Source: Candidatus Latescibacterota bacterium (GTDB taxonomy: Bacteria > Latescibacterota > UBA2968 > GCA-2709665). Taken from it: a stretch of 64,000 bases of DNA. Positions within the stretch are counted from its first letter, which is position 1, and each line of letters begins with the position of its first letter. Positions 1 to 64,000 of this stretch are shown piece after piece. The translations under genes were made by a program, and so were the position numbers. The notes under the pieces are model-generated. The model was not told the DNA's origin. It made no database searches and saw only the letters and a program-made list of their open reading frames with translations. The stretch covers positions 2,624,001 through 2,688,000 of the forward strand of contig OZ242180.1 in assembly GCA_965205485.1 (NCBI GenBank). The letters are read 5' to 3'.

Positions 1-1342
1 CCTGGTTGTGGGCCTGTGGAGAACGAAAGTACTGATCGAGCGGGTTGTCGTAGGGCCCCCAGCGGGTGGCCTCCACGGCCAGCGGTTCTCCATGGGCGTA
101 GAGCTCGAAATCGAGCAAGTCGTTATGGGTATGGCCTCCGCCCCATGGTCCATAGTTGACGATCAGATACCGTGCATCCTCACTCCAGTCCGAACGCATG
201 ATGGCAAATCCCGACGGCCGATTGTCTACAGACGTATAGTCGGGTTTCTTCGGCCGGATTCGGGACGCGGATTCGATCCTGCCGCGCACGGGCCAGAGGT
301 ATCGGCCGTCTCCGGTAAGTTCGGATGCTCGCCGCAATATGCCATCCTGCGGGCCGATGCCGCCGTCGTTGAATCCCTGGGACTCGCCCAGGGGGGAGGT
401 GGTGGACAGAAACCAGTCGTACATCCGTACAAGGCCGGCGCGCAGGTCGGCTTCCATCGTGATGTAAGGGATCCTGTCCGAGAACGTCAGGAGATCCTCG
501 CTGATGCGGGTACACCACGAGCCATAGCCTGAGGCGCGTTCGTGGTGGCAGCCGTCATCATAAAAGTCCCTGTCGACGTGCTCCAGGAGTCGCTTCACGC
601 CGATATTGACCCAGCGTCGCGCCTCCCTGAATTCCGGGAAGAGGCCGCCGGCATAGACGAGCGCCCACGAGCCGCACATCTGCCAGTTCCCGCTGCGGTA
701 GCCTTCCTCTTTTTCAAGGAGATAGAGCCAGCGTCCCGCGCCCAGAATGGATTTCAACATGCGTCGATGGGTGACGGGCCTCAGGATGCCGGTGGACCGG
801 TACGCGAAATAGTGATCGATGAACCGCGGAGTTCGACCCCCCAGCCCGAGTTCGTAGAAAATGACGTCGTATCTGGCGGGGTTGTCAATGCTGTTACGCT
901 GCTCGTACCACTGGTTGAACAGGTCGTCGAAACATTCCACGTAGCGGGGGTCGCCGGTCTGTCCGAAAGCGACCCGCAGGCAGTCGGACCATCCCCAGTA
1001 GTGGGTCCCGTAGATGCCCGAGCGCCCCCAGTTCGCATTGAAGTCGACTTTCTTTCCGAACTTGTACGTCAGGTCGTGCCAGCCCTGAATCTCGTGCGCG
1101 ACGACTCGTTCGGCCTCGCGAACGCGTTCAGGGTCCGGCTTGTCGCCGGTTGGCGCAACCATATTGAGGGGCTCTTTCCGTGCGGAAAAGTAATCGCCCC
1201 AGGCCGCGGCCGCCTGCTTCCATTTCCCTGCCTTCACCGCTTTTCGGACGGGCTTCAGGTCCGCCCGCTTCAGGTCGATCGCGGCGAAGAGGTCCTTGTT
1301 GGAGATGGAACGCATTCTTGACCGGCTGATTTCAGGAGGCAT
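1..1342 (-). CDS. Heparinase II/III-family (polysaccharide lyase-like) protein, 3' end runs off the window
   Basis: Manual translation from ATG 1342 (alternative 1315) stays open to the window edge, so it is absent from the ORF track. It contains DGCHHERASGY and SGFAIMRSDWSEDARYLIVNYGPWGGGHTHNDLLDFELYAHGEPLAVE...PQAHN, typical of the Hepar_II_III domain. Confidence 0.75.
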   Translation of the reverse strand, partial: MPPEISRSRMRSISNKDLFAAIDLKRADLKPVRKAVKAGKWKQAAAAWGDYFSARKEPLNMVAPTGDKPDPERVREAERVVAHEIQGWHDLTYKFGKKVDFNANWGRSGIYGTHYWGWSDCLRVAFGQTGDPRYVECFDDLFNQWYEQRNSIDNPARYDVIFYELGLGGRTPRFIDHYFAYRSTGILRPVTHRRMLKSILGAGRWLYLLEKEEGYRSGNWQMCGSWALVYAGGLFPEFREARRWVNIGVKRLLEHVDRDFYDDGCHHERASGYGSWCTRISEDLLTFSDRIPYITMEADLRAGLVRMYDWFLSTTSPLGESQGFNDGGIGPQDGILRRASELTGDGRYLWPVRGRIESASRIRPKKPDYTSVDNRPSGFAIMRSDWSEDARYLIVNYGPWGGGHTHNDLLDFELYAHGEPLAVEATRWGPYDNPLDQYFRSPQAHNQ

Positions 1343-1517
1343 GGATCGGGTCCTCGCACCTTGCACGTCTGGGTTGCAATCGCGGCTGCAAAATTAACGT
1401 AAAATTGGAAATCGTTCGCGGCAGGAATGTACGGTCGTTCAGGAGAAGTCAAGGACTAACCAGGATTCGTCGTTTTTCGGTGACGTTAGCGGGACCTCTC
1501 CCTCCAGCCCCTCAGAA

Positions 1518-1729
1518 GCGGTGAGACGTAAGACGGGAGAGGACCACACCCCACCCCGACACCGGGTGAGAGGGTAGACGGTAGACGGGAGAGATTACCT
1601 GCCTCGTGAGGATTCTCTTCGTGCCGAAGGCAATGAGGAATGACATACCGGGCAAGTATTTCTTCTACCGTCTACCGGCTCCCGTCTACCCGCTTTTGGT
1701 CTACCGTCTTCCCTCTGCCCTCTACCCGC
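1518..1729. repeat. Inverted arrays of degenerate heptamers (GTAGACG/GGAGACG versus CGTCTAC/CTACCGT)
   Basis: Left arms at 1518-1542 and 1563-1593 (gtgagagggtagacggtagacgggagag). Complementary right arms at 1663-1693 and 1699-1729 (ctaccgtctaccggctcccgtctacccg). Confidence 0.7.
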
Positions 1730-1731
1730 AT

Positions 1732-2439
1732 TCAGGCACGACCCAAGGCGTCTACGGAGTGCTGGATGACGCGTGCGGCGGACTCGAGGCAGGTTCGGCC
1801 CGTATTCACGACGACGTGATACAGGGCAGGATCGTCCCAGTCGAAGTGGTAGTTGTCTTTGAGGTAGGCGGCCCGGCGTCTGTCACTTTTCTGAATCAGT
1901 TCTCCGGCCTCTTTACGGGTACTCAGCTTCTGGCGTTCCATCACCACCTGGATGCGTCTTTCCATGGGAGCCACGGTGCGGACGTGCAGCGTATTGGGGT
2001 CATCCCGAAGGATCGCCTGGCCTCCACGGCCTACGATGATTACCCTGTCCCGTTTTCGAAGGCGTTGGACCGTGGCCTGAAGGAATCTGAGGTAGTCCCT
2101 CTGGTCCAGAAGGTGCTTTTCCTCGTTGACCGTAGCCTCGCCGGCCAGTAGCGCCGCCGATACCTCGTACGGAAACTCCAGCCCCCAGAGCATCGCCGGG
2201 GGTGTCGGTACGGACCGGGACGGAACGATCAGGCTGTGGATGAATCGTTTTACCGCACTCTGCGTCTGTTCGTCGAATTTCTCGACTTCGGATTCCGGCA
2301 CATTGGCTTCTCTCGCGACTTCCGTGATGAGGTTCTTGTCCACGAAGTCGTAGCTGAGAACTTCCGATGCCCGGCGCGCTACCAGATCGCCAATGCTGCC
2401 GAGCTGGCGTGAGACGGTAATGACGGCCACGCGAGTCAT
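1732..2439 (-). CDS. Cytidylate kinase-like family protein
   Basis: N-terminal ITVSRQLGSIG P-loop variant, plus IIVGRGG, SDRRRAAY and WDDPALYHVVVNT motifs; 235 aa. Confidence 0.85.
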   Translation of the reverse strand: MTRVAVITVSRQLGSIGDLVARRASEVLSYDFVDKNLITEVAREANVPESEVEKFDEQTQSAVKRFIHSLIVPSRSVPTPPAMLWGLEFPYEVSAALLAGEATVNEEKHLLDQRDYLRFLQATVQRLRKRDRVIIVGRGGQAILRDDPNTLHVRTVAPMERRIQVVMERQKLSTRKEAGELIQKSDRRRAAYLKDNYHFDWDDPALYHVVVNTGRTCLESAARVIQHSVDALGRA

Positions 2440-2505
2440 CCTGTGCGGTGGGGCGACGGATCAGGAACGCACGGGCTCGCCCGGACTCCGCTGTTGAGAC
2501 CGCTT

Positions 2506-4326
2506 CTAAAAGTTGGAGTAGAAGAGATGCCGGTTGTCGATGATTTCCGCCTGGTCTTTAAGGTCGCTGAACCATGCCGCAAGGACTTCGTTCTGTTTCT
2601 CAGAACGCAGGCGCTGAACCAGTTCAGGGCCTGCCGCCTCGAATTCGGTTTCGTCAATCGGCTTTCTTTCCAGCACCTGCAGCACGTACGCGCCACGGTC
2701 CGTGGTGACCACGTCGCTGGTGGCTCCCTCTTCAAGCCGGAAGGCCGTGCCGGTAAACGCGTTCCTGCGGCCGACACCCTGAACGAATTCGTCGCGGCCG
2801 AAGGGTTTGGATTCGGCGAAGCGAACATTGCGATGGCCTGCCGCCTCTTCAAGGCTTTGTCCGGAACGAACGTCCTCGAGAAGCGGTACGACGCGCGCAG
2901 ATGCAATCCTGACTTTTTCGGCCGTCTTGAGTTTGGTTGAAATGCGATTGTGGACTTCGTCCAGCGGTTGCGGGCCCGCCTCGCGCCTCGCCACGAGGGC
3001 GAAGACATAGATGCCCTCTTCAGTCTCGTAAACTGGAGAGATCCTCCCCGGCGACGCCGTGAGGAAGGAATTCACCAGTCCGGACGTCCTGTTTCCCAAC
3101 AGTGGGAAAAACCCGCCCGCGGTGATAAAACCGGTGTCTTTCGCCTGCAGGCTCTGATCTGCCACCGCCGTCAGGAAGTCCGATTCTTCCGCCCGTTCCT
3201 GAAAGCGTTCGGCCTCGAGACGGAGGCTGTCCAGCGTGTCTCTGCCGGGACGGATTTTCAGAAGGATGTGCCTGGCGCGTACCTGGAGCCCGTCACCCTC
3301 GCCCTTGCGTTCCTCGACCTTTAGAACGTGCCAGCCGAACTGGGACCGAACGGGTTCTGAGACATCGCCCGGGCTGAGAGCAAAGGCCGCGTCCTCGAAT
3401 GGCTTTACCATCCTTCCGCGCCCGAAGAACCCGAGGTCTCCGCCCCTTTCCGCGCTGCCCGGATCATCCGAATTGCTTTCGGCCAGCGCGGCGAAGTCTC
3501 CACCGGCGCGGATTTCGGCGAGCACGTCGCGGATTTCGGCTTCGGCACCGGCTTCGTCCGCCGCGGAAGGTTTCTTCTCGAAGGCGACATACGAGGCATT
3601 GACGGCCGCTTCGCGGTGGAATTCGTCAAGGTGGTCTCCATAATAGGCGCGAATCCGATCATCCGGGACGGAAACCAGCGAGTCGGCGATGGAATAGGCC
3701 TCGACAGCCGCATAGGCGACGCGGACTTTCTCTTTCTGACGAACGAAAGCTTCCCGGACCTCCGCCGACGTCACCCGCACCCCGCCGGCGACCACTTCCT
3801 GCAGTTTGCTGATCAGAACGGCCTGTCTGACGGCGTATTCGGCGCTGAGTACGAACTGCTTTCTCTCGGGACTCGAGTAGGTGCCGGGATCGTCCAGAAA
3901 CCTGCCGTATTTATCCGGATCAAATTTTCCATCGGTTTGAAAGACTTCCTGGTTCTGCACCCATTCAACGGGCTGGTTCCGATTGATGAAGTTGACCTCA
4001 GCATCCGAAACCGCGATATCATGTTTCTCAATCTGCTGGGCGTACAGGATCTGTGCCACCATCTGGTCCCAGATCTGGCGGATGAGCTGGCCCTCTTCCG
4101 GTTCCGCGTTGTTCCGGGCTTTGGCCTGGCGTGAGGCGTCACGGAGCGCTTCGACGAATTGCTGGTGGCTGATCTTCTGACCGTTGATCACGCCCACGGA
4201 ATCACCCGGTCCGGCGCAGGTCATACCGCCGGCACCCCAGTCGAACACCATCAGCGCCACGAAGGAAATGGCCACGATCCACATCATGGCTTTGATGAGG
4301 ACCACGTTGCGCAGGTTTTTGAGCAT
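2506..4326 (-). CDS. PpiD/SurA-like parvulin peptidyl-prolyl isomerase with N-terminal membrane anchor
   Basis: N-terminal TM segment, SurA-N-like region, rotamase motif [24 protein letters not shown]...FEDAAF...SQFGWHVL. Start set at MLKNLR (4326). Confidence 0.88.
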
Positions 4327-4483
4327 GCGATAAACACCCTCCGATGGAAGGAAAGAAGGTGGCATATCGAGCCGCCGTCCGCCCTCGGATTTTCCGAATA
4401 ACTACATAACAACACAATAAATTATAGGAACGCGGATCTGCAGGCAAGTCTTTTCTGCCTGCCGGAAAAAAGCCGGTGCCGTC

Positions 4484-4512
4484 TTGACCCCGGCAAGCAA
4501 AATACCTATACT
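4484..4512 (+). promoter_or_regulatory. Putative sigma70-type promoter for the M23/rhomboid genes
   Basis: TTGACC (4484-4489), 17 nt spacer, TATACT (4507-4512), about 60 nt upstream of ATG 4576. Confidence 0.6.
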
Positions 4513-4575
4513 GTGTCGCGCATGATCCCGCGATAAACAACCGATCGAGTTGCCGGATGGGGAGGTCCGATACCG

Positions 4576-6855
4576 ATGCGGCTGATCCTGCTGTTGTGTT
4601 GTCTCTGTCTTGTGGATTCCGGCATCGCGGAAGCCCGGGACTACCATTGGCCGATGGAGGCGCCGCCCGCCCTCACCTCTTCGTTCGGTGAATATCGGCC
4701 GCGGCGTTTCCATGCGGGGATCGACTTCAAGACCTGGGGGAAGGAAGGGTACCCCGTGCTGGCCGTTGACGACGGGTACGTCTGGCGGGTCCGGACATCG
4801 CCCTGGGGTTATGGAAAGGTGGTATACATCCGGTTGAAAGACGGCAGAACCGCGGTCTATGCGCATCTCTCGGGCTTTGCGCCCCGGGTACGGGACGTTG
4901 TCGAGGCGGAACAGGAGCGAAGGGGCTTTTACAGCGTTAATCTCTTCTTCAAGCCGAACCAGATTCAGGTCAAACGCGGGGAGACGCTCGGATATTCCGG
5001 CAGTACCGGCAGCGGGGCGCCGCATCTGCATTTTGAGATTCGCGACAGGAATCAGCGGCCTATCAACGGGCTGCTTCACGGTTTCGAGGTGAAGGACACC
5101 GTTGCGCCAACCGTACAATCCCTCGCGCTGATTCCAATGGACGCCGGGTCCCGCGTTTCTGACAAAGCGGACCCCGTGACGATCGGCGTGAAGTGGCGCC
5201 CCGAACTGAAGCGCTACGTCGCACGCAGCGTGCCCATGATCGCCGGGCGCATCGGCGTAAGCGTCAAGGCCTACGACCGGGCCGACGCAAGTGTACTCAG
5301 CAACCGCATCGCGCCTTACCGACTGCGGCTTTACGTAAACGGCCGTGAGGTCTTCGTAACCACGTACACAGTCTTCGCGTACAATCAGGTCAACCAGGTC
5401 GAACTGGATCGCAATTTCGCCCTGAAGGTTCGCGGCGCCGGGATCTATCACAACCTGTACCGCGCCGCGGGCAACCAACTTCCGATTTACGGGAAGTACA
5501 GGGTTGGCGACGGCGTCCTTCACGCGGGAATCTCAACCTCCGGCCGCGGTGTTGCCCTGAACCCGGGCAGAAATCGACTCCGGGTGTTGGTTGAAGACGT
5601 GGCCGGGAATCGTACCCGCGTGGATTTGGAGGTGATCGTGAACTCGGTTCCCCGCGTAATCAACGCGCGCGCTGAGTTCAACGGCGGTTCGGTTCGGATG
5701 CGTGCGCGAGTGCGGGACGAGAATCCGGAAACGGTCGTTGTGGAACGGTCTTCGAATGGCGGACGATCCTGGCGCCCCATAAAACTCGTCGAACCTGATT
5801 CGTCAGGCCGGGTTCGCGCGGAATTCTCTCACGTCCCGGATGCGGTCTACAGGGTTCGCGCCCGGGACCGTTTTCAGTCGGAAGGTTTTCAGGTCTGCGC
5901 GCCTGTTCCGCCGCCGGAGAGCGACCCAAAGCCGGGCCTGCTCGATTGCACCGTACGCTACTATTCCGACTTCGCCGTCTTGAAGATCGAGTCGAAAAAG
6001 CTGTTGTCGGCCGCACCGGACGTCACCCTGAGATGGCCCCCGAACAGCGAGACGGCGTCCGAGGTCATTCAGAGGAGTCTTTACGGCTACGAAACCATTG
6101 TACGATTCGATCCGGACGTGGAAGGGGAAGTTGCGGCAGTCCTGTCCGCGGTCGATTGGAAGGGCAATAGGGGGCGCAGCGTGGTACGCCTCGCGCAGAC
6201 GCCGGTGCGTCGGAGGGGTGCGGTCGTGCGGTCCCCCGACGGCATGGCGGAAGCCCGCTTTGACGCCGATGACGTCTACGGCCCATTCTTTGGACGCATC
6301 TCGGCCGTTCCGGGAAAAGGCTCGAAACGCCTGAAGATGGTTGGAACGCGTTTCCGGTTCGGTCCGGAGGACGTGCCGTTCCGGCGCAAGGTTGAAATCG
6401 TCCTCCGATACCCGGCGGACTTCGGCCGACCCGAGCGATTGGGAATCTATCGGTTGACCCGGGGCGGCGCCTGGGTATTCGTGGGCAACCGCGCCGTTCG
6501 GGGGCGCCCTGCCGTGGCTGCCGAAGTCTCGAGTTTTTCCACCTATGCGCTGTTGCTGGATGAGACGCCTCCCAGGGTGAGAATCCAGCGCCCGGAGCCG
6601 CGCGCGAAGGTTTCGGACAGACGGCCCGTGCTAGTCGCCGCGATAGGCGACCCGGGTTCGGGAATACGACGGGAAAAGGATATCCTCATGCTTCTGGACG
6701 GAAAACGGTTGATTGCGGAATACGATCCCGACGCGGGCCAGGTCAAGGCCCGGCCCAGGCAGCCGATAGCGGCCGGAATCCACAAGCTGGAGGTCATCGT
6801 AACCGACGCCTGCGGCAACCGGGCCCGGGCGGTGCGTTCGTTCACGGTTCGATAG
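4576..6855 (+). CDS. Secreted M23-family metallopeptidase with C-terminal Ig-like extensions
   Basis: Signal peptide; HAGIDF (HxxxD), YAHLS and SGSTGSGAPHLHFEIR (HxH) motifs; RBS ggagg. Confidence 0.88.
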   Translation: MRLILLLCCLCLVDSGIAEARDYHWPMEAPPALTSSFGEYRPRRFHAGIDFKTWGKEGYPVLAVDDGYVWRVRTSPWGYGKVVYIRLKDGRTAVYAHLSGFAPRVRDVVEAEQERRGFYSVNLFFKPNQIQVKRGETLGYSGSTGSGAPHLHFEIRDRNQRPINGLLHGFEVKDTVAPTVQSLALIPMDAGSRVSDKADPVTIGVKWRPELKRYVARSVPMIAGRIGVSVKAYDRADASVLSNRIAPYRLRLYVNGREVFVTTYTVFAYNQVNQVELDRNFALKVRGAGIYHNLYRAAGNQLPIYGKYRVGDGVLHAGISTSGRGVALNPGRNRLRVLVEDVAGNRTRVDLEVIVNSVPRVINARAEFNGGSVRMRARVRDENPETVVVERSSNGGRSWRPIKLVEPDSSGRVRAEFSHVPDAVYRVRARDRFQSEGFQVCAPVPPPESDPKPGLLDCTVRYYSDFAVLKIESKKLLSAAPDVTLRWPPNSETASEVIQRSLYGYETIVRFDPDVEGEVAAVLSAVDWKGNRGRSVVRLAQTPVRRRGAVVRSPDGMAEARFDADDVYGPFFGRISAVPGKGSKRLKMVGTRFRFGPEDVPFRRKVEIVLRYPADFGRPERLGIYRLTRGGAWVFVGNRAVRGRPAVAAEVSSFSTYALLLDETPPRVRIQRPEPRAKVSDRRPVLVAAIGDPGSGIRREKDILMLLDGKRLIAEYDPDAGQVKARPRQPIAAGIHKLEVIVTDACGNRARAVRSFTVR

Positions 6856-6859
6856 GTAG

Positions 6860-7540
6860 ATGATACTGCCCATTAAAGATGACAATCCGACACGCCGCGC
6901 CCCCGTATTCACGGTGAGCATCCTGCTTCTGAATGTGGGGGTTTTCCTGTATTCGGTTTCCCTGGGGTCCATCGGTTTCGACGTCTTCACGTTGCGGATG
7001 GGACTGATCCCGTTTGAAGTCGCCCACGGTGTGGATGCCATCTCGCCAACGCCGATCCCGCTCTATCTCACGTTCCTGACGGCCCTGTTCATGCACGGCG
7101 GCTGGATGCATCTGGGCGGCAACATGCTCTATCTCTGGATTTTCGGGAACAACGTCGAAGATACGCTGGGAAGGCTTCGTTTTTTGCTGTTTTACGTGTT
7201 TTGCGGCGTGGCAGCCTCGCTGGGCCACGTTCTCTCCGATCCCGACTCGACGATACCGATGGTGGGCGCCAGCGGAGCGATCGCCGGTATTCTCGGGGCC
7301 TACCTGGCGCGGTTTCCCGGCGCCCGGGTGCATGTCTTCGTTTTCCTTCTCTTCTTTATCCAGATTGTGCGGGTGCCCGCGCTGCTCGTTCTGGGCGTCT
7401 GGTTTATCATCCAGCTGGTGAACGCGTCTGCCGAATCTGGAGGCGTGGGGGGCGGCGTGGCTTGGTATGCACATATCGGCGGGTTTATCGCGGGTTATCT
7501 GCTCATGCGCCGGTACGCCCGGCGATTCCAACGGAATTAG
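6860..7540 (+). CDS. Rhomboid-family intramembrane serine protease
   Basis: FMHGGWMHLGGNM, GASGA (catalytic Ser) and AHIGGF (catalytic His) motifs. Confidence 0.95.
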   Translation: MILPIKDDNPTRRAPVFTVSILLLNVGVFLYSVSLGSIGFDVFTLRMGLIPFEVAHGVDAISPTPIPLYLTFLTALFMHGGWMHLGGNMLYLWIFGNNVEDTLGRLRFLLFYVFCGVAASLGHVLSDPDSTIPMVGASGAIAGILGAYLARFPGARVHVFVFLLFFIQIVRVPALLVLGVWFIIQLVNASAESGGVGGGVAWYAHIGGFIAGYLLMRRYARRFQRN

Positions 7541-7581
7541 GAACAGTCCGGTCGCGCCGAATCGAGAGGCGTCACAACAGA

Positions 7582-7623
7582 GACGGGCCGCCTGCGAAAT
7601 TCGGGCGGCCTGTCGTTTTTTTC
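7582..7623 (+). terminator. Intrinsic terminator after the rhomboid gene
   Basis: gacgggccgcctg/cgggcggcctgtc stem followed by a T7 tract. Confidence 0.75.
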
Positions 7624-7664
7624 TGTACGTGCTCGCCTGATCTCCCTTCGCGCCGGCCTCCGGA

Positions 7665-10109
7665 TCATTTTTGGAGCGTGTCCGTTCGCAGGGCCGGGAC
7701 AAGGAACTGAAGATGCTCACGAAGTTGCTTTCGTTCCTCGTCGTGAGGACTGATACGAATCAGCTCCTCGAGGCAGAGGCTCGCACTGTCTCTCTTTTCG
7801 GCACGGAGAAAGCTGACGGCGAGCTTCCGGTAACTCTCGTGCATCAGCGAGTACCACACCTCACGCCCCACGGCTTCCGGAGGGATGGTGCTCTCCGCAA
7901 CCCTGATGATCTGCAGCGCTTCGGACGGGCGTTCCTGGAGGTGCAGCGTGCGCACGAGGCCTTCGAAGATCACCAGGTAATTGCTGATGAGGCGCCGGGC
8001 AACCGGGTCCTTGTATACGGTGGCGTCCGCGATTCCGGTATACCTGTAGTTCTCGAGCAGATGCCGGGAGGTCAGGCCGGCGTCGAACTGTCCGGGAGCC
8101 CGCTTCCGGACGAGCCGGTACACCATGCCTTCCATGGACAGGTGAGACCGAAGGCCGCCCATGTTGCGTTCGGGGACGGTCACCGCGAAGTATATCGGAC
8201 GCTGCCAGTTATTCCGGTCAACCAGGTACCAGATCATAAGCGTGTGAGATTCCAGAATGTCCATGCGCCTGCTACCCACCTGGAATTCGGTGAGCGGGAT
8301 GTCATCCGCCGTGACGATAATCGTGCTGTCGGCGAGTGGGATGTCATATCGTCTCGACCATGGTTTGGCGACAACCTGCTCATCGATGGTTGCATCCGTC
8401 ATCGTGATGGGAAGCATTGGCTTCAGGTCGCGCAGTTGTTTGACGTACCACGGCGTTTTGAGCAGGCTGAGGTTGACCACCCGGACGTCCCGGCGAAACC
8501 CCTCGACGTACTGGAGATACCACAGCGGGTAGGTGTCGTTGTCTCCGTTGGTGAAGATGATGGCGTTGGGTTCGCAGGAGCTCAGAATGTTCCGGGCGTA
8601 GTCGTGTGCGATGAAATCGCCCCTGCGGTCGCGTTCGAAGTGGTTGTTCTGCAGCAGGCCGATGGGCACGACCAGGCACACGACCGCGGCCACTGCCGCC
8701 GCGGGAACCGCGGCGAAACCGCGCGCGACGGCGACGATGAGGGCAGCGGCGCCGCCCCCGATCCACAGGGCGAAGAATGCGTACGCGCCAACGAAGATAT
8801 ACTCCCGTTCGCGGGGTTCGGGGTCGGGCATATTCAGGTACAACACCAGTCCGAACCCCATGAGCAGAATCATGGAGAACACGCTGGCGAATCGCTTCCA
8901 GTCTCTGTGGAGGTGGCTGACCGCGCCGACGACACCCAGGAGGATGGGCACAACCGAATACGCGATGGTTTCCCGGGTGCCGTCCAACGAGGCGACGGCC
9001 CTTCGGAACGTCCCGGACAGCATCTCGCCGACGGAAAATCGCTCCGTAAACGCAGGCAGTGTCTCCGAGAAGAATCGGCCGACGAGCCCCTGATCGTAAA
9101 ACGGGAACTGCTGGAGGAAATACTTGATGTGGATGTTGAGCTGAAAGTCCCAGAAATCGCCCCGGCGTGGAAAAATGGAGTGGACGCCGTATTGCTGGCG
9201 GGTGAGGAACGCCTTGAAATTCTCGTAGGTCTCCGGATTGTTCATATCGATGAAGGGATCCAGGCCCGAACGGATGTAGAGCATGGCGTACGTGGAATAT
9301 CCGAGTGCGATCATCGCCAGGGCGCAAAGCCAGAATGCGGGATGACGCCAGGCCGGGCGCAAGACCAGGAGCGCGGCGAGTACGGCCACGACCAGGACGG
9401 CCGTGATTGAAATATGAGGAGAGACGATACACAGAAAGGGAAAAGCCGTGAGCCCGATGACAACGGTTGCCTGCACGGAAGTGGAGCGATTCTTGAGCAG
9501 GTCGGAGAAGACCAGAATGAGGATTCCGGGCACGGTGAGCAGGCACTGCAGGTGCACGCCCGCGCCCAGAAAGAACAGGTAGACGATGAATATGAGCAGG
9601 CGGTCGCGATACCTGTCTTCCGGCGCGCCGTCCCAGCGCAGGGCCAGGTAGAATGCCAGGACGGTGAACAGCATGGACAGCGCGTAGACTTCGGCCTCGG
9701 TGGCATTTGCCCAGAAGGACGTGGAGAATGCCGCGGAAAGCGCAGCGACCGCGCCGCCTGTCAGGATGGCGATGCGGTCGGCCGCACGTCCGGGGCTGAG
9801 CCAGCGGGAGAGCAGCCGGACGCTGCAGAGGTATAACAGGACGGCGGTCGCGGCGCCGGAAAGCACCGAAATCAGGTTGACGCTGAAGGCGACGCTATCG
9901 GGAGTTGTGAAGAGGGTGAAGATGCGGCCCAGGAGGGTATGAAACGGCGCGCCGGGAGGGTGTGGAACACCGAGGATGTAAGAGGCCGCGATAAATTCAC
10001 CGGTGTCCCAGAAGGTTACCGTGGGCGCAACGGTTCGGATGTATACGAAACACGTGATCAGAAAGACAGCGGCGCCGATGAGCCGGTTCTGTTCCCGGAA
10101 CGTCCTCAT
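7665..10109 (-). CDS. DUF2723 / TMEM260-like GT-C membrane glycosyltransferase
   Basis: APTVTFWDTGEFIAASYILGVPHPPGAP, EAEVYAL, RERE and FTNGDNDTYPLWY motifs; multiple TM helices; 814 aa. Confidence 0.88.
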   Translation of the reverse strand: MRTFREQNRLIGAAVFLITCFVYIRTVAPTVTFWDTGEFIAASYILGVPHPPGAPFHTLLGRIFTLFTTPDSVAFSVNLISVLSGAATAVLLYLCSVRLLSRWLSPGRAADRIAILTGGAVAALSAAFSTSFWANATEAEVYALSMLFTVLAFYLALRWDGAPEDRYRDRLLIFIVYLFFLGAGVHLQCLLTVPGILILVFSDLLKNRSTSVQATVVIGLTAFPFLCIVSPHISITAVLVVAVLAALLVLRPAWRHPAFWLCALAMIALGYSTYAMLYIRSGLDPFIDMNNPETYENFKAFLTRQQYGVHSIFPRRGDFWDFQLNIHIKYFLQQFPFYDQGLVGRFFSETLPAFTERFSVGEMLSGTFRRAVASLDGTRETIAYSVVPILLGVVGAVSHLHRDWKRFASVFSMILLMGFGLVLYLNMPDPEPREREYIFVGAYAFFALWIGGGAAALIVAVARGFAAVPAAAVAAVVCLVVPIGLLQNNHFERDRRGDFIAHDYARNILSSCEPNAIIFTNGDNDTYPLWYLQYVEGFRRDVRVVNLSLLKTPWYVKQLRDLKPMLPITMTDATIDEQVVAKPWSRRYDIPLADSTIIVTADDIPLTEFQVGSRRMDILESHTLMIWYLVDRNNWQRPIYFAVTVPERNMGGLRSHLSMEGMVYRLVRKRAPGQFDAGLTSRHLLENYRYTGIADATVYKDPVARRLISNYLVIFEGLVRTLHLQERPSEALQIIRVAESTIPPEAVGREVWYSLMHESYRKLAVSFLRAEKRDSASLCLEELIRISPHDEERKQLREHLQFLVPALRTDTLQK

Positions 10110-10197
10110 GGATGCCTCAGGCTATGTCGGCCCTCGGGACTTCCAGGGCAGGTAAACCGGCTCTTCGGCAATGCTGAATGACGACCCATGGCGGCGA

Positions 10198-10449
10198 TCA
10201 CTCTTCTGGCAGTTCTTCGGGGCCGTAGATGCGGATGGATTCGTACTGCTTTTCGTAGATGGCGTAGTAGACGTTGCCGTCCTTCAGAATCCAGGCGCTC
10301 GTACCCGCGCCGGTGATGGCAACACTGGAGCCCGCCTCCTCACTCTGTGCATGGGCCGTGCCGGGAGACCAGAGCGGTCGGACCAGGTTGGCAATCAGCA
10401 GGAGTGCGACAACAGCCAGGAGCGACTTCAGGGATTTACTGTTCGACAT
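10198..10449 (-). CDS. Small exported/membrane-anchored hypothetical protein
   Basis: 83 aa with an N-terminal hydrophobic helix and AHA cleavage-like site; RBS-like aaagga upstream. Confidence 0.6.
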   Translation of the reverse strand: MSNSKSLKSLLAVVALLLIANLVRPLWSPGTAHAQSEEAGSSVAITGAGTSAWILKDGNVYYAIYEKQYESIRIYGPEELPEE

Positions 10450-10572
10450 GGGGCTGAATCCTTTCGGTGAAAGAAGACGTTGAACGGTGTGTGGAGGGTT
10501 GTACGCTCCACCAATCTACAAGTTTCACGAATTTCCGTCAAGCGAGGGCAGGCAGGACCGGGTCATCCATCG

Positions 10573-10613
10573 AAAAAAAAGCCACAGCCTTCGCGTGACG
10601 CCGGCTGTGGCTT
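10573..10613 (-). terminator. Intrinsic terminator downstream of the sigma factor gene
   Basis: Minus strand reads aagccacagcc-loop-ggctgtggc followed by T8. Confidence 0.75.
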
Positions 10614-10615
10614 GG

Positions 10616-10775
10616 CAGTCCGTTGAAACAGTCCATCCGGGCTGCGTCCGGCCCTTGTGGCCGAATGACTGCGTTGCGCTCCCTCGCCGAATCGCTCGAT
10701 GGGACTCGGTCGCGCGCCTTGCCTTCAGCCACAATGACTCGGCCTCGCCTGCAGAGCGACTCTTCCATCGGACTG
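10616..10775. mobile_element. MITE family B, copy 1 (degenerate, opposite orientation to copies 2 and 3)
   Basis: Ends cagtccgttga.../...ccatcggactg. The interior is the reverse complement of 31579-31724 (e.g. ctcgcctgcagagcgac and ctgcgttgcgctccctcgccgaatcg). Confidence 0.8.
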
Positions 10776-10793
10776 TATGGACGCATACCGTCT

Positions 10794-11651
10794 TCAGTGC
10801 AGATATGCCTTGAGCGGGCGGCTACGGGAGTTGTGGCGCAGCCGGTGGATGGCTTTTTCCTTGATCTGGCGTACCCGCTCGCGCGTCAATCCGAAACGTT
10901 CGCCGATTTCTTCCAGGGTAAGCGGGTGCTCACGGTTGATGCCGAAGTAGAGGCTGATCACTTCGGCTTCGCGTGGCGTGAGGGTTGCCAGCGCTTTCTC
11001 GACTTCGCGGTGGAGCGAGTCGTCGATGAGCGATTCGTCGGGGGGCGGCTGCAACTGATCTTCCAGAATGTCCAGCAGACTGTTGTCTTCGCTTTCGCTG
11101 AACGGGGCGTCAAGCGAAAGGTGCCGGCTCGAGATCTTGAGCGTATCCATCACCTCATAGTCGCTCATTTCAAGTTCATCGGCAATCTCGCTGGGGCTGG
11201 GCTCTCGACCGAATTCCTGCTCCAGCCCGCTGGATGCCTTGCCGATTTTGTGCAGGGCGCCCACCCTGTTCAGAGGCAGCCGTACGATTCTGGACTGTTC
11301 GGCCAGGGCCTGAAGGATGGCCTGCCTGATCCACCACACGGCGTATGAAATGAACTTGAAGCCCTTTGTTTCATCGAAGCGTTTGGCCGCTTTAATAAGA
11401 CCCAGATTTCCTTCGTTGATCAGGTCTCCCATTGAGAGACCCTGATTCTGGTATTGTTTGGCCACGCTTACAACGAATCTAAGGTTGGCTTTGGTCAGCT
11501 TCTCGAGGGCATCCTGGTCGCCCTTCTTGATACGCTTGGCGAGGGCGATCTCTTCGTCTGCCGTGAGAAGATCGACTTCTCCGATCTCCTGAAGGTACTG
11601 ATCCAGGGATTCATCTTCGCGCGCGTACGGCCTCTTAGCTAGCTTAGACAC
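10794..11651 (-). CDS. rpoD: RNA polymerase sigma70 factor, RpoD/SigA family (short type lacking region 1.1)
   Basis: [49 protein letters not shown] and [23 protein letters not shown] motifs; 285 aa. Confidence 0.9.
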
Positions 11652-11883
11652 TCGTCAGCCTTTCTTTGCACCGGGGAAGGTCGGTTCAGTTGGCCGGAGT
11701 TACGAGCCGGACTGTGAGCCGAGAAATCAGTTCGGGAGAATCGACTGAATATCTCGAAGGGGACTAAGACTGTCGTAGTGAACCTTGCTGATGCTGATAC
11801 CGGTCATGAAGACAGGTGAGCGCTACATAAGAATGCCTCCTTTCAATCGGCCGGACGTCCTTCAACAGATGACTGAAGCGCGT

Positions 11884-13266
11884 TCAGCGCCCCGGTCGGA
11901 GGGCAACGAACCGCGTATTGCCGTCGTCCTTATTGAGGATAAGGAACAGACCGGGCCTTACAGCCCTCTTGATCTCTTCAACCATCTTGTTATAGTCCCG
12001 GACGTTTGAGATGGCAACGCCGTCGATTTCGAGGATCGCATCGCCGCGTTCGATTTGTTTTTTTTCCGCCGGACTTCCGGGCGCGACGTAATGTACCACG
12101 ACGCCGGGTCCAGTTCTGGACACCTGGAGGCGGCCGCTTTCCCAATCCGAGCGATTCTTGACCTCAAGCCCGGGCCAACCTGAACTGTTGGAACGGAATC
12201 CGTTCGGAGGACGAGGCTGCTTCAGCCTCCGTCCCAGCGTGCAGGAGATCCTGAGCGGTCTCCCGTCCCGAACGACGATAAGCGCAATGGACTCCCCGGG
12301 ACGGTACCTTGTTATCCGATTGAGAAAATCCTGGGCATTGATGATGGGGCTGGCGTCGAGCGACCTGATGATGTCGCCCCGCTTGAGGCCGCCCCGCCCC
12401 GCCGGGCCGTCCGCCTGAACTTCCCCGATCAATATGCCCGACGTCGACTGCAGATCCAGCGCGTCCGCGAGATCGCGGGTTAGATCCTGGGGTTGGATAC
12501 CCAGGTAACCGCGGACAACCTCTCCGTGTTGACGGAGTTCCGCTGCAACCCGGCCGGCAACGTCAATCGGAATGGCGAATCCGATGCCGGACCCCGCGGG
12601 ATTGTACGCGGTATTCACGCCCACGACCCGCCCGGCGCTATTGACGAGGGGTCCACCGCTGTTGCCTGGATTGATGGACGCGTCCGTCTGCAGGAAGTCC
12701 TGAAAGGGCGGCGCCGGAATGTCGCCCTGAATTCGCTCCAGATACCTTCCCTTGCCGCTGACCACGCCGACGCTGACAGTATGGTGAAAGCCGAAAGGAC
12801 TGCCAACGGCCATCACCCAGTCGCCGACCTCTACGGAATCTGAAGTGCCCAGACGCGCAATGCGCGTACGATCGATCGGGACGTTTGAAAGAAGCCGTAG
12901 AAGCGCCAGGTCGGTGTCCGGATCCTGCCCGATGATTTCCGCGGCGTATTCCGTGCCGTCGAAAAACTCCACCTGAATACCGGCCGCGCCGTCTATAACG
13001 TGGTTGCTCGTCAGGATATGTCCGGTGGCGTCCAGGACAAAGCCTGATCCGTATCGCAACGCAGACGGACCCCGGCGCAACCCCGACCGGGAGATCTCCC
13101 TGCCGTAGGGTGTGTTGGCAGATATGCTGACAACCGCCGGTCTTACCAGCCTGACAACATTGGCAAACGACCGTACGGGACTGTCGGCCCATGCAGTCTC
13201 GAACCGCAACAGGAAGAGCGCAGCAAAGAAGGTAACCTGGCAAACACGCCGGAGTTGGGGTGTCAT
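11884..13266 (-). CDS. Do/DegP/HtrA-family serine protease with two PDZ domains
   Basis: GSGFV, TSNHVI (His), DLALL (Asp) and QTDASINPGNSGGPL (Ser) motifs, followed by PDZ-like regions. Confidence 0.95.
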   Translation of the reverse strand: MTPQLRRVCQVTFFAALFLLRFETAWADSPVRSFANVVRLVRPAVVSISANTPYGREISRSGLRRGPSALRYGSGFVLDATGHILTSNHVIDGAAGIQVEFFDGTEYAAEIIGQDPDTDLALLRLLSNVPIDRTRIARLGTSDSVEVGDWVMAVGSPFGFHHTVSVGVVSGKGRYLERIQGDIPAPPFQDFLQTDASINPGNSGGPLVNSAGRVVGVNTAYNPAGSGIGFAIPIDVAGRVAAELRQHGEVVRGYLGIQPQDLTRDLADALDLQSTSGILIGEVQADGPAGRGGLKRGDIIRSLDASPIINAQDFLNRITRYRPGESIALIVVRDGRPLRISCTLGRRLKQPRPPNGFRSNSSGWPGLEVKNRSDWESGRLQVSRTGPGVVVHYVAPGSPAEKKQIERGDAILEIDGVAISNVRDYNKMVEEIKRAVRPGLFLILNKDDGNTRFVALRPGR

Positions 13267-13285
13267 GCCGACAAGACCGACAGGG

Positions 13286-13630
13286 CTATGTCTCCGCCTC
13301 TGCGGTTTTCTCCTCTTCCTGGTTGTTGCCGGATTTCAGATTGTTCAGATGGGCTTCCCGCTCTTGCAGGAGGTTTTCGAGTTCGTTGATTCTCCGCACC
13401 AGTTCCTGAACGTCGTCTGCCTGGGCAACGTCAGCTTCGCCACCCTCGGACAGGTGCGCGTAGACCGCGCCTCCCAACTCTGCGAAGGCTTCGTGTATGG
13501 CATGGCGGGTCCCGGCGATATCGAGCCTGGCGCGGCCGATTTTCCCGAGGTGCTCGGCTTTGTGGGCTGCCGTCGCGGCACTGTCGATGATCCCTCGCTT
13601 AATGCGTTCCCAAAGCGTGTCTGTATCCAT
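13286..13630 (-). CDS. Hypothetical coiled-coil protein
   Basis: 114 aa helical/coiled-coil pattern; RBS gaaggag; co-oriented between the BMC-H gene and degP. Confidence 0.7.
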   Translation of the reverse strand: MDTDTLWERIKRGIIDSAATAAHKAEHLGKIGRARLDIAGTRHAIHEAFAELGGAVYAHLSEGGEADVAQADDVQELVRRINELENLLQEREAHLNNLKSGNNQEEEKTAEAET

Positions 13631-13647
13631 CCGGGACTCCTTCGACG

Positions 13648-14097
13648 CTACGTGTCGATGTTGGCATTTGCGCTGCGGAGCGCCTGGATCAACTGCTCGC
13701 GGGTTGCACGGGAGATCTCGCGCCCCCTTATGGACAGACCGGGCGTCTTTCTGGCCAGTTGACGGAGCTGTACTACCGAGAGACCGCTGACGTCCGGATT
13801 ATCCGGGTTCCGGGGTTGCTGCCCGTTCAATTCGAATACGTCGACCAGATCGTCGTGAGGATTCGGAATCACGTGCCGCGATACCAGTTGCCCGACCCGT
13901 TCCGCAGCCTCGGCGGCAGCCTGAACGGCGGCCTGTACGGCCCCCACGTCGCCCAGGATTCGAATGGACACCAGGCCTCCCTCTATCTTCTCAACGGCCG
14001 CGAGTTCAACGGCCGCGGCCTTCACGGCCGCGTCGGCGGCTTCGACGACGCCGGTGAATCCACGTGTTTCAATGAGTCCTAACGCGTTTTTGGCCAT
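13648..14097 (-). CDS. BMC-H shell protein with C-terminal helical extension
   Basis: ALGLIETRG...AADAAVKAA...GDVGAVQAAV...HVIPNPH (Pfam BMC pattern), then a linker and SVVQLRQLARKTPGLSIRGREISRATREQLIQAL. Confidence 0.92.
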   Translation of the reverse strand: MAKNALGLIETRGFTGVVEAADAAVKAAAVELAAVEKIEGGLVSIRILGDVGAVQAAVQAAAEAAERVGQLVSRHVIPNPHDDLVDVFELNGQQPRNPDNPDVSGLSVVQLRQLARKTPGLSIRGREISRATREQLIQALRSANANIDT

Positions 14098-14127
14098 TTC
14101 GGGACCCGGAGCACCAGCTGCGAAAAC

Positions 14128-14179
14128 ACGACAGCGGCCACCTCGGGCGCACGGAGACGCCCGAGGTGGCCGCTGTCGT
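14128..14179 (-). terminator. Perfect 22-bp hairpin (terminator/attenuator-like) just upstream of the BMC-H gene
   Basis: acgacagcggccacctcgggcg (14128-14149) and its exact reverse complement (14158-14179) with an 8-nt loop; followed by gtttt on the minus strand. Confidence 0.6.
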
Positions 14180-14264
14180 TCAACTTAGCAGATGAAATAG
14201 GGGAAAGATCATCAGGACCATTCGGTTACGTACAATCGCTAAGTTAGGTTACGTGCCAATCTTT

Positions 14265-14293
14265 AAGATAAGGAAAATGTCCGTTCGTGTCAC
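14265..14293 (-). promoter_or_regulatory. Possible sigma70-type promoter
   Basis: Minus strand GTGACA, 17 nt spacer, TATCTT within an AT-rich intergenic region. Confidence 0.4.
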
Positions 14294-14350
14294 GTTTTTT
14301 TTCGGTCACGAAAAAGACAGGTATATACTTAATATCTGGAAAACAATAAG

Positions 14351-15967
14351 TTATCGAAAAAAGTCCTGCGACCAGTCATAACGGCTCGCCCCTTTTTCCG
14401 TACCAAACCAGACGTAGTCGTCCTGAAGGAGCACGGCCTGTGTACGATCGTCGATCAAGCCGCTGGTTTGCGTGTAGCGTTTCCAGAGTTTCGTGGAAAT
14501 ATCAAAGCGGAACCCGCCGAGGTCGGTGCCGAGCCAGACGTGGCTGGTATCGGCCGCGATGGAAACGTGACGGTCGCCGTGCAATTCGGCGAGCGCGAAT
14601 CGTTGCCAGGCCGAGTCGGGTGCGGCCAGATGAATGAGCGCAGACGGCGATTCAACGGTTGCCCACACGCCGTCCCTGCAGGTGGCCAGCCCGCTGATGG
14701 GCCGGGACGTGAGTCCGCCGGGGCTCCGGACGGGCGTCCAGCTCACGTCGTCGACGGGACAGCGAAACAGACCCAGATGTGTGCCGGCCCAGATGTAGCC
14801 CGCGCCGGCGGCCATGGCCTGGATGGCGAATCTCTCGCTGCCGCCCACCCAGCGAATGGTGTCGGCCTGTGTATCGAACACGGCCAGTCCTGCCTGGGTG
14901 CCGATCCAGACCCGCGTGCCCGCTCTGGCCAGCGCGGTGACGCCTCTGCGGCTTGGCAAACGATAGGTGATCCACTGTCCGGAGTGACGGACGTAACGGA
15001 TGAGTCCGTTCCAGGCGCCGAACCAGACCGTGGCGCTGTCGGGAAGAATGGCGGAAATACGGGCCTCGTCCAGACCCATGATGTGTTCCGGTTCGAAGTA
15101 CTCCCATAGTTGGGTTGAGAGGTGGTATCGGGTAATTCCCTGTTCCCTGAGCCCGTAGACGCCCCTGCCTCCGAACCAGATGCTGTCTCCGTCTCTCGCC
15201 ATGGCAGTGATATTCTCGTCGAGAGGCCCGAAAGCGTGAAACTCGAGCTGCCGGTCCGTCATGTTCGCCTTGCCGACGCCCAATCCGCCGGTGCCGATCC
15301 ACAGCGATTGCCAGGTGTCCATCAGCGTCGCCGTGATGGGATAGCTCCGTCGCGGACCCTGGATCCATCCGCCCTCAATGAAGAAGCCAAAGGGCATATA
15401 GATCGGCGGAATCGTCGCCGGCGGGGGGCGTGGGGGCGGATCGTCGCCGAAATAGGAAACGGATTCGAGCCGCGTGAGCCAGCGGGCCGCGCCCGACGGC
15501 GTGTCCATCCAGAGTTCGCCGGTTCTGGCGTCGTAGGCGATAGCGCGGATGCGATTGTCGGGCAGGCCGTCCAGGACGGTTAGCGGCCTGTGCCATCGTT
15601 CGCCGTAAATATCGAAACGCCGGATGCCCCCCTCGGTGCCCACGTAGACGTACTGGCTGCCTTCAGCCAGGGCCGTAACCGAATTCATGTTGGGAAAGTG
15701 GGTCCAGAGTTCCCGATCGAACGCGGGAGCCGGTTCCGCGAGCATGAGAAACAGCGCGATGAGAAGCTGTTTTAAAATCACCGGTGAGTTCCCGAGCGCG
15801 AGCGAAAAAGTGGCGGTCAAGGCGGGAAAATCCGCCCATATACTAATGTATCGTGGCTGCGCGCCCCTCGCCACTCTTGGGTGGGTTTGACCAACGCCGA
15901 CCGGCGCTTTTGCAGCCGCGCGAAGACCGCTGGGGATTTTAAGACAGCTTCTGGAAAAGGATATCAT
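14351..15967 (-). CDS. Secreted beta-propeller protein (two-component regulator propeller-like repeats) with an in-frame MITE in its N-terminus
   Basis: Repeated (V/I)W(F/I/L)GTxxG blades and GLPDNRIRAI / GLIDDRTQAV motifs. ATG at 15967; alternative GTG at 15781 inside the MITE. Confidence 0.75.
   Translation of the reverse strand: MISFSRSCLKIPSGLRAAAKAPVGVGQTHPRVARGAQPRYISIWADFPALTATFSLALGNSPVILKQLLIALFLMLAEPAPAFDRELWTHFPNMNSVTALAEGSQYVYVGTEGGIRRFDIYGERWHRPLTVLDGLPDNRIRAIAYDARTGELWMDTPSGAARWLTRLESVSYFGDDPPPRPPPATIPPIYMPFGFFIEGGWIQGPRRSYPITATLMDTWQSLWIGTGGLGVGKANMTDRQLEFHAFGPLDENITAMARDGDSIWFGGRGVYGLREQGITRYHLSTQLWEYFEPEHIMGLDEARISAILPDSATVWFGAWNGLIRYVRHSGQWITYRLPSRRGVTALARAGTRVWIGTQAGLAVFDTQADTIRWVGGSERFAIQAMAAGAGYIWAGTHLGLFRCPVDDVSWTPVRSPGGLTSRPISGLATCRDGVWATVESPSALIHLAAPDSAWQRFALAELHGDRHVSIAADTSHVWLGTDLGGFRFDISTKLWKRYTQTSGLIDDRTQAVLLQDDYVWFGTEKGASRYDWSQDFFR
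15763..15951. mobile_element. MITE family A, copy 1 (189 bp)
   Basis: TIRs gaagctgttttaaaat / attttaagacagcttc; nearly identical to 22618-22806. Confidence 0.9.
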
Positions 15968-15986
15968 GGGTTCGGGGATCCGTGCG

Positions 15987-17177
15987 TTACGACATACGCC
16001 TGACGAGGGCCGCGGTCTCACGGGCCACGATGACTTCTTCGTTGGTGGTCACGATCGCGATTTTCGCGGCGCTTTCGGAAGCGGAGATCAGCCGCTCCGG
16101 AGGTCCGGAGGCGTTCGTTTCCGGGTCGAGCTCAATTCCCAGAAACTCCAGACCCCGGCAGACGCGCCTCCGAACGTGAACGCCGCGTTCGCCGATGCCT
16201 CCCGCAAAGGCCAGCGCATCGACTCCGCCAAGCGCGGCCGCCATTGCGCCGATGGCTGTCTTCACGCCGTAGCAGAACGTCTCGATGGCCAGTCTTGCCC
16301 TTGGGTTGCCGGCATCGGCGGCCGTTTCAAGGTCGCGGACGTCCCCGCTGAGACCGGAGATTCCGACCAGGCCGCTTTCCGTGGTGAGAATGCGCCGGAT
16401 GTCGTCCGTAGAGAGGTTTTCGCGGTCCATCATGAATGGAATGATGAAGGGGTCGATGGCGCCGTTACGGTTTCCGTGGATGATACCGTCCTGGGCTGAG
16501 AATCCCATCGTGGTGTCGATCGACCTCCCGTCCTTGATCGCGCACAGAGACGCGCTGCCGCCGAGGTGGCAGGAAATCAGATTCAGTCCGACGGCCGGCC
16601 GGTCGAGGAGCCGCGGCACTCTTTCCGAGACGTAGCGGTGGGAGGCGCCGTGGAAACCGTATTTGCGCACGCCGTAGGTCTCGTACCAGACGAACGGAAT
16701 GCTGTAGGTGTACGCGTAATCCGGAATGGTGGCGTGGAACGCCGGTTCGAAGAGCCCGATCAGAGGAAGGTCCGGGTAGAGCGCGCGAAAGATCCGGACA
16801 GCCTGTATGTACGGGGGATTGTGGGCCGGCGCGAGATCGTTGTAGTCGGCCATGCGCTTGAGAATCCCGTCGTCCAGCACGTACGTCCCCGGTTCCCCGC
16901 GCAGGTGGACGGTCTTGAACCCGACGGCGTCCAGGTCGGAGCCTCCCCGGCTTCCGACCACGCTCCCGAGCGTTTCCATGACGTTCCGGATCGCAGTAGG
17001 GTAATCGGGAAGCGCGCAGGTGGATCGGGTTTCCGATGTACCAATGCGATGTTGAACGGGACATCGCGTGCCGCCGATACGTTCGAGGCGCCCCTCGGCG
17101 AGTACCGTCTCGTCGGTCATATCGAAGAGTTTGTACTTGAACGACGTACTGCCGACGTTTGCGACGAGGATTTTCAT
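15987..17177 (-). CDS. ackA: Acetate/propionate kinase
   Basis: KILVANVGSTSFKYKL, LAPAHNP, AFHATIP, RKYGFHGASH, CHLGGSAS, DTTMGF, FAGGIGE and TNEE motifs. Confidence 0.93.
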   Translation of the reverse strand: MKILVANVGSTSFKYKLFDMTDETVLAEGRLERIGGTRCPVQHRIGTSETRSTCALPDYPTAIRNVMETLGSVVGSRGGSDLDAVGFKTVHLRGEPGTYVLDDGILKRMADYNDLAPAHNPPYIQAVRIFRALYPDLPLIGLFEPAFHATIPDYAYTYSIPFVWYETYGVRKYGFHGASHRYVSERVPRLLDRPAVGLNLISCHLGGSASLCAIKDGRSIDTTMGFSAQDGIIHGNRNGAIDPFIIPFMMDRENLSTDDIRRILTTESGLVGISGLSGDVRDLETAADAGNPRARLAIETFCYGVKTAIGAMAAALGGVDALAFAGGIGERGVHVRRRVCRGLEFLGIELDPETNASGPPERLISASESAAKIAIVTTNEEVIVARETAALVRRMS

Positions 17178-17178
17178 A

Positions 17179-17340
17179 GAAGTTGTCTAAAAATTACCGG
17201 TGAGTTCCAGAGCGTGAGCGAAAAAGCGGCGGTCAAGGCGGGAAAATCCGCCCATATTTGTCTATAAGGGTGGGTTTGACCAACGCTGACCGGCGCTTTT
17301 GCAGCCGCGCGAAGACCGCTGGGAATTTTAAGACAGCTTC
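17179..17340. mobile_element. MITE family A, copy 2 (162 bp, internally deleted)
   Basis: TIRs gaagttgtctaaaaatt / aattttaagacagcttc; only 1 nt separates it from the ackA ATG. Confidence 0.88.
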
Positions 17341-17367
17341 ATCGGCGGCGGCGTGGGGTGTCGCGGA

Positions 17368-18195
17368 CTATTCCGGCTTCCCGGTACGGAGTTCCTGCAT
17401 CACCTGGCGGGTGATTTCGGTGATGAGGTCGTCTTTCGCCGGCGGAGGATCGCCGGAAGGGCTCGAGGCGCTGCGTGTGCGAAGGGTGGGGATTTGCGGT
17501 TCTGAGGTGTCGGGCCCGGATGGCGCCCTGCCGACGTCGCACGCCGGGTCCGGTCCCCGGATGCCCAGGCGCTGTCGGATCTGAAGGAGTTTGTCAACCT
17601 GTTCCCGGTTCAGGACGTTGGCGCCGCCCAACTGGCGCGCCACAAAGAGGATTCGCGCGAAATGTTCCAGGGTTTCCATTTTGAAATAGGCGTTCATCAC
17701 GTCGGAACCGACGGTGGTAGCGCCATGATTCTCAAGCAGATAGGCATCGTAGTCCTTGACGAACTTTCGAATCGGTTCGGAGATCTCCGGCCCTCCGGGC
17801 GTCCCGTACTTCGCCGTGGGAATCGAGCCGAGCGTGATCACGACCTCGGGCAGAACGCAATCGGTGAGCGGCATTCCGGCAACCGAGAATCCCGTTGCCG
17901 TGGGCGGATGCGCGTGGACGACCGCCTTGATGTCGGACCGTTCCCTGTAGAGGAACAGATGCATGCCGATTTCGGAGGAAGGGCTCCGAACGCCGCTGAT
18001 CTTCCTGCCTTCCATGTCGCAAACGCACAGATCCTCTACGGACAGGTTGCCTTTGCACAGCCCGGCGGGCGTAACAATCAGGCGGCTTTCGTCGAAGCGG
18101 GCGGAAATGTTTCCGTCACTCGAGACGATGTAACCCCTGTCGTAGAGCCTGCGTCCGGCTTCCACGATATCCAGTTTTGCCTGATGGAGCGTCAT
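17368..18195 (-). CDS. Class II aldolase/adducin family (fuculose/rhamnulose-1-phosphate aldolase-like) with C-terminal encapsulation peptide
   Basis: DGNISAR, PSSEIGMH, VVHAHP and LLENHG motifs; a Pro/Ser linker precedes the amphipathic helix DDLITEITRQVMQELR. Confidence 0.9.
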   Translation of the reverse strand: MTLHQAKLDIVEAGRRLYDRGYIVSSDGNISARFDESRLIVTPAGLCKGNLSVEDLCVCDMEGRKISGVRSPSSEIGMHLFLYRERSDIKAVVHAHPPTATGFSVAGMPLTDCVLPEVVITLGSIPTAKYGTPGGPEISEPIRKFVKDYDAYLLENHGATTVGSDVMNAYFKMETLEHFARILFVARQLGGANVLNREQVDKLLQIRQRLGIRGPDPACDVGRAPSGPDTSEPQIPTLRTRSASSPSGDPPPAKDDLITEITRQVMQELRTGKPE

Positions 18196-18219
18196 GGCGA
18201 GGGGTCCGGATGGTCGTCT

Positions 18220-18531
18220 TTACGGTGCAGGTTGTCGATGACTGCGGTCGTCTTGCGTCTGCGGCTCGCAGACGACCTGGTCCACGATCCCGACGATAAC
18301 GGAGCGGATGGGCGGCCGGTCCACCCCCAGGACCTGCGCGGCCGCAATGCCCTGGCGCAGGACGAGTACGGTTTCGCCGGCGCCCGAGCCGGCTGCGTCG
18401 ACGGCAAGCAGGGTGTCATCCACCTCGCTGCCGTCGGGCCGGACCGGTTGTACCAGCATGAGTTTTGCGGCGTCGTAGGCCGGATGTTTCAGCGTGGAAA
18501 CAACGCTGCCGATGACTCGGGCCAGAATCAT
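18220..18531 (-). CDS. BMC-P pentamer (EutN/CcmL family)
   Basis: MILARVIGSVVSTLKH...AVDAAGSGAGETVL...IVGIVD. Confidence 0.93.
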   Translation of the reverse strand: MILARVIGSVVSTLKHPAYDAAKLMLVQPVRPDGSEVDDTLLAVDAAGSGAGETVLVLRQGIAAAQVLGVDRPPIRSVIVGIVDQVVCEPQTQDDRSHRQPAP

Positions 18532-18577
18532 GGATTCCGCGGATTCGAGGGAGACCGGAGGACTGCGCGCGGTCCGG

Positions 18578-18853
18578 TCATGGTTCGTTCCGGATATCGA
18601 TGCGGTCGGCGATGCCGACGATGGCGGCGTCTACGGGTCCGTATTTGTCGGGCAGGGCGTTGGGCGCTTCCCGCGCGCTGACCCAGTAGACGGTCTCACC
18701 CTGTCCCGCGCTGACCACGTCTGCCGCCACCAGCGCGTCGCCGTGGTCGTTCCGGCGGTGGTCCAGAGGCCGGATGACGAGCAGCCGGATGCCTTTGAGC
18801 GACGGGTCTTTCCTTGTGGCTACGATTTTTCCCGAGACGCGGCCGAGTCGCAT
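18578..18853 (-). CDS. BMC-P pentamer (EutN/CcmL family)
   Basis: MRLGRVSGKIVATRKD...AADVVSAGQGETV...PVDAAIVGIAD. Confidence 0.93.
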   Translation of the reverse strand: MRLGRVSGKIVATRKDPSLKGIRLLVIRPLDHRRNDHGDALVAADVVSAGQGETVYWVSAREAPNALPDKYGPVDAAIVGIADRIDIRNEP

Positions 18854-18902
18854 GGGCACCTGGGCATTGAGAGTGGGAACCGGGAATGGTCCTCGCCGGA
18901 CG

Positions 18903-20339
18903 TCATACGATCCTGAAGTAGTCGACCAGCGTGCAGCGCCGCTGCCGGGTGAACGTCCTGGCCGATGTGCAGCCCTCGCCGGTGGGCGTGGCGATGGAGA
19001 ACGAGGTGTATCCTTCGCCGCCTGCCCCCACGCCGGCAGTTGACGGTCCGTTCTTGATAAAGAGACTGCAGCGGCACGCCCGGGCCATGTTCGTCATGTT
19101 TTCCACGTTCTTCGAGTGCATGACGGCCGTGTGGCGATATCCATGTTCGGCCTCCACGGCCCGTTCGATGCCGGTGTTGACATCGGGTACGCGGACAACC
19201 GGAATGAACGGCATCATCTGCTCATTCTGCGTGAAGGGATGCGCAGCTACGACCTCGCCGATCAGCAACTCCGTTTCGGGGGGCACGTTCAGGCCGATAC
19301 TCTCGGCCAGAACATGCGGGTTTCGACCCACGAATTCCCGGTTGACGGTTTGTTCGCCGCCGCCGTCCGCGGTAAACGCGTGTGCGGTCAGGCCTTCGAT
19401 CTGGCCGCGGTCCAGCTCGACGCATCCCCTGGCCAGCAGGGAACGCTTGAGTTCGTCGGCGACGGACTCGACGACGAAGACTTCCTTTTCGCCGATGCAG
19501 AGGATATTATTGTCGAATGCGCCGCCTTCGACGATCCCATCGGCGGCCGTGTCGAGGTCGGCGGTTTCATCGACCACCACCGGGGGATTTCCGGGACCCG
19601 CGGCAATGACCCGTTTCGGCGCGCGCATCGCGGCCTTGACAACGCCGCCCCCGCCCGTTACCAGGACGAGGTCGATTTTCGGATGTACGAAGAGATCCTG
19701 GGCGGTCTGAATGCTGGGTTCGTGGACGGCGGTCAACAGATTTGGAGGTCCGCCGGCGTCGACGATCGCCCGGTTGAGGATCTGAATGCCCAGTTGGGAG
19801 ACGTTTTTCGCGGCGGGGTGTGGTGCAAATACGGCACTGTTTCCTGCAGCGATCAGGCTGATGGCGTTGTTCACGGTCGTGGGAACCGGATGTGTGGAGG
19901 GCGTGACGGCGGCAACGATGCCGAAGGGCGCCAGTTCGACGACGGTCAGCCCGCGGTCGCCGGTCCAGGCCACCGGTTCCAGGTCCTCCACGCCCGGGGT
20001 GAGACGGGCAACCACGTCGAATTTCCGGATCTTGTGGGCGATTCTGCCCATGCCGGTCTCGTCGAGGGTCATCTGCGCCAGGCCCTTGGCATGGTCCAGC
20101 GCCGCCTTGCGAATGGCCTCGATGATTTCGCGCCGGACTTCGAGCGACAGGGCCTCCAGTTCGCGCTGGGCCCCGCCGGCCGCTTCGATCGCGTCGTCCA
20201 GTCGTTCGAAGATGCCGTCGTCCCCATTACCGCCCGTGCGGACCGGAGACGAGACGACAGCGGGGGCCCGCGCTTCCGGCGCGAGGGTGCGGACGACTTC
20301 CTCAACGACCGATCTGATTTGGGCTTCGCTGATGTTCAT
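18903..20339 (-). CDS. CoA-acylating aldehyde dehydrogenase (EutE/PduP family) with N-terminal encapsulation peptide
   Basis: N-terminal ISEAQIRSVVEEVVRTL; PFGIVAAVTPSTHP, TGGGGVV, AGPGNPP, DNNILCIGEK (catalytic Cys) and TPTGEG motifs. Confidence 0.95.
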   Translation of the reverse strand: MNISEAQIRSVVEEVVRTLAPEARAPAVVSSPVRTGGNGDDGIFERLDDAIEAAGGAQRELEALSLEVRREIIEAIRKAALDHAKGLAQMTLDETGMGRIAHKIRKFDVVARLTPGVEDLEPVAWTGDRGLTVVELAPFGIVAAVTPSTHPVPTTVNNAISLIAAGNSAVFAPHPAAKNVSQLGIQILNRAIVDAGGPPNLLTAVHEPSIQTAQDLFVHPKIDLVLVTGGGGVVKAAMRAPKRVIAAGPGNPPVVVDETADLDTAADGIVEGGAFDNNILCIGEKEVFVVESVADELKRSLLARGCVELDRGQIEGLTAHAFTADGGGEQTVNREFVGRNPHVLAESIGLNVPPETELLIGEVVAAHPFTQNEQMMPFIPVVRVPDVNTGIERAVEAEHGYRHTAVMHSKNVENMTNMARACRCSLFIKNGPSTAGVGAGGEGYTSFSIATPTGEGCTSARTFTRQRRCTLVDYFRIV

Positions 20340-20349
20340 CGTAACCAGG

Positions 20350-20466
20350 AAAAGACGAGACGACGAATGGACGAAAGACGAAACTACGAAAAACCAGAAA
20401 AAAGGCTGAAAGGCAACAGCAAAACTACGAATGACGCGAATAGACGAGACTACGAATAGACGAGAC
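20350..20466. repeat. Low-complexity ACGA-rich repeat tract between the BMC-P gene and the aldehyde dehydrogenase
   Basis: About 10 ACGA cores in about 110 bp; 14-nt direct repeat cgaatagacgagac at 20437 and 20453. Confidence 0.7.
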
Positions 20467-20516
20467 CCTAACGCCGCGCGTCAGCCTGGCAATGCCACGC
20501 TCTGAACCGTATGGGT

Positions 20517-20813
20517 TCAGGGGTGTTTACGGTACGTCGTTTCGCCTTCCATTTCCACCGAATCGACGATGGCGACGACGACCGCATCGACCGGACGGTC
20601 TTCGGTCGAGCCGGTCATCCGCGCGGAACTTCCGCTTGTGCACAGGACGACTTCATTGGCCCCTGCGCCTACGGCGTCGACCGCTACCAGGAATCGGCTT
20701 CCCAACTCCAGAGTCTGAATGTCCAGGGTTTGCACGACCTGGAGCTTGAACCCCTCGAGACCCTTGTCCTTCTGGGTGGCGACAACCGTCCCCACCACTT
20801 TACCCAGTATCAT
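20517..20813 (-). CDS. BMC-P pentamer (EutN/CcmL family)
   Basis: MILGKVVGTVVATQKD...VAVDAVGAGANEVVL..GSSAR...PVDAVVVAIVD. Confidence 0.95.
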   Translation of the reverse strand: MILGKVVGTVVATQKDKGLEGFKLQVVQTLDIQTLELGSRFLVAVDAVGAGANEVVLCTSGSSARMTGSTEDRPVDAVVVAIVDSVEMEGETTYRKHP

Positions 20814-20837
20814 TGGTAACGCTCAGCGTTTCAGAAT

Positions 20838-21119
20838 TCAGGACGATTTTCCAATGGGCAGCACGTCTTCGAGGCTGCCGTGGGGGCGCGGAATGACATG
20901 GACGGATATCAGTTCGCCGATCTTGCCGGCGGCGGCGGCGCCCGCCTCGGTGGCGGCTTTTACGGCGGCCACGTCGCCCCGGACGACAGCGGTCACGTAG
21001 CCCGCGCCGATTTTTTCCCAGTTGACCAGCTTCACATTGGCCGCTTTCACCATGGCGTCGGTCGCTTCGATCATCGCCACCAGACCTCTGGTTTCGATCA
21101 TGCCAAGGGCTTCACCCAT
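20838..21119 (-). CDS. BMC-H major shell protein (EutM/PduA-like)
   Basis: [27 protein letters not shown]...[11 protein letters not shown]...HVIPRPH; RBS aggagg before ATG 21119. Confidence 0.96.
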
Positions 21120-21176
21120 GTCGCGATTCCTCCTGTTGAGAGTGTTTGACCCAATCCAGGCGGGTATAGCGCCCAC

Positions 21177-22589
21177 CTATTTTTTTCTGTAGACGACCAG
21201 CCTGTAGGGACGCGGGCCGTCGAAGGTCCTGATACATTCGTAGGATTCCCGGAACCACGGCGCGGACGCGATCGGGCCTTCAAGAGGAGCCCAAAGTGGA
21301 TCGTGCAAGAGCATGAAATCCGGCCTGTAAGTCCGGATGGGCCAGGAAACGTCGCCGGCCGCCATGTGTGGGCCGACCGTGGGGGTGATCAGACCGCAGA
21401 CGTCCACAATATAGCGGTCGCTGTAAAAGCCCACGATGCCAATTTCGACCATTCCAACGGAAGCATTCGCCGGAGTATTTTCTGCGAGCCAGTCACCGGC
21501 CGTCCTGTAGATGCGGTAACGCGGCTGGGGCTCCCGGCCCAACAGATTGGCGGTCGGGGTCAGCAGGGCAATCAGCAGCGGGATACACAACAGCGCGCAT
21601 ATCCGGATTTCATGGCGCTGCCAGCCGGACCACTCGCGCGCGACCCGGCCGGCCAGCGAGGCCGTACCCAGAGCGGTCAGTATCATCAGGAGTGGTACCA
21701 GACCGGCATAATAGTTATAGGCCGCCGGAACCCCCATCGCCCAGTACCCTAGAAAGATGAGTAACGGCCAGCCCGCAATGAGCAGAACGCGCCTGTCCAG
21801 ACGAAATATCCTGATGACGCCCAGGAGCGCCGGCAGCGCAAACCACACCAAAAATGGCGACGACTCGAGGTAGCGCCGGCCCGTGTAGAGGACGCCGTGC
21901 CACAGCGATCGCCAGAGCCCGCTTGCGCCCATGGCCCGCTTTGCTTCGAGCGTATTGGGAAAGGGCGATCCGAACGTCCACGCCGCGTAGATCGACCACG
22001 CGCCAACAACAACAGCGAAGACGAGGAGCGGCCGCCAGGCCGCTCGCCGGTGAATCCACAGGTGGTGGCCCAGGATGAGTCCGGCAGGTACGAGTCCATC
22101 GCCGCGGGTGAACGTGCCAAGCGCAAGCAGCAGCGCCGCAAGGCTCGGGCGGCCGGAAAAATAGGCCGCGTAGGCGCCGAATATCAGCGCCTGAAACAGA
22201 ATCAGCTCAAAGCCGAGTACGTCGCCAAGATAGGGATTCAGAACCACGAGAAACGCGGCAACGAAACCGGCCCTGCTTTCATTGAAGTCTGCCAGGATGC
22301 GGCCGATCAGCCATCCAAGCGCCCCCAGCGCGGCGCCGCTGAAAAGGGTGCTGACCAGTGGATAGTTTCCGGCAAAACGACCGGGAACGGAGAGGAGCAC
22401 GGCGTAAAGCGGCGCCGTGGTTCCAAGCACCCGTTCGCCTTCGTTATAGATGAAGCCGCGCCCTTCCGCGAGGTTTCGTGCGTATCGGTACGTGATATAC
22501 GGATCGTCCATCTGCACCCGGTGATAACAGGCAACCGCCGGAGGCGTCAGCAGAACCACCAGGATGAAGATACGCGCGCTGGTCGACAT
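21177..22589 (-). CDS. Multi-pass GT-C-type membrane glycosyltransferase-like protein
   Basis: MDDPYITYRYARNLAEGRGFIYNEGERVLGTT and TRGDG motifs; about 11 TM segments; C-terminal EIGIVGFYS...VDVCGLI. Confidence 0.75.
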   Translation of the reverse strand: MSTSARIFILVVLLTPPAVACYHRVQMDDPYITYRYARNLAEGRGFIYNEGERVLGTTAPLYAVLLSVPGRFAGNYPLVSTLFSGAALGALGWLIGRILADFNESRAGFVAAFLVVLNPYLGDVLGFELILFQALIFGAYAAYFSGRPSLAALLLALGTFTRGDGLVPAGLILGHHLWIHRRAAWRPLLVFAVVVGAWSIYAAWTFGSPFPNTLEAKRAMGASGLWRSLWHGVLYTGRRYLESSPFLVWFALPALLGVIRIFRLDRRVLLIAGWPLLIFLGYWAMGVPAAYNYYAGLVPLLMILTALGTASLAGRVAREWSGWQRHEIRICALLCIPLLIALLTPTANLLGREPQPRYRIYRTAGDWLAENTPANASVGMVEIGIVGFYSDRYIVDVCGLITPTVGPHMAAGDVSWPIRTYRPDFMLLHDPLWAPLEGPIASAPWFRESYECIRTFDGPRPYRLVVYRKK

Positions 22590-22617
22590 TGGTGAGCGAA
22601 AGAGTACAGCTTCTCAG

Positions 22618-22806
22618 GAAGCCGTTTTAAAATTACCGGTGAGTTCCCGAGCACGAGCGAAAAAGTGGCGGTCAAGGCGGGAAAGCCCGCCCATATACTA
22701 ATGTATCGTGGCTGCGCGCCCCTCGCCACTCTTGGGTGGGTTTGACCAACGCCGACCGGCGCTTTTGCAGCCGTGCGAAGACCGCAGGGGATTTTAAGAC
22801 GGCTTC
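22618..22806. mobile_element. MITE family A, copy 3 (189 bp)
   Basis: TIRs gaagccgttttaaaatt / attttaagacggcttc; abuts the pduL stop codon. Confidence 0.9.
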
Positions 22807-23523
22807 TTACGACTCGATGAATGCCCTCCCTCCGCAAACGAGGTCTGCCGCGTTGGCGTCGTCGGTGTCCAGGTGGAGTTCGGGCAGATAGCCGGGGTCG
22901 ATTTTCAGCCTGACATTTTCGAAGGTGAGACCCTTTTCACCGCGGATATGAGCACGAACGGCACCACGCCCCGTGAGGCCCATTTCCGCAACGTCGACGG
23001 GGCGGAGATGGAGGTGCCGCACGGCGCGGATGGCGGCAGGAACGGTAAGGGACCCCTTCGGACCCACAAAAGTGACCCGCTGGGCGCCATGAAGGTCGCC
23101 GGAGTCCCGCACGGGAGGATCGAGACCGAGAAAGATGGCGTCCGTACGGGCCAGTTCGACCTGGTTATAGTCCCGGGCGGGTCCCAGAATCCGGACGCGC
23201 TCGATGGCGCGCAGCCTGGGCCCGATCACGGAGACGCATTCTTCCGCCGCGTACGCGCCGGGCTGAAAGAGTTCCCTGTAAGGCGTGAGTTCCGATCCGG
23301 CCCCGAAGAGGATATCCATCGCTTCGCGGTTCAGGTGACAGTGCCTTGCGGAGACACCCACCGGAACTTCGAGGAGGCCGTCTTTTCCGTTCCGAATCCT
23401 CCCGATGACTTCACGGACGATGTGGGCGATATCCGGCGAGCCGTTGCCGGGCGCGGCTTCCCGCCCTCGTTCGCACAGCTTGCAGTCCGCGCATTCGGAA
23501 GCAGGTTTGAAAGTATCTACCAT
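22807..23523 (-). CDS. pduL: PduL-type phosphotransacylase with N-terminal CxxCxxC motif and encapsulation peptide
   Basis: VPVGVSARHCHL, LFQPGAYAAEE, RILGP, PVRDSGDL, RHLHL and LHLDTDDANA motifs. Start set at MVDTF (23523) because a promoter lies inside the longer ORF. Confidence 0.9.
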   Translation of the reverse strand: MVDTFKPASECADCKLCERGREAAPGNGSPDIAHIVREVIGRIRNGKDGLLEVPVGVSARHCHLNREAMDILFGAGSELTPYRELFQPGAYAAEECVSVIGPRLRAIERVRILGPARDYNQVELARTDAIFLGLDPPVRDSGDLHGAQRVTFVGPKGSLTVPAAIRAVRHLHLRPVDVAEMGLTGRGAVRAHIRGEKGLTFENVRLKIDPGYLPELHLDTDDANAADLVCGGRAFIES

Positions 23524-23652
23524 CGGGACGCGTCGCGCAATCGTGTTCGGCCTCGGACGTGGCTTGCAGAATGGCGACTCGTTTCCGGGGCAGGACGCGA
23601 ATTGGGCGTTTGCTGGACCGAAATCAGGTGTGAATCCGGATTCAAGACGCGA

Positions 23653-23681
23653 ATAATAGCAGGTTGAATACGTAAAGTCAA
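23653..23681 (-). promoter_or_regulatory. Sigma70-type promoter of the BMC operon
   Basis: Minus strand TTGACT, 17 nt spacer, TATTAT with an extended -10 TGn. Confidence 0.7.
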
Positions 23682-23728
23682 GGGATTTCGGGGAGACGTG
23701 CGGCAGCCTGATCGCGGGGGCCGTTCGC

Positions 23729-23756
23729 TTGACAATTCGCGGTGTTATGGTATAAT
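23729..23756 (+). promoter_or_regulatory. Consensus sigma70 promoter of the surface-glycan operon
   Basis: TTGACA (23729-23734), 16 nt spacer, TATAAT (23751-23756) with an extended -10 TGn. Confidence 0.8.
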
Positions 23757-23908
23757 TGGGCGGACTTTCGCCCGGCGCGGAGAATTGGAATGCAGGAGTT
23801 TCCCCGTCGGTCCGGGCGTGGTGGTTGGCGCGCCCGACGGCGCGGCTGCGTTGACGGTACTGAAAGGTCGGTTTTCCACGGAGTTCTGCTTTCTCCGGAT
23901 AAGACGTC

Positions 23909-25597
23909 GTGAGATCCGCATTCCTGTTGCTGGCTGTTCTGTCCCTGTCCCGGATCGTCCACGCGGGTGACAATACCCCGGACGTACCACTTACCCATAC
24001 GGTATATCGTTCGCTCGACCGGTACGACGTCCGGGGCTGGCTGGACTCGGCAGCGCCGCAGACCAGGCCCTACACCCGACTGGAGGTCGCACGGCTTCTG
24101 ATTCAGGTCCTGCAAAGTGGCGATGCGCAGGCGGCCATGTCGGGCACGGAGTGGGCGATTCTCCATAGACATCTGGCCTCGTTCCGCGGGGAGGCCGCGC
24201 GGTTGGGCCATACCCGGCCGGTCGCCGAAACCGGCGGTTTCGAGCAGTTGGCGGACGCACTCTATTCATGGGGGGATACGTCTGCGTCGGTCGCCGTCGA
24301 TGCGCTCTTCCGGCAGCGGTTGATTCTGCTGGGGGGCGAGGTCAGGGAGCGGGAAACGGTTTCCCAAACGCACATCGGCGCGATTGTCCGCGGCACGCTG
24401 GGCGACCGAATCGGTTTTCGCGCGCGGCACTACGAGGCCAGGGAATGGAGTACCCTCGCCCGTCGGGCCAGAGCGGACATACTTGCCCGGCCCATCGAAC
24501 TGGCACAGTTCAAGGGAAACGCGGCCGACTTTCGTGAAGCGACCTGGCAATTGGCGTGGGCAACGCGCTGGTTCGCCGCGGATGCGGCAAAAAGCAGCCT
24601 GGACTGGGGCCCCGGCAGGAGCGGCAACCTGCTCATGACGCCATTCGCGCCGACTTTCGGGATGGCTCGATTCCGGTCGGCGTACGGGCGGGTGCGCTTC
24701 ATCCACATTCTCGGATTCCTGGAAGCCGATTCGGGTCTTATCGACCCTTCGCGCACGCGGTTCGACAACGGCCACCGCCGAACGTTCCTACGTTCCAAGG
24801 CGATTGCCGCCCATCGCGTGGAGGTCGATGTATCTCCACGCGTCCGTCTGGGATTCCAGGAGGCGGTGATTTACGGAGACCGGGATTTCGAGTTTCTGTA
24901 CGCGTCTCCCGTTTCGGTTCTGACGGCCGCACAGATGTCGGTGGGGGACAGGGACAACCTGGCTGTCGGGCTGGATGTCTCCCTTCGCCCGGCCAGACGA
25001 ATTCAGACCTACCTGGCGTTGTTCATGGATGATTTGAGGAAGTTCAGTCCCGGCGATTTTTCCAACAAGCTCGCGGCGCAGGCGGGGGTGTTCTGGGTGG
25101 ATGCGTTCGGGCTGCCGGATACGGATCTTCGAGCCGAGTTCGTGCATATCGAACCGTTCGTGTATTCTCACAGGTTCAACATCAATGCGTACACGCATTT
25201 CGACGCGCTCCTGGGTTATCCCACCGGACCGAATTCGGACCGGTTCTGGGCCCGGTTGACGCACCGGTTCTCTCCCTCGGTTTCCGCGGCCCTCAGCCTG
25301 GAAAGGACGCGTCTTGGCGAGAATATCGAGAATTCGGACGGCACGCTGACGAATGTGGGGGGAGATGCGCGGCTTGGACGGCGGCCGGAGGACCCCGCGG
25401 TTCGTGAATTCCTGAGCGGTACGGTGGAGAAACGGACGCGGTTGGGTGTCGACCTGGTCCTCGAGCCGTTCTCCGATTTCGTTCTCTCCGCGACCTACAG
25501 GCTGACGCGAGGGAGCAATGTGCCCCTTGAGGGCGGAAGTCGCGGGGACGGAAGCACCCATGACTTCCGCATCACGCTCGACCTCAATTTTTACTGA
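23909..25597 (+). CDS. Capsule assembly Wzi-like outer-membrane beta-barrel protein
   Basis: Signal peptide; RPYTRLEVA, WGPGRSGNLLM, AHRVEV, QEAVIYG, DN and LGYPTGPNSD motifs; C-terminal aromatic residues (LNFY). Confidence 0.75.
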   Translation: MRSAFLLLAVLSLSRIVHAGDNTPDVPLTHTVYRSLDRYDVRGWLDSAAPQTRPYTRLEVARLLIQVLQSGDAQAAMSGTEWAILHRHLASFRGEAARLGHTRPVAETGGFEQLADALYSWGDTSASVAVDALFRQRLILLGGEVRERETVSQTHIGAIVRGTLGDRIGFRARHYEAREWSTLARRARADILARPIELAQFKGNAADFREATWQLAWATRWFAADAAKSSLDWGPGRSGNLLMTPFAPTFGMARFRSAYGRVRFIHILGFLEADSGLIDPSRTRFDNGHRRTFLRSKAIAAHRVEVDVSPRVRLGFQEAVIYGDRDFEFLYASPVSVLTAAQMSVGDRDNLAVGLDVSLRPARRIQTYLALFMDDLRKFSPGDFSNKLAAQAGVFWVDAFGLPDTDLRAEFVHIEPFVYSHRFNINAYTHFDALLGYPTGPNSDRFWARLTHRFSPSVSAALSLERTRLGENIENSDGTLTNVGGDARLGRRPEDPAVREFLSGTVEKRTRLGVDLVLEPFSDFVLSATYRLTRGSNVPLEGGSRGDGSTHDFRITLDLNFY

Positions 25598-25612
25598 ACT
25601 GAAAGGTGACCG

Positions 25613-27058
25613 ATGGCAATGGAAGCGGGCGGGTCGACCGCGCGGATGCACGGACGGTGGCTGATTCCGGCCGTATGCCTCGCGCAGCTTTCGCTGATCG
25701 CGCTGCCCGCCTGGCGCTTCGGCGAGGTGATTCCGCTAATCACCGTGAGTCTGATCGTGGTTTCCGGTATCGCCCTTTTGACCTCAGTAACATCCGCGCT
25801 CCTGTATCTCTGCTTCATCGCCTCCGTAATCTCCTCCGAGTTCTACGAAGAGCATCTCATGTTGCCGGGGAATATGCATTTCTGCGAGGCGCTGTTCCTG
25901 GTGGTATGGGGGGTGGCGTTTGTCGCCTGGCTGCAGGAACGGAATCTGAGCTGGCGGCGCACCCGGCTGGATCGTCCGATGCTGGTATTTCTCGGGCTGG
26001 TGGCGGCCTCGATAGGACTGGGTCTGTTTTACGGGCAGGACGTTCGGCAGGTGATGCGGGACGTTCGATATCCGCTTTACTACGTGCTGTTCTTCGTCGC
26101 AACGGGCTTTTTCGACCTGCGCAGGCGCGGGACGTTTCTGGCCGTGCTGGTGATTTCCGCGGCCGTCGTGGGGGTCGAGTACCTGATTGAATTCGTCCGG
26201 ACCGTCGATCTCTCGTACGCAGGCGCATTCTACCGTGTAGCAAGGCGCGAGGGGCTGCTGCTGCCGATGGGCGTTCTGGTTATTGCGGCGGCTTTCCTGT
26301 ACGACACGTCGCCGGTTCGGCGCATGGTCGGCGGTCTACTCATGGTTCCCATCGGTCTTGCGCTGGTTGTCACGATGGGACGCGCAATGTGGGGCAGCCT
26401 GCTGTTCGGTCTGTTCTGCCTGGGGGGACTGGTTCTGCTGGACCGCGGCAGGCATCGCGGGCGGCGGCTTCTGATATTGTTGATGATTCCCGTTTTGCTG
26501 CTGGGCCTGGGTTATTATTTCCAGCAGTTTACCGGCGCCGGCGTCGAGGATATGGCGGCTCACCGTCTGCGGCGTACCGTAACCGAGGGTGACCTGGAGA
26601 TCCAGGGGCGACTGCTGGCGTACGCGCTGGCGCTGGAGAAGATATGGCAGCGTCCATTACTGGGTGGAGGACACGGAACCACGATTTCATATCTGCGGGT
26701 CGACGAGTACTCCCGGCCGTATATATTTACGTCCGGAGGCGTAGACAATACCTATCTGACGATCATGATGCGCATGGGGGTTGTGGGCGTGATCGCCTTT
26801 CTCTGGATATTTGCCAGGGGACTGCGGATCGCCTACGGCTTGTTTCGCCGCTCGGACGATCCGCGGCTGAAGGGGTTTTGCGTTGCGTTTCTCGCGGTCT
26901 ACGCGGCGCTGCTGGTGTATATTGTCACCGACAATACGATGATGGGCAACCGTCTGATCTTCTGGCATGCGTGTTTTCTCGGCATTCTGGCCCGTTTGGA
27001 TGGAGAGGCGGATGAAACCCGCGGTGACGGCGGTGGTGGTGAACTGGAATTCGGGTGA
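25613..27058 (+). CDS. O-antigen ligase/polymerase (Wzy_C) family membrane protein
   Basis: About 12 TM segments; TMGRAMW, RPLLGGGHG and VDNTYLTIMMRMGVVG motifs. Confidence 0.8.
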   Translation: MAMEAGGSTARMHGRWLIPAVCLAQLSLIALPAWRFGEVIPLITVSLIVVSGIALLTSVTSALLYLCFIASVISSEFYEEHLMLPGNMHFCEALFLVVWGVAFVAWLQERNLSWRRTRLDRPMLVFLGLVAASIGLGLFYGQDVRQVMRDVRYPLYYVLFFVATGFFDLRRRGTFLAVLVISAAVVGVEYLIEFVRTVDLSYAGAFYRVARREGLLLPMGVLVIAAAFLYDTSPVRRMVGGLLMVPIGLALVVTMGRAMWGSLLFGLFCLGGLVLLDRGRHRGRRLLILLMIPVLLLGLGYYFQQFTGAGVEDMAAHRLRRTVTEGDLEIQGRLLAYALALEKIWQRPLLGGGHGTTISYLRVDEYSRPYIFTSGGVDNTYLTIMMRMGVVGVIAFLWIFARGLRIAYGLFRRSDDPRLKGFCVAFLAVYAALLVYIVTDNTMMGNRLIFWHACFLGILARLDGEADETRGDGGGGELEFG

Positions 27059-27974
27059 CGACCTCCGCAGGTGCGTCGCGAGCCTGATGGCGGTAACCGA
27101 GCGTCTGCCGCTGGACGTGGTCGTGGTGGACAACGCGTCGTCGGATGGAAGTCCTGACACGCTGGAGACCTTCGGCGACGCTGTGAGCCTGGTTGAGACG
27201 GGAGGGAACATCGGGTTCGGCAGCGGCGTCAACCGGGGGGTGCAGCGATGCACCGCTCCATATATTCTCGTCCTGAACCCGGACGTGTCGGTTTCGCCGG
27301 ATACGGTTGAACGCCTGTTGGATTTTCTTGAAGCCAATGACCGGGTCGGCGTGGTAGGGCCGCGGCTTGTCGACGAGCGAGGTCATGCGCAGCGGTCCTT
27401 CGGCAGGGCGCCCCGACTGGCTGGCGAAATCTGCCGTAAATTCCTGTTGCATCTTGTACTTCCATTTCTTAAATTCGGCTGCCGGATCTCACGCTGGCCG
27501 ACTTCGGTGGGCTGGGTGACGGGTGCCTGTTTCCTTACGCGTCGCAGCGCCTTCGGCGCGGTCGGCGGTATGGACGACGCTATATTCATGTATTATGAAG
27601 ACGTTGACCTCTGCCTCAGGCTTGGTAAGGCCGGGTGGTCCGTGGCCTATCTGCCGGAGGCTTGCGCATTCCATGCGGGAGGCGGAAGTTCAAAAAGGGC
27701 GCTCGAACGGATGCTGGTGGAGGGCGTGGCGAGTCATATCTATGTTATGAAAAAACACCTGGGAGATCACGCGGGTCGCCTTTTGGCCGCACTGACGTTT
27801 CCGGAGATGGTTTTAAGAACGCTGCTCTGGGGAGGTCTGTTTTTATTGCCCGGATTCAGGAAGGAAGCCGGACCAAGGCTCAGGGCGTACAGACGGGTTC
27901 TGGCCCGGTGCATTACAGGTCGCGGCGACTTCGGTTCCGGGTGGGGAAGTGCGGGTCCGAAGGAGATTTCATGA
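27012..27974 (+). CDS. Family 2 glycosyltransferase
   Basis: VVVNWN, VVDNASSDGS, NIGFGSGVN, LNPD, GACFL and FMYYEDVD motifs; start MKPAV with RBS ggagagg. Confidence 0.92.
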   Translation: MKPAVTAVVVNWNSGDDLRRCVASLMAVTERLPLDVVVVDNASSDGSPDTLETFGDAVSLVETGGNIGFGSGVNRGVQRCTAPYILVLNPDVSVSPDTVERLLDFLEANDRVGVVGPRLVDERGHAQRSFGRAPRLAGEICRKFLLHLVLPFLKFGCRISRWPTSVGWVTGACFLTRRSAFGAVGGMDDAIFMYYEDVDLCLRLGKAGWSVAYLPEACAFHAGGGSSKRALERMLVEGVASHIYVMKKHLGDHAGRLLAALTFPEMVLRTLLWGGLFLLPGFRKEAGPRLRAYRRVLARCITGRGDFGSGWGSAGPKEIS

Positions 27975-29086
27975 TTCCCATCTGGCGGGCCTGTTTCGAC
28001 GAAGAGGAAGTAGCGGCGGTTCGCGAGGTGATGCTGTCCGGCTGGGTAGGGGCCGGCACGAAGGCCGCGGCTTTCGAAAAACGGTTCGCCGAGTATATCG
28101 GGACGTCATATGCCGTGAGCGTAAATTCGTGCTCGTCGGCATTGCTGCTGGCGCTCCAGGTGCTGGGAGTGGAGGGTCGCGAGGTCCTGACGACCTCCAT
28201 GACCTTCGTCGCCACCAACCATGCCATTCTGCAGAACGGGGCCACGCCGGTTTTTTGCGACATCGATCCCGATACCTTGAACCTGGACCCGGATTGCGTG
28301 GCGAGGCGGATATCGGACAGAACGGCCGCGATTATGGTTGTGCATCACAGCGGCCACCCCTGCGACATGGATCCGATTCTGGAAATCGCCGCGACCCGGG
28401 ACATTCCGATTGTGGAAGATGCCGCCCACGCCTGCGGCGCCCGGTACAAAGGCCGGATGGTTGGCGGTTTGGGAAGGATCGGGTGTTTCAGCTTCCAGGC
28501 GCAGAAGAACCTGACGACCTGCGACGGGGGTATGCTCACGACAGACGATGCGCAACTGGCCGAACGACTCAAACGGCTCAGCTGGATGGGCATCCCGCAG
28601 GGCACCTGGGACCGGTTTACGGCAGGGCCGCAGCAGAAACGCTGGTTATACGAAGTGACCGAAGTAGGTCACAAGTTTTACATGAACGATCTGAATGCGG
28701 CGATCGGGTTGGTCCAGCTGGCGAGGCTGGAGTCGGCCAACGCCCAGCGTCGGGAAATCGTCCAGCAATACAACAAGGCGTTTGCCGATCTGGCGTGGCT
28801 TCGGACGCCCGGGATTGCGCCGTACGCACGCAGCGCCTTCCATGCCTACGTGCCGCGCGTGGCGGACAGGGATAATCTGGTCGCCCATCTGCACGGGCGG
28901 GACGTCGATTCCAGCGTACACTATTATCCGAACCATCTCTACCCGATCCACGAACCGTATCGTTGTGCGCTGCCGGTAACCGAGTCGGTGTGGCGCGAAC
29001 TGGTGACGCTTCCGCTCTATCCGGCCATGACGAACACGGACGTGGCTCAGGTTATCGACGCTGTCCGGAGCTTTCAACCCAGATGA
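27971..29086 (+). CDS. DegT/DnrJ/EryC1/StrS PLP-dependent sugar aminotransferase
   Basis: TFVATN, EDAAHACG and FSFQAQKNLTTCDGGM motifs; start MIPIW (RBS aaggag) overlaps the upstream stop. Confidence 0.94.
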   Translation: MIPIWRACFDEEEVAAVREVMLSGWVGAGTKAAAFEKRFAEYIGTSYAVSVNSCSSALLLALQVLGVEGREVLTTSMTFVATNHAILQNGATPVFCDIDPDTLNLDPDCVARRISDRTAAIMVVHHSGHPCDMDPILEIAATRDIPIVEDAAHACGARYKGRMVGGLGRIGCFSFQAQKNLTTCDGGMLTTDDAQLAERLKRLSWMGIPQGTWDRFTAGPQQKRWLYEVTEVGHKFYMNDLNAAIGLVQLARLESANAQRREIVQQYNKAFADLAWLRTPGIAPYARSAFHAYVPRVADRDNLVAHLHGRDVDSSVHYYPNHLYPIHEPYRCALPVTESVWRELVTLPLYPAMTNTDVAQVIDAVRSFQPR

Positions 29087-29129
29087 CGGGACGCCCGCGC
29101 TGATCCCGCTCGCAATCAGGAAGTACGAC

Positions 29130-30104
29130 GTGTTGTCCTCCGCTCTGTTTCTCGCATTCGGCTTCGGTAGCGCCCTGTTGCTGACGCCTCTTCTTCGTGC
29201 CGTCGCGTTGCGCGCCTCGTGGTTGAATTCCGGCGCCGGAAAGGGTGCGGAGCCGGTTCCTCCCATCGGCGGCGTGGCCATCGCGATTGCAACCCTGCTG
29301 CTGCTTCCCTTTGCGCCGCTGTCGTTTCCAGCCGGCCTGTGGATCGGCGCGCTCGGAATGGGCGCGATCGGATTCTTCGACGACAAACGGCCGCTGTCGC
29401 CCTTCCAGAAGCTCGGGTTTCAGATATTCACGGTTGTCATTGCGGTCGGGGGCGGGCTTCGGTTCGACACAACGGGGAGTACCGTCGTTGACGCCGTGCT
29501 GACCGGCGTCTGGCTGGTCTGGATGTGTAACGCGTTTAACGTCCTCGACATGATGGACGGTCTTTCCGCTGGCGCCGGAGCCATTGCTTCTATCGGCCTT
29601 GCGGGTCTCGGGCTGGTTGGCGGTGCGGCGCCGGTTGTAATACTGGGCGCCAGCCTGGCGGGAGGTTTTCTGGGGTTTCTGGTATACAATGCCTATCCCG
29701 CCCGGGTCTACATGGGCGATGCCGGCAGTCTGTTTGCCGGGTTTGTGCTTGGCGCAATGTCTGTCGAGATTTCCAGAGCCATGACGGGCGTGCAGGGTGA
29801 ACTCTGCGCGATACTGGTGCTGGGGGTGCCCTGTTTCGAAGCCGTCTTCCTGTGTATCGTGAGGCGGAGGAAGGGCCTGCCCGTGATGAGGGCAAGCCGG
29901 GACCACGTTGCGCAACGGCTGGTCGGTATGGGATATTCAGTCAGGGGCGCGGTACGGCGTATTCACCTTGCCGGCGGGCTGCTGGCCCTGTGCGGAATCG
30001 TGGCGGCCGTCGTGCCGGCCGTGATTTGCTTCGCGATTATCGTTTGTGTGATTGTGGCGGCGGTATGGACCGGCGTGCGGTTGGCCCGTGTGGAGACCGC
30101 ATAA
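29130..30104 (+). CDS. WecA/MraY-family undecaprenyl-phosphate sugar-1-phosphate transferase
   Basis: PPIGGVAI, GFFDD, NAFNVLDMMDGL, YMGDAGS and RDHVAQRL motifs. Confidence 0.9.
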   Translation: MLSSALFLAFGFGSALLLTPLLRAVALRASWLNSGAGKGAEPVPPIGGVAIAIATLLLLPFAPLSFPAGLWIGALGMGAIGFFDDKRPLSPFQKLGFQIFTVVIAVGGGLRFDTTGSTVVDAVLTGVWLVWMCNAFNVLDMMDGLSAGAGAIASIGLAGLGLVGGAAPVVILGASLAGGFLGFLVYNAYPARVYMGDAGSLFAGFVLGAMSVEISRAMTGVQGELCAILVLGVPCFEAVFLCIVRRRKGLPVMRASRDHVAQRLVGMGYSVRGAVRRIHLAGGLLALCGIVAAVVPAVICFAIIVCVIVAAVWTGVRLARVETA

Positions 30105-30123
30105 ATGGTGAAGGAGCGGCCGG

Positions 30124-31578
30124 ATGGCCGACCTGCGTCGCACAACCGTCCGGGGTTTCTCGTGGACCAGCCTGGCACAGGGCTCCGGGTATCTGATTCA
30201 GGTGGGCGCGCTGGGGTTGGTGGTGCGGCATCTGAGCGAACCGTCCAGGGCTTTCGGTACGGAGGTCGCCGCAGCCACTCTCGTGGGCGTGGGGATACTG
30301 GCCTCGGAAATGGGTCTTGGAAGAGCCCTCATTCAGAAGCGCGATGCGCACGAAGCGCATCTGGCCGCGGCGTTCTGGATGGGCCTGACCGTCTCGTGTC
30401 CGCTGGCCGCCCTCCTCTATCTGACCGCCCGCTTCTGGGGCGGGCTTTTTTTTGCTGATCCACAGGTTTCCGCGGTTCTCCCGGCTATGGCGTCGGTGCT
30501 GGTCTTCGCGGGCATTGGTACCGTTCCCCGGGCACAGATGGAGCGTAACTTTCGCTTCGGACAGTTGGCGATTCTGGATGTCTTCGCGGCGGTCTCGAGC
30601 GGAATTGCGATGGTGTCGCTGGCCCTGTGGGGATTCGAGGTGTGGAGTCTCGTCTGGGCCTTTGTGGTCCGCCATGCGGTTCTGGGTCTGGGTCCCTGGA
30701 TTTTCTGCCCTTTCAACCCTGTCCGGTCCTTCAAGGCCGTGGATGCCCGGGTATTGATCGGGTTCGGAGGCAAGTGGACGGGTTCAAGGCTGGTGGGCTA
30801 TGTCCAGCAGAACCTGGACTATCTGCTGATCGGCAGATTCCTCGGGATCGAGGCGCTGGGCTATTACGGACTGGCGTACCGCCTCATCGCATTTCCGCAG
30901 ACCCGCGTGGTTCAGGCCGTTGCAAAGGTGACCTTTCCGGCCTTCTCCGCTCTCCAGGATGACGTCGTCCGGCTTGGCCGGGCCTATCTCTCCACTGTGA
31001 AGTACATCGCCATACTCGTGTTTCCGATTATGGCGGGATTCTTCCTTCTGGCGCATCCCGGGCTCGTATTGCTGTTCGAACCGGAGATGGCTCCCGCGAC
31101 GGTGGTACTTCAGGTACTCAGTCCGGCCGGAGCGCTTCGTTCCGTCGCGTCCCCCGCCGGATTGGTCTTTTCAGCCCTGGGCCGTACCGGTCTTGCGCTG
31201 ATATGGAATACCGCCTGCGCCGTCTTTATGCTCGCGGCACTTTGGATCGGCATCTCCGGTGGGATAACGGGAGCCGCGCTGGCGGTGAGCCTGGGCGTGC
31301 TGGTCCTGACCGTGGCTTCGCAGGGAATCGTGAACCGGCTGGCGCGGATTTCATTTGGAGAGTACCTCCGGGCGCTGTATCCCGGCGCGCTGGGCAGTGT
31401 ACTGATGACGGGGGTGGTAGCCGGTTACAAATGGCTGGTGACTGGCGTACTGCCCGATACCACGCTGGTTGCGTCCTGCGTTGTTGCTGGTGCGCTTGCC
31501 TACCCGCTCGCGCTACGTTTTTTCTCGGCCGGGACCGCCGCGGAGGCATTGCGTCTGGCCGGATTGATCCGGCGTTAG
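30124..31578 (+). CDS. Wzx-type polysaccharide flippase
   Basis: EMGLGRALIQ, DYLLIGRFLGIEALGYYGLAY and VTFPAFS motifs; many TM segments. Confidence 0.9.
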   Translation: MADLRRTTVRGFSWTSLAQGSGYLIQVGALGLVVRHLSEPSRAFGTEVAAATLVGVGILASEMGLGRALIQKRDAHEAHLAAAFWMGLTVSCPLAALLYLTARFWGGLFFADPQVSAVLPAMASVLVFAGIGTVPRAQMERNFRFGQLAILDVFAAVSSGIAMVSLALWGFEVWSLVWAFVVRHAVLGLGPWIFCPFNPVRSFKAVDARVLIGFGGKWTGSRLVGYVQQNLDYLLIGRFLGIEALGYYGLAYRLIAFPQTRVVQAVAKVTFPAFSALQDDVVRLGRAYLSTVKYIAILVFPIMAGFFLLAHPGLVLLFEPEMAPATVVLQVLSPAGALRSVASPAGLVFSALGRTGLALIWNTACAVFMLAALWIGISGGITGAALAVSLGVLVLTVASQGIVNRLARISFGEYLRALYPGALGSVLMTGVVAGYKWLVTGVLPDTTLVASCVVAGALAYPLALRFFSAGTAAEALRLAGLIRR

Positions 31579-31724
31579 CAGTCCGTTGATAAAGTCGCTC
31601 TGCAGGCGAGGTCGAAGACAAGGCGCGCAACCGAGTCCCATCCTGCGATTCGGCGAGGGAGCGCAACGCAGTATTTCGACCGCAAGAGCCGGCCGCAGCC
31701 CGGATGGACTTTTTCAACGGGCTG
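31579..31724. mobile_element. MITE family B, copy 2 (146 bp) with TTAG target-site duplication
   Basis: TIRs cagtccgttga / tcaacgggctg; ttag at 31575-31578 (includes the wzx stop) and at 31725-31728. Confidence 0.9.
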
Positions 31725-31731
31725 TTAGGAT

Positions 31732-32580
31732 ATGGATATGTCTCGACTGCCGGATTTCCTGATTATCGGCGCCCAGAAATGCGGAACGAGTTGGCTGGCG
31801 GCCATGCTGCGGCAGCACCCCGAGGTGTACATGCCCGAACAGGAGATTCACTTCTTCGACAAGGCCGGCAATTACGAAAAGGGGATGGATTGGTATACGA
31901 GTCATTTCTCGCGGGCTGAAGACAGCAGACGCGCAGGTGAGAAGACGCCGGATTATTTCTGGGCCGACGGACGGGGAGGTGAAGGTCATTTGCCGGACGT
32001 GCACCGGCATATTCACAGACATCTGCCCGATGTGAAACTGATCGTTACCCTCAAGAACCCGGTGGACCGGGCGGTCTCGGCGGTAAAGCATCTGATCAGG
32101 ACCGGCCGGATTTCACCTTTGCATCGAATGGACGATCTCCTGGCTGGCGAGAAATCCGTCCTGCTTGAAGGTTTCGGGGTGTTCGAGGTGGGGCGGTTCT
32201 TTACGTTGCTGACCGCCTATCTGAATCTCTTCAAACGGGATCAGATCCTGGTGCTATTTTTCGAGGAGGATATCGTACAGCACCCTGGCGAGGGCCTGAA
32301 GAAGGTCTGTGCGTTTCTGGAAATTGACGACGGCTTTCGGTTTTCGGGAATGGCGCAGAAGGTCAATCGATTCGACGCGTGTAAATTACACCTGATCGCC
32401 CGCTACTACTTCCCGATCCTGTCTCCGGTAACAAGCGTTCTGGGGCGCCTTTTGCCGGAGAGCGATTATCGCCCGGGCGAGCCCGTCCTTCGGCATCTGC
32501 ACGGACTCTACCGCGAAGAAAATCGCAGGTTGTTCGATCTTCTCGAACGGGAACCGGCTGAATCGTGGCTTGCACCCTGA
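31732..32580 (+). CDS. PAPS-dependent sulfotransferase (heparan-sulfate sulfotransferase-like)
   Basis: 5'-PSB loop PDFLIIGAQKCGTSWL; EIHFFD, GEKTPDY and 3'-PB LKNPVDRAVS motifs. Confidence 0.9.
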   Translation: MDMSRLPDFLIIGAQKCGTSWLAAMLRQHPEVYMPEQEIHFFDKAGNYEKGMDWYTSHFSRAEDSRRAGEKTPDYFWADGRGGEGHLPDVHRHIHRHLPDVKLIVTLKNPVDRAVSAVKHLIRTGRISPLHRMDDLLAGEKSVLLEGFGVFEVGRFFTLLTAYLNLFKRDQILVLFFEEDIVQHPGEGLKKVCAFLEIDDGFRFSGMAQKVNRFDACKLHLIARYYFPILSPVTSVLGRLLPESDYRPGEPVLRHLHGLYREENRRLFDLLEREPAESWLAP

Positions 32581-32612
32581 TATCGGGTTCACCGAAAATG
32601 CGCCGTTTTCCA

Positions 32613-32641
32613 TTGATTAGCCGAATTCCTGTGTTTATATT
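32613..32641 (+). promoter_or_regulatory. Putative internal promoter
   Basis: TTGATT, 17 nt spacer, TATATT; shares GTGTTTATATT with the promoter at 34101. Confidence 0.55.
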
Positions 32642-32645
32642 GTAT

Positions 32646-32858
32646 GAAGCTGTCTTAAAATTCCCTGCGGTCTTCGCGCGGCTGCAAAAGCGCCGGTCGG
32701 CGTTGGTCAAACCCGCCCAAGAGTGGCGAGGGGCGCGTAGCCACGATACATTAGTATATGTGCGGATTTTCCCGTCGGCGCTACGCGCCCCTCGCGCCTC
32801 ATAACCGCCGCTTTTTCGCTCGCGCTCGGGAACTCACCGGTAATTTTAAGACAGCTTC
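32646..32858. mobile_element. MITE family A, copy 4 (213 bp, inverted, with internal insertion)
   Basis: TIRs gaagctgtcttaaaatt / aattttaagacagcttc; reverse complement of copies 1-3. Confidence 0.9.
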
Positions 32859-32875
32859 TAAGGAGTCTTCCCGCC

Positions 32876-33964
32876 TTGAGAGTTTTTTTTGTCGCGCTCA
32901 CCGGGCCCCGGTTCGCCGCCAGCCGTACACGCGTGTTCAACTATCTCCCCTTCCTTAAAGCCAATGGCGTTGAAGCCGATGTATCGGTTGTATTGCCGGG
33001 TCGGATTGCCACCTGGACATACTCAAGGAGAGGCGTCGGGCGCCTGATCCACTATTTCTGGGTGTGGTGGCGCTCGCTCCTGGCGGGGCTGCGCACCCTG
33101 CGTTCCGCGCCCCGGTACCACGTTGTGTTTGTGCAGCGGGTTTTTTTCATCGCACCCGTCGCCTGGCTGTTGCGGCTCTTTTCAAAGAAAGTCATCTTCG
33201 ATTTCGACGACGCGATCTTTACCACCGAGGCGCCTTTTGAAGACTGGATATCGCGGCTCCGAACGTGGCACCACTCGCGAGGGTTGGCGCGGATGCTTCG
33301 GGCGGCATCCGGGGCCATTGTCGAAAACACCTACACGGCCGCCTATGCCGAACGGTATTGTCCCAGGGTTTCAATCATCACCGGGCCGATCGACACGCGG
33401 CGGTATTCGCCCGGCGCAGCGGTTGAGGAATGCGACGGCGTGGTTCTCGGCTGGATTGGAAGCTACACGTCCGCCCCGTATCTGGAACTGATCCGGGGTC
33501 CGTTGGCCGAGTTGGGGGTTCGCCACCCCCACCTGCGGCTCCGCCTGATCGGCGAGGGCGGTTTTTGCACCGATGCGGTGGCGATGGAATGGCGCCCCTG
33601 GTCCCTGCAAACCGAGGTTCAGGACCTGCGCGGCTTCGATATCGGCCTGATGCCGTTGCCCGACGATCCGTGGACCCGGGGAAAGGGCGGGTACAAGCTT
33701 CTGCAATACCTTTCGATGGGCATTCCTGCTGTAAGCAGCCCGGTGGGCATTAACCGTGAAATCGTGGAAGACGGTGTCAACGGCTTCTGTGCGGGCACCC
33801 ACGACGAATGGGTGTCCTGTCTGGATCGCCTGATTCAGGACCGTGCGCTTCGGCATCGGTTGGGCAAGGCCGGACGGGCGAAGATGGAAGCGTGTTATTC
33901 CCTGGACCGGAGCAGCCGGAGGCTGTTGCGTATCCTGAATTCGGCGGCCCGGGAACAGGTATGA
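32876..33964 (+). CDS. Family 4 glycosyltransferase
   Basis: ASRTRV, FDFDDAIF, GWIGS and DIGLMPL...GKGGYKLLQYLSMGIPAVSSPVG motifs; TTG start after aaggag. Confidence 0.9.
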   Translation: MRVFFVALTGPRFAASRTRVFNYLPFLKANGVEADVSVVLPGRIATWTYSRRGVGRLIHYFWVWWRSLLAGLRTLRSAPRYHVVFVQRVFFIAPVAWLLRLFSKKVIFDFDDAIFTTEAPFEDWISRLRTWHHSRGLARMLRAASGAIVENTYTAAYAERYCPRVSIITGPIDTRRYSPGAAVEECDGVVLGWIGSYTSAPYLELIRGPLAELGVRHPHLRLRLIGEGGFCTDAVAMEWRPWSLQTEVQDLRGFDIGLMPLPDDPWTRGKGGYKLLQYLSMGIPAVSSPVGINREIVEDGVNGFCAGTHDEWVSCLDRLIQDRALRHRLGKAGRAKMEACYSLDRSSRRLLRILNSAAREQV

Positions 33965-34082
33965 GCGGACGTCGTCGATCCTGTTTCGATGACGATCTTG
34001 CCGGACCGGCATTGCGCTCGCCGGGGAGTTACGCGTTCAGCGTCCGATGCGGTGGCACACATTTATTCGACTCACTTATAAT

Positions 34083-34131
34083 TGTAAGATAACTTTTACA
34101 TTGCCGGTTTATCACAGGGTGTTTATATTTG
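34083..34131 (+). promoter_or_regulatory. Putative promoter with an adjacent TGTAA-N8-TTACA palindrome
   Basis: Palindrome at 34083-34100 abuts TTGCCG (34101-34106), 17 nt spacer, TATATT(TG) (34124-34131). Confidence 0.55.
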
Positions 34132-34200
34132 AAACGCTGATTCCGGCGCCGGAGCACGTTTATCCAATCCGATCATGGTGGTTCCACCCGTGGCGTCGGC

Positions 34201-35424
34201 ATGCCGGCGGGTCATTCGCCGGCGCGCACGCCGATTCAACTGGTTCAAATTATCGATCGCCTTAACGTTGGCGGCCCAACCCCCTATCTGCTCTTTCTTT
34301 CCAGGGCGTTGGAGTCCAGGGGTTATCGTTCCACCGTGGTCAAGGGCCAGGTCGCGCCCGGCGAAGCTGAAATGGATGACGTGATCCGCCGTTCCGGAAT
34401 TCAACCCCTGGAGATGCGCGGGTTCAGCCGGGCGATTGTACCGATTCGCGATTTCAGGGTGCTCGTGGCGCTGTATCGGCTGTTGAGGCGTGTACGCCCG
34501 GAGATTGTCCACACCCACAAGTCGAAAGCGGGCGTCGTCGGTCGTATCGCGGCATGGCTGGCCGGCGTACCGATAACGCTGCATACGTTTCACGGTCTGG
34601 TCTTCAAAGGCTATTTTTCGGCCTGGAAGACCGGCCTGATCCTGCTTGTCGAGCGGTTGCTCGCCCGCCGCACCGATGTTCTCGTTGCCGTCTCGGAACT
34701 GCAACGCGATGAACTCCTGGCGGATCGTATCGCGGCGCCTTCCCGTATCTGCACCGTTCCGTTGGGTGTGGACCTGGTGCCGTTTCTGAACCGTCAAAGG
34801 GGCGACGCGGGTTTCCGCGAGGAACTGGGTTTCGGCGCTTCAACGAGACTTGTCGGTATTGTTGCACGGCTTGTGCCAATCAAGGGCGTGGACGTCTTCC
34901 TGTCGGCGGCCGGGCAGGTGGCGGATGCCCTGCCCGACGTCCGGTTTGTCGTGATTGGCGACGGTGAGTTGCGGGCCGAACTTGAGTCCACGGCAGGAGA
35001 AACAAAACTCGGGGACAGGGTACGGTTTACGGGTTTTCGGGACGACATGGCCCGGATATACGGTTCCCTCGATCTCTCGGTGCTGTCTTCGCATCACGAG
35101 GGGTTGCCGGTTGCGCTGCTGGAGTCGGTGGCATGCGGTTGTTACGTGGTTGCCACGCGGGTGGGCGGCGTGCCCGATTTGCTTCGGAGCGAGAGGATTG
35201 GCCTGATGGTCGCGCCAGGGGACACCAGGGCGCTTGCCGCAGGGATTCAGAGGGTGTTACGGGAGCGGCGGAAGATTTCCGTTGAAGAGCGGCGTAGAAT
35301 CGTTGAATCGTACGGGATGAAAAGATTGGCGGAAGATTTCAGCCACCTCTATCGTAAGCTATCCGAAAACAAGCGGACCGGAGGCGGTTCTCCGGGAGAC
35401 TGCTGGGAAGGGAAGTACGCATGA
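34201..35424 (+). CDS. Family 4 glycosyltransferase
   Basis: RLNVGGP, VHTHKSKAG, HTFHG and SHHEGLPVALLESVACG (EX7E) motifs. Confidence 0.92.
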   Translation: MPAGHSPARTPIQLVQIIDRLNVGGPTPYLLFLSRALESRGYRSTVVKGQVAPGEAEMDDVIRRSGIQPLEMRGFSRAIVPIRDFRVLVALYRLLRRVRPEIVHTHKSKAGVVGRIAAWLAGVPITLHTFHGLVFKGYFSAWKTGLILLVERLLARRTDVLVAVSELQRDELLADRIAAPSRICTVPLGVDLVPFLNRQRGDAGFREELGFGASTRLVGIVARLVPIKGVDVFLSAAGQVADALPDVRFVVIGDGELRAELESTAGETKLGDRVRFTGFRDDMARIYGSLDLSVLSSHHEGLPVALLESVACGCYVVATRVGGVPDLLRSERIGLMVAPGDTRALAAGIQRVLRERRKISVEERRRIVESYGMKRLAEDFSHLYRKLSENKRTGGGSPGDCWEGKYA

Positions 35425-36395
35425 AGGTGTTGATTACCGGCGGGGCGGGGTTTATTGGATCACACCTGGCCGAACGGCATTTGAGACGCGGCGACGAGGT
35501 TGCCGTACTCGACGATCTTTCCACCGGAGACTACAACAATATCCACCACCTTGAGTCCAATCCCCGGTTCAACATCAAGGTTGGCACGATACTGGAGTCG
35601 GATACGCTGCGTCCTCTGGTGGAATGGTGCGATACGATCTATCACCTGGCCGCTGCGGTGGGCGTGAATTATATCATCGACAATCCGCTGCATTCTTTGA
35701 CAACCAATATCCGGGGCACCGAAATCGTCCTGGAACTCGCCAACAAGGACAAGAAGCGCGTCATGCTCGCATCGACGTCGGAGGTGTACGGAAAGAAGAA
35801 CGGAAAGGTTTCTTTCCAGGAAAACGACGATCGGCTGCTGGGGCCTATAACCGTCGACCGTTGGATCTATTCCACGACAAAGGCGGTGGACGAGATGCTG
35901 GGCCTGTCGTATTGGCGTGAAAAGAAACTGCCGATGCTCATCGTACGGTTTTTCAACGTGATTGGGCCCCGGCAGACCGGCGACTACGGGATGGTTGTAC
36001 CGCGAATGGTCAAGCAGGCGCTCCTGGGCCACCCCATTACCGTCTATGGCGACGGGGAACAGCGGCGCTGCTTCACGGATATCGAAGACGCTCTGGACGG
36101 CCTGGTTGCGCTGGCCGAACATCCCGATACGCCGGGTGAGATCTTCAATCTGGGCGGGAATGTGGAGACCAACGAAACCAGCATTGTAAAGCTGGCGCAC
36201 AAGGTCAAGGCACTGACGGAAAGCGATGCCCCCATTGAATTCGTGCCTTACGACAAGGCATTCGCAAAGGGATCGTACGAAGACCTCAACTATCGGGTGC
36301 CGGACCTCTCCAAAATCAGATCGTTCGTGAATTACGAGCCGAAGATGAGCCTCGACAACACCCTCCGGCGCATCATCAACTATTTCGAATCCTAG
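35421..36395 (+). CDS. NAD-dependent nucleotide-sugar epimerase/dehydratase (extended SDR)
   Basis: TGGAGFIGSHL, HLAAAVG, ASTSEVYG, YSTTK (YxxxK) and RFFNVIGPRQ motifs. Confidence 0.93.
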   Translation: MKVLITGGAGFIGSHLAERHLRRGDEVAVLDDLSTGDYNNIHHLESNPRFNIKVGTILESDTLRPLVEWCDTIYHLAAAVGVNYIIDNPLHSLTTNIRGTEIVLELANKDKKRVMLASTSEVYGKKNGKVSFQENDDRLLGPITVDRWIYSTTKAVDEMLGLSYWREKKLPMLIVRFFNVIGPRQTGDYGMVVPRMVKQALLGHPITVYGDGEQRRCFTDIEDALDGLVALAEHPDTPGEIFNLGGNVETNETSIVKLAHKVKALTESDAPIEFVPYDKAFAKGSYEDLNYRVPDLSKIRSFVNYEPKMSLDNTLRRIINYFES

Positions 36396-36441
36396 TCCGT
36401 CGATCGTCGGCACAAGGGTTCGCGCACCAGGGTCGCATTAA

Positions 36442-36540
36442 CTGTCCGTTGATAAAGTCGCTCTGCAGGCGAGGCCGAACAACGCAGTATTTCGACCGCA
36501 AGAGCCGGCCGTAGCCCGGATGGGCTTTTTCAACGGACTG
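36442..36540. mobile_element. MITE family B, copy 3 (99 bp, internally deleted) with TTAA target-site duplication
   Basis: Ends ctgtccgttga / tcaacggactg; ttaa at 36438-36441 and 36541-36544. Confidence 0.88.
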
Positions 36541-36585
36541 TTAAGGGCCGGGGGCGCTCGCGATCCGACATATGAGAATTCGTCA

Positions 36586-36658
36586 ACTGGCGTTAGACCG
36601 TCCGAAGCCCACTGTCGGCATGGACGGGGCTGGGCGTACGCCGGTTTTTTTTATTTTT
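36586..36658 (+). terminator. Terminator-like hairpin after the epimerase
   Basis: actggcgt/acgccggt outer stem and ccgtcc/ggacgg inner stem, followed by a long T tract. Confidence 0.55.
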
Positions 36659-36678
36659 ATGTCTTCCTGGGAGTCGCC

Positions 36679-38277
36679 TTGAGGGAATTCCGTTCCTCCG
36701 GCTGGACCTGCGCGGGCGTTCTGGCGTTCGGGTTGGCCGCCGTTGTGATCGCGTGGCTGTCCTCCGGCGTGTCGCTGCTGGACGACGACTGGGGACACCT
36801 CCGTTTGTGCGAGGAGGGATTGCGATCGATTCTTACCACCGGCTGGACCGGGCTCACGGGTGCCGGCGGATACTATCGGCCGGTTGTCGCCCTGACGCTT
36901 TACGGCACCTTTCTGCTGTCTGAATACGATCCGCTTCCACATCACGTTGTCAACGTATTGATCCACTGTTTCTGCGGGATTCTGGTCTATCTGGCCGCGC
37001 GGCGTCTGCTCAAGGGGGCGTTGGCCGCCTGGACGGCGCTCTTTCTCTTCTTTGTGTTGCCCATCCACGTCGATACCGTATTCTGGATAGTGGGCCGCAC
37101 GGACTCGGTGTGTGCGCTGTTCTATCTGTCCGCGCTTCTCCTGTTTCTGGCCTACCTGGAACGCCCGTCTCCGGGGCTGCTCCTGGGTGCGGGCCTGTGT
37201 TCCTTGCTGGCATTTTTTTCGAAGGAAATGGCGCTGTCCCTGCCGGTCGTCCTGTTGATCCTGTTCTGTCATGACGGGACGGTCCGATCCGCCATGGCGC
37301 GCAGGGCGCTGGTGTGCTGTGTCACAGCCCTGGGCATCTACCTGTGCGCGCGCTGGATCGTTCTGGGCGGTATACTCACCGGGATTCCGGATCGGAACCT
37401 GACGCTGCCCGGTCTCGGTCTGGACGTGCTCAAGTCGGGCGCGAAATTGGGGATGACGGATTACCGGCTTTTCGGCGTTGTTCTGCTGGTGGCAACCGTC
37501 GTCGTGTTCTGGTTGTCCGGACGGCCGCGCCGGGTGCTTCGGGACACGCTGTACCTTGGCGGGATGACCCTGGTCAGCCTGGCGCCCGTTCTGGGAAGGG
37601 TCCACCGATGGTATCTCTACCTGCCTTCCGTGTTCTTCTGCATTGCGGTTGCGAATGTCTGGACGGCGTGGCAGCCGGACCGCAAGGCTGTCCTGCGCTG
37701 CAGGAACCTGCTTCTGTCGGCGTTGGTCGGTTACTATGGCCTGGTGCTTGCACGCGAGGGGTGGTTCTGGCGGGAAGCTTCCGTTCTGAGTGAGAACGTC
37801 CTGAATACGCTGGCGCCGCTCACGAAAGAAGACAGAGGAACACTTTACGTCCTCAACGTACCATCGGCATTGAGTCCGCGGGGCAGCCTCGGAGAAATAC
37901 CGCTGTACGCATTCGGATTGAGCAATGCGCTGGCAGTCCGGTCCGGCGCTGAAACGCCCGTGGTGGTCGTGAACCATTGCTGGCTTACGGATCCTGCCGG
38001 CTTTGAGACCGGGGTCACGCGGCTTGGTCCCACGCACTGGCGAATCGACGTCAGGAGCGGCGGTTATTTCTCCGCGCACGGGCAGGCGGACGCCGGATCG
38101 TTGTACGGGGCAGACGGCAGGCTGCGCCCCACAGCGATAAGGAAGCCGTGGGGCGAATCCCGGTATCACGGCCCGCGAAGGGCGGAGTTTGTAGTCGAAA
38201 CGGGCCGGCACGACCGCGCGGTGATATTCGACCGCGGAGGGATCGGCGGATTGCGCCTTCAAAACGAAACAAGGTAA
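36679..38277 (+). CDS. TMTC-like GT-C membrane glycosyltransferase (no TPR region recognised)
   Basis: LDDDW, YYRP, HHVVNVLIH, LPIHVDTVFWIVGRTD, SKE and WYLYLP motifs. Start set at TTG 36679 (RBS gggag), because the ORF-track start lies inside a MITE. Confidence 0.72.
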   Translation: MREFRSSGWTCAGVLAFGLAAVVIAWLSSGVSLLDDDWGHLRLCEEGLRSILTTGWTGLTGAGGYYRPVVALTLYGTFLLSEYDPLPHHVVNVLIHCFCGILVYLAARRLLKGALAAWTALFLFFVLPIHVDTVFWIVGRTDSVCALFYLSALLLFLAYLERPSPGLLLGAGLCSLLAFFSKEMALSLPVVLLILFCHDGTVRSAMARRALVCCVTALGIYLCARWIVLGGILTGIPDRNLTLPGLGLDVLKSGAKLGMTDYRLFGVVLLVATVVVFWLSGRPRRVLRDTLYLGGMTLVSLAPVLGRVHRWYLYLPSVFFCIAVANVWTAWQPDRKAVLRCRNLLLSALVGYYGLVLAREGWFWREASVLSENVLNTLAPLTKEDRGTLYVLNVPSALSPRGSLGEIPLYAFGLSNALAVRSGAETPVVVVNHCWLTDPAGFETGVTRLGPTHWRIDVRSGGYFSAHGQADAGSLYGADGRLRPTAIRKPWGESRYHGPRRAEFVVETGRHDRAVIFDRGGIGGLRLQNETR

Positions 38278-38282
38278 AGTAC

Positions 38283-41200
38283 ATGGTATCGCGTCTCTGG
38301 CTTTTTTGCGTGCTCTGCGCGCTAATGCTCCTGATTCCGGAAGCGACGCCCGAGGCTTACGGAGGCGAACCGCGTCTGGTGCGGACGTTTGTGGACGGAG
38401 TCGAGATCGAGGTGAGCGGGTCGGACTATCAGCTTCGAACCGTCCGTCTTGAGGGTGTCGCCTACACGGAGGTTCAATTGCCCGGGGGCATGTGGTTGGC
38501 CGAACCCGGGCGTCCGGCGGTGCCCGTGCGCGGGACCGTGCTGGGTGTGCCTTTCGGTGCGCGGGTCGCGGTTACGGTTGTAGAAGCGGAGTTCGACGAG
38601 ATGTCGGGGGTGCTGCTGCTGCCGGCGCCGCAGCCCCGGTCGACCGGACGGGGGACGTTCGGGACGGAGGTTCAGGTCTACGAGCCGGATGCGGACTTCT
38701 ACGCCGCCGATGGCCTTTATCCCGCGCAGCAGGCTGAGGTTACCGGCATCGGCGTCATGCGGGACCAGCGGGTAGCCGGGATTTCATTGAGGCCCATACA
38801 GTACAATCCGGCGCGGCAGCAGCTTCTCATCGCCCGGAAGCTCCGGGTGCACGTACGGTTCCTGCGTGACGAGCGCTCCATTGGGGTTTCGCCTTCGGAT
38901 GAAGGCCCCGGCGGCGGGTTTGAGGCGTTCTACGAGACGACACTGTTGAACGCGGATCAGGCGCGGCCATGGAGGGGACGGACAGAACGGGACGACGGGC
39001 TCCGGAAGCCGCGGACTTCGGAGGACCTGGATCCGGCGGCCGACTATTATAAGATCCGAATACGGGATGATGGGCTGTATCGGCTGGACGCGACGTGGTT
39101 TTCGGATGCGGGCATCGCTCTTCGGGCGGGCGACCTGGAACGATTGAAGGTCTTCCTGAACGGTCGGGAAGTGCCCGTCGACGTGCGGGACGACGGAGAC
39201 GGTGTGCCGCGCGCAGGAGAAGGCGCGATCTTCTATGGCGAATACCGACGCGCGCCGGACCGGAACTTCGAGCATGAGCTGGGACGGGAACAGGTGTACT
39301 GGCTCACGCTTGACGGCAGACCCGGCCTGCGTTTTGAGGAGGTGGACGGTTCGCCCGGGAGCGGATATCCACCGGTTGCCCTGTTTGCGCACAAGGCCCA
39401 TGCCGAGGTCGACTCGCTCTACGATCCGCTCGGAGACGCTCCGGACGCGAATCGCGACCATTGGTACTGGGGGCGTACCGGTTCTCCGGGAAGGCCGGGT
39501 ACGGGACTTCAGAACATTGGCGAGTACCCCGTGACCGTACCCGTCGCATTGCCGGGATTGGACCGTGCTCCGGGAACGACGGCCCGCATCCGTGTGGGGA
39601 TGCACGGACTGACCTTCAGACGACGGTTCGAACCGGATCATCGTACGGTCGTGCGGCTTTCCGGCGGCACGGTTGTGTCTGACGACCGGTGGGACGGGAA
39701 GCGCGCGTTTGTCTCCGAAGGGACAGTACCGGTATCGGAACTAGACGATACGACCCGGGTGACCCTGGCGACACCGGGAGCCTCGGATTTTCCGGCCGAC
39801 TATATCGAGCATGTGCTTCTCAACTGGGTGGAGGTCGCATACTCCCGGCGGTTTGAATGCGTCGACGGCAAGCTGGAGTTCGCGCCGGATGAGACCGACG
39901 ACGGCCGCACCTTCTCGATCTCGGGCTTTCGAGACGCCGAGGTGTCCGTCTACGACATCACGGCGGCGCGAAGGATACGGCGCATCGAGGTGACTCCCGG
40001 GGATGCGGGATTTCATGCCCGATTCGAACTGCCGGCCGTATCCGGACGATTTGTCGCGATGGATTCGGAAGCCATCCCAAGGGCGCCCGCCGGGGAGGCC
40101 GCCCGGGTGCCTGCGTTCGGGCAGGAGGGCGCCGACTACGTAATCGTCGTCCATCCGCGGTTTCGCGAGGCGGCAGAGCGGCTGGCCGATCACCGGCGCG
40201 GGAGGGGGTTGCGGGCTCAGGTCGTGGACGTCGTGGAAATCTACGACGCGTTCTCATTCGGGCAGTTCGAGCCGCGGGCAATCCGCCGATTCGTGCGACA
40301 CGCCTTCGAAAACTGGACGCGGCGACCGACCTACCTCTTGTTGTTCGGCCCGGACAGTTTCGATTACCGGCGCAACTTTGACCAATCCGTCGTGGAGCGT
40401 CACGTGGATGCGTCCGTTGTTCCCTCGCTTCCATTCCAGTCCGTAAGAAGGGGGCTGACGTACACGGACCATTTTTTCGGCGCCGTTGCGGGTTCTGAAG
40501 ACGATCTGTTCCAGGACGTTTTCGTGGGCCGGCTTCCTGTGGCTACCCGACGGGGGGCCGCGGCCCTGGTCCGTAAGATCGTCGCCTACGACCAGGCGCC
40601 GCACCACCGGTGGCGGGACCGGGCGCTGTTTATGGCCAACTACGATCCGTTGTCCATCTTCATTTCCCCCAGCGACCGATTGGCGGCGAATTACACCGAG
40701 CCGCTGGGGCTGGAATCCTTCAAGGTCTACAACGAAGAGGATGTCGGACCTGAACCCAACGAGGACACGGGCGAAGTCATCCGTCAGATCAACGAGGGAC
40801 GACTGCTGGTGAATTTCCTGGGTCACGGGAGCGTCTCGGGAATGGCGCGGTTTCTGAGAGGAAGCTCGCAGAGAGAAAGCTATAACTATATGCGCCAGAT
40901 CGTCAATGCGGACCGATTGCCGATTGTGGTGGCGCTGTCCTGCCTGAACGGACAATTCTCGGATCCCAGGTTCACCTGCCTGGCTGAGGAAATGACCGCG
41001 AAGGCGGACGGCGGCGCGATCGCGTATATCTCGGCTTCCGCGCTTGCGGCCGTAATAACCAACGACTTCCTGAACGACCGTCTGTTCGGCGCGTTCTTCA
41101 GAGACGGCGTCAGCGAATTCGGCGCCGGTCTGGGCATTGCAAAAGCTGCGCTGGACACGCGTTTCCCTGAGCTGAAAACGCTTACCCTTGGCATACAGTT

Positions 41201-44051
41201 AATTGGAGATCCGGCACAGGAGCTTGCCCTATTGCCGAATCCCGATTTCGTGCTGGATTCCGGAAGCCTGCAGGTCGAGCGGATGACCCGGTTGACTGTG
41301 AAAGACTCGGTCCGGATCGCGATCCGGATAGAAAACACCGGGATTACCCCTCGAACCGGGCCCGCGGTTGTTCTGGTGGACCGCAATCTGGACCGGGGAG
41401 TGGCTGATACGCTGTTTTCGGGCGTCTTTCCCGCCTTCGGCCATCGGGACAGCACAGCGGTGATATGGCCGTTGGCCGGCCGCGCGGGGAGGCATCTGCT
41501 GACGCTCACGGTGGATCCTGACGACGAGATTCCGGAGTTGGATGAAGCCAACAACCACGTGGAGGCTGAGCTGGATGTATCCGGGACACTGTCGGCCGTG
41601 CCCACGATGCCAAGGCAGAGCCAGGTCGTTCCCGCTTCCGCGGTGCGGTTGGCCGTCCGCCCCGCCGCCGACGCTCGGGAAGTCTACGGAGAGTTCGAGG
41701 TGAACGGATTGCCGGCGTTCGACGGGCCGGGCGTGATTCGTTCCGGCACCGTCGCGGGCCGCGTGGGGCTGGTTTTGTGGAAGGTGCCGGACCTGGCTCC
41801 CGGAAAGTACTACTGGCGGAGCCGGGTACGGGAGGGTGACGAATACGGCGCCTGGTCCGCCATCATGGAGTTCACCGCGCAGCCCGCCGCGCCCGAGAGG
41901 GAGGTCCTGTGGCGACAGGACGCCGCCAGTGCTTTCCGGTGGGCTGACGGAACGGACGTTCGGCTGGCTGAGGGCGCGGTTTCCCGCGTGGTCGATCCGC
42001 CGCCCCTGCGATTGAACGCGGACACGCGGGAAGAGGCGTTCGCCGCGGAGGGCGTCCGGGGCACGGGTGTGTTGTGTACGGACGGCGCCTACCTTTACGT
42101 GAACCGGTTCTATTCACCTACGGCGGTCTATCCGGGGACGGACATATTCGAGCGGATTGGTACCGGATTCCGGGGCACGCGGGCCGGACAGAATCACGGC
42201 GTCCTTGCGGAGACGCCCGTTCTCGGCGTTTCGGCAACCTATCACGGCGACGGGTTTATCTACGCCGACAACCGGCGGGGACGCGAACTGGCGCGTATTG
42301 CGCCATCAACGGGGGTTGTGGACCGCGTGCAGGTGCCGGACGGGTTGATGGAGTTCCGAACCGGTCTGGTATTTGACGGACATTCGCTGATTACGTCGGA
42401 CGGCGCCTATATCTACAATCTTGCGGCGGCGGTGGACGGCGTGCAGCGCGCGGGCTGGTCGGTGCGTGTGTTCGATCCGTCGAATGGCTGGCGGCTGGAG
42501 CGGGAATTCACGGTCGCCCCGACCGAGACCGGGTTTGCGTATCTGGTTACAGACGGCGTGATTGCAGACGGGAAGTATCTCTATCTGGTTGAGTTCGGTA
42601 CCGGGCTGACCCATCGGGTGCGGGTGGTCGACGCCCGGAGCGGGGAATTCGTCGAGGAATACGAAAGCGATCAGGCCGAGACCGATATCCTGACGGGGCA
42701 GTACGACTGGACGAACAACAAGGTGTGGATGGGCCAGCTCAATGGTCCGATGATCTACCGTTACGCGGGAAAGACACTACCCCCGTACGGGACGCTGACA
42801 TCGGAGCCGATCGGTCCGGCAGGCGCCTGGCACGCACTGACACTAGACCTGCGAGAGGCGGCGGGCGGGCGGGCGGAAGTGGATGTACTCGGCGCGGCCC
42901 CGTCGGGCGGATTCGCACCGCTTGCCGAATGGACCGGGCTCGACGCCGCCGGCGAGATTGGCCTCGGCGACCTGAAGGAAGACCGTATCCGGGTTCGTGT
43001 CCGGTTGTACGGAGAGGCGTTGGGACCGTCCGCCGGATTGACGGGATGGCAGGTTGGTTACCGGCCGCAGTCCGATCTTGCGCTGTCCGGGCTGAATGCG
43101 GCGCCCCTCGAGGTTGATGAACTGGAACCTGTTCAGCTGACGGTTCAGGCCCGGAACATGGGTCCCCTGGATTGGGTTCCCGGCGCTGTCGTCGCCTTCT
43201 ACAGCGGTGCGCCCGAAGACGGACGGCTGATCGGACGCGCGTCGGTTCCCGAAGAAACGCCAGCCGGCGAAACAACGTCGGTATCCCTCGTCTGGAATAC
43301 CGCCAGATTTGCCGGGACGAACGTCGTATCGGCGCGGCTTGAGGATCTCTCGGGTCGTCGCAGCCACTACGTGAGAGAGACCACGGCCGAGGAGACCGTC
43401 GAGGTCCATCCCAGCGACGATCGGACGGGGCCCGAACTGGACCTGATCGCGCTGGACGCGGCGGGGGAGGTCCGGCCGGATGACTTTCTCCCTTCGACGC
43501 CGAAGTTCTCCGTCGTGTTCCGGGACTCGAGCGGCATAGACGCCGGATCGGTACGGATTGTGCTTGCGGGACCCGAGGATGAGATCTCCGATGTGCTGAC
43601 CTCGGACCGGGTGTCGGATCGGAAGGAAGACGGGACATCCCTGAAATTCAGCTGGTCTCCGCGGCTGGATGACGGCCGCTACACGCTATCGGTTTCGGGG
43701 ACGGACCAGCTGGGGAATGGCCCCGCGGAGAAGTCCATGGCATTTCAGGTATCGTCGGACCTGGCCATCGAGAGGGTGTTGAACGTCCCGAACCCGACTG
43801 CGGCCGAGACGGAGTTTACGTACGTTCTGTCCCGGCCGGCGGAGGTGGTGATCCGTATCTTTACAATTTCCGGAAGGCTGATCCGGACTCTGGACGGCGC
43901 TCCGGGGCGTGCGGGGTATAATCAGGTTCGATGGGACGGGCGGGACGCCGACGGTCACCTGCTGGCCAGCGGCGTATACCTCTACACGGTAACCGCAGAC
44001 GACGGCCGGAAACGGGTGCGCGAGAAAGAACGGTTGATCGTATACCGATGA
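38283..44051 (+). CDS. C25 (gingipain-family) cysteine peptidase, PorU-like, with propeptide, CARDB-like domains and C-terminal FlgD-Ig/T9SS-like domain
   Basis: Signal peptide; EPGRPAVP propeptide; ADYVIVVH, IYDAFSFG, VGRLP, NFLGHGS (His) and ALSCLNG (Cys) motifs; C-terminal LNVPNP...IFTISGRLIRTL...WDGRD...ASGVYLY. Confidence 0.88.
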   Translation: MVSRLWLFCVLCALMLLIPEATPEAYGGEPRLVRTFVDGVEIEVSGSDYQLRTVRLEGVAYTEVQLPGGMWLAEPGRPAVPVRGTVLGVPFGARVAVTVVEAEFDEMSGVLLLPAPQPRSTGRGTFGTEVQVYEPDADFYAADGLYPAQQAEVTGIGVMRDQRVAGISLRPIQYNPARQQLLIARKLRVHVRFLRDERSIGVSPSDEGPGGGFEAFYETTLLNADQARPWRGRTERDDGLRKPRTSEDLDPAADYYKIRIRDDGLYRLDATWFSDAGIALRAGDLERLKVFLNGREVPVDVRDDGDGVPRAGEGAIFYGEYRRAPDRNFEHELGREQVYWLTLDGRPGLRFEEVDGSPGSGYPPVALFAHKAHAEVDSLYDPLGDAPDANRDHWYWGRTGSPGRPGTGLQNIGEYPVTVPVALPGLDRAPGTTARIRVGMHGLTFRRRFEPDHRTVVRLSGGTVVSDDRWDGKRAFVSEGTVPVSELDDTTRVTLATPGASDFPADYIEHVLLNWVEVAYSRRFECVDGKLEFAPDETDDGRTFSISGFRDAEVSVYDITAARRIRRIEVTPGDAGFHARFELPAVSGRFVAMDSEAIPRAPAGEAARVPAFGQEGADYVIVVHPRFREAAERLADHRRGRGLRAQVVDVVEIYDAFSFGQFEPRAIRRFVRHAFENWTRRPTYLLLFGPDSFDYRRNFDQSVVERHVDASVVPSLPFQSVRRGLTYTDHFFGAVAGSEDDLFQDVFVGRLPVATRRGAAALVRKIVAYDQAPHHRWRDRALFMANYDPLSIFISPSDRLAANYTEPLGLESFKVYNEEDVGPEPNEDTGEVIRQINEGRLLVNFLGHGSVSGMARFLRGSSQRESYNYMRQIVNADRLPIVVALSCLNGQFSDPRFTCLAEEMTAKADGGAIAYISASALAAVITNDFLNDRLFGAFFRDGVSEFGAGLGIAKAALDTRFPELKTLTLGIQLIGDPAQELALLPNPDFVLDSGSLQVERMTRLTVKDSVRIAIRIENTGITPRTGPAVVLVDRNLDRGVADTLFSGVFPAFGHRDSTAVIWPLAGRAGRHLLTLTVDPDDEIPELDEANNHVEAELDVSGTLSAVPTMPRQSQVVPASAVRLAVRPAADAREVYGEFEVNGLPAFDGPGVIRSGTVAGRVGLVLWKVPDLAPGKYYWRSRVREGDEYGAWSAIMEFTAQPAAPEREVLWRQDAASAFRWADGTDVRLAEGAVSRVVDPPPLRLNADTREEAFAAEGVRGTGVLCTDGAYLYVNRFYSPTAVYPGTDIFERIGTGFRGTRAGQNHGVLAETPVLGVSATYHGDGFIYADNRRGRELARIAPSTGVVDRVQVPDGLMEFRTGLVFDGHSLITSDGAYIYNLAAAVDGVQRAGWSVRVFDPSNGWRLEREFTVAPTETGFAYLVTDGVIADGKYLYLVEFGTGLTHRVRVVDARSGEFVEEYESDQAETDILTGQYDWTNNKVWMGQLNGPMIYRYAGKTLPPYGTLTSEPIGPAGAWHALTLDLREAAGGRAEVDVLGAAPSGGFAPLAEWTGLDAAGEIGLGDLKEDRIRVRVRLYGEALGPSAGLTGWQVGYRPQSDLALSGLNAAPLEVDELEPVQLTVQARNMGPLDWVPGAVVAFYSGAPEDGRLIGRASVPEETPAGETTSVSLVWNTARFAGTNVVSARLEDLSGRRSHYVRETTAEETVEVHPSDDRTGPELDLIALDAAGEVRPDDFLPSTPKFSVVFRDSSGIDAGSVRIVLAGPEDEISDVLTSDRVSDRKEDGTSLKFSWSPRLDDGRYTLSVSGTDQLGNGPAEKSMAFQVSSDLAIERVLNVPNPTAAETEFTYVLSRPAEVVIRIFTISGRLIRTLDGAPGRAGYNQVRWDGRDADGHLLASGVYLYTVTADDGRKRVREKERLIVYR

Positions 44052-44936
44052 GTTGGATCGCAGGGAAGGGTCAATGATCGTGTAGCCGCATTTCGACAAT
44101 CGGGCAAGTCGTTCAGGATACATGATTTCTCCGGGGGGCGGCCTCGGCATTTCGCCAGCCTTTACGGAGTTTTTTCGTTCACGCTTTGTAATGAGGATGC
44201 ATCCAATGTGACACCGTTGATTCACACGGTTAACAATGGTTTTGCAAACGCTCGAAAATTATAAGTTTCGATTATTTAAACACTTATCATCCGGTGCGAT
44301 TTTTTTTGGAACTTCATGCGGGACAAGGGCGTGTGAAGCGCAATAGTTGACGGAAATCACAGATGTCCGGGGTTGAATGGCGTCGCTCGTCCCGGGTTCC
44401 TTAACGGAATTATAAAAACCAACGCATTTCGTGTACTTTCGAGAGGATATCGCCAGGATCAATAACGCGAACTGTTTTTAAGCGACGTAAAAACATAAAA
44501 TTATGTAAATTGGTTGCTGAGTCGGCGAGCTTTCGAGATGCATCCTCGCAACCGGAACAACGCCGGCAAACACACCCGTTTACTGAACGGTTCGCACCAT
44601 TGACTATGGCATTTTCTCCCAAATTTCCCGCCTTCGCGCTCAGCACCGCCAGTGTGCCGGGCCCGGTGTTTTCCATTTCCTCGCGGTCGCTTCAGTCGCA
44701 GATCAACAGGTTTGCTCCCTCTCCAGGCAGTTCTGCAGGCGATCGGGCCACATCCTCTCCAGAGTCATCTTCCTTCCGACCTGTTTTCATTCCTGTTTCC
44801 GGTGCGTGCGATCTGAACGTGCGATGTAACGGCCGGCTGTAGACCGCCGCAATCCGGCACCTTCGAACTGTGCGTTCCAGGCGCGTCTGTGCGCCGTGGA
44901 TACAGGCAACCCGTATTTCTTCCAGGGAGTGGACAC

Positions 44937-45635
44937 ATGAACAAGCCGAGAATATTGATCGTCGGTCGTGAGACGGGTGAAACGTCGACACTTGCGGGTT
45001 TCCTACAGGACGAACCCTATGAGATCGTGACCGCCGAAAACGGCCTTGAAGGACTCGAAATTGCCAGAACCCGAAAGATCGACCTTGCCGTCGTCGAGGC
45101 GTGCGTGCGGGACATGGCGGGCACAACACTTCTCAAGCGGGTACAGGCAGAGGAGATTCGCACGGTGATGCTGCTCGTGACGAGGTTTGGAAAGTTGGAC
45201 TCGTCAAGGAATTCGAACCGGTCCTACGCCGTGAGTGTTTTCGACGAACCAATCGAGAGAGATTCGTTCCTGGCACGCATATGCAAATGCCTGCCCATGC
45301 AGGATACGTGGGAGCACCGCGTGGATTCGTTTCTGGAACACAACTACAGCAATCCGGAGTTGAGATTCGAGGACGTGGAGCGTCATTTCAGGTTCTCCCG
45401 GACTTACGGCTATCGGATGTTCAAGAAACACCTTGGGGAATCATTCAGCGTCCGACTCCGGAGAATTCGCCTGGCAAAATCAGAGCAGGCACTGAAGAAC
45501 TCCACTGCTTCAATTTCGGAAATCGCATACCAGTGTGGCTTTGCTTCACTGTCCACATTCAGCAGGGTTTTCAAGGCGAAAGTCGGCTTAAACCCGACCA
45601 CATATCGCAGAAATTGGAAACTGGGACAAATTTAG
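44937..45635 (+). CDS. AraC-family regulator with degenerate receiver domain (paralog 1)
   Basis: Receiver-like N-terminus with DLAVVE (Glu at the phospho-Asp position); ISEIAYQCGFASLSTFSRVFK HTH; start MNKPR with RBS gggag. Confidence 0.88.
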   Translation: MNKPRILIVGRETGETSTLAGFLQDEPYEIVTAENGLEGLEIARTRKIDLAVVEACVRDMAGTTLLKRVQAEEIRTVMLLVTRFGKLDSSRNSNRSYAVSVFDEPIERDSFLARICKCLPMQDTWEHRVDSFLEHNYSNPELRFEDVERHFRFSRTYGYRMFKKHLGESFSVRLRRIRLAKSEQALKNSTASISEIAYQCGFASLSTFSRVFKAKVGLNPTTYRRNWKLGQI

Positions 45636-45811
45636 TACTCCAGAACAAACTTGCGTTCTTGACATCGCATTTCCGTCACAGATATTCTTAGAGTCCGCCG
45701 CATTGACCCGCTCCGGAGCGCCATAATCCGGAGATTCCCCCGGGCTTTTGCGCGGGATATTCGTATGGCGTGAAGACGGGCAACTCTGAATGTGGAGGGG
45801 GATCTAACGCA

Positions 45812-46537
45812 ATGGATAAGCGGAAAATCTTGATCGTGGAACGAGACCCGGAGGTAACGTCGGAACTTGCAGGATTCCTGAAAGAAGAACCCTATGAAAT
45901 CGTCACCGCGAAAAACGGACCGAAGGGCCTTGAAATACTGAGAAGAGAAAAGATCGACCTGGCCGTGGTCGAGGTATGTGTAGACGACCAGGACGGGATA
46001 ACGCTTCTGGAGGGCGTAAAGGCTGAGGAGATTCAGACGTCGGTGCTGCTGGTTACAAGCCTGGGAACCCTTGAACTGGGAGAGAAAGTGCACAGGCCTT
46101 TCACCATGAGCGTATTCGACAAGCCGATTGATAAGGACGTATTCCTGGCGAACATCAGGAAATATATGCCTCTGCAGGACCTGTGGAAGAGCCGTCTGGA
46201 GTCGTTTCTCGAAGACAACCACAGCAATCCGAACCTGAAATTCGAAGACGTCGTGAGATATTTCAGGTTCTCCAAGTCCTACGGATATGCCTTGTTCAGG
46301 ATGCATCTGGGAGAATCATTCACCAGGAGTCTGCGAAACGTTCGCCTGGCGAAAGCCGAGGAAGCACTCAAGAACACCACGGCATCCATTTCGGAAATCG
46401 CTTATCTCTGCGGATTCGGATCCTTGTCGACGTTCAGCAAGGTGTTTAAGGAGAAATTTGGAAACAGCCCCACCAAATACCGCAGAAATTGGAAACTGGG
46501 ACAAGTCCAGGACGTCCGGACAAACCTTAGGCCTTGA
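45812..46537 (+). CDS. AraC-family regulator with degenerate receiver domain (paralog 2)
   Basis: Collinear paralog of 44937-45635 with DLAVVE, FDKPI and ISEIAYLCGFGSLSTFSKVFK motifs. Confidence 0.88.
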   Translation: MDKRKILIVERDPEVTSELAGFLKEEPYEIVTAKNGPKGLEILRREKIDLAVVEVCVDDQDGITLLEGVKAEEIQTSVLLVTSLGTLELGEKVHRPFTMSVFDKPIDKDVFLANIRKYMPLQDLWKSRLESFLEDNHSNPNLKFEDVVRYFRFSKSYGYALFRMHLGESFTRSLRNVRLAKAEEALKNTTASISEIAYLCGFGSLSTFSKVFKEKFGNSPTKYRRNWKLGQVQDVRTNLRP

Positions 46538-46619
46538 CTTCAATGTTCGTTCTCGGATTTTTTCATTCGAAGGTATTGTCCGTTCTTTCGATTTATCCAG
46601 GCTACGTCTTTTAGGGCGC

Positions 46620-46688
46620 AATATCACGATAATATCATTATAATGAAGACAAATATCACATAAATATCACGTAAAAATGTGTTATATT
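46620..46688 (+). promoter_or_regulatory. Four helically phased AATATCA repeats plus a -10 element (putative activator-dependent promoter)
   Basis: AATATCA at 46620, 46631, 46652 and 46663 (spacings 11, 21, 11); TATATT at 46683; no -35 consensus. Confidence 0.6.
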
Positions 46689-47007
46689 ATGCTCGGAACC
46701 AGCCGGAATGATCCAGACAAGTTCTGGTTCAAGTTCGTCGTGTTTCAATTCCACCGGAGAGATTCGAACGAAAGGAGCCAGGGTACCAGGTCGATAACAC
46801 TTTGTTTCCGGACTGGAAGGTCTCACGCGGCATCTGCCGTGATTACTTCATCTTGAAACGTGGCCGAACCCTGAGTCGGCAGACGGATTCGGCATTTCCT
46901 TTCCAACCTGCTCACAGTCTGGGCGCGCCAGGGCTGGCAGTAACCTTAACTGACGCAAGTCCGTGGTTTCAGACCGAGTTGTCGAAGGTGAAAGGGAGGG
47001 AGTGGAC

Positions 47008-47388
47008 ATGGTACTCAAGCCGGTGATAACCGGGCTGGCCGCAGCGGCAGCCATCGCCCCGGAGTCAGCAACATTTCGACGGGCACGCTACGCGACCGGC
47101 GGGAATCGCGTTGAGCGTCTCACCGCGGAACTCTCTTTCCCGCCTTCCTTACTGTGCCTCTCTGCCGGTATAATTCCCGGCGAGCCCCTCCACGATTTCA
47201 GGTCGTCCCTTCCGCCTCATATCGACGATGTTCCTCCGGCCGCGGGTCGAAGAGCAACTGAATCCATGCGCACGGTACGCCGTTGTCGGTCTTCGGAGGC
47301 TGCGAGGCGTCCTGTCACCGCTGCATGGTCCCGTGCGGACGGCACTATTCACCTCGTCACCGATCGGGTGACGCTAAATAGGAGGTAG
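47008..47388 (+). CDS. Questionable ORF or eroded gene remnant
   Basis: Strong RBS gggagggagtggac-ATG and a signal-like N-terminus; its stop overlaps the RBS of the next gene; no recognisable domain. Confidence 0.3.
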   Translation: MVLKPVITGLAAAAAIAPESATFRRARYATGGNRVERLTAELSFPPSLLCLSAGIIPGEPLHDFRSSLPPHIDDVPPAAGRRATESMRTVRRCRSSEAARRPVTAAWSRADGTIHLVTDRVTLNRR

Positions 47389-47390
47389 CT

Positions 47391-48200
47391 ATGCGGACTC
47401 GCGTGATATCATCCATTTGTGCGGCGTTGTTATTTGTCGGAACGGCGTTGGCCGGAGAAATGACCCGCGGACTGACCATTACCGGCGGCCGTAACGCCGG
47501 CGCGACGCTGAAGCTGGAGCGCGTGAACGATCCGGGCGCCGAAAGCGGCGTTCTGAAACTGCACGTGTCGGTGGCGCAAACCGATGAACTGAAGGGTTAC
47601 GGTCTTTCCCTTCAGTTCGATCCCGTGAAATACGAGTTCGTGAACGCCACGGAACTCGAGGGGAACCTGCTGAAATCCGGTTCCGGGCAGGAGACGCTGT
47701 TTCTGTCGTCGAACCGGACGCCGGGGCAGGTGGACGTCGGCGCGGTGAAGATCGACGGCCGGGGCGCCAGCGGCGGCGGGAAGCTCGTCGAGCTTGTGTT
47801 CAGGACGAGCGGAACGCCGTTGTCGTCCGACTTTCAGGTATCCGAAAACGTCCTGGTGAGCATGGATGGGGCCGTGGACAGGCTGCATCACGCTGAAATA
47901 GGCGATCTGAAGCCGCTGCCGGATCGATTCAGTCTGGAGCAGAATATGCCCAACCCGTTCAATCCCTCCACCGCGATCGGCTACCAGTTGCCGGAGGCGG
48001 GAATGGTCCGGCTGGCAATCTACAATCTCATCGGCCAGGAAGTGCGCGTGCTGGTGAACGAGCACAGGAGCGCCGGCTCCTTTACTGCAACGTGGGATGG
48101 GGCGGACGCGCTGGGCAGGCGCGTCGCCAGCGGCATTTATCTGTATCGGATACAGGCGGGCAGTTTCTCGGCCACGAAAAGGATGCTGCTACTGAAATAG
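47391..48200 (+). CDS. Secreted cohesin-like domain + FlgD-Ig/T9SS-like C-terminal domain protein (putative anchoring scaffoldin)
   Basis: Signal peptide; LKGYGLSLQFDPVKYEFV...SGGGKLVELVFR (cohesin-like); FSLEQNMPNPFNPSTAIGYQL...IYNLIGQEVRVLV...WDG...ASGIYLYRI...KRMLLLK. Confidence 0.82.
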   Translation: MRTRVISSICAALLFVGTALAGEMTRGLTITGGRNAGATLKLERVNDPGAESGVLKLHVSVAQTDELKGYGLSLQFDPVKYEFVNATELEGNLLKSGSGQETLFLSSNRTPGQVDVGAVKIDGRGASGGGKLVELVFRTSGTPLSSDFQVSENVLVSMDGAVDRLHHAEIGDLKPLPDRFSLEQNMPNPFNPSTAIGYQLPEAGMVRLAIYNLIGQEVRVLVNEHRSAGSFTATWDGADALGRRVASGIYLYRIQAGSFSATKRMLLLK

Positions 48201-48392
48201 TCCTGACTCCGATTCGACGTTTCTGAACCTGGATGACGCCGTGTACACGACAGCAGTCGGCAATGTCAGTCTATCGGGCCACACAGCCGGCGCTGGCGGC
48301 TGGTTCAAGACGTCGCGACCGTAAGGTTTGGACTCCGGACCCGGGCGTGGCGCCGGAACGAAATCGTCGTCGAAACAAAGGAGTGTTCCTCG

Positions 48393-51300
48393 ATGCTTCC
48401 CAAGCGAAGATTGACATTGATCACCGCTCTCGCGGTTGTCGTCCTTGCCGGGCAGGCTTTCGCCGGCCCCAATGCAAACGCTGTATTGTCGCTTGACCTG
48501 ATTCCCGGTGGAGGCGCCGGCAACCGGACGGATGACGGGATTGCGTCAGGGACAGTCTCCGGACGAGGTACGACAGTCGCAATTGAGATTTTTGCGACCG
48601 GCGTGAGGTCCTCTCTGGTGGGAGTGATTCTGAAATTCGACTTCGACGCATCCATGCTGTCATTTGCAAAAGTCGAAAACAGCGCGTTCCCGCTGTCGCT
48701 CCCTGAAGGCTCCGTGGGCGCCAACCTGGCAGCGAGCAATCCCGTCACATTGGCGTCTTCGGGGTTTCTTGGACGGGCGGAGTTTACGACCGTTGCGGAC
48801 GTGACGGGTCGGGGGTTTTCCATTGGCATCGAGTCGGTAACGCTCGCCGAAAGTCCCACTTCAAGCGATGTGCTCAGGACGAACAGCGAGGTCACGTTCA
48901 ACTCGGCGCCCTCTCCCGACTTCGACGGCGATAACTTCGTTGGATTTACGGATTTTCTGATCTTCGCGAGCGCGTTCGGGTCGCGGCAGGGAGATGGCAG
49001 GTATAATTCCGCAGCGGACTTGAATACCGACGGTTCGGTTGACTTTACGGATTTTCTGATCTTCGCCCAGAGCTTTGGAGGTCCGCCGCCCTCGCCGGGC
49101 GGCGGCGGCAGCGGCAACCCTGACCTCGTCGTGCAGTCCCCTTCCTTAAGCAGCAGTCGCGTTTCACCCGGGGCCCCCTTTACGCTTGGCGCGACGGTCC
49201 GGAACCAGGGCAACGGATCGTCTGCCTCGACCACGTTGCACTACTACCGTTCGACCGACGCGACAGTCAACGCCAGCGATACTCAGGTCGGCACGGACGC
49301 GGTGAGCGGACTTGCGGCAGGTAACGTCAGCGCCGAGTCCATCAATCTGACGGCGCCTTCGGGTCCGGGAACCTACTACTACGGCGCCTGCGTCGACGCG
49401 GTATCCGGAGAGTCGAACACCGGGAACAACTGTTCTCCGGCCGTCGCCCTGACGGTTGCTGCGGCGCCACCCCCCACCCCTGGAGCGTCAAAGCTCTACT
49501 GGACGGACTGGGGCACGGACAAGATCCAGCGAGGCAACCTCGACGGTTCCGGAGTGGAAGACCTCGTCTCCGGCAGCGGGCTGGACGGTCCGGACGGATT
49601 GGCGCTGGATATGGCGGGCGGCAAGATGTACTGGACGGATGCCGGCACCAACAAGATCCAACGGGCCGACCTCAGCGGCGCCAACGTGGAGGACCTGGTC
49701 GGGGGCCTGGGAATACCGTACGGTCTGGCCCTGGACGTCTCCGGCGGCAAGATGTACTGGACAAACCGGCAGACGAACAAGATTCAGCGAGCGGACCTCA
49801 ACGGCGCCAATGTCGAAGACCTGATTACCAGCGGTCTGACGTTTCCGGGCGGATTGGCGCTGGACGTGCCCGGCGGCAAGATGTACTGGACGAATCCGGG
49901 CGCGAACAAGATCCAGCGCTCCAACCTGAATGGTTCGGGGGTCGAAGACCTCGTCACCAGCGGCGTTAGCAGTCCGACAGGGATCGCACTCGATGTTTCC
50001 GGCGGCAAGATGTACTGGACGGACCGGCGTTCGGACAAGATCCAGCGGGCGGACCTCAGCGGAGCCAATGTCGAAGACCTGGTCACCAGCGGTCTGGATC
50101 GACCGAATGGTCTGGCGCTTGACGTGTCCGGTGGAAAAATGTACTGGGCGGATGCCGGCACGAACAAGGTGCAACGCGCAAACCTGAACGGCTCCAACGT
50201 GGAAGACCTGGTTACCGGCGCCAACGGACTGGTAGATCCGTCGGGTGTGGCCGTGGGGATGGCGCTCGGCGGCGGGGGTGGAGGCGGTGCCCCGGCGCCG
50301 GACCTGGTTGTCGTATCGCCTTTCGTCAGCAACAGCAGCCCGGCTCCCGGCGCCTCCTTCAGGCTGGGCGCGTCGGTTCGCAACCAGGGTGATCAAATGT
50401 CCGCGGCGACGACATTGCGCTACTACATGTCGAACGACGCGAACATCTCGACAACCGATACGGAAGTTGGAACGGACGCGGTGACGGGCCTTCCGGCGTC
50501 TGGAGGGAATCCCGGATCGGTTGATCTGGCTTTGTCGATTGACCTTACGGCCCCGTCAAACGCCGGAACCTATTATTACGGGGCCTGTGTGGATGCGGTA
50601 TCGGGTGAGTCGGATACCGGGAACAACTGCTCCGCCGCGGCAAGCATTGTGGTCGCGGCGGTGACGCCGCCCCCCACGGGGACTTCGAAGCTGTACTGGT
50701 CGGACTGGGGCACGGACAAGATCCAGCGCGCGGACCTGGACGGATCCAACGTCGAAGATCTGGTCAGCGGCGCGGGGCTGAACGGCCCGGACGGTTTGGC
50801 CCTTGATATGGCGGGCGGCAAGATGTACTGGACGGACGCGGGTACGGCAAAGATTCAGCGTGCGGACCTGGACGGGTCCAACGTGGAGGATCTCATCACC
50901 AGCGGCCTGAGCGTGCCGTACGGCCTGGCGCTCGATGTGTCTACAGGCAAGATGTACTGGACGAACCGACAGAATGGCAAAATCCAGCGCGCGGACCTCG
51001 ACGGGTCCAATGTCGAAGACCTGCTCACACTTGCCGGCCTGGCGTTTCCGGGTGAAATCGCACTCGACGTGGCCAATGGAAAGATGTACTGGACGAATCC
51101 CGGGTCGGACAAGATCCAGCGTGCGGACCTGGACGGCACCAACCTGGAAGACCTCGTGACCAGCGGTCTGAGCAGCCCCACCGGCCTTGCCCTGGACGTG
51201 TCTGGAGGAAAGATGTACTGGACGGATCGTGGGACGCACAAGATTCAGCGCGCCGGTCTGGACGGCTCAAACGTTGAGGACCTGGTCGCCAGCGGCCTGA

Positions 51301-51704
51301 CGAGCCCCAACGGGCTGGACCTGGACGTGTCCGGAGGAAAGATGTACTGGACGGACGTGGATGCCGACAAGGTTCAGCGTGCTGATCTGGACGGGTCCAA
51401 CGTCGAGGACCTGCTCACCGGCGCCGACGGACTGGTCGATCCCTCGGGACTCGCCGTAGGCGCCGCAGGCGGCGGCAGCGGCGGATCCTATGGCGTCGGT
51501 GACGTGCTCCCGAACTTCCCCACCGGTTTCTTCGTTCCCCGGCTTATTCAGAATGCGAACCTGACCATAAGCGGCGGGCGCGCGGTACTCAGTTTCCAGA
51601 ACGGCGGTCTTATCGAACTCCAGGACGGTACCCGTTATACCTGCGTTTCTGCCGGCGGATGCAGCATCGAGGGCGGACGCGTCACCAGGGGTACCTTCGA
51701 ATAG
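48393..51704 (+). CDS. Secreted protein: cohesin-like domain, dockerin/EF-hand pair, 2x(CARDB + YWTD beta-propeller)
   Basis: LVGVILKFDFDASMLSF; PDFDGDNFVGFTDFLIFA / ADLNTDGSVDFTDFLIFA; 12 KMYWTD-type repeats; two YYYGACVD..SGES.TGNNCS domains. Confidence 0.85.
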   Translation: MLPKRRLTLITALAVVVLAGQAFAGPNANAVLSLDLIPGGGAGNRTDDGIASGTVSGRGTTVAIEIFATGVRSSLVGVILKFDFDASMLSFAKVENSAFPLSLPEGSVGANLAASNPVTLASSGFLGRAEFTTVADVTGRGFSIGIESVTLAESPTSSDVLRTNSEVTFNSAPSPDFDGDNFVGFTDFLIFASAFGSRQGDGRYNSAADLNTDGSVDFTDFLIFAQSFGGPPPSPGGGGSGNPDLVVQSPSLSSSRVSPGAPFTLGATVRNQGNGSSASTTLHYYRSTDATVNASDTQVGTDAVSGLAAGNVSAESINLTAPSGPGTYYYGACVDAVSGESNTGNNCSPAVALTVAAAPPPTPGASKLYWTDWGTDKIQRGNLDGSGVEDLVSGSGLDGPDGLALDMAGGKMYWTDAGTNKIQRADLSGANVEDLVGGLGIPYGLALDVSGGKMYWTNRQTNKIQRADLNGANVEDLITSGLTFPGGLALDVPGGKMYWTNPGANKIQRSNLNGSGVEDLVTSGVSSPTGIALDVSGGKMYWTDRRSDKIQRADLSGANVEDLVTSGLDRPNGLALDVSGGKMYWADAGTNKVQRANLNGSNVEDLVTGANGLVDPSGVAVGMALGGGGGGGAPAPDLVVVSPFVSNSSPAPGASFRLGASVRNQGDQMSAATTLRYYMSNDANISTTDTEVGTDAVTGLPASGGNPGSVDLALSIDLTAPSNAGTYYYGACVDAVSGESDTGNNCSAAASIVVAAVTPPPTGTSKLYWSDWGTDKIQRADLDGSNVEDLVSGAGLNGPDGLALDMAGGKMYWTDAGTAKIQRADLDGSNVEDLITSGLSVPYGLALDVSTGKMYWTNRQNGKIQRADLDGSNVEDLLTLAGLAFPGEIALDVANGKMYWTNPGSDKIQRADLDGTNLEDLVTSGLSSPTGLALDVSGGKMYWTDRGTHKIQRAGLDGSNVEDLVASGLTSPNGLDLDVSGGKMYWTDVDADKVQRADLDGSNVEDLLTGADGLVDPSGLAVGAAGGGSGGSYGVGDVLPNFPTGFFVPRLIQNANLTISGGRAVLSFQNGGLIELQDGTRYTCVSAGGCSIEGGRVTRGTFE

Positions 51705-51717
51705 GGGCAGCTGACTT

Positions 51718-54700
51718 ATGGTCTGGCCAATTACGAATCGTCGATTCGCCTTGTTGTCACTGGTTGTCGTCGTAACGGCATTTGCCCTGCCGGCTTCGGG
51801 TTACGCCCAGGTTCCCGTACCCGCGGTCCAGGAGTCGATCACCGTTTCGACGTCAGGTACGTTGACCGAGGCGACGCTGGACGGCAGAGAGTTTACGGTG
51901 ACGCTCGCGGGGCGCACATTCGAGCGATCCATCTTCGATATCCGGCGCGCGGTGTCGGTCTCGGGCATTGCCGGCGTGAGCGTGGGCACGTTCGGGATTT
52001 CGCGTGCAAGCGATACCAGGCTGACGATAGAACTGGATTTCAACGGCGACTTCGACGAAGAAGGAACACTCACGTTCACGGTTGGTTCGGGGGCCATCGC
52101 GGCATACAACGGCGCCGCGCTCACGAGAGATGTATCTGTCCCGTCGGTGGAAGAAACGGTCGAGGCGTCGACCGCGTCGCCGTTGACCGAGGCGACGCTG
52201 GACGGGAGCGTGGTTACGCTGACACTGGCCGGACGCGCGTACGAGAGTTCCATTTTCGACGTTCGTGACGGCGTGTCGGTCTCGGGTATTGCGGGCGTGA
52301 GCGTGGGCACGTTCGGCGTGCGGCGTGTCAGCGACACGAAAGTGACCGTTGAGCTCGACTTCAGCGGAAACATCGACAGCGACGGCACGCTGACGTTCAC
52401 GGTCGGCTCAGGGGCGATCGCGAACTACAACGGCGCCGCGCTGACCGCTGATTTGACCGTGAGCGCGGGATCGGAAACGGTGACTGCGACGACGGCGTCG
52501 CCGTTAACGGAGGCGACGCTGGACGGGAGCGTGGTGACGTTGACGCTTTCGGGCGGCGCGTACGAGAGATCGATCTTTGACGTACGGGGCGGCGTGTCGG
52601 TCTCGGGAATCGCGGGCGTGAGCGTGGGCACGTTCGGTATCCAGCGCAAGAGTGATACGGTGGTAACGGTCGAGCTCAGCTTTAACGGAGACATCGACAG
52701 CGACGGTACGCTGACGTTCACGGTTGGCTCAGGGGCGATCGCGAACTACAACGGGTCCGCGCTTACCGACCAGATGTCTGTGGTTGCACTGGAGGAAGCC
52801 GTCGTTGCAACAGCGGCGCGGTCCTTGACCGAGGCGACATTGAACGGGAGCGTCGTGACACTCACGCTTTCTGGTCGTTCATACGCGAGTTCCATCTTCG
52901 ACGTTCGGCGCGGTGTGTCGGTATCGGGGATTACGGGCGTGAGCGTGGGTACGTTCGGCGTCCAGCGGGTGAGCGATACAAAGGTAACCGTAGAGCTGTC
53001 GTTTAGCGGCAATATCGACAGCGACGGTACGTTAACGTTTACCGTGGGCGCCGATGCGATCAAGGACTACAATGGCGCCGCGCTCACCGCGACGCTGCCG
53101 GTCAGCTCCGGAATGGAATCGGTGACGGCGTCGACGGCGTCGCCGTTAACTGAGGCAACGCTCAACGGGAGTGTCGTGACGCTGACGCTGATGGACGGCG
53201 TCTATGCCAGCTCTATCTTCGACATTAGAGGCGCGGTGACGGTGTCGGGAATTACGGGCGTTAGCGTGGGCACCTTCGGCGTGCAACGGGCGAGCGACAC
53301 CAAGTTGACCGTCACGCTGACCTTTAATGGCGACTTTGATGCCGACGGCACGCTGACGTTCACGGTGGGCGCAGGGGCCATCGCCAGTTACAGCGGCGTC
53401 GCGCTCACCGCGACGCTGCCGGTGAGCGCGGGGATGGAATCGGTGACAGCGTCGACAACGTCTCCCTTGACCGAGGCAACACTGGACGGGAGCGTGGTGA
53501 CACTCACGCTTACGGGCGCCGCGTACACGAGGTCCGCCCTCGACATTCGGGATGCCGTGTCGGTGTCGGGAATTGCGGGGGCGAGTATCGAGAGGTTCGG
53601 AATCAGACGCGTCAGCGACACGGTAACGACGGCCGAGCTCGAATTCAACGGCAACATGGACGCCGACGGCACGTTGACGTTCACGGTGGGCGCGGACGCG
53701 ATTGCGAATTACAACGGTGATCCGCTTACCGCGACGTTGCCGGTTACCGCGGACACAGGTGGCGGGACGAATCAGGTACCCACGTTCAGCGAGGGCGCCA
53801 GCGCAACACGCAGCTTCGCAGAGAATACGCCCGCCGGACAGAACATAGGCAGCCCGGTGACGGCGACGGATAACGACGGCGGTACGCCGTCTTACAGCCT
53901 GGAGGGTACGGATGCCGCGAGTTTCGTCCTCGTCTCAACCAGCGGCCAGCTGCAGACCAAAACGGGTGTCATCTACGACTACGAGGTGAAGAACCGCTAC
54001 GAGGTGACGGTGCGGGTGTCCGACGGCCAGGGCGGCAGCGCCACCATTGACGTGACCATCAACCTGACCGACGTGAGCGAAACGCAGGCGAATCCGGAGC
54101 TCTATTGGACGGACTGGGGTACGCAGAAGATCCAGCGTGCGGACCTGGACGGCTCGAACGTGGAAGACGTGGTCACCAGCGGTCTGAATACCCCGGTCGG
54201 GTTGGCAGTGGACCTGTCTGCCGGGAAGATGTACTGGACCGATTCGGGCACGCAGAAGATCCGGCGTGCGGACCTGGACGGCTCCAACGTTGAAGACCTG
54301 ATCACCAGCGGTTTGGACACGCCCGTCTGGCTGGCGCTGGACGTGGCTGGCGGCAAGATGTACTGGACCGACTGGGGTACGGACAGGATCCGGCGCGCGG
54401 ATCTGGACGGCTCCAACGTTGAGAACCTGGTGGTCGCCGGAGGTTTGAACAGCCCGGCCGGCCTGGTTCTGGACGTGTCCGGCGGCAAGATGTACTGGAC
54501 GGACTCGTCGGCTGACAAGATCCAGCGTGCGGACCTGGACGGCTCGAACGTGGAAGACCTGATCACCAGCGGTTTCGGGAGTCCCAGCGGTCTGGCGCTG
54601 GACGTGGTACACGGCAAGATGTACTTCACGGATCGCGAAACAGGCGTGATTCAGCGAGCCGACCTTGACGGCTCCAATATCGAAGACGTTATCACCCGCG

Positions 54701-55872
54701 GTCTGGCCAAACCAGTCGAGGTGGACCTGGACCTGGCCGCGGGCAAGATGTACTGGACGGACCTGGACAACGACAGGATCCAGCGCGCCGATCTGGACGG
54801 TTCAAACGTGGAAGACCTTGTGACCGGATCCGATGGCCTGGACAATCCATTCGGTCTGGCCCTCGCGGTTGCCCCCGCTCCCACGCCGCCGGCGCCGCAG
54901 GGCCCGTGCGCGACCGGAAGCGCTGTACCCAACCCTGCCGCAAACCCGTGGCTGGTCTCCGACTGCAATGTCCTGCTGGAGGCGAAGGATCCACTGAGAG
55001 GGACAGCGACGCTGAACTGGTCGGAGAATACCGCGATCGCGACGTGGGACGGCGTCACAATCAGCGGTACGCCGCAGCGCGTAACGAACTTGAGACTCTG
55101 GAACAAGAGCCTGAACGGAACGATACCGGCCGGGTTGAGCCGCCTGACGGGCCTGAACGCGTTGCAATTCGGCTACAACCAGTTGACAGGGACCATCCCC
55201 GCGGAACTGGGTACGATGACCGGCCTGACCCATCTGGTTCTTCCGAGCAACCGTTTGACCGGTACCATCCCCGCGGAGCTGAAAAACCTGACCAACCTTC
55301 GAAAGTTGGCCCTTCAGATCAATGGGTTGACCGGTAGTATCCCGTCATGGGTAGGTACCCTGCGCCGTTTGCAGATACTGAACCTCTACGAGAACCAGTT
55401 GACCGGCGCAATCCCGACTGAGCTGGGCAACCTGACCGAACTGTGGCAGCTGCTCATATTCGGTAACCGGTTTACCGGTACGATCCCCGCGGAACTGGGA
55501 AATCTGAGTCTGCTGCAGGAAGTGCGCCTGGACGACAACAGGCTGACCGGGTCCATTCCCTCGACATTAAGCGGACTGGCCAGATTGGGCCTGCTGTATC
55601 TCTCGGGGAACTCGCTGACAGGTTGCGTCCCGCCATCATTGAGGGACGTTTCCCAAAATGATCTGGACAAGCTCAATTTGCCGGACTGCACTCAGACCCA
55701 GGGACAGAAGACGGCGGACTTCAACGGCGACGGCATCGTGAACTTCGCGGACTTCTTCGACTTCGTGGACGCCTTCGGCACCACGGACGCGAAATACGAC
55801 CTCGACGACAACGGCATCGTGAACTTCGCCGACTTCTTCGAGTTTGTAGATGCGTTCGGTACGTCAGGATAG
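51718..55872 (+). CDS. Secreted adhesin-like protein: 6x107-aa repeats, cadherin, YWTD propeller, plant-type LRRs, C-terminal dockerin/EF-hand pair
   Basis: Signal peptide; cadherin motifs ENTPAG, ATDND and YDYEVK; 6 YWTD-type repeats; NxLTGxIP LRRs; ADFNGDGIVNFADFF / DLDDNGIVNFADFF. Confidence 0.88.
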   Translation: MVWPITNRRFALLSLVVVVTAFALPASGYAQVPVPAVQESITVSTSGTLTEATLDGREFTVTLAGRTFERSIFDIRRAVSVSGIAGVSVGTFGISRASDTRLTIELDFNGDFDEEGTLTFTVGSGAIAAYNGAALTRDVSVPSVEETVEASTASPLTEATLDGSVVTLTLAGRAYESSIFDVRDGVSVSGIAGVSVGTFGVRRVSDTKVTVELDFSGNIDSDGTLTFTVGSGAIANYNGAALTADLTVSAGSETVTATTASPLTEATLDGSVVTLTLSGGAYERSIFDVRGGVSVSGIAGVSVGTFGIQRKSDTVVTVELSFNGDIDSDGTLTFTVGSGAIANYNGSALTDQMSVVALEEAVVATAARSLTEATLNGSVVTLTLSGRSYASSIFDVRRGVSVSGITGVSVGTFGVQRVSDTKVTVELSFSGNIDSDGTLTFTVGADAIKDYNGAALTATLPVSSGMESVTASTASPLTEATLNGSVVTLTLMDGVYASSIFDIRGAVTVSGITGVSVGTFGVQRASDTKLTVTLTFNGDFDADGTLTFTVGAGAIASYSGVALTATLPVSAGMESVTASTTSPLTEATLDGSVVTLTLTGAAYTRSALDIRDAVSVSGIAGASIERFGIRRVSDTVTTAELEFNGNMDADGTLTFTVGADAIANYNGDPLTATLPVTADTGGGTNQVPTFSEGASATRSFAENTPAGQNIGSPVTATDNDGGTPSYSLEGTDAASFVLVSTSGQLQTKTGVIYDYEVKNRYEVTVRVSDGQGGSATIDVTINLTDVSETQANPELYWTDWGTQKIQRADLDGSNVEDVVTSGLNTPVGLAVDLSAGKMYWTDSGTQKIRRADLDGSNVEDLITSGLDTPVWLALDVAGGKMYWTDWGTDRIRRADLDGSNVENLVVAGGLNSPAGLVLDVSGGKMYWTDSSADKIQRADLDGSNVEDLITSGFGSPSGLALDVVHGKMYFTDRETGVIQRADLDGSNIEDVITRGLAKPVEVDLDLAAGKMYWTDLDNDRIQRADLDGSNVEDLVTGSDGLDNPFGLALAVAPAPTPPAPQGPCATGSAVPNPAANPWLVSDCNVLLEAKDPLRGTATLNWSENTAIATWDGVTISGTPQRVTNLRLWNKSLNGTIPAGLSRLTGLNALQFGYNQLTGTIPAELGTMTGLTHLVLPSNRLTGTIPAELKNLTNLRKLALQINGLTGSIPSWVGTLRRLQILNLYENQLTGAIPTELGNLTELWQLLIFGNRFTGTIPAELGNLSLLQEVRLDDNRLTGSIPSTLSGLARLGLLYLSGNSLTGCVPPSLRDVSQNDLDKLNLPDCTQTQGQKTADFNGDGIVNFADFFDFVDAFGTTDAKYDLDDNGIVNFADFFEFVDAFGTSG
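51832..53757 (+). repeat. Six tandem 321-bp coding repeats
   Basis: The LTEATL codon starts at 51862, 52183, 52504, 52825, 53146 and 53467, an exact 321-bp period. Confidence 0.92.
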
Positions 55873-55972
55873 GCCCACGCGTAACGTATTCATGTGCGTG
55901 TGAACGGGCTAAGCGGCACTTTTGACCCGACACGTGTAGAATCTGAACCCATTCAAGAAGGAGGAATTGAAC

Positions 55973-56410
55973 ATGAAACCGTATCTCGTATCGGCAATCG
56001 CCGTACTGACCCTGTCGGGCTGCATGGTGGCGCAACACCACCGATCGTCTGTGCGGGATGACGAGGGCGACCGGATGACCGTGGGAGTGGTTCAGAAGGA
56101 AATCAGAGTGGGCATGAGCGGCGCCGAAGTCGCGCAGGCTCTCGGATCGCCGAACGTCGTCTCGACCGACGAAGAGCGGCGGGAAGTGTGGATATATGAC
56201 AAGATTTCCACGGAAAAGGCATACTCGTCCAGCAAGGCCGGTATTCCATCTCTCATTCTTGTGGGATTGGTCGATTTTGCATTCAGGGGCGCCAAGTTGG
56301 CCGGAGACTCCGGAGCCGAATCGACGTCGCAGAGAACGCTCACCGTAATCATAAAATTCGACGAGGACAAGAAGGTGAGGGACTTCGCCTATCACGCGTC
56401 GCGGTTCTGA
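55973..56410 (+). CDS. SmpA/OmlA (BamE)-like lipoprotein
   Basis: Lipobox LSGC; IRVGMSGAEVAQALGSP..., EVWIY and LTVIIKFDEDKKV motifs; RBS aggagg. Confidence 0.75.
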   Translation: MKPYLVSAIAVLTLSGCMVAQHHRSSVRDDEGDRMTVGVVQKEIRVGMSGAEVAQALGSPNVVSTDEERREVWIYDKISTEKAYSSSKAGIPSLILVGLVDFAFRGAKLAGDSGAESTSQRTLTVIIKFDEDKKVRDFAYHASRF

Positions 56411-56471
56411 GACTTGTGCGCCAGGAATGGGATCAGGCAGGTGACGCAGTCGATCCGAGGGAGGTCCGAGG

Positions 56472-57083
56472 ATGAACCAATCAAGGATCCATCCGGTAAT
56501 GCCGCTTGTCATGGCGGCTCTGGTGTTGACAGGCTGTGCCAGGGGCGGCCTGCCCGCGCATGTCCTGAGACTGACGCCGGAGTCACTGCAAAACCGGGCT
56601 TTACAGACAAGAAAATACGAAGGGATTTCGGAAGCCGATCTCTTGTCCGCGTCGACCGGCGTGATTCAGGACCTGGGTTTCATCATCGATGAGAGCGAGA
56701 CCAGTCTCGGACTCATCGTTGGCTCAAAAGACAGAGATGCGGATCCTGACGCGGCACAGCGCGCGGAGCAGGTGCTGGTTGGCGCGACGACGTTCCTGCT
56801 TGCTGTGATGGCTGCGGCTGCTGCGAAAGACGGAGATGTCTTTGACCAGATCTTTCACGTACCCGCCGTCGACGACTATCAGAAGCTGTGGGCGTCCATC
56901 GTAATTCGTCGGTCGTCGGAGGATAACGACAGCATACACTACGTAAGAGTGACGTTTCAGCGGATTGTCTGGAATACAGATGACGAAGTGGCGCGGCTTC
57001 AAAGCCTGGATGAACCGGAGATGTACCAGAGGTTCTTCGATCTACTCTCAAAGTCAATTCTGTTGGAAGGGCAGGAAATATGA
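56472..57083 (+). CDS. Uncharacterised lipoprotein (paralog family, divergent member)
   Basis: Lipobox LTGC; RALQTRKY, IQDLGFIIDE and YQRFFDLLSKSILLE motifs. Confidence 0.75.
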   Translation: MNQSRIHPVMPLVMAALVLTGCARGGLPAHVLRLTPESLQNRALQTRKYEGISEADLLSASTGVIQDLGFIIDESETSLGLIVGSKDRDADPDAAQRAEQVLVGATTFLLAVMAAAAAKDGDVFDQIFHVPAVDDYQKLWASIVIRRSSEDNDSIHYVRVTFQRIVWNTDDEVARLQSLDEPEMYQRFFDLLSKSILLEGQEI

Positions 57084-57529
57084 CAGCAACCGGGAAATTG
57101 GCGGTCGCGATTGGCGCATTGTTCGTTTATTCCGCGTGCGCGTCATCGAAAGAGCATCTGTTGAAGATGGACGAAAGCCAGGTCGAGATGCGAAGCATGC
57201 AGACCCGTGCATTCGACACGACCGATAAAGAAGGCATGCTCAGAACTGTGATTTCCACACTTCAGGACCTGGGCTATATCGTGAATGAGGCGAATGAAGT
57301 GATCGGAACGGTCAGCGCCCGAACAACGGACATAAAGTACAAGCTGTTTTCCAAGAAGAAACTTCCGCTCCTGATCACCGTAACGGTCCGCCCGAGGGGC
57401 GAAACCCAGTTGTTGGTGCGAGCGAACGCGCAGTTCGACGATAAAGCGGTAAGAAACCCGCTCGTATATCAGAATTTCTTCAACGTTTTGGAAAAATCAA
57501 TCTACCTGTCCGCTCACGAAGTTGACTGA
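57080..57529 (+). CDS. Uncharacterised lipoprotein (paralog family)
   Basis: YSAC lipobox-like site; RSMQTRAFDTTD, LQDLGY, TVTVRPRGE and YQNFF..LEKS motifs. Confidence 0.8.
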   Translation: MTATGKLAVAIGALFVYSACASSKEHLLKMDESQVEMRSMQTRAFDTTDKEGMLRTVISTLQDLGYIVNEANEVIGTVSARTTDIKYKLFSKKKLPLLITVTVRPRGETQLLVRANAQFDDKAVRNPLVYQNFFNVLEKSIYLSAHEVD

Positions 57530-57597
57530 GTGGATGCTATTTCTGCCCTAACCTCGTCGCTTCCATACAAGCGGTGATTCACCAGGGAAACAGCAAT

Positions 57598-58023
57598 ATG
57601 GGATTTTCCAGGATAGCGTTCACCGCAATTGTCACCGCGATTTCAGTCGGTTTGTCCGGATGCGCAACTCCCAAAAGGCAATTGATGAAGATGGACACCA
57701 GTCAAATCAACCTGCGGAGCATGCAGACCCGCGCATTTGACACCACGGACGAAAAAAAGGCGCTCAGGAGCGTTATATCCACACTTCAGGATTTCGACTT
57801 TCTCATAGACGAAGCCAATAAGGTGCTCGGCGTTATCAGCGCGACAAGAAGGAACGATTGGGCGCAAATGACGGTAACCGTGCGTCCAAGGGGCGAAACC
57901 CAGGTCGAGGTGCGCGCCAATCTGGAATACAATCGCAAGGGAGTCGAAGATCCTTCAATTTACCGGAAGTTTTTCAGGTTCCTGGAAAAATCGATGTTTC
58001 TGACCGCTCACGAGGTCGATTGA
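57598..58023 (+). CDS. Uncharacterised lipoprotein (paralog family)
   Basis: Lipobox LSGC; RSMQTRAFDTTD, TVTVRPRGE and LEKSMFLTAHEVD motifs. Confidence 0.8.
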   Translation: MGFSRIAFTAIVTAISVGLSGCATPKRQLMKMDTSQINLRSMQTRAFDTTDEKKALRSVISTLQDFDFLIDEANKVLGVISATRRNDWAQMTVTVRPRGETQVEVRANLEYNRKGVEDPSIYRKFFRFLEKSMFLTAHEVD

Positions 58024-58079
58024 ACGGCCCTGAACGTCATCCATAACGATATTGCCGTAAATACTGTGGGTACAGAATT

Positions 58080-58511
58080 ATGAAGAATCCCAGCATCATC
58101 GCAACGCTGATTCTCACGTTCTTCGGGCTCTCAGGCGGCGTCTGCATGTCGAAAGAAAAAAAACCATTGAAGTTGGAGTTGGCTGAAAGTCCACTGAAAA
58201 TCCGAAGCATGCAGACCCGTGCGTTCGATACCACGGATGAGAACAGGACGTTGAGAGCCATCATCGCCACACTTCAGGATTTCGGTTTTGTCATTAAAAA
58301 GGCGGACGAGGCGCTCGGGACGATCACAGCCAGAAGAATCGACAAATATCCAATTCGATTAACGGTAACCGTACGTAGCAGGCGCACAACGCAGGTGCTG
58401 GTGCGTATGAATGCGTACTACCGCGGTCCGGTCAGGGAACCCGTTATATACCAGAATTTCTTCACGTCCCTGGCGAATTCCATGTTTCTCACCGCAAACC
58501 CGATCCAGTAA
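58080..58511 (+). CDS. Uncharacterised exported protein (paralog family, degenerate lipobox)
   Basis: LSGGVC; RSMQTRAFDTTD, LQDFGF and YQNFF..LANSMFLTA motifs. Confidence 0.78.
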   Translation: MKNPSIIATLILTFFGLSGGVCMSKEKKPLKLELAESPLKIRSMQTRAFDTTDENRTLRAIIATLQDFGFVIKKADEALGTITARRIDKYPIRLTVTVRSRRTTQVLVRMNAYYRGPVREPVIYQNFFTSLANSMFLTANPIQ

Positions 58512-58730
58512 ACGACCTTCGCGCATTTTTCTCCACAGCATAGTTCCATTTGCGTCCCCACAGGCTTGAGCTGATGTTCGCAAAAGTACTGCCGAATCTG
58601 TCGCATTTTGCGACAGTTGCCCCGCGTGCCGCGCCCCGGGATACCGGATGATTGCTCACCTGGTTCCCGCCTACCAATCCCGGGAACACCACCGACGCGA
58701 GCGAAAACTGGACTTATCCGGGAGGTACGA

Positions 58731-61607
58731 ATGTCCGGCAAAATCCCCATCGTTGCTGCCGTCTTTCCCGCCTGCCTGGCTATCCTGTTGTTGTCGTCGT
58801 TCACATACGCCTCTTCTCCCGAATTCGATTGGACGCATTCCTGCCGGGCGCCGGATCATGAGCTGCTTGGCCATGAGTTGGCGTTCGGTCCGGCCTTCAA
58901 GCGGGTGGCGGTGTCGGACTCCGGCCAGACACGCCAGTTGCGCCTCGTTTATTTCCTGCCGAACGACAGGACGTTCAACCCGGACGTGGTCGATTCGATG
59001 AAGGCAAGGATTTCCCGGATCCGGACCTTCTTCCTCAACCAGATGCAGTCGAACGGCAAAGGCGCCATGACCTTTGGGTACGAGACCGACGCGCAGGGCG
59101 ATCCGATCGTACACCGTTTCGACGCGCCGAACTCCGATGCCAGCTATCTCTCCTCGTATCGCATGGTCGGCATTGGAAACGTATTCAGGGACCTGGGATC
59201 GACGTTCGACACGAGTCAGAACATCTTCTTCATCGTCGTTGACCACAGCACGTACAACAACCTGGGTTGGGGCAACGTGGCGGGCTTTGGCGCCCGGTGG
59301 GCGGATAACCGCGGTTACGCGCTGCTGCCCGCCAGCTTCATCGTTGAAACGGCGGCCCACGAACTCGGCCATGCCTTCGGCTTGCAGCACGAATTCAACG
59401 ACGGCGCGAACATCATGTCGTATGGCCCGGGATGGAACCGGCTGGCGGCGTGCAGCGCCGGCCTGCTGTCTGTACATCCCTATTTCAATCCGGCAATCCC
59501 GATCAAGGGATATCAGGGTGGATACGACCTGGGGGCGTTCAACTCGCCGGGCGTAGAGCTGATCTCACCGCTGAGATATCCCGCCGGAGCAACGAGCTTC
59601 TCCGTTCAGTTCAGGGTTACGGCTACCGGCAGCAGAGGACTTCACCAGGTTGTGTTCTTCCTCAAGACGAAATCACCCCACGCGGCCGCGGGATCGCAGG
59701 AAGTGAAATCCTGCCGGGTTTTCACCGGTCAGAATCAGGCTGTCGCCACGTTCGACTACGACGGCATCGTTCCCTCTGAAGGCGTTTCGAGTCTCTCCGC
59801 CTCGCCCGCGCAGTACGTGTCGGTCCTCGCGGTCGATACAGAGGGAAATGCGAATACCGGGCCACTGCACGATACGCATTTCGTCTTTGCGGAAGCGTCG
59901 GAACACCACCTCGCCACGTTATTCAGATTCACGGGGAAATATTCACCGGAGATCTATGGCGCGAAGTTTTCGACCGATGGATCGGTCCTCGCCGTGAATT
60001 CGTCGGCGGGGATCCAACTATGGAATATGACGTCGCGAGTCCATACCGCGTCATTGAGAGGGGGCAGTTCTACAGCGGCGTTTTCGCCCGACGGCGCCAC
60101 GCTCGCTTCCGGGTCCACCCGGACCGACGAGGCCAATATCAAGCTGTGGAACGTTGCGGACCAGACCCTCATCGCCACGCTGCCGGGGCATACGGGGGGC
60201 CCCACGGGGGTCCATTCGCTTGCGTTCTCGCCCAGCGGCGACACCCTTGCTTCAGGCTCGGGCGACAGGACGATCAAGCTCTGGGACGTTTCCAGCCGGA
60301 CGCTGATCACCACCCTCACGGGGCACACAAGCCACGTTTTCGCTATAGCATATTCGCCCGATGGCACGCTCGCTTCCGGTTCAAGGGACGGGACGGTCAA
60401 GCTGTGGAATACGGCGACACGTACCAATATCGCAACGCTTCAGGGCAACACCGGCCGCGTACTGGACGTGGCGTTTTCGCCCGACGGGACCACGCTCGCT
60501 TCGAGTACTGACGGACCCATGGTGCTGTGGGACGTAACGGCACGGGATACGATCGCAACCCTTCAAGGGCACGGAAGGCCGTCGTTTTCCTCCGACGGAT
60601 CGATGCTCGCCACCGGCGCGGGACTGGGGGAGGTCCTGCTGTGGGACGTGGCGACGACGGAGAATGTCGCCAGGCTCGGGCATCCGGACCACCTGGAGGA
60701 TGGAAGTGGCTTCGGGATCAATGGGGTGTTTTCTCCCGACGGATCCCTGCTTGCTTCGGTCGGGCTGAACGGGATCGAACTGTGGGACGCGTCGGAGTGG
60801 ACGGGGGCATCTCCGCCGGCTTCCACGCCGGCCAACCCGGACAGCGTCGCCCTGGTTGCGCTGTACAATGCCACGAGCGGCGCGAACTGGCGAAGCAGGA
60901 CGAACTGGCTGAGCGACAAGCCCCTTGACGAATGGAAAGGTGTCAGTACCACAGGAACGGGCCGTGTGAATAACCTCAGTCTTGAATTGAACCGGTTGAG
61001 CGGTCCCATCCCCGCGGGAATTGGCAACCTCAGCTTCCTCGTGTCGCTGTATCTCTATTCCAACCAGTTAAGCGGAGCGCTTCCGCCCGAAGTGGGCAAT
61101 CTATCAAACCTGGTTCATCTGGAAATCTACCGTAATCGTTTGAGCGGTCCGATTCCCTCCGAATTGGGCAACCTGTCCAGGCTGACCAAACTGAATCTGC
61201 ACAGCAATCAGTTGACCGGCTCCATACCGGCGGAGCTCGGCAACCTGACAAGCTTGACGACGCTGAGTCTCGCCAACAACCGGTTGACAGGCTCTATACC
61301 CGCGGAACTCGATAGCCTCACCAACCTGACGCACCTGTATCTCTCAGGCAACCCGTTGAAAGGCTGCATCCCGGCGGGCTTGCGTGACGTGGCGACCAAC
61401 GACCTGGACCAGGTCGGTCTGCCCTATTGCGGTCAGGGGCAGACACAAACGTCGACCGATTTCAATGGCGACGGCCGGACCGATTTCGTCGATTTCTTCC
61501 TCTTTGCCGACGCATACGGTAGCACGAACGCCAAATTCGACCTGGATGGCAACGGGACCGTGGATTTCGCGGACTTCTTCAAGTTCGTCGATGCGTTTGG
61601 ATCGTAG
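58731..61607 (+). CDS. Secreted zinc-metallopeptidase domain + WD40 repeats + LRRs + C-terminal dockerin/EF-hand pair
   Basis: HELGHAFGLQH (HExxHxxGxxH) with a downstream Met-turn (NIMSY); AFSPDG.TLASGS.D.TIKLWD repeats; NxLSGPIP LRRs; TDFNGDGRTDFVDFF / DLDGNGTVDFADFF; RBS ggagg. Confidence 0.88.
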   Translation: MSGKIPIVAAVFPACLAILLLSSFTYASSPEFDWTHSCRAPDHELLGHELAFGPAFKRVAVSDSGQTRQLRLVYFLPNDRTFNPDVVDSMKARISRIRTFFLNQMQSNGKGAMTFGYETDAQGDPIVHRFDAPNSDASYLSSYRMVGIGNVFRDLGSTFDTSQNIFFIVVDHSTYNNLGWGNVAGFGARWADNRGYALLPASFIVETAAHELGHAFGLQHEFNDGANIMSYGPGWNRLAACSAGLLSVHPYFNPAIPIKGYQGGYDLGAFNSPGVELISPLRYPAGATSFSVQFRVTATGSRGLHQVVFFLKTKSPHAAAGSQEVKSCRVFTGQNQAVATFDYDGIVPSEGVSSLSASPAQYVSVLAVDTEGNANTGPLHDTHFVFAEASEHHLATLFRFTGKYSPEIYGAKFSTDGSVLAVNSSAGIQLWNMTSRVHTASLRGGSSTAAFSPDGATLASGSTRTDEANIKLWNVADQTLIATLPGHTGGPTGVHSLAFSPSGDTLASGSGDRTIKLWDVSSRTLITTLTGHTSHVFAIAYSPDGTLASGSRDGTVKLWNTATRTNIATLQGNTGRVLDVAFSPDGTTLASSTDGPMVLWDVTARDTIATLQGHGRPSFSSDGSMLATGAGLGEVLLWDVATTENVARLGHPDHLEDGSGFGINGVFSPDGSLLASVGLNGIELWDASEWTGASPPASTPANPDSVALVALYNATSGANWRSRTNWLSDKPLDEWKGVSTTGTGRVNNLSLELNRLSGPIPAGIGNLSFLVSLYLYSNQLSGALPPEVGNLSNLVHLEIYRNRLSGPIPSELGNLSRLTKLNLHSNQLTGSIPAELGNLTSLTTLSLANNRLTGSIPAELDSLTNLTHLYLSGNPLKGCIPAGLRDVATNDLDQVGLPYCGQGQTQTSTDFNGDGRTDFVDFFLFADAYGSTNAKFDLDGNGTVDFADFFKFVDAFGS

Positions 61608-61696
61608 TCGCCAGCAACGATTGGGAAATCAAGTGTTTTGCAGATGGAGAATAATCCCGACCTTATTTCGATTTGTACCTGGGACGAGGAGTATTT

Positions 61697-64000
61697 ATGG
61701 AGTCGCCAACGGTGAATCTCAACTCCGCGTGCCTGTTCCATGTTGGCTGGTCTTCTGCGCCGTCCTTCTGTCTGTAGCGCCCGATGCAGTTGAGGCCGCG
61801 GTTTCCTACGACAGCGACGGCGACGGCCTGATCGAGATCAGCACCCTGGCGCAGTTGAACGCCATACGTTGGGACCTGGACGGCGACGGTGCGGTGGACA
61901 GTGGAACGAATAGAGTTGCCTATTCCACGGCCTTCCCGGATGCCGCGGCGAGCATGGGTTGCGCCGCCACCTGCATCGGCTACGAACTCGTTGCCAGCCT
62001 GACCTTTGACGAGAACGGCGACGGACGCGTTACGGCGGCCGACGGCGGTTACTGGAACGGCGGTGCGGGATGGCTTCCCATTGAAAACTTCGCAGCCACG
62101 TTTGAGGGCAACGGACATACGATTGCCCGCCTGTACATCAGCCGTTCCACTGGCGGTATCGGTTTGTTCGGCGGGGTGAGCGCCGGTGGGCAGGTGCGGA
62201 ATGTTGCGGTTCGAGACGTGGCCGTGACCGGCTCGGGCGACTGGAACTCTGTCGGAGGCCTGGTGGGCATTGTCGCCAGTTACGCAACCAAGGTGACGGG
62301 CTCCGGGCGAGACAGAATGTCATCTGGTGGGTCGCCAGTTACGCAACCGGTAAGGTGACGGGCTCCGGCGCGACGAGACAGAATGTCGGAGGTCTGGTAG
62401 GGTACAACAGCTCAGAAAGTAGCATCGTCGCCAGTTACGCAACGGGCGTGGTGACGGGGTCGAGCGACTGGGGCGGTGTGGGAGGTCTGGTGGGGTACAA
62501 CTCAGCAGGTAGCATTGTCGCCAGTTACGCGACCGGTGCAGTGACGGGTTCCGACGCGACGAGACAGAGCGTCGGAGGTCTGGTAGGGTACAACGGCTCA
62601 GAAGGCGGCATTGTCGCCAGTTACGCAACCGGCGCCGTGACGGGGTCGAGCGACTGGGGCGGTGTGGGAGGTCTGGTGGGGTACAACAGCTCAGCGGGTA
62701 GCATCGTCGCCAGTTACGCAACCGGTGCGGTGATGGGCTCCGGCGCGACGAGACAGAGCGTCGGAGGCCTGGTAGGGTACAACGGCTCAGAAGGTAGCAT
62801 CAGCGGTTGCTACTGGAATACCGAGACTTCCGGGCAGGCGTCGAGCGCTGGTGGGGAAGGCAAGACGACAGTGGAACTGCAATCGCCCACCGGATACACG
62901 GGCATCTTCGCCAGCTGGAACGTGGATCTGGACAACGCTGACGGGGACGACGATGCGACCACCGGCAGCGACGATCCCTGGGACTTCGGGACTGCGCAGC
63001 AGTATCCTGCACTGCGTGCGGACTTCGACGGCGACGGCGCGGCCACGTGGCAGGAGTTCGGGCGGCAGCGACCGGACGCTTCCCCGACAACTGGCGAAAC
63101 GACTGGATCGACGGCAGTTTCCTACGACACCGACGGTGACGGCCTGATCGAGATCGACAATCTGGCTCAGTTGAACGCCATTCGCTGGGACCTGGACGGC
63201 GACGGCGCCGTGGACAACGCCGCAAACGAGTCCTCCTATGCGAGCGCCTTCCCCGATGCCGCGGCGGGAATGGGTTGCGCCGCCACCTGCATCGGCTACG
63301 AACTCGTTGCCGGCCTTAGCTTTGACGAGAACGGCGACGGACGCGTTACGGCGGCCGACGGCGGCTACTGGAACGGCGGCGCGGGCTGGGCGCCTATCGG
63401 AGGTTTTTCCGCCACGCTCGAAGGTAATCTCCATGTCATAGCTCACCTGTACATTGACCGCGCTGCGGAACGCAATGTGGGTCTGTTCAGCCAAATCAGC
63501 GACGGCGCCAAGATACGCAACGTAGGCCTGAACGAGATCACAGTGACTGGTGGCCGCAACAGCGGCGGGCTGGTCGGGCAAAACTCGGGCGCCATCAGTT
63601 CCAGTTACGCCACCGGCTCGGTGACTGGTGGCCGCGACACTGGCGGGCTGGTCGGGCTTAACTGGAGTGGCGCCATCATCGCCAGCTATGCCATCGTCTC
63701 CTTAGAGTCCAGTGGCCCATCCGGCGGCGCGGGCGGGCTGGTCGGGCTTAACTGGAGGGGCGCCATTGTCGCCAGCTACGCCGCCGGCTCGGTAAGGTCC
63801 AGTGGCTCATCCAGCAGCGCCGGCGGTTTGGTCGGGGACAACTGGACGGGTACCAGCATCATCATCGCCAGCTACGCCGCCGGTTCGGTAAGGGCTAGTG
63901 GCTTATCCAGCAGCGCGGGCGGGCTGGTCGGGCAAAACTCGGGCGCTATCAGCTCCAGCTACTGGGACACCAAGACCTCCGGCCGGTCTACAAGCGCCGG
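61697..64000 (+). pseudogene. GLUG-repeat surface protein, frameshifted in this sequence, 3' end runs off the window
   Basis: The SD-preceded ATG 61697 is out of frame with the signal peptide. One frame ends at 62358; the GGLVG repeats resume in another frame from 62331 and stay open to 64000. The YDxDGDGLIEI...LNAIRWDLDGDG module occurs at 61801 and 63117. Confidence 0.65.

Follow-up and report, generated by a model that had tools for sequence, protein, structure and literature searches.

How an uncultured bacterium, whose close relatives live in sponges, could display secreted eukaryote-like proteins devoid of a sorting domain is the question raised by a run of co-oriented genes in the window, the 64,000-nucleotide stretch of DNA analysed here. 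A sequence-only reading had assigned 47391, 48393, 51718 and 58731 to the possible anchor, adaptor and two cargo proteins of one hierarchical cohesin-dockerin complex; all four ORFs are present, on the + strand and with the starts then proposed (Table 1). The idea of a four-gene complex had to be abandoned, the locus being one island of a genome-wide system: it extends ~18 kb past the window and, beyond 58731, it contains five more proteins in all with the FF dockerin (the short-linker type described below), a tandem CohB-CohB-dockerin protein, and a WD40 protein with a generic dockerin.

Table 1. Features of the island and of its upstream neighbours, in window coordinates
Feature	Position	Strand	Remarks
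PorU-like C25 sortase, CARDB and FlgD-Ig/CTD	38283..44051	+	ORF opens at 38148, likely ATG at 38283
Two receiver plus AraC-type regulators	44889..46537	+	flanked by the PorU-like gene and the island
Anchor candidate A, 269 aa: signal peptide, CohA, T9SS type A sorting domain	47391..48200	+	
CohA domain, residues 36-176	47496..47918	+	cohesin fold match, predicted model
T9SS type A C-terminal sorting domain (CTD) of 47391	47922..48197	+	TIGR04183
Adaptor candidate B, 1103 aa: signal peptide, CohB, generic dockerin, CARDB, YWTD, CARDB, YWTD	48393..51704	+	
CohB cohesin-like beta-sandwich, residues 25-171	48465..48905	+	structural matches
Generic type II-like dockerin of 48393, spacing 33	48909..49079	+	Ca-loop/helix pair 48918-49079
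Cargo C, 1384 aa: six 107-aa repeats, cadherin, YWTD propeller, LRR, FF dockerin	51718..55872	+	
FF dockerin of 51718, spacing 27, F14 and D18 in both halves	55714..55866	+	motif pair 55717-55860
Five small exported proteins: one BamE-like, four paralogues	55967..58511	+	separate cargo genes C and D
Cargo D, 958 aa: metzincin motif, WD40 propeller, LRR, C-terminal FF dockerin	58731..61607	+	
FF dockerin of 58731	61455..61604	+	motif pair 61458-61601
Next cargo gene (L011): GLUG, LRR, FF dockerin	62106..64000	+	runs past the window end

The PorU-like gene, 3.3 kb upstream of 47391, had been missed; a glycosyltransferase/flippase cluster lies ahead of it, and the island adjoins it in 11/15 genomes of the genus. 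Also omitted were the six N-terminal repeats of 51718 and the five small genes. Four of the small proteins are paralogues without a Pfam match, the BamE-like one scores 23.3 bits against a cut-off of 23.2, and a lipobox scan found a clear lipobox in three of the five. Their genes keep their position in 8 island loci, occur also in genomes without FF and are absent from some islands; the proteins are probably passengers.

Anchor and adaptor candidates

Regarding the anchor candidate, domain 36-176 of 47391 (CohA) has the cohesin fold in its predicted model (pLDDT 83.9), a nine-stranded jelly roll; in a structural search (VIA-align), the best 16 matches were all cohesins (Z 10.7-13.5), headed by 6kgc_A (Z 13.5, rmsd 3.2, 132 residues aligned). 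The Cohesin family PF00963 matched 47391 weakly (14.5 bits, below the cut-off of 24.1), two CohA paralogues with 32-33% identity pass it with 37 and 42, and a CohA profile run against the PDB had cohesins as 8 of its best 9 matches, with weak E values of 0.02-0.5. Residues K68, G69, G71, L103, G117, V154 and V156, placed on the predicted 8-3-6-5 binding face, are at least 90% conserved (n = 78 sequences); the prediction of this face derives from DSSP strand order, not from coordinates. The C-terminal region is recognized by FlgD_ig (36.3 > 27) and TIGR04183 (30.4 > 23), and it resembles the PorU CTD 6za2 (Z 10.5, rmsd 2.6, 89 aligned); together with the hydrophobic N-terminus read from the sequence, the TIGR04183 CTD characterizes 47391 as a predicted T9SS type A substrate. 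The composition first proposed for this protein, a cohesin-like domain plus a T9SS-like CTD, was thus borne out.

As for 48393, its dockerin (PF00404 Dockerin_1, 29.2 > 22.9) and its YWTD modules (12 repeats, with two CARDB domains) were confirmed, and its N-terminal domain, CohB, is cohesin-like in a less decisive manner. The closest folds are the cohesins of C. perfringens glycoside hydrolases (2vo8, 2w1n, 2jh2; Z 11.6-11.7, rmsd 2.7-2.9, 120-123 aligned), which also rank among those nearest to CohA; next come Ig domains of adhesins, pilins and integrins (Z 10.1-10.4). The cohesin call for the CohB model is the weaker of the two, a resemblance in fold that exceeds the pilin/adhesin Ig domains by only 1.3-1.5 Z. 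PF00963 gave no match in 48393, the CohB sequence retrieved nothing from the PDB at E <= 5, and the comparison of the CohB and CohA profiles gave no significant match.

Dockerin types and their possible partners

The dockerin was defined as a duplicated Ca-loop (D/N at positions 1, 3 and 5, D at 12) plus a helix; the strict paired-motif pattern occurs in 41 pairs in the genome and in 0 in the reversed genome, and the genome-wide census counted 94 dockerin ORFs. The dockerin of 48393, modelled with two helices following the loops, aligns ungapped with 2y3n_B (E 2.5e-8); its supposed adaptor-specific character was not upheld, because it is the generic type of 83/94 ORFs, 45 of which carry it at the C-terminus in cargo-like fashion. 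The FF dockerins of 51718 and 58731 also have the duplicated loop and helix, and the hot-spot positions 10 and 20 are F and F/Y, respectively, in 22/22 FF halves; in the generic long-linker halves, position 10 is F in 101/116 and position 20 is F/Y in 116/116. FF dockerins were detected with a profile built from the pairs of this genome (E ~1e-14 to 1e-17); NF041540 matches 48/48 members (best E 7.7e-8), with the 58731 dockerin at 27.2, below 29. PF00404 is absent from the 13 families matched in 51718, and the best 60 matches of FF dockerins among PDB sequences are calmodulin-type EF-hands, with no dockerins. In the island loci, every short-linker pair (56/56) carries F14/D18 in each of its halves, and FF pairs show a synonymous divergence of 0.64 versus a non-synonymous one of 0.06-0.11, the latter biased low because the motif pattern fixes some positions. 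FF is confined to anchor-adaptor islands and occurs on 0/240 CohB-bearing homologues; judged from these sequences, it is an island-specific dockerin variant under purifying selection, and the proposal that the cargo dockerins are distinct stands.

The census also defined the cargo, with family counts taken from the best five Pfam matches per ORF. WD40, LRR or YWTD modules occur in 38/94 dockerin ORFs and metzincin modules are also prominent, 20/94 have no family at 1e-5, and only 4/94 are CAZyme-like (one GH5, three heparinase II/III), in agreement with the earlier view that the cargo does not consist of CAZymes. The modules expected in the two cargo proteins were found, with the HExxHxxGxxH motif of 58731 at 59358-59390, and the search for a sorting domain in 51718 and 58731 gave none, as predicted for proteins ending in a dockerin pair. 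Throughout the genome, a sorting domain accompanies the dockerin in 2/94 ORFs, both also holding a cohesin; among repeat proteins found by motif, 4/4 YWTD, 16/16 WD40 and 10/12 LRR proteins have a dockerin, and none has a CTD only. Dockerin and CTD are nearly mutually exclusive, and they swap on the same protein body: a dockerin-bearing and a CTD-bearing Cache-domain protein share 42% identity over 335 aa, and CohB-CohB tandems exist with either ending. By a crude rule, a signal peptide is present in 76/94 dockerin ORFs versus 137/600 control ORFs. CohA, dockerin loops, SprA and a single PorU-like gene were each found in 41/41 genomes, and CohA had a match in the 52/52 other genomes of the order that were searched.

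The two binding specificities suggested at the outset would, in their strict form, reserve CohA for the generic dockerin of 48393 and CohB for the FF dockerins of the island cargo, a code that we regard as rather unlikely. The uniform F14/D18 of the island pairs, their divergence values and the lack of FF on CohB-bearing homologues speak for it, and position 14 contacts the cohesin in 2y3n (Met21, from the available part of its description); FF ORFs are also near a CohB gene (<20 kb) in 11/11 cases versus 14/83 of the other dockerin ORFs, but CohA genes are equally near, within 30 kb of 11/11. CohB is present in each of the 16 FF-positive genomes, and the five CohB-negative genomes are FF-free; however, 20/36 CohB-positive genomes have no FF motif (for example G026, with 16 CohB matches), shared inheritance of one island accounts for the co-occurrence, and related genomes are not independent. 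On the cohesin trees, the FF label costs 15 changes for CohB and 9 for CohA, an FF-specific clade was sought in both trees and found in neither, and no face residue tracking FF was found. CohB is thus not tied to FF partners, and what survives of the two-specificity hierarchy is the selected, island-specific variant; the generic adaptor dockerin and the missing FF cohesin clade count against the rest.

A single tier, in which CohA binds all dockerins and CohB is an Ig-like stalk/adhesin domain or an X-module that stabilizes the next dockerin, is somewhat less doubtful, although we do not favor it. The Ig domains within 1.5 Z of the cohesins and the variable face positions predicted for CohB would suit such a role, as would the direct abutment of CohB and dockerin in 119/120 long homologues, a count biased by the dockerin contained in the query; the invariant K68 of CohA could, moreover, meet D18. 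Yet CohB occurs in tandems that terminate in a dockerin or a CTD (P0165, L222), with a CTD and without a dockerin, beside a Pfam cohesin, and in minimal CohB-dockerin-only proteins of 230-232 aa; its profile matches, with 22-23 bits, the Pfam-cohesin stretches in P0271 and P0273, and the first 13 Foldseek matches listed for it are cohesins. Improbable is a further reading, in which the dockerin-like module is a Ca-binding export or membrane-binding tag, read for example by the PorV family, and the cohesin folds belong to surface domains that have nothing to do with it: the cohesin and dockerin are together in 41/41 genomes, in the same operon-like run and on the same polypeptides, and the hot-spot positions of the solved type II pair are retained. 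The nine PorV-family paralogues would agree with a tag, and so would the Phe-rich, amphipathic module found at either protein end, the resemblance of FF to generic EF-hands in PDB searches, and the NCBIfam name of a related family, 'GC-type dockerin domain-anchored protein'.

Export setting and proposed assembly

SprA and the nine PorV-family genes are above cut-off, a GldK-like gene is present below it, and GldM was not found in the genome, with a control search equally silent. The PorU-like protein, encoded by one gene per genome and by a sole copy here, has Peptidase_C25 at 233 bits and remains under the NCBIfam cut-offs (NF033707, 313.8 < 420; NF052324, 227.6 < 450); it contains GHGS and LSCL motifs, which we take to be the C25 His/Cys dyad. 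In P. gingivalis, PorU attaches substrates covalently to anionic LPS; LpxC was not found in this 97% complete genome, so that this anchoring step is not transferable as is. BamA is present; searches of the same genome for GspD, GspE and secretin gave no match, and secretin was likewise not found in the other genomes of the genus (0/14). Given SprA and PorV and no secretin found, the cohesin-CTD protein is likely to serve as the anchor of the cargo and may also be its exporter.

The explanation that best accommodates the folds, motifs, gene order and census is that 47391 is secreted, fixed at the surface, and a putative binder of Ca-loaded dockerins on repeat proteins and proteases without a sorting domain, which on balance we consider likely. 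Sec would export all partners, and CohA-CTD would then be exported by T9SS with PorU-type processing; dockerin positions 10, 14 and 20 would make hydrophobic contacts with the conserved face of the cohesin, on the pattern of the type II pair from B. cellulosolvens. Each anchor would hold one cargo, which CohB-dockerin adaptors such as 48393 may sometimes extend into short chains, and the FF dockerin may prefer CohB, CohA or both; with seven single-cohesin anchors in the genome versus 94 dockerin ORFs, the complex would be small and not a scaffold. As no secretin was found, binding of the cargo to CohA probably takes place in the periplasm, and the two would pass the outer membrane together; a literature search for T9SS piggy-back export of cargo without a CTD found no precedent.

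A broader proposal is tentative, and we lean against it: across almost all of the eukaryote-like repertoire of a sponge-associated, Latescibacterota-like order, the dockerin would have taken the place of the type IX sorting signal, with small cohesin-CTD proteins as reusable T9SS carriers/anchors that piggy-back cargo through SprA, and mobile islands adding CohB adaptors and the orthogonal FF as a second tier. The matter bears on how sponge symbionts bring many eukaryote-like proteins to the cell surface. If the display route via CohA holds, most WD40, LRR and YWTD proteins in an order would reach the surface under the control of one socket family, and piggy-back export of CTD-less cargo would be a new use of T9SS; designer scaffolds and surface display in Gram-negative cells would gain a Phe-rich cohesin-dockerin pair, or perhaps two that are orthogonal.

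Comparison with known systems

Two hallmarks of cellulosomes are not found here: the cargo is not dominated by plant-wall glycoside hydrolases, and the CohA, CohB and PF00963 profiles detected at most two cohesin-like domains per ORF, not a multi-cohesin CBM scaffoldin. The C. perfringens cohesins and SdbA-type anchors are alike in their non-cellulosomal or single-cohesin use (C. thermocellum SdbA, 2bm3, is presumably a single-cohesin anchor), and differ in Gram-positive anchoring and carbohydrate-active cargo. The B. cellulosolvens CohScaA11-DocCel48 pair (2y3n) shares the ungapped dockerin match, the spacing of 33, the absence of an X-module, the internal symmetry and the hydrophobic hot spots 10 and 20, which correspond to the dockerin residues Met17 and Phe27, essential according to the accessible text of PMC8063739; it differs in cellulase cargo, multi-cohesin scaffoldin and Gram-positive cell, whereas here position 10 is Phe instead of Met and the FF linker is 6 residues shorter.

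Similar systems have already been proposed in print. The available part of PMC8542988 predicts for Ca. Stygibacter (Cloacimonadota) a non-cellulolytic cohesin-dockerin system with a T9SS-type CTD anchor and with S8 and C25 peptidases among the cargo; there, a single scaffoldin of 3,755 aa carries multiple cohesins and CBMs, together with a few enzymes in the system, whereas the present genome has several single-cohesin anchors of 269-371 aa, two cohesin families, a dockerin variant, and about 94 tagged ORFs in which eukaryote-like repeats predominate. The planctosome (Nemodlikiaceae), as far as the accessible text of PMC6461901 describes it, has a comparable predicted anchor-adaptor-cargo hierarchy, with a dockerin plus cohesin adaptor and zinc peptidase cargo; in contrast, its 2,210-aa lamin-tail/P-domain anchor is not a T9SS substrate (47391 has cohesin and TIGR04183 only), its proposed purpose is peptide degradation, and that text describes no repeat-protein repertoire. 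In the Gram-negative symbiont Chlorobium chlorochromatii, Cag_2037/Cag_2038 are likewise a predicted cohesin-dockerin tether, but a single pair, with T1SS export and in a bacterium-bacterium symbiosis (bioRxiv 10.64898/2026.03.19.712371, in part). Finally, the eukaryote-like proteins described for sponge symbionts in the available portions of PMC3909097 (Poribacteria) and PMC12993501 (Latescibacterota) likewise have WD40, LRR, LDL-receptor (YWTD), cadherin and NHL modules, and the words 'dockerin' and 'cohesin' are absent from the main texts of both; those of Poribacteria have TIGR04183 tails (PMC3909097), whereas the repeat proteins of the present genome bear a dockerin in place of a CTD of their own.

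Cohesin domain and type IX tail of the anchor candidate

The sequence-only reading had picked out four ORFs, an anchor candidate (A), an adaptor candidate (B) and two cargo candidates (C and D); their positions and shared + strand were confirmed, as were the paired Ca-loop motifs in B, C and D, whose strict pair pattern gave 41 pairs genome-wide and none in the reversed genome.

Genes and paired motifs of the island, the run of A, B and cargo genes
Feature	Coordinates	Strand	Description
A	47391-48200	+	269 aa
B	48393-51704	+	1103 aa; dockerin, CARDB, YWTD (Pfam)
C	51718-55872	+	1384 aa; cadherin, YWTD, LRR (Pfam)
D	58731-61607	+	958 aa; WD40, LRR (Pfam); metzincin motif
Paired Ca-loop motifs	48918-49079 (B), 55717-55860 (C), 61458-61601 (D)	+	motif pattern
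Five small exported proteins between C and D	55967-58511		one BamE-like, four paralogues without Pfam match

Regarding A, its model (pLDDT 83.9) agrees with the predicted combination of a cohesin-like domain and a C-terminal sorting domain (CTD) like those of type IX secretion (T9SS): cohesins filled the first 16 rows of a wide fold search with residues 36-176, termed CohA (best Z 13.5, rmsd 3.2, 132 residues aligned), and residues 178-269 aligned to the CTD of PorU with Z 10.5. The tail passed the TIGR04183 cut-off and was a FlgD-Ig tail by Pfam; A fell below the Pfam cohesin cut-off and two of its paralogues exceeded it. Genome-wide, five proteins have this short cohesin-CTD layout, and two longer ones read dockerin-cohesin-CTD. 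The CohA residues that strand order assigns to the 8-3-6-5 face, K68, G69, G71, L103, G117, V154 and V156, show conservation of 90% or more across 78 sequences.

Every one of 52 further genomes from the order had a CohA match, as did, more distantly, 96 of the 153 from the phylum. Homologues of A reached 87% under the NCBI name Ca. Latescibacteria and up to 90% under Gemmatimonadota, with a full-length match of 62% in a Ca. Latescibacterota record; these names point to Latescibacterota as the probable lineage of the source genome. The A-B stretch also occurred, at 85% likeness or more, in sponge-metagenome contigs from four runs of four studies, one piece covering 47933-48791; sponges thus house close relatives of the source genome.

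Dockerins and the proteins that carry them

The dockerin of B (residues 173-229, loop spacing 33) matched the type II dockerin of B. cellulosolvens (2y3n_B) without gaps (E 2.5e-8). In the accessible text on the 2y3n pair, Met17 and Phe27 are described as essential and Met21 as contacting the cohesin (PMC8063739); these residues correspond to motif positions 10, 20 and 14, respectively. A genome-wide census, which the sequence-only reading had called for, was made with a profile built from the genome's own pairs and found 94 dockerin ORFs: 83 of the generic type and 11 of a variant, the FF dockerin, with F14, D18 and spacing 27 (residues 909-958 in D). Both types retain Phe at position 10 and Phe or Tyr at position 20. 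F14 and D18 stand in both halves of all 56 short-linker pairs from island loci, and FF dockerins fall below the cut-off of curated models, their PDB matches being calmodulins. The substitution figures (pS 0.64 vs pN 0.06-0.11) point to FF as a selected dockerin variant; they and the count of 56 pairs are biased in its favour, because most of the loci were picked by FF matches and some positions are fixed by the pattern itself.

As for the cargo, Pfam was run on each of the 94 ORFs, and families were counted from the best five rows per ORF. On that count, WD40 (21), LRR (14) and YWTD (4) account for 38 distinct ORFs and CAZyme-like families for four (one GH5, three heparinase II/III); 20 had no family match in the scan. 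The claim that the cargo is mostly non-CAZyme thus held, and the cellulosome reading was rejected; the size of the census likewise ruled out a unit of only four genes, the island being one part of a genome-wide system. The system is real, but it is not a cellulosome. A metzincin motif occurred in 10 of the 94 vs 1 of 3,881 other long ORFs, and a crude rule assigned signal peptides to 76 of the 94 vs 137 of 600 control ORFs. Among repeat proteins found by motif, dockerins were carried by all four YWTD, all 16 WD40 and 10 of 12 LRR proteins, none of which had a CTD as its only tag. Dockerin and CTD interchange on related protein bodies, and occur together in only two of the 94 ORFs. In a secreted Cache-domain-like family (G000, the source genome, 497169-507769 and 1763711-1765366; locus L048, 2832-4157), six members have a T9SS tail and one has a dockerin instead.

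Comparable arrangements have been proposed in the available texts on Nemodlikiaceae (anchor-adaptor-peptidase assemblies; PMC6461901), Ca. Stygibacter (a CTD-anchored scaffoldin; PMC8542988) and a Chlorobium symbiont (a cohesin-dockerin tether; bioRxiv 10.64898/2026.03.19.712371), and the island system probably functions like them. No cohesin-dockerin description for this lineage was found in the open-access literature on Latescibacter*, sponge symbionts, Poribacteria and T9SS/PorU; the main texts of the lineage and sponge papers PMC4454575, PMC12993501 and PMC3909097 contain neither 'dockerin' nor 'cohesin', and their supplements may list such domains.

The N-domain of B and the question of two specificities

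The proposal that B also has a cohesin-like domain (CohB, residues 25-171) stood in part: the first 13 Foldseek rows were cohesin entries, and in fold searches ranked by Z, C. perfringens cohesins took the top places (Z 11.6-11.7), with adhesin, pilin and integrin domains not far behind at 10.1-10.4; the CohB profile had no sequence match in the PDB. The Z-ranked searches barely probed the dockerin part of the B model, since matches to its larger domain took up the hit lists. Comparison of the CohA and CohB profiles revealed no sequence link (probability 14.7 and 0.4), and the predicted face positions of CohB are variable; CohB is less certain as a cohesin than CohA. That CohB is not a socket is a possible but doubtful reading: tandem copies exist, as do forms with a CTD in place of the dockerin and proteins of ~230 aa made only of CohB and a dockerin, and CohB adjoins Pfam cohesins, which its profile detects weakly. 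At locus L222 of a relative (G024, 3934-8000), a dockerin-CohA-CTD gene is followed by a CohB-CohB-CTD gene, an arrangement by which CohB appears to be anchored directly, without a dockerin.

A strict two-tier code, with separate dockerin specificities for CohA and CohB, is rather improbable. Each of the 11 FF ORFs has a CohB gene no more than 20 kb away (vs 14 of the 83 other dockerin ORFs), CohB is present in 16 of 16 FF-positive genomes and FF in none of five CohB-negative ones, and none of 240 CohB proteins carries FF; however, this co-occurrence is explained by inheritance as one island, and CohA genes are equally close to FF genes. Moreover, the dockerin of B is of the genome-wide type, FF is absent from 20 of 36 CohB-positive genomes, its label changes 9 times on the CohA tree and 15 times on the CohB tree, and no cohesin face residue tracks it. 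Neither tree held an FF-specific cohesin clade, with few columns and many open forks. The suggestion of two binding specificities stood in part: FF is a distinct, apparently selected variant, and its preferred partner may be CohB, CohA or both.

Secretion context, proposed assembly and neighbouring genes

SprA, nine PorV-family genes and BamA scored above cut-offs, and one PorU-like gene and some GldK-like genes below them; GldM was not found in the genome, the control being silent as well. Two GldK-like genes beside a PorV-family gene (G000, 1051337-1054125) form a candidate divergent T9SS core locus. The PorU-like gene (38283-44051), the genome's sole C25 sortase gene of this kind, lies 3.3 kb upstream of A, and, by distances derived from listed coordinates, the A-B pair follows it downstream by no more than 10 kb in 11 of the 15 genus genomes; of the other four, two have them on separate contigs and two show no A-B pair. 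A search of the genome for LpxC gave no match; T9SS anchoring may therefore use an acceptor that is not built on lipid A. Ahead of the PorU-like gene, 25613-38277 holds a polysaccharide cluster (glycosyltransferases, a Wzx-type flippase, a WecA-like protein and an aminotransferase). Searches of the genome for GspD, GspE and secretin likewise gave no match; among 41 genomes, 7 have a secretin, and all 7 lie outside this genus.

Folds, motifs, gene order and counts are the demonstrated part of the case. Mechanistically, A would be exported by T9SS, fixed at the surface, and would bind one dockerin-tagged protein via a hydrophobic, type II-like interface; B-type proteins could lengthen the assembly of A and cargo into short chains. 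The simplest route would have the cargo bind A in the periplasm and both pass through SprA together, because the cargo has signal peptides and no CTD, and secretin was not found. Alternatively, the dockerin itself might be read directly as a signal, or the cargo might be released by vesicles or stay in the periplasm.

The island continues for ~18 kb beyond the window end. The order A, B, FF cargo is kept in 12 of 21 loci examined, joined in 8 by lipoproteins and another FF gene; the lipoprotein cluster was rejected as a required part, being absent from the FF-positive genomes G011, G013 (a remnant) and G016 and found in FF-negative ones. Composition gave no signal of horizontal acquisition, which was rejected on this measure (GC 0.596 vs 0.599), and a promoter and terminator scan was uninformative (promoter-like sites 2 vs 3.8 expected, terminator-like 8 vs 14). 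A second island, L012 (G000, 508501-528400), has the same A-B-FF order, with CohA 89% and CohB 81% identical, and a PorV-family gene ~3 kb upstream (530844-531674). At L026 (G030, 2133-2675), a short ORF, apparently left over from recombination, combines the first half of CohA with an FF dockerin.

The N-terminus of C (51838-53757) consists of six beta-rich repeats with an exact period of 107 aa and no family match; a paralogue (G000, 520968-523697) has four more. The small exported proteins between C and D have unnamed clusters as their Atlas neighbours (0.92-0.93), with DUF3568 as a tentative lead (13% of members, score 0.88). After D, a GLUG/LRR/FF cargo gene is split across two overlapping frames (61384-62358, with the signal peptide, and 62106-64000, with the dockerin); the break near 62300 is either a frameshift or an assembly error, and no contig from the four runs covers 62098-62325, which proves nothing on the break. 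Finally, one run at 15990-23973 encodes acetate kinase, a class II aldolase, an acylating aldehyde dehydrogenase and a PduL-like phosphate acyltransferase, a combination known from sugar-catabolic microcompartment loci.
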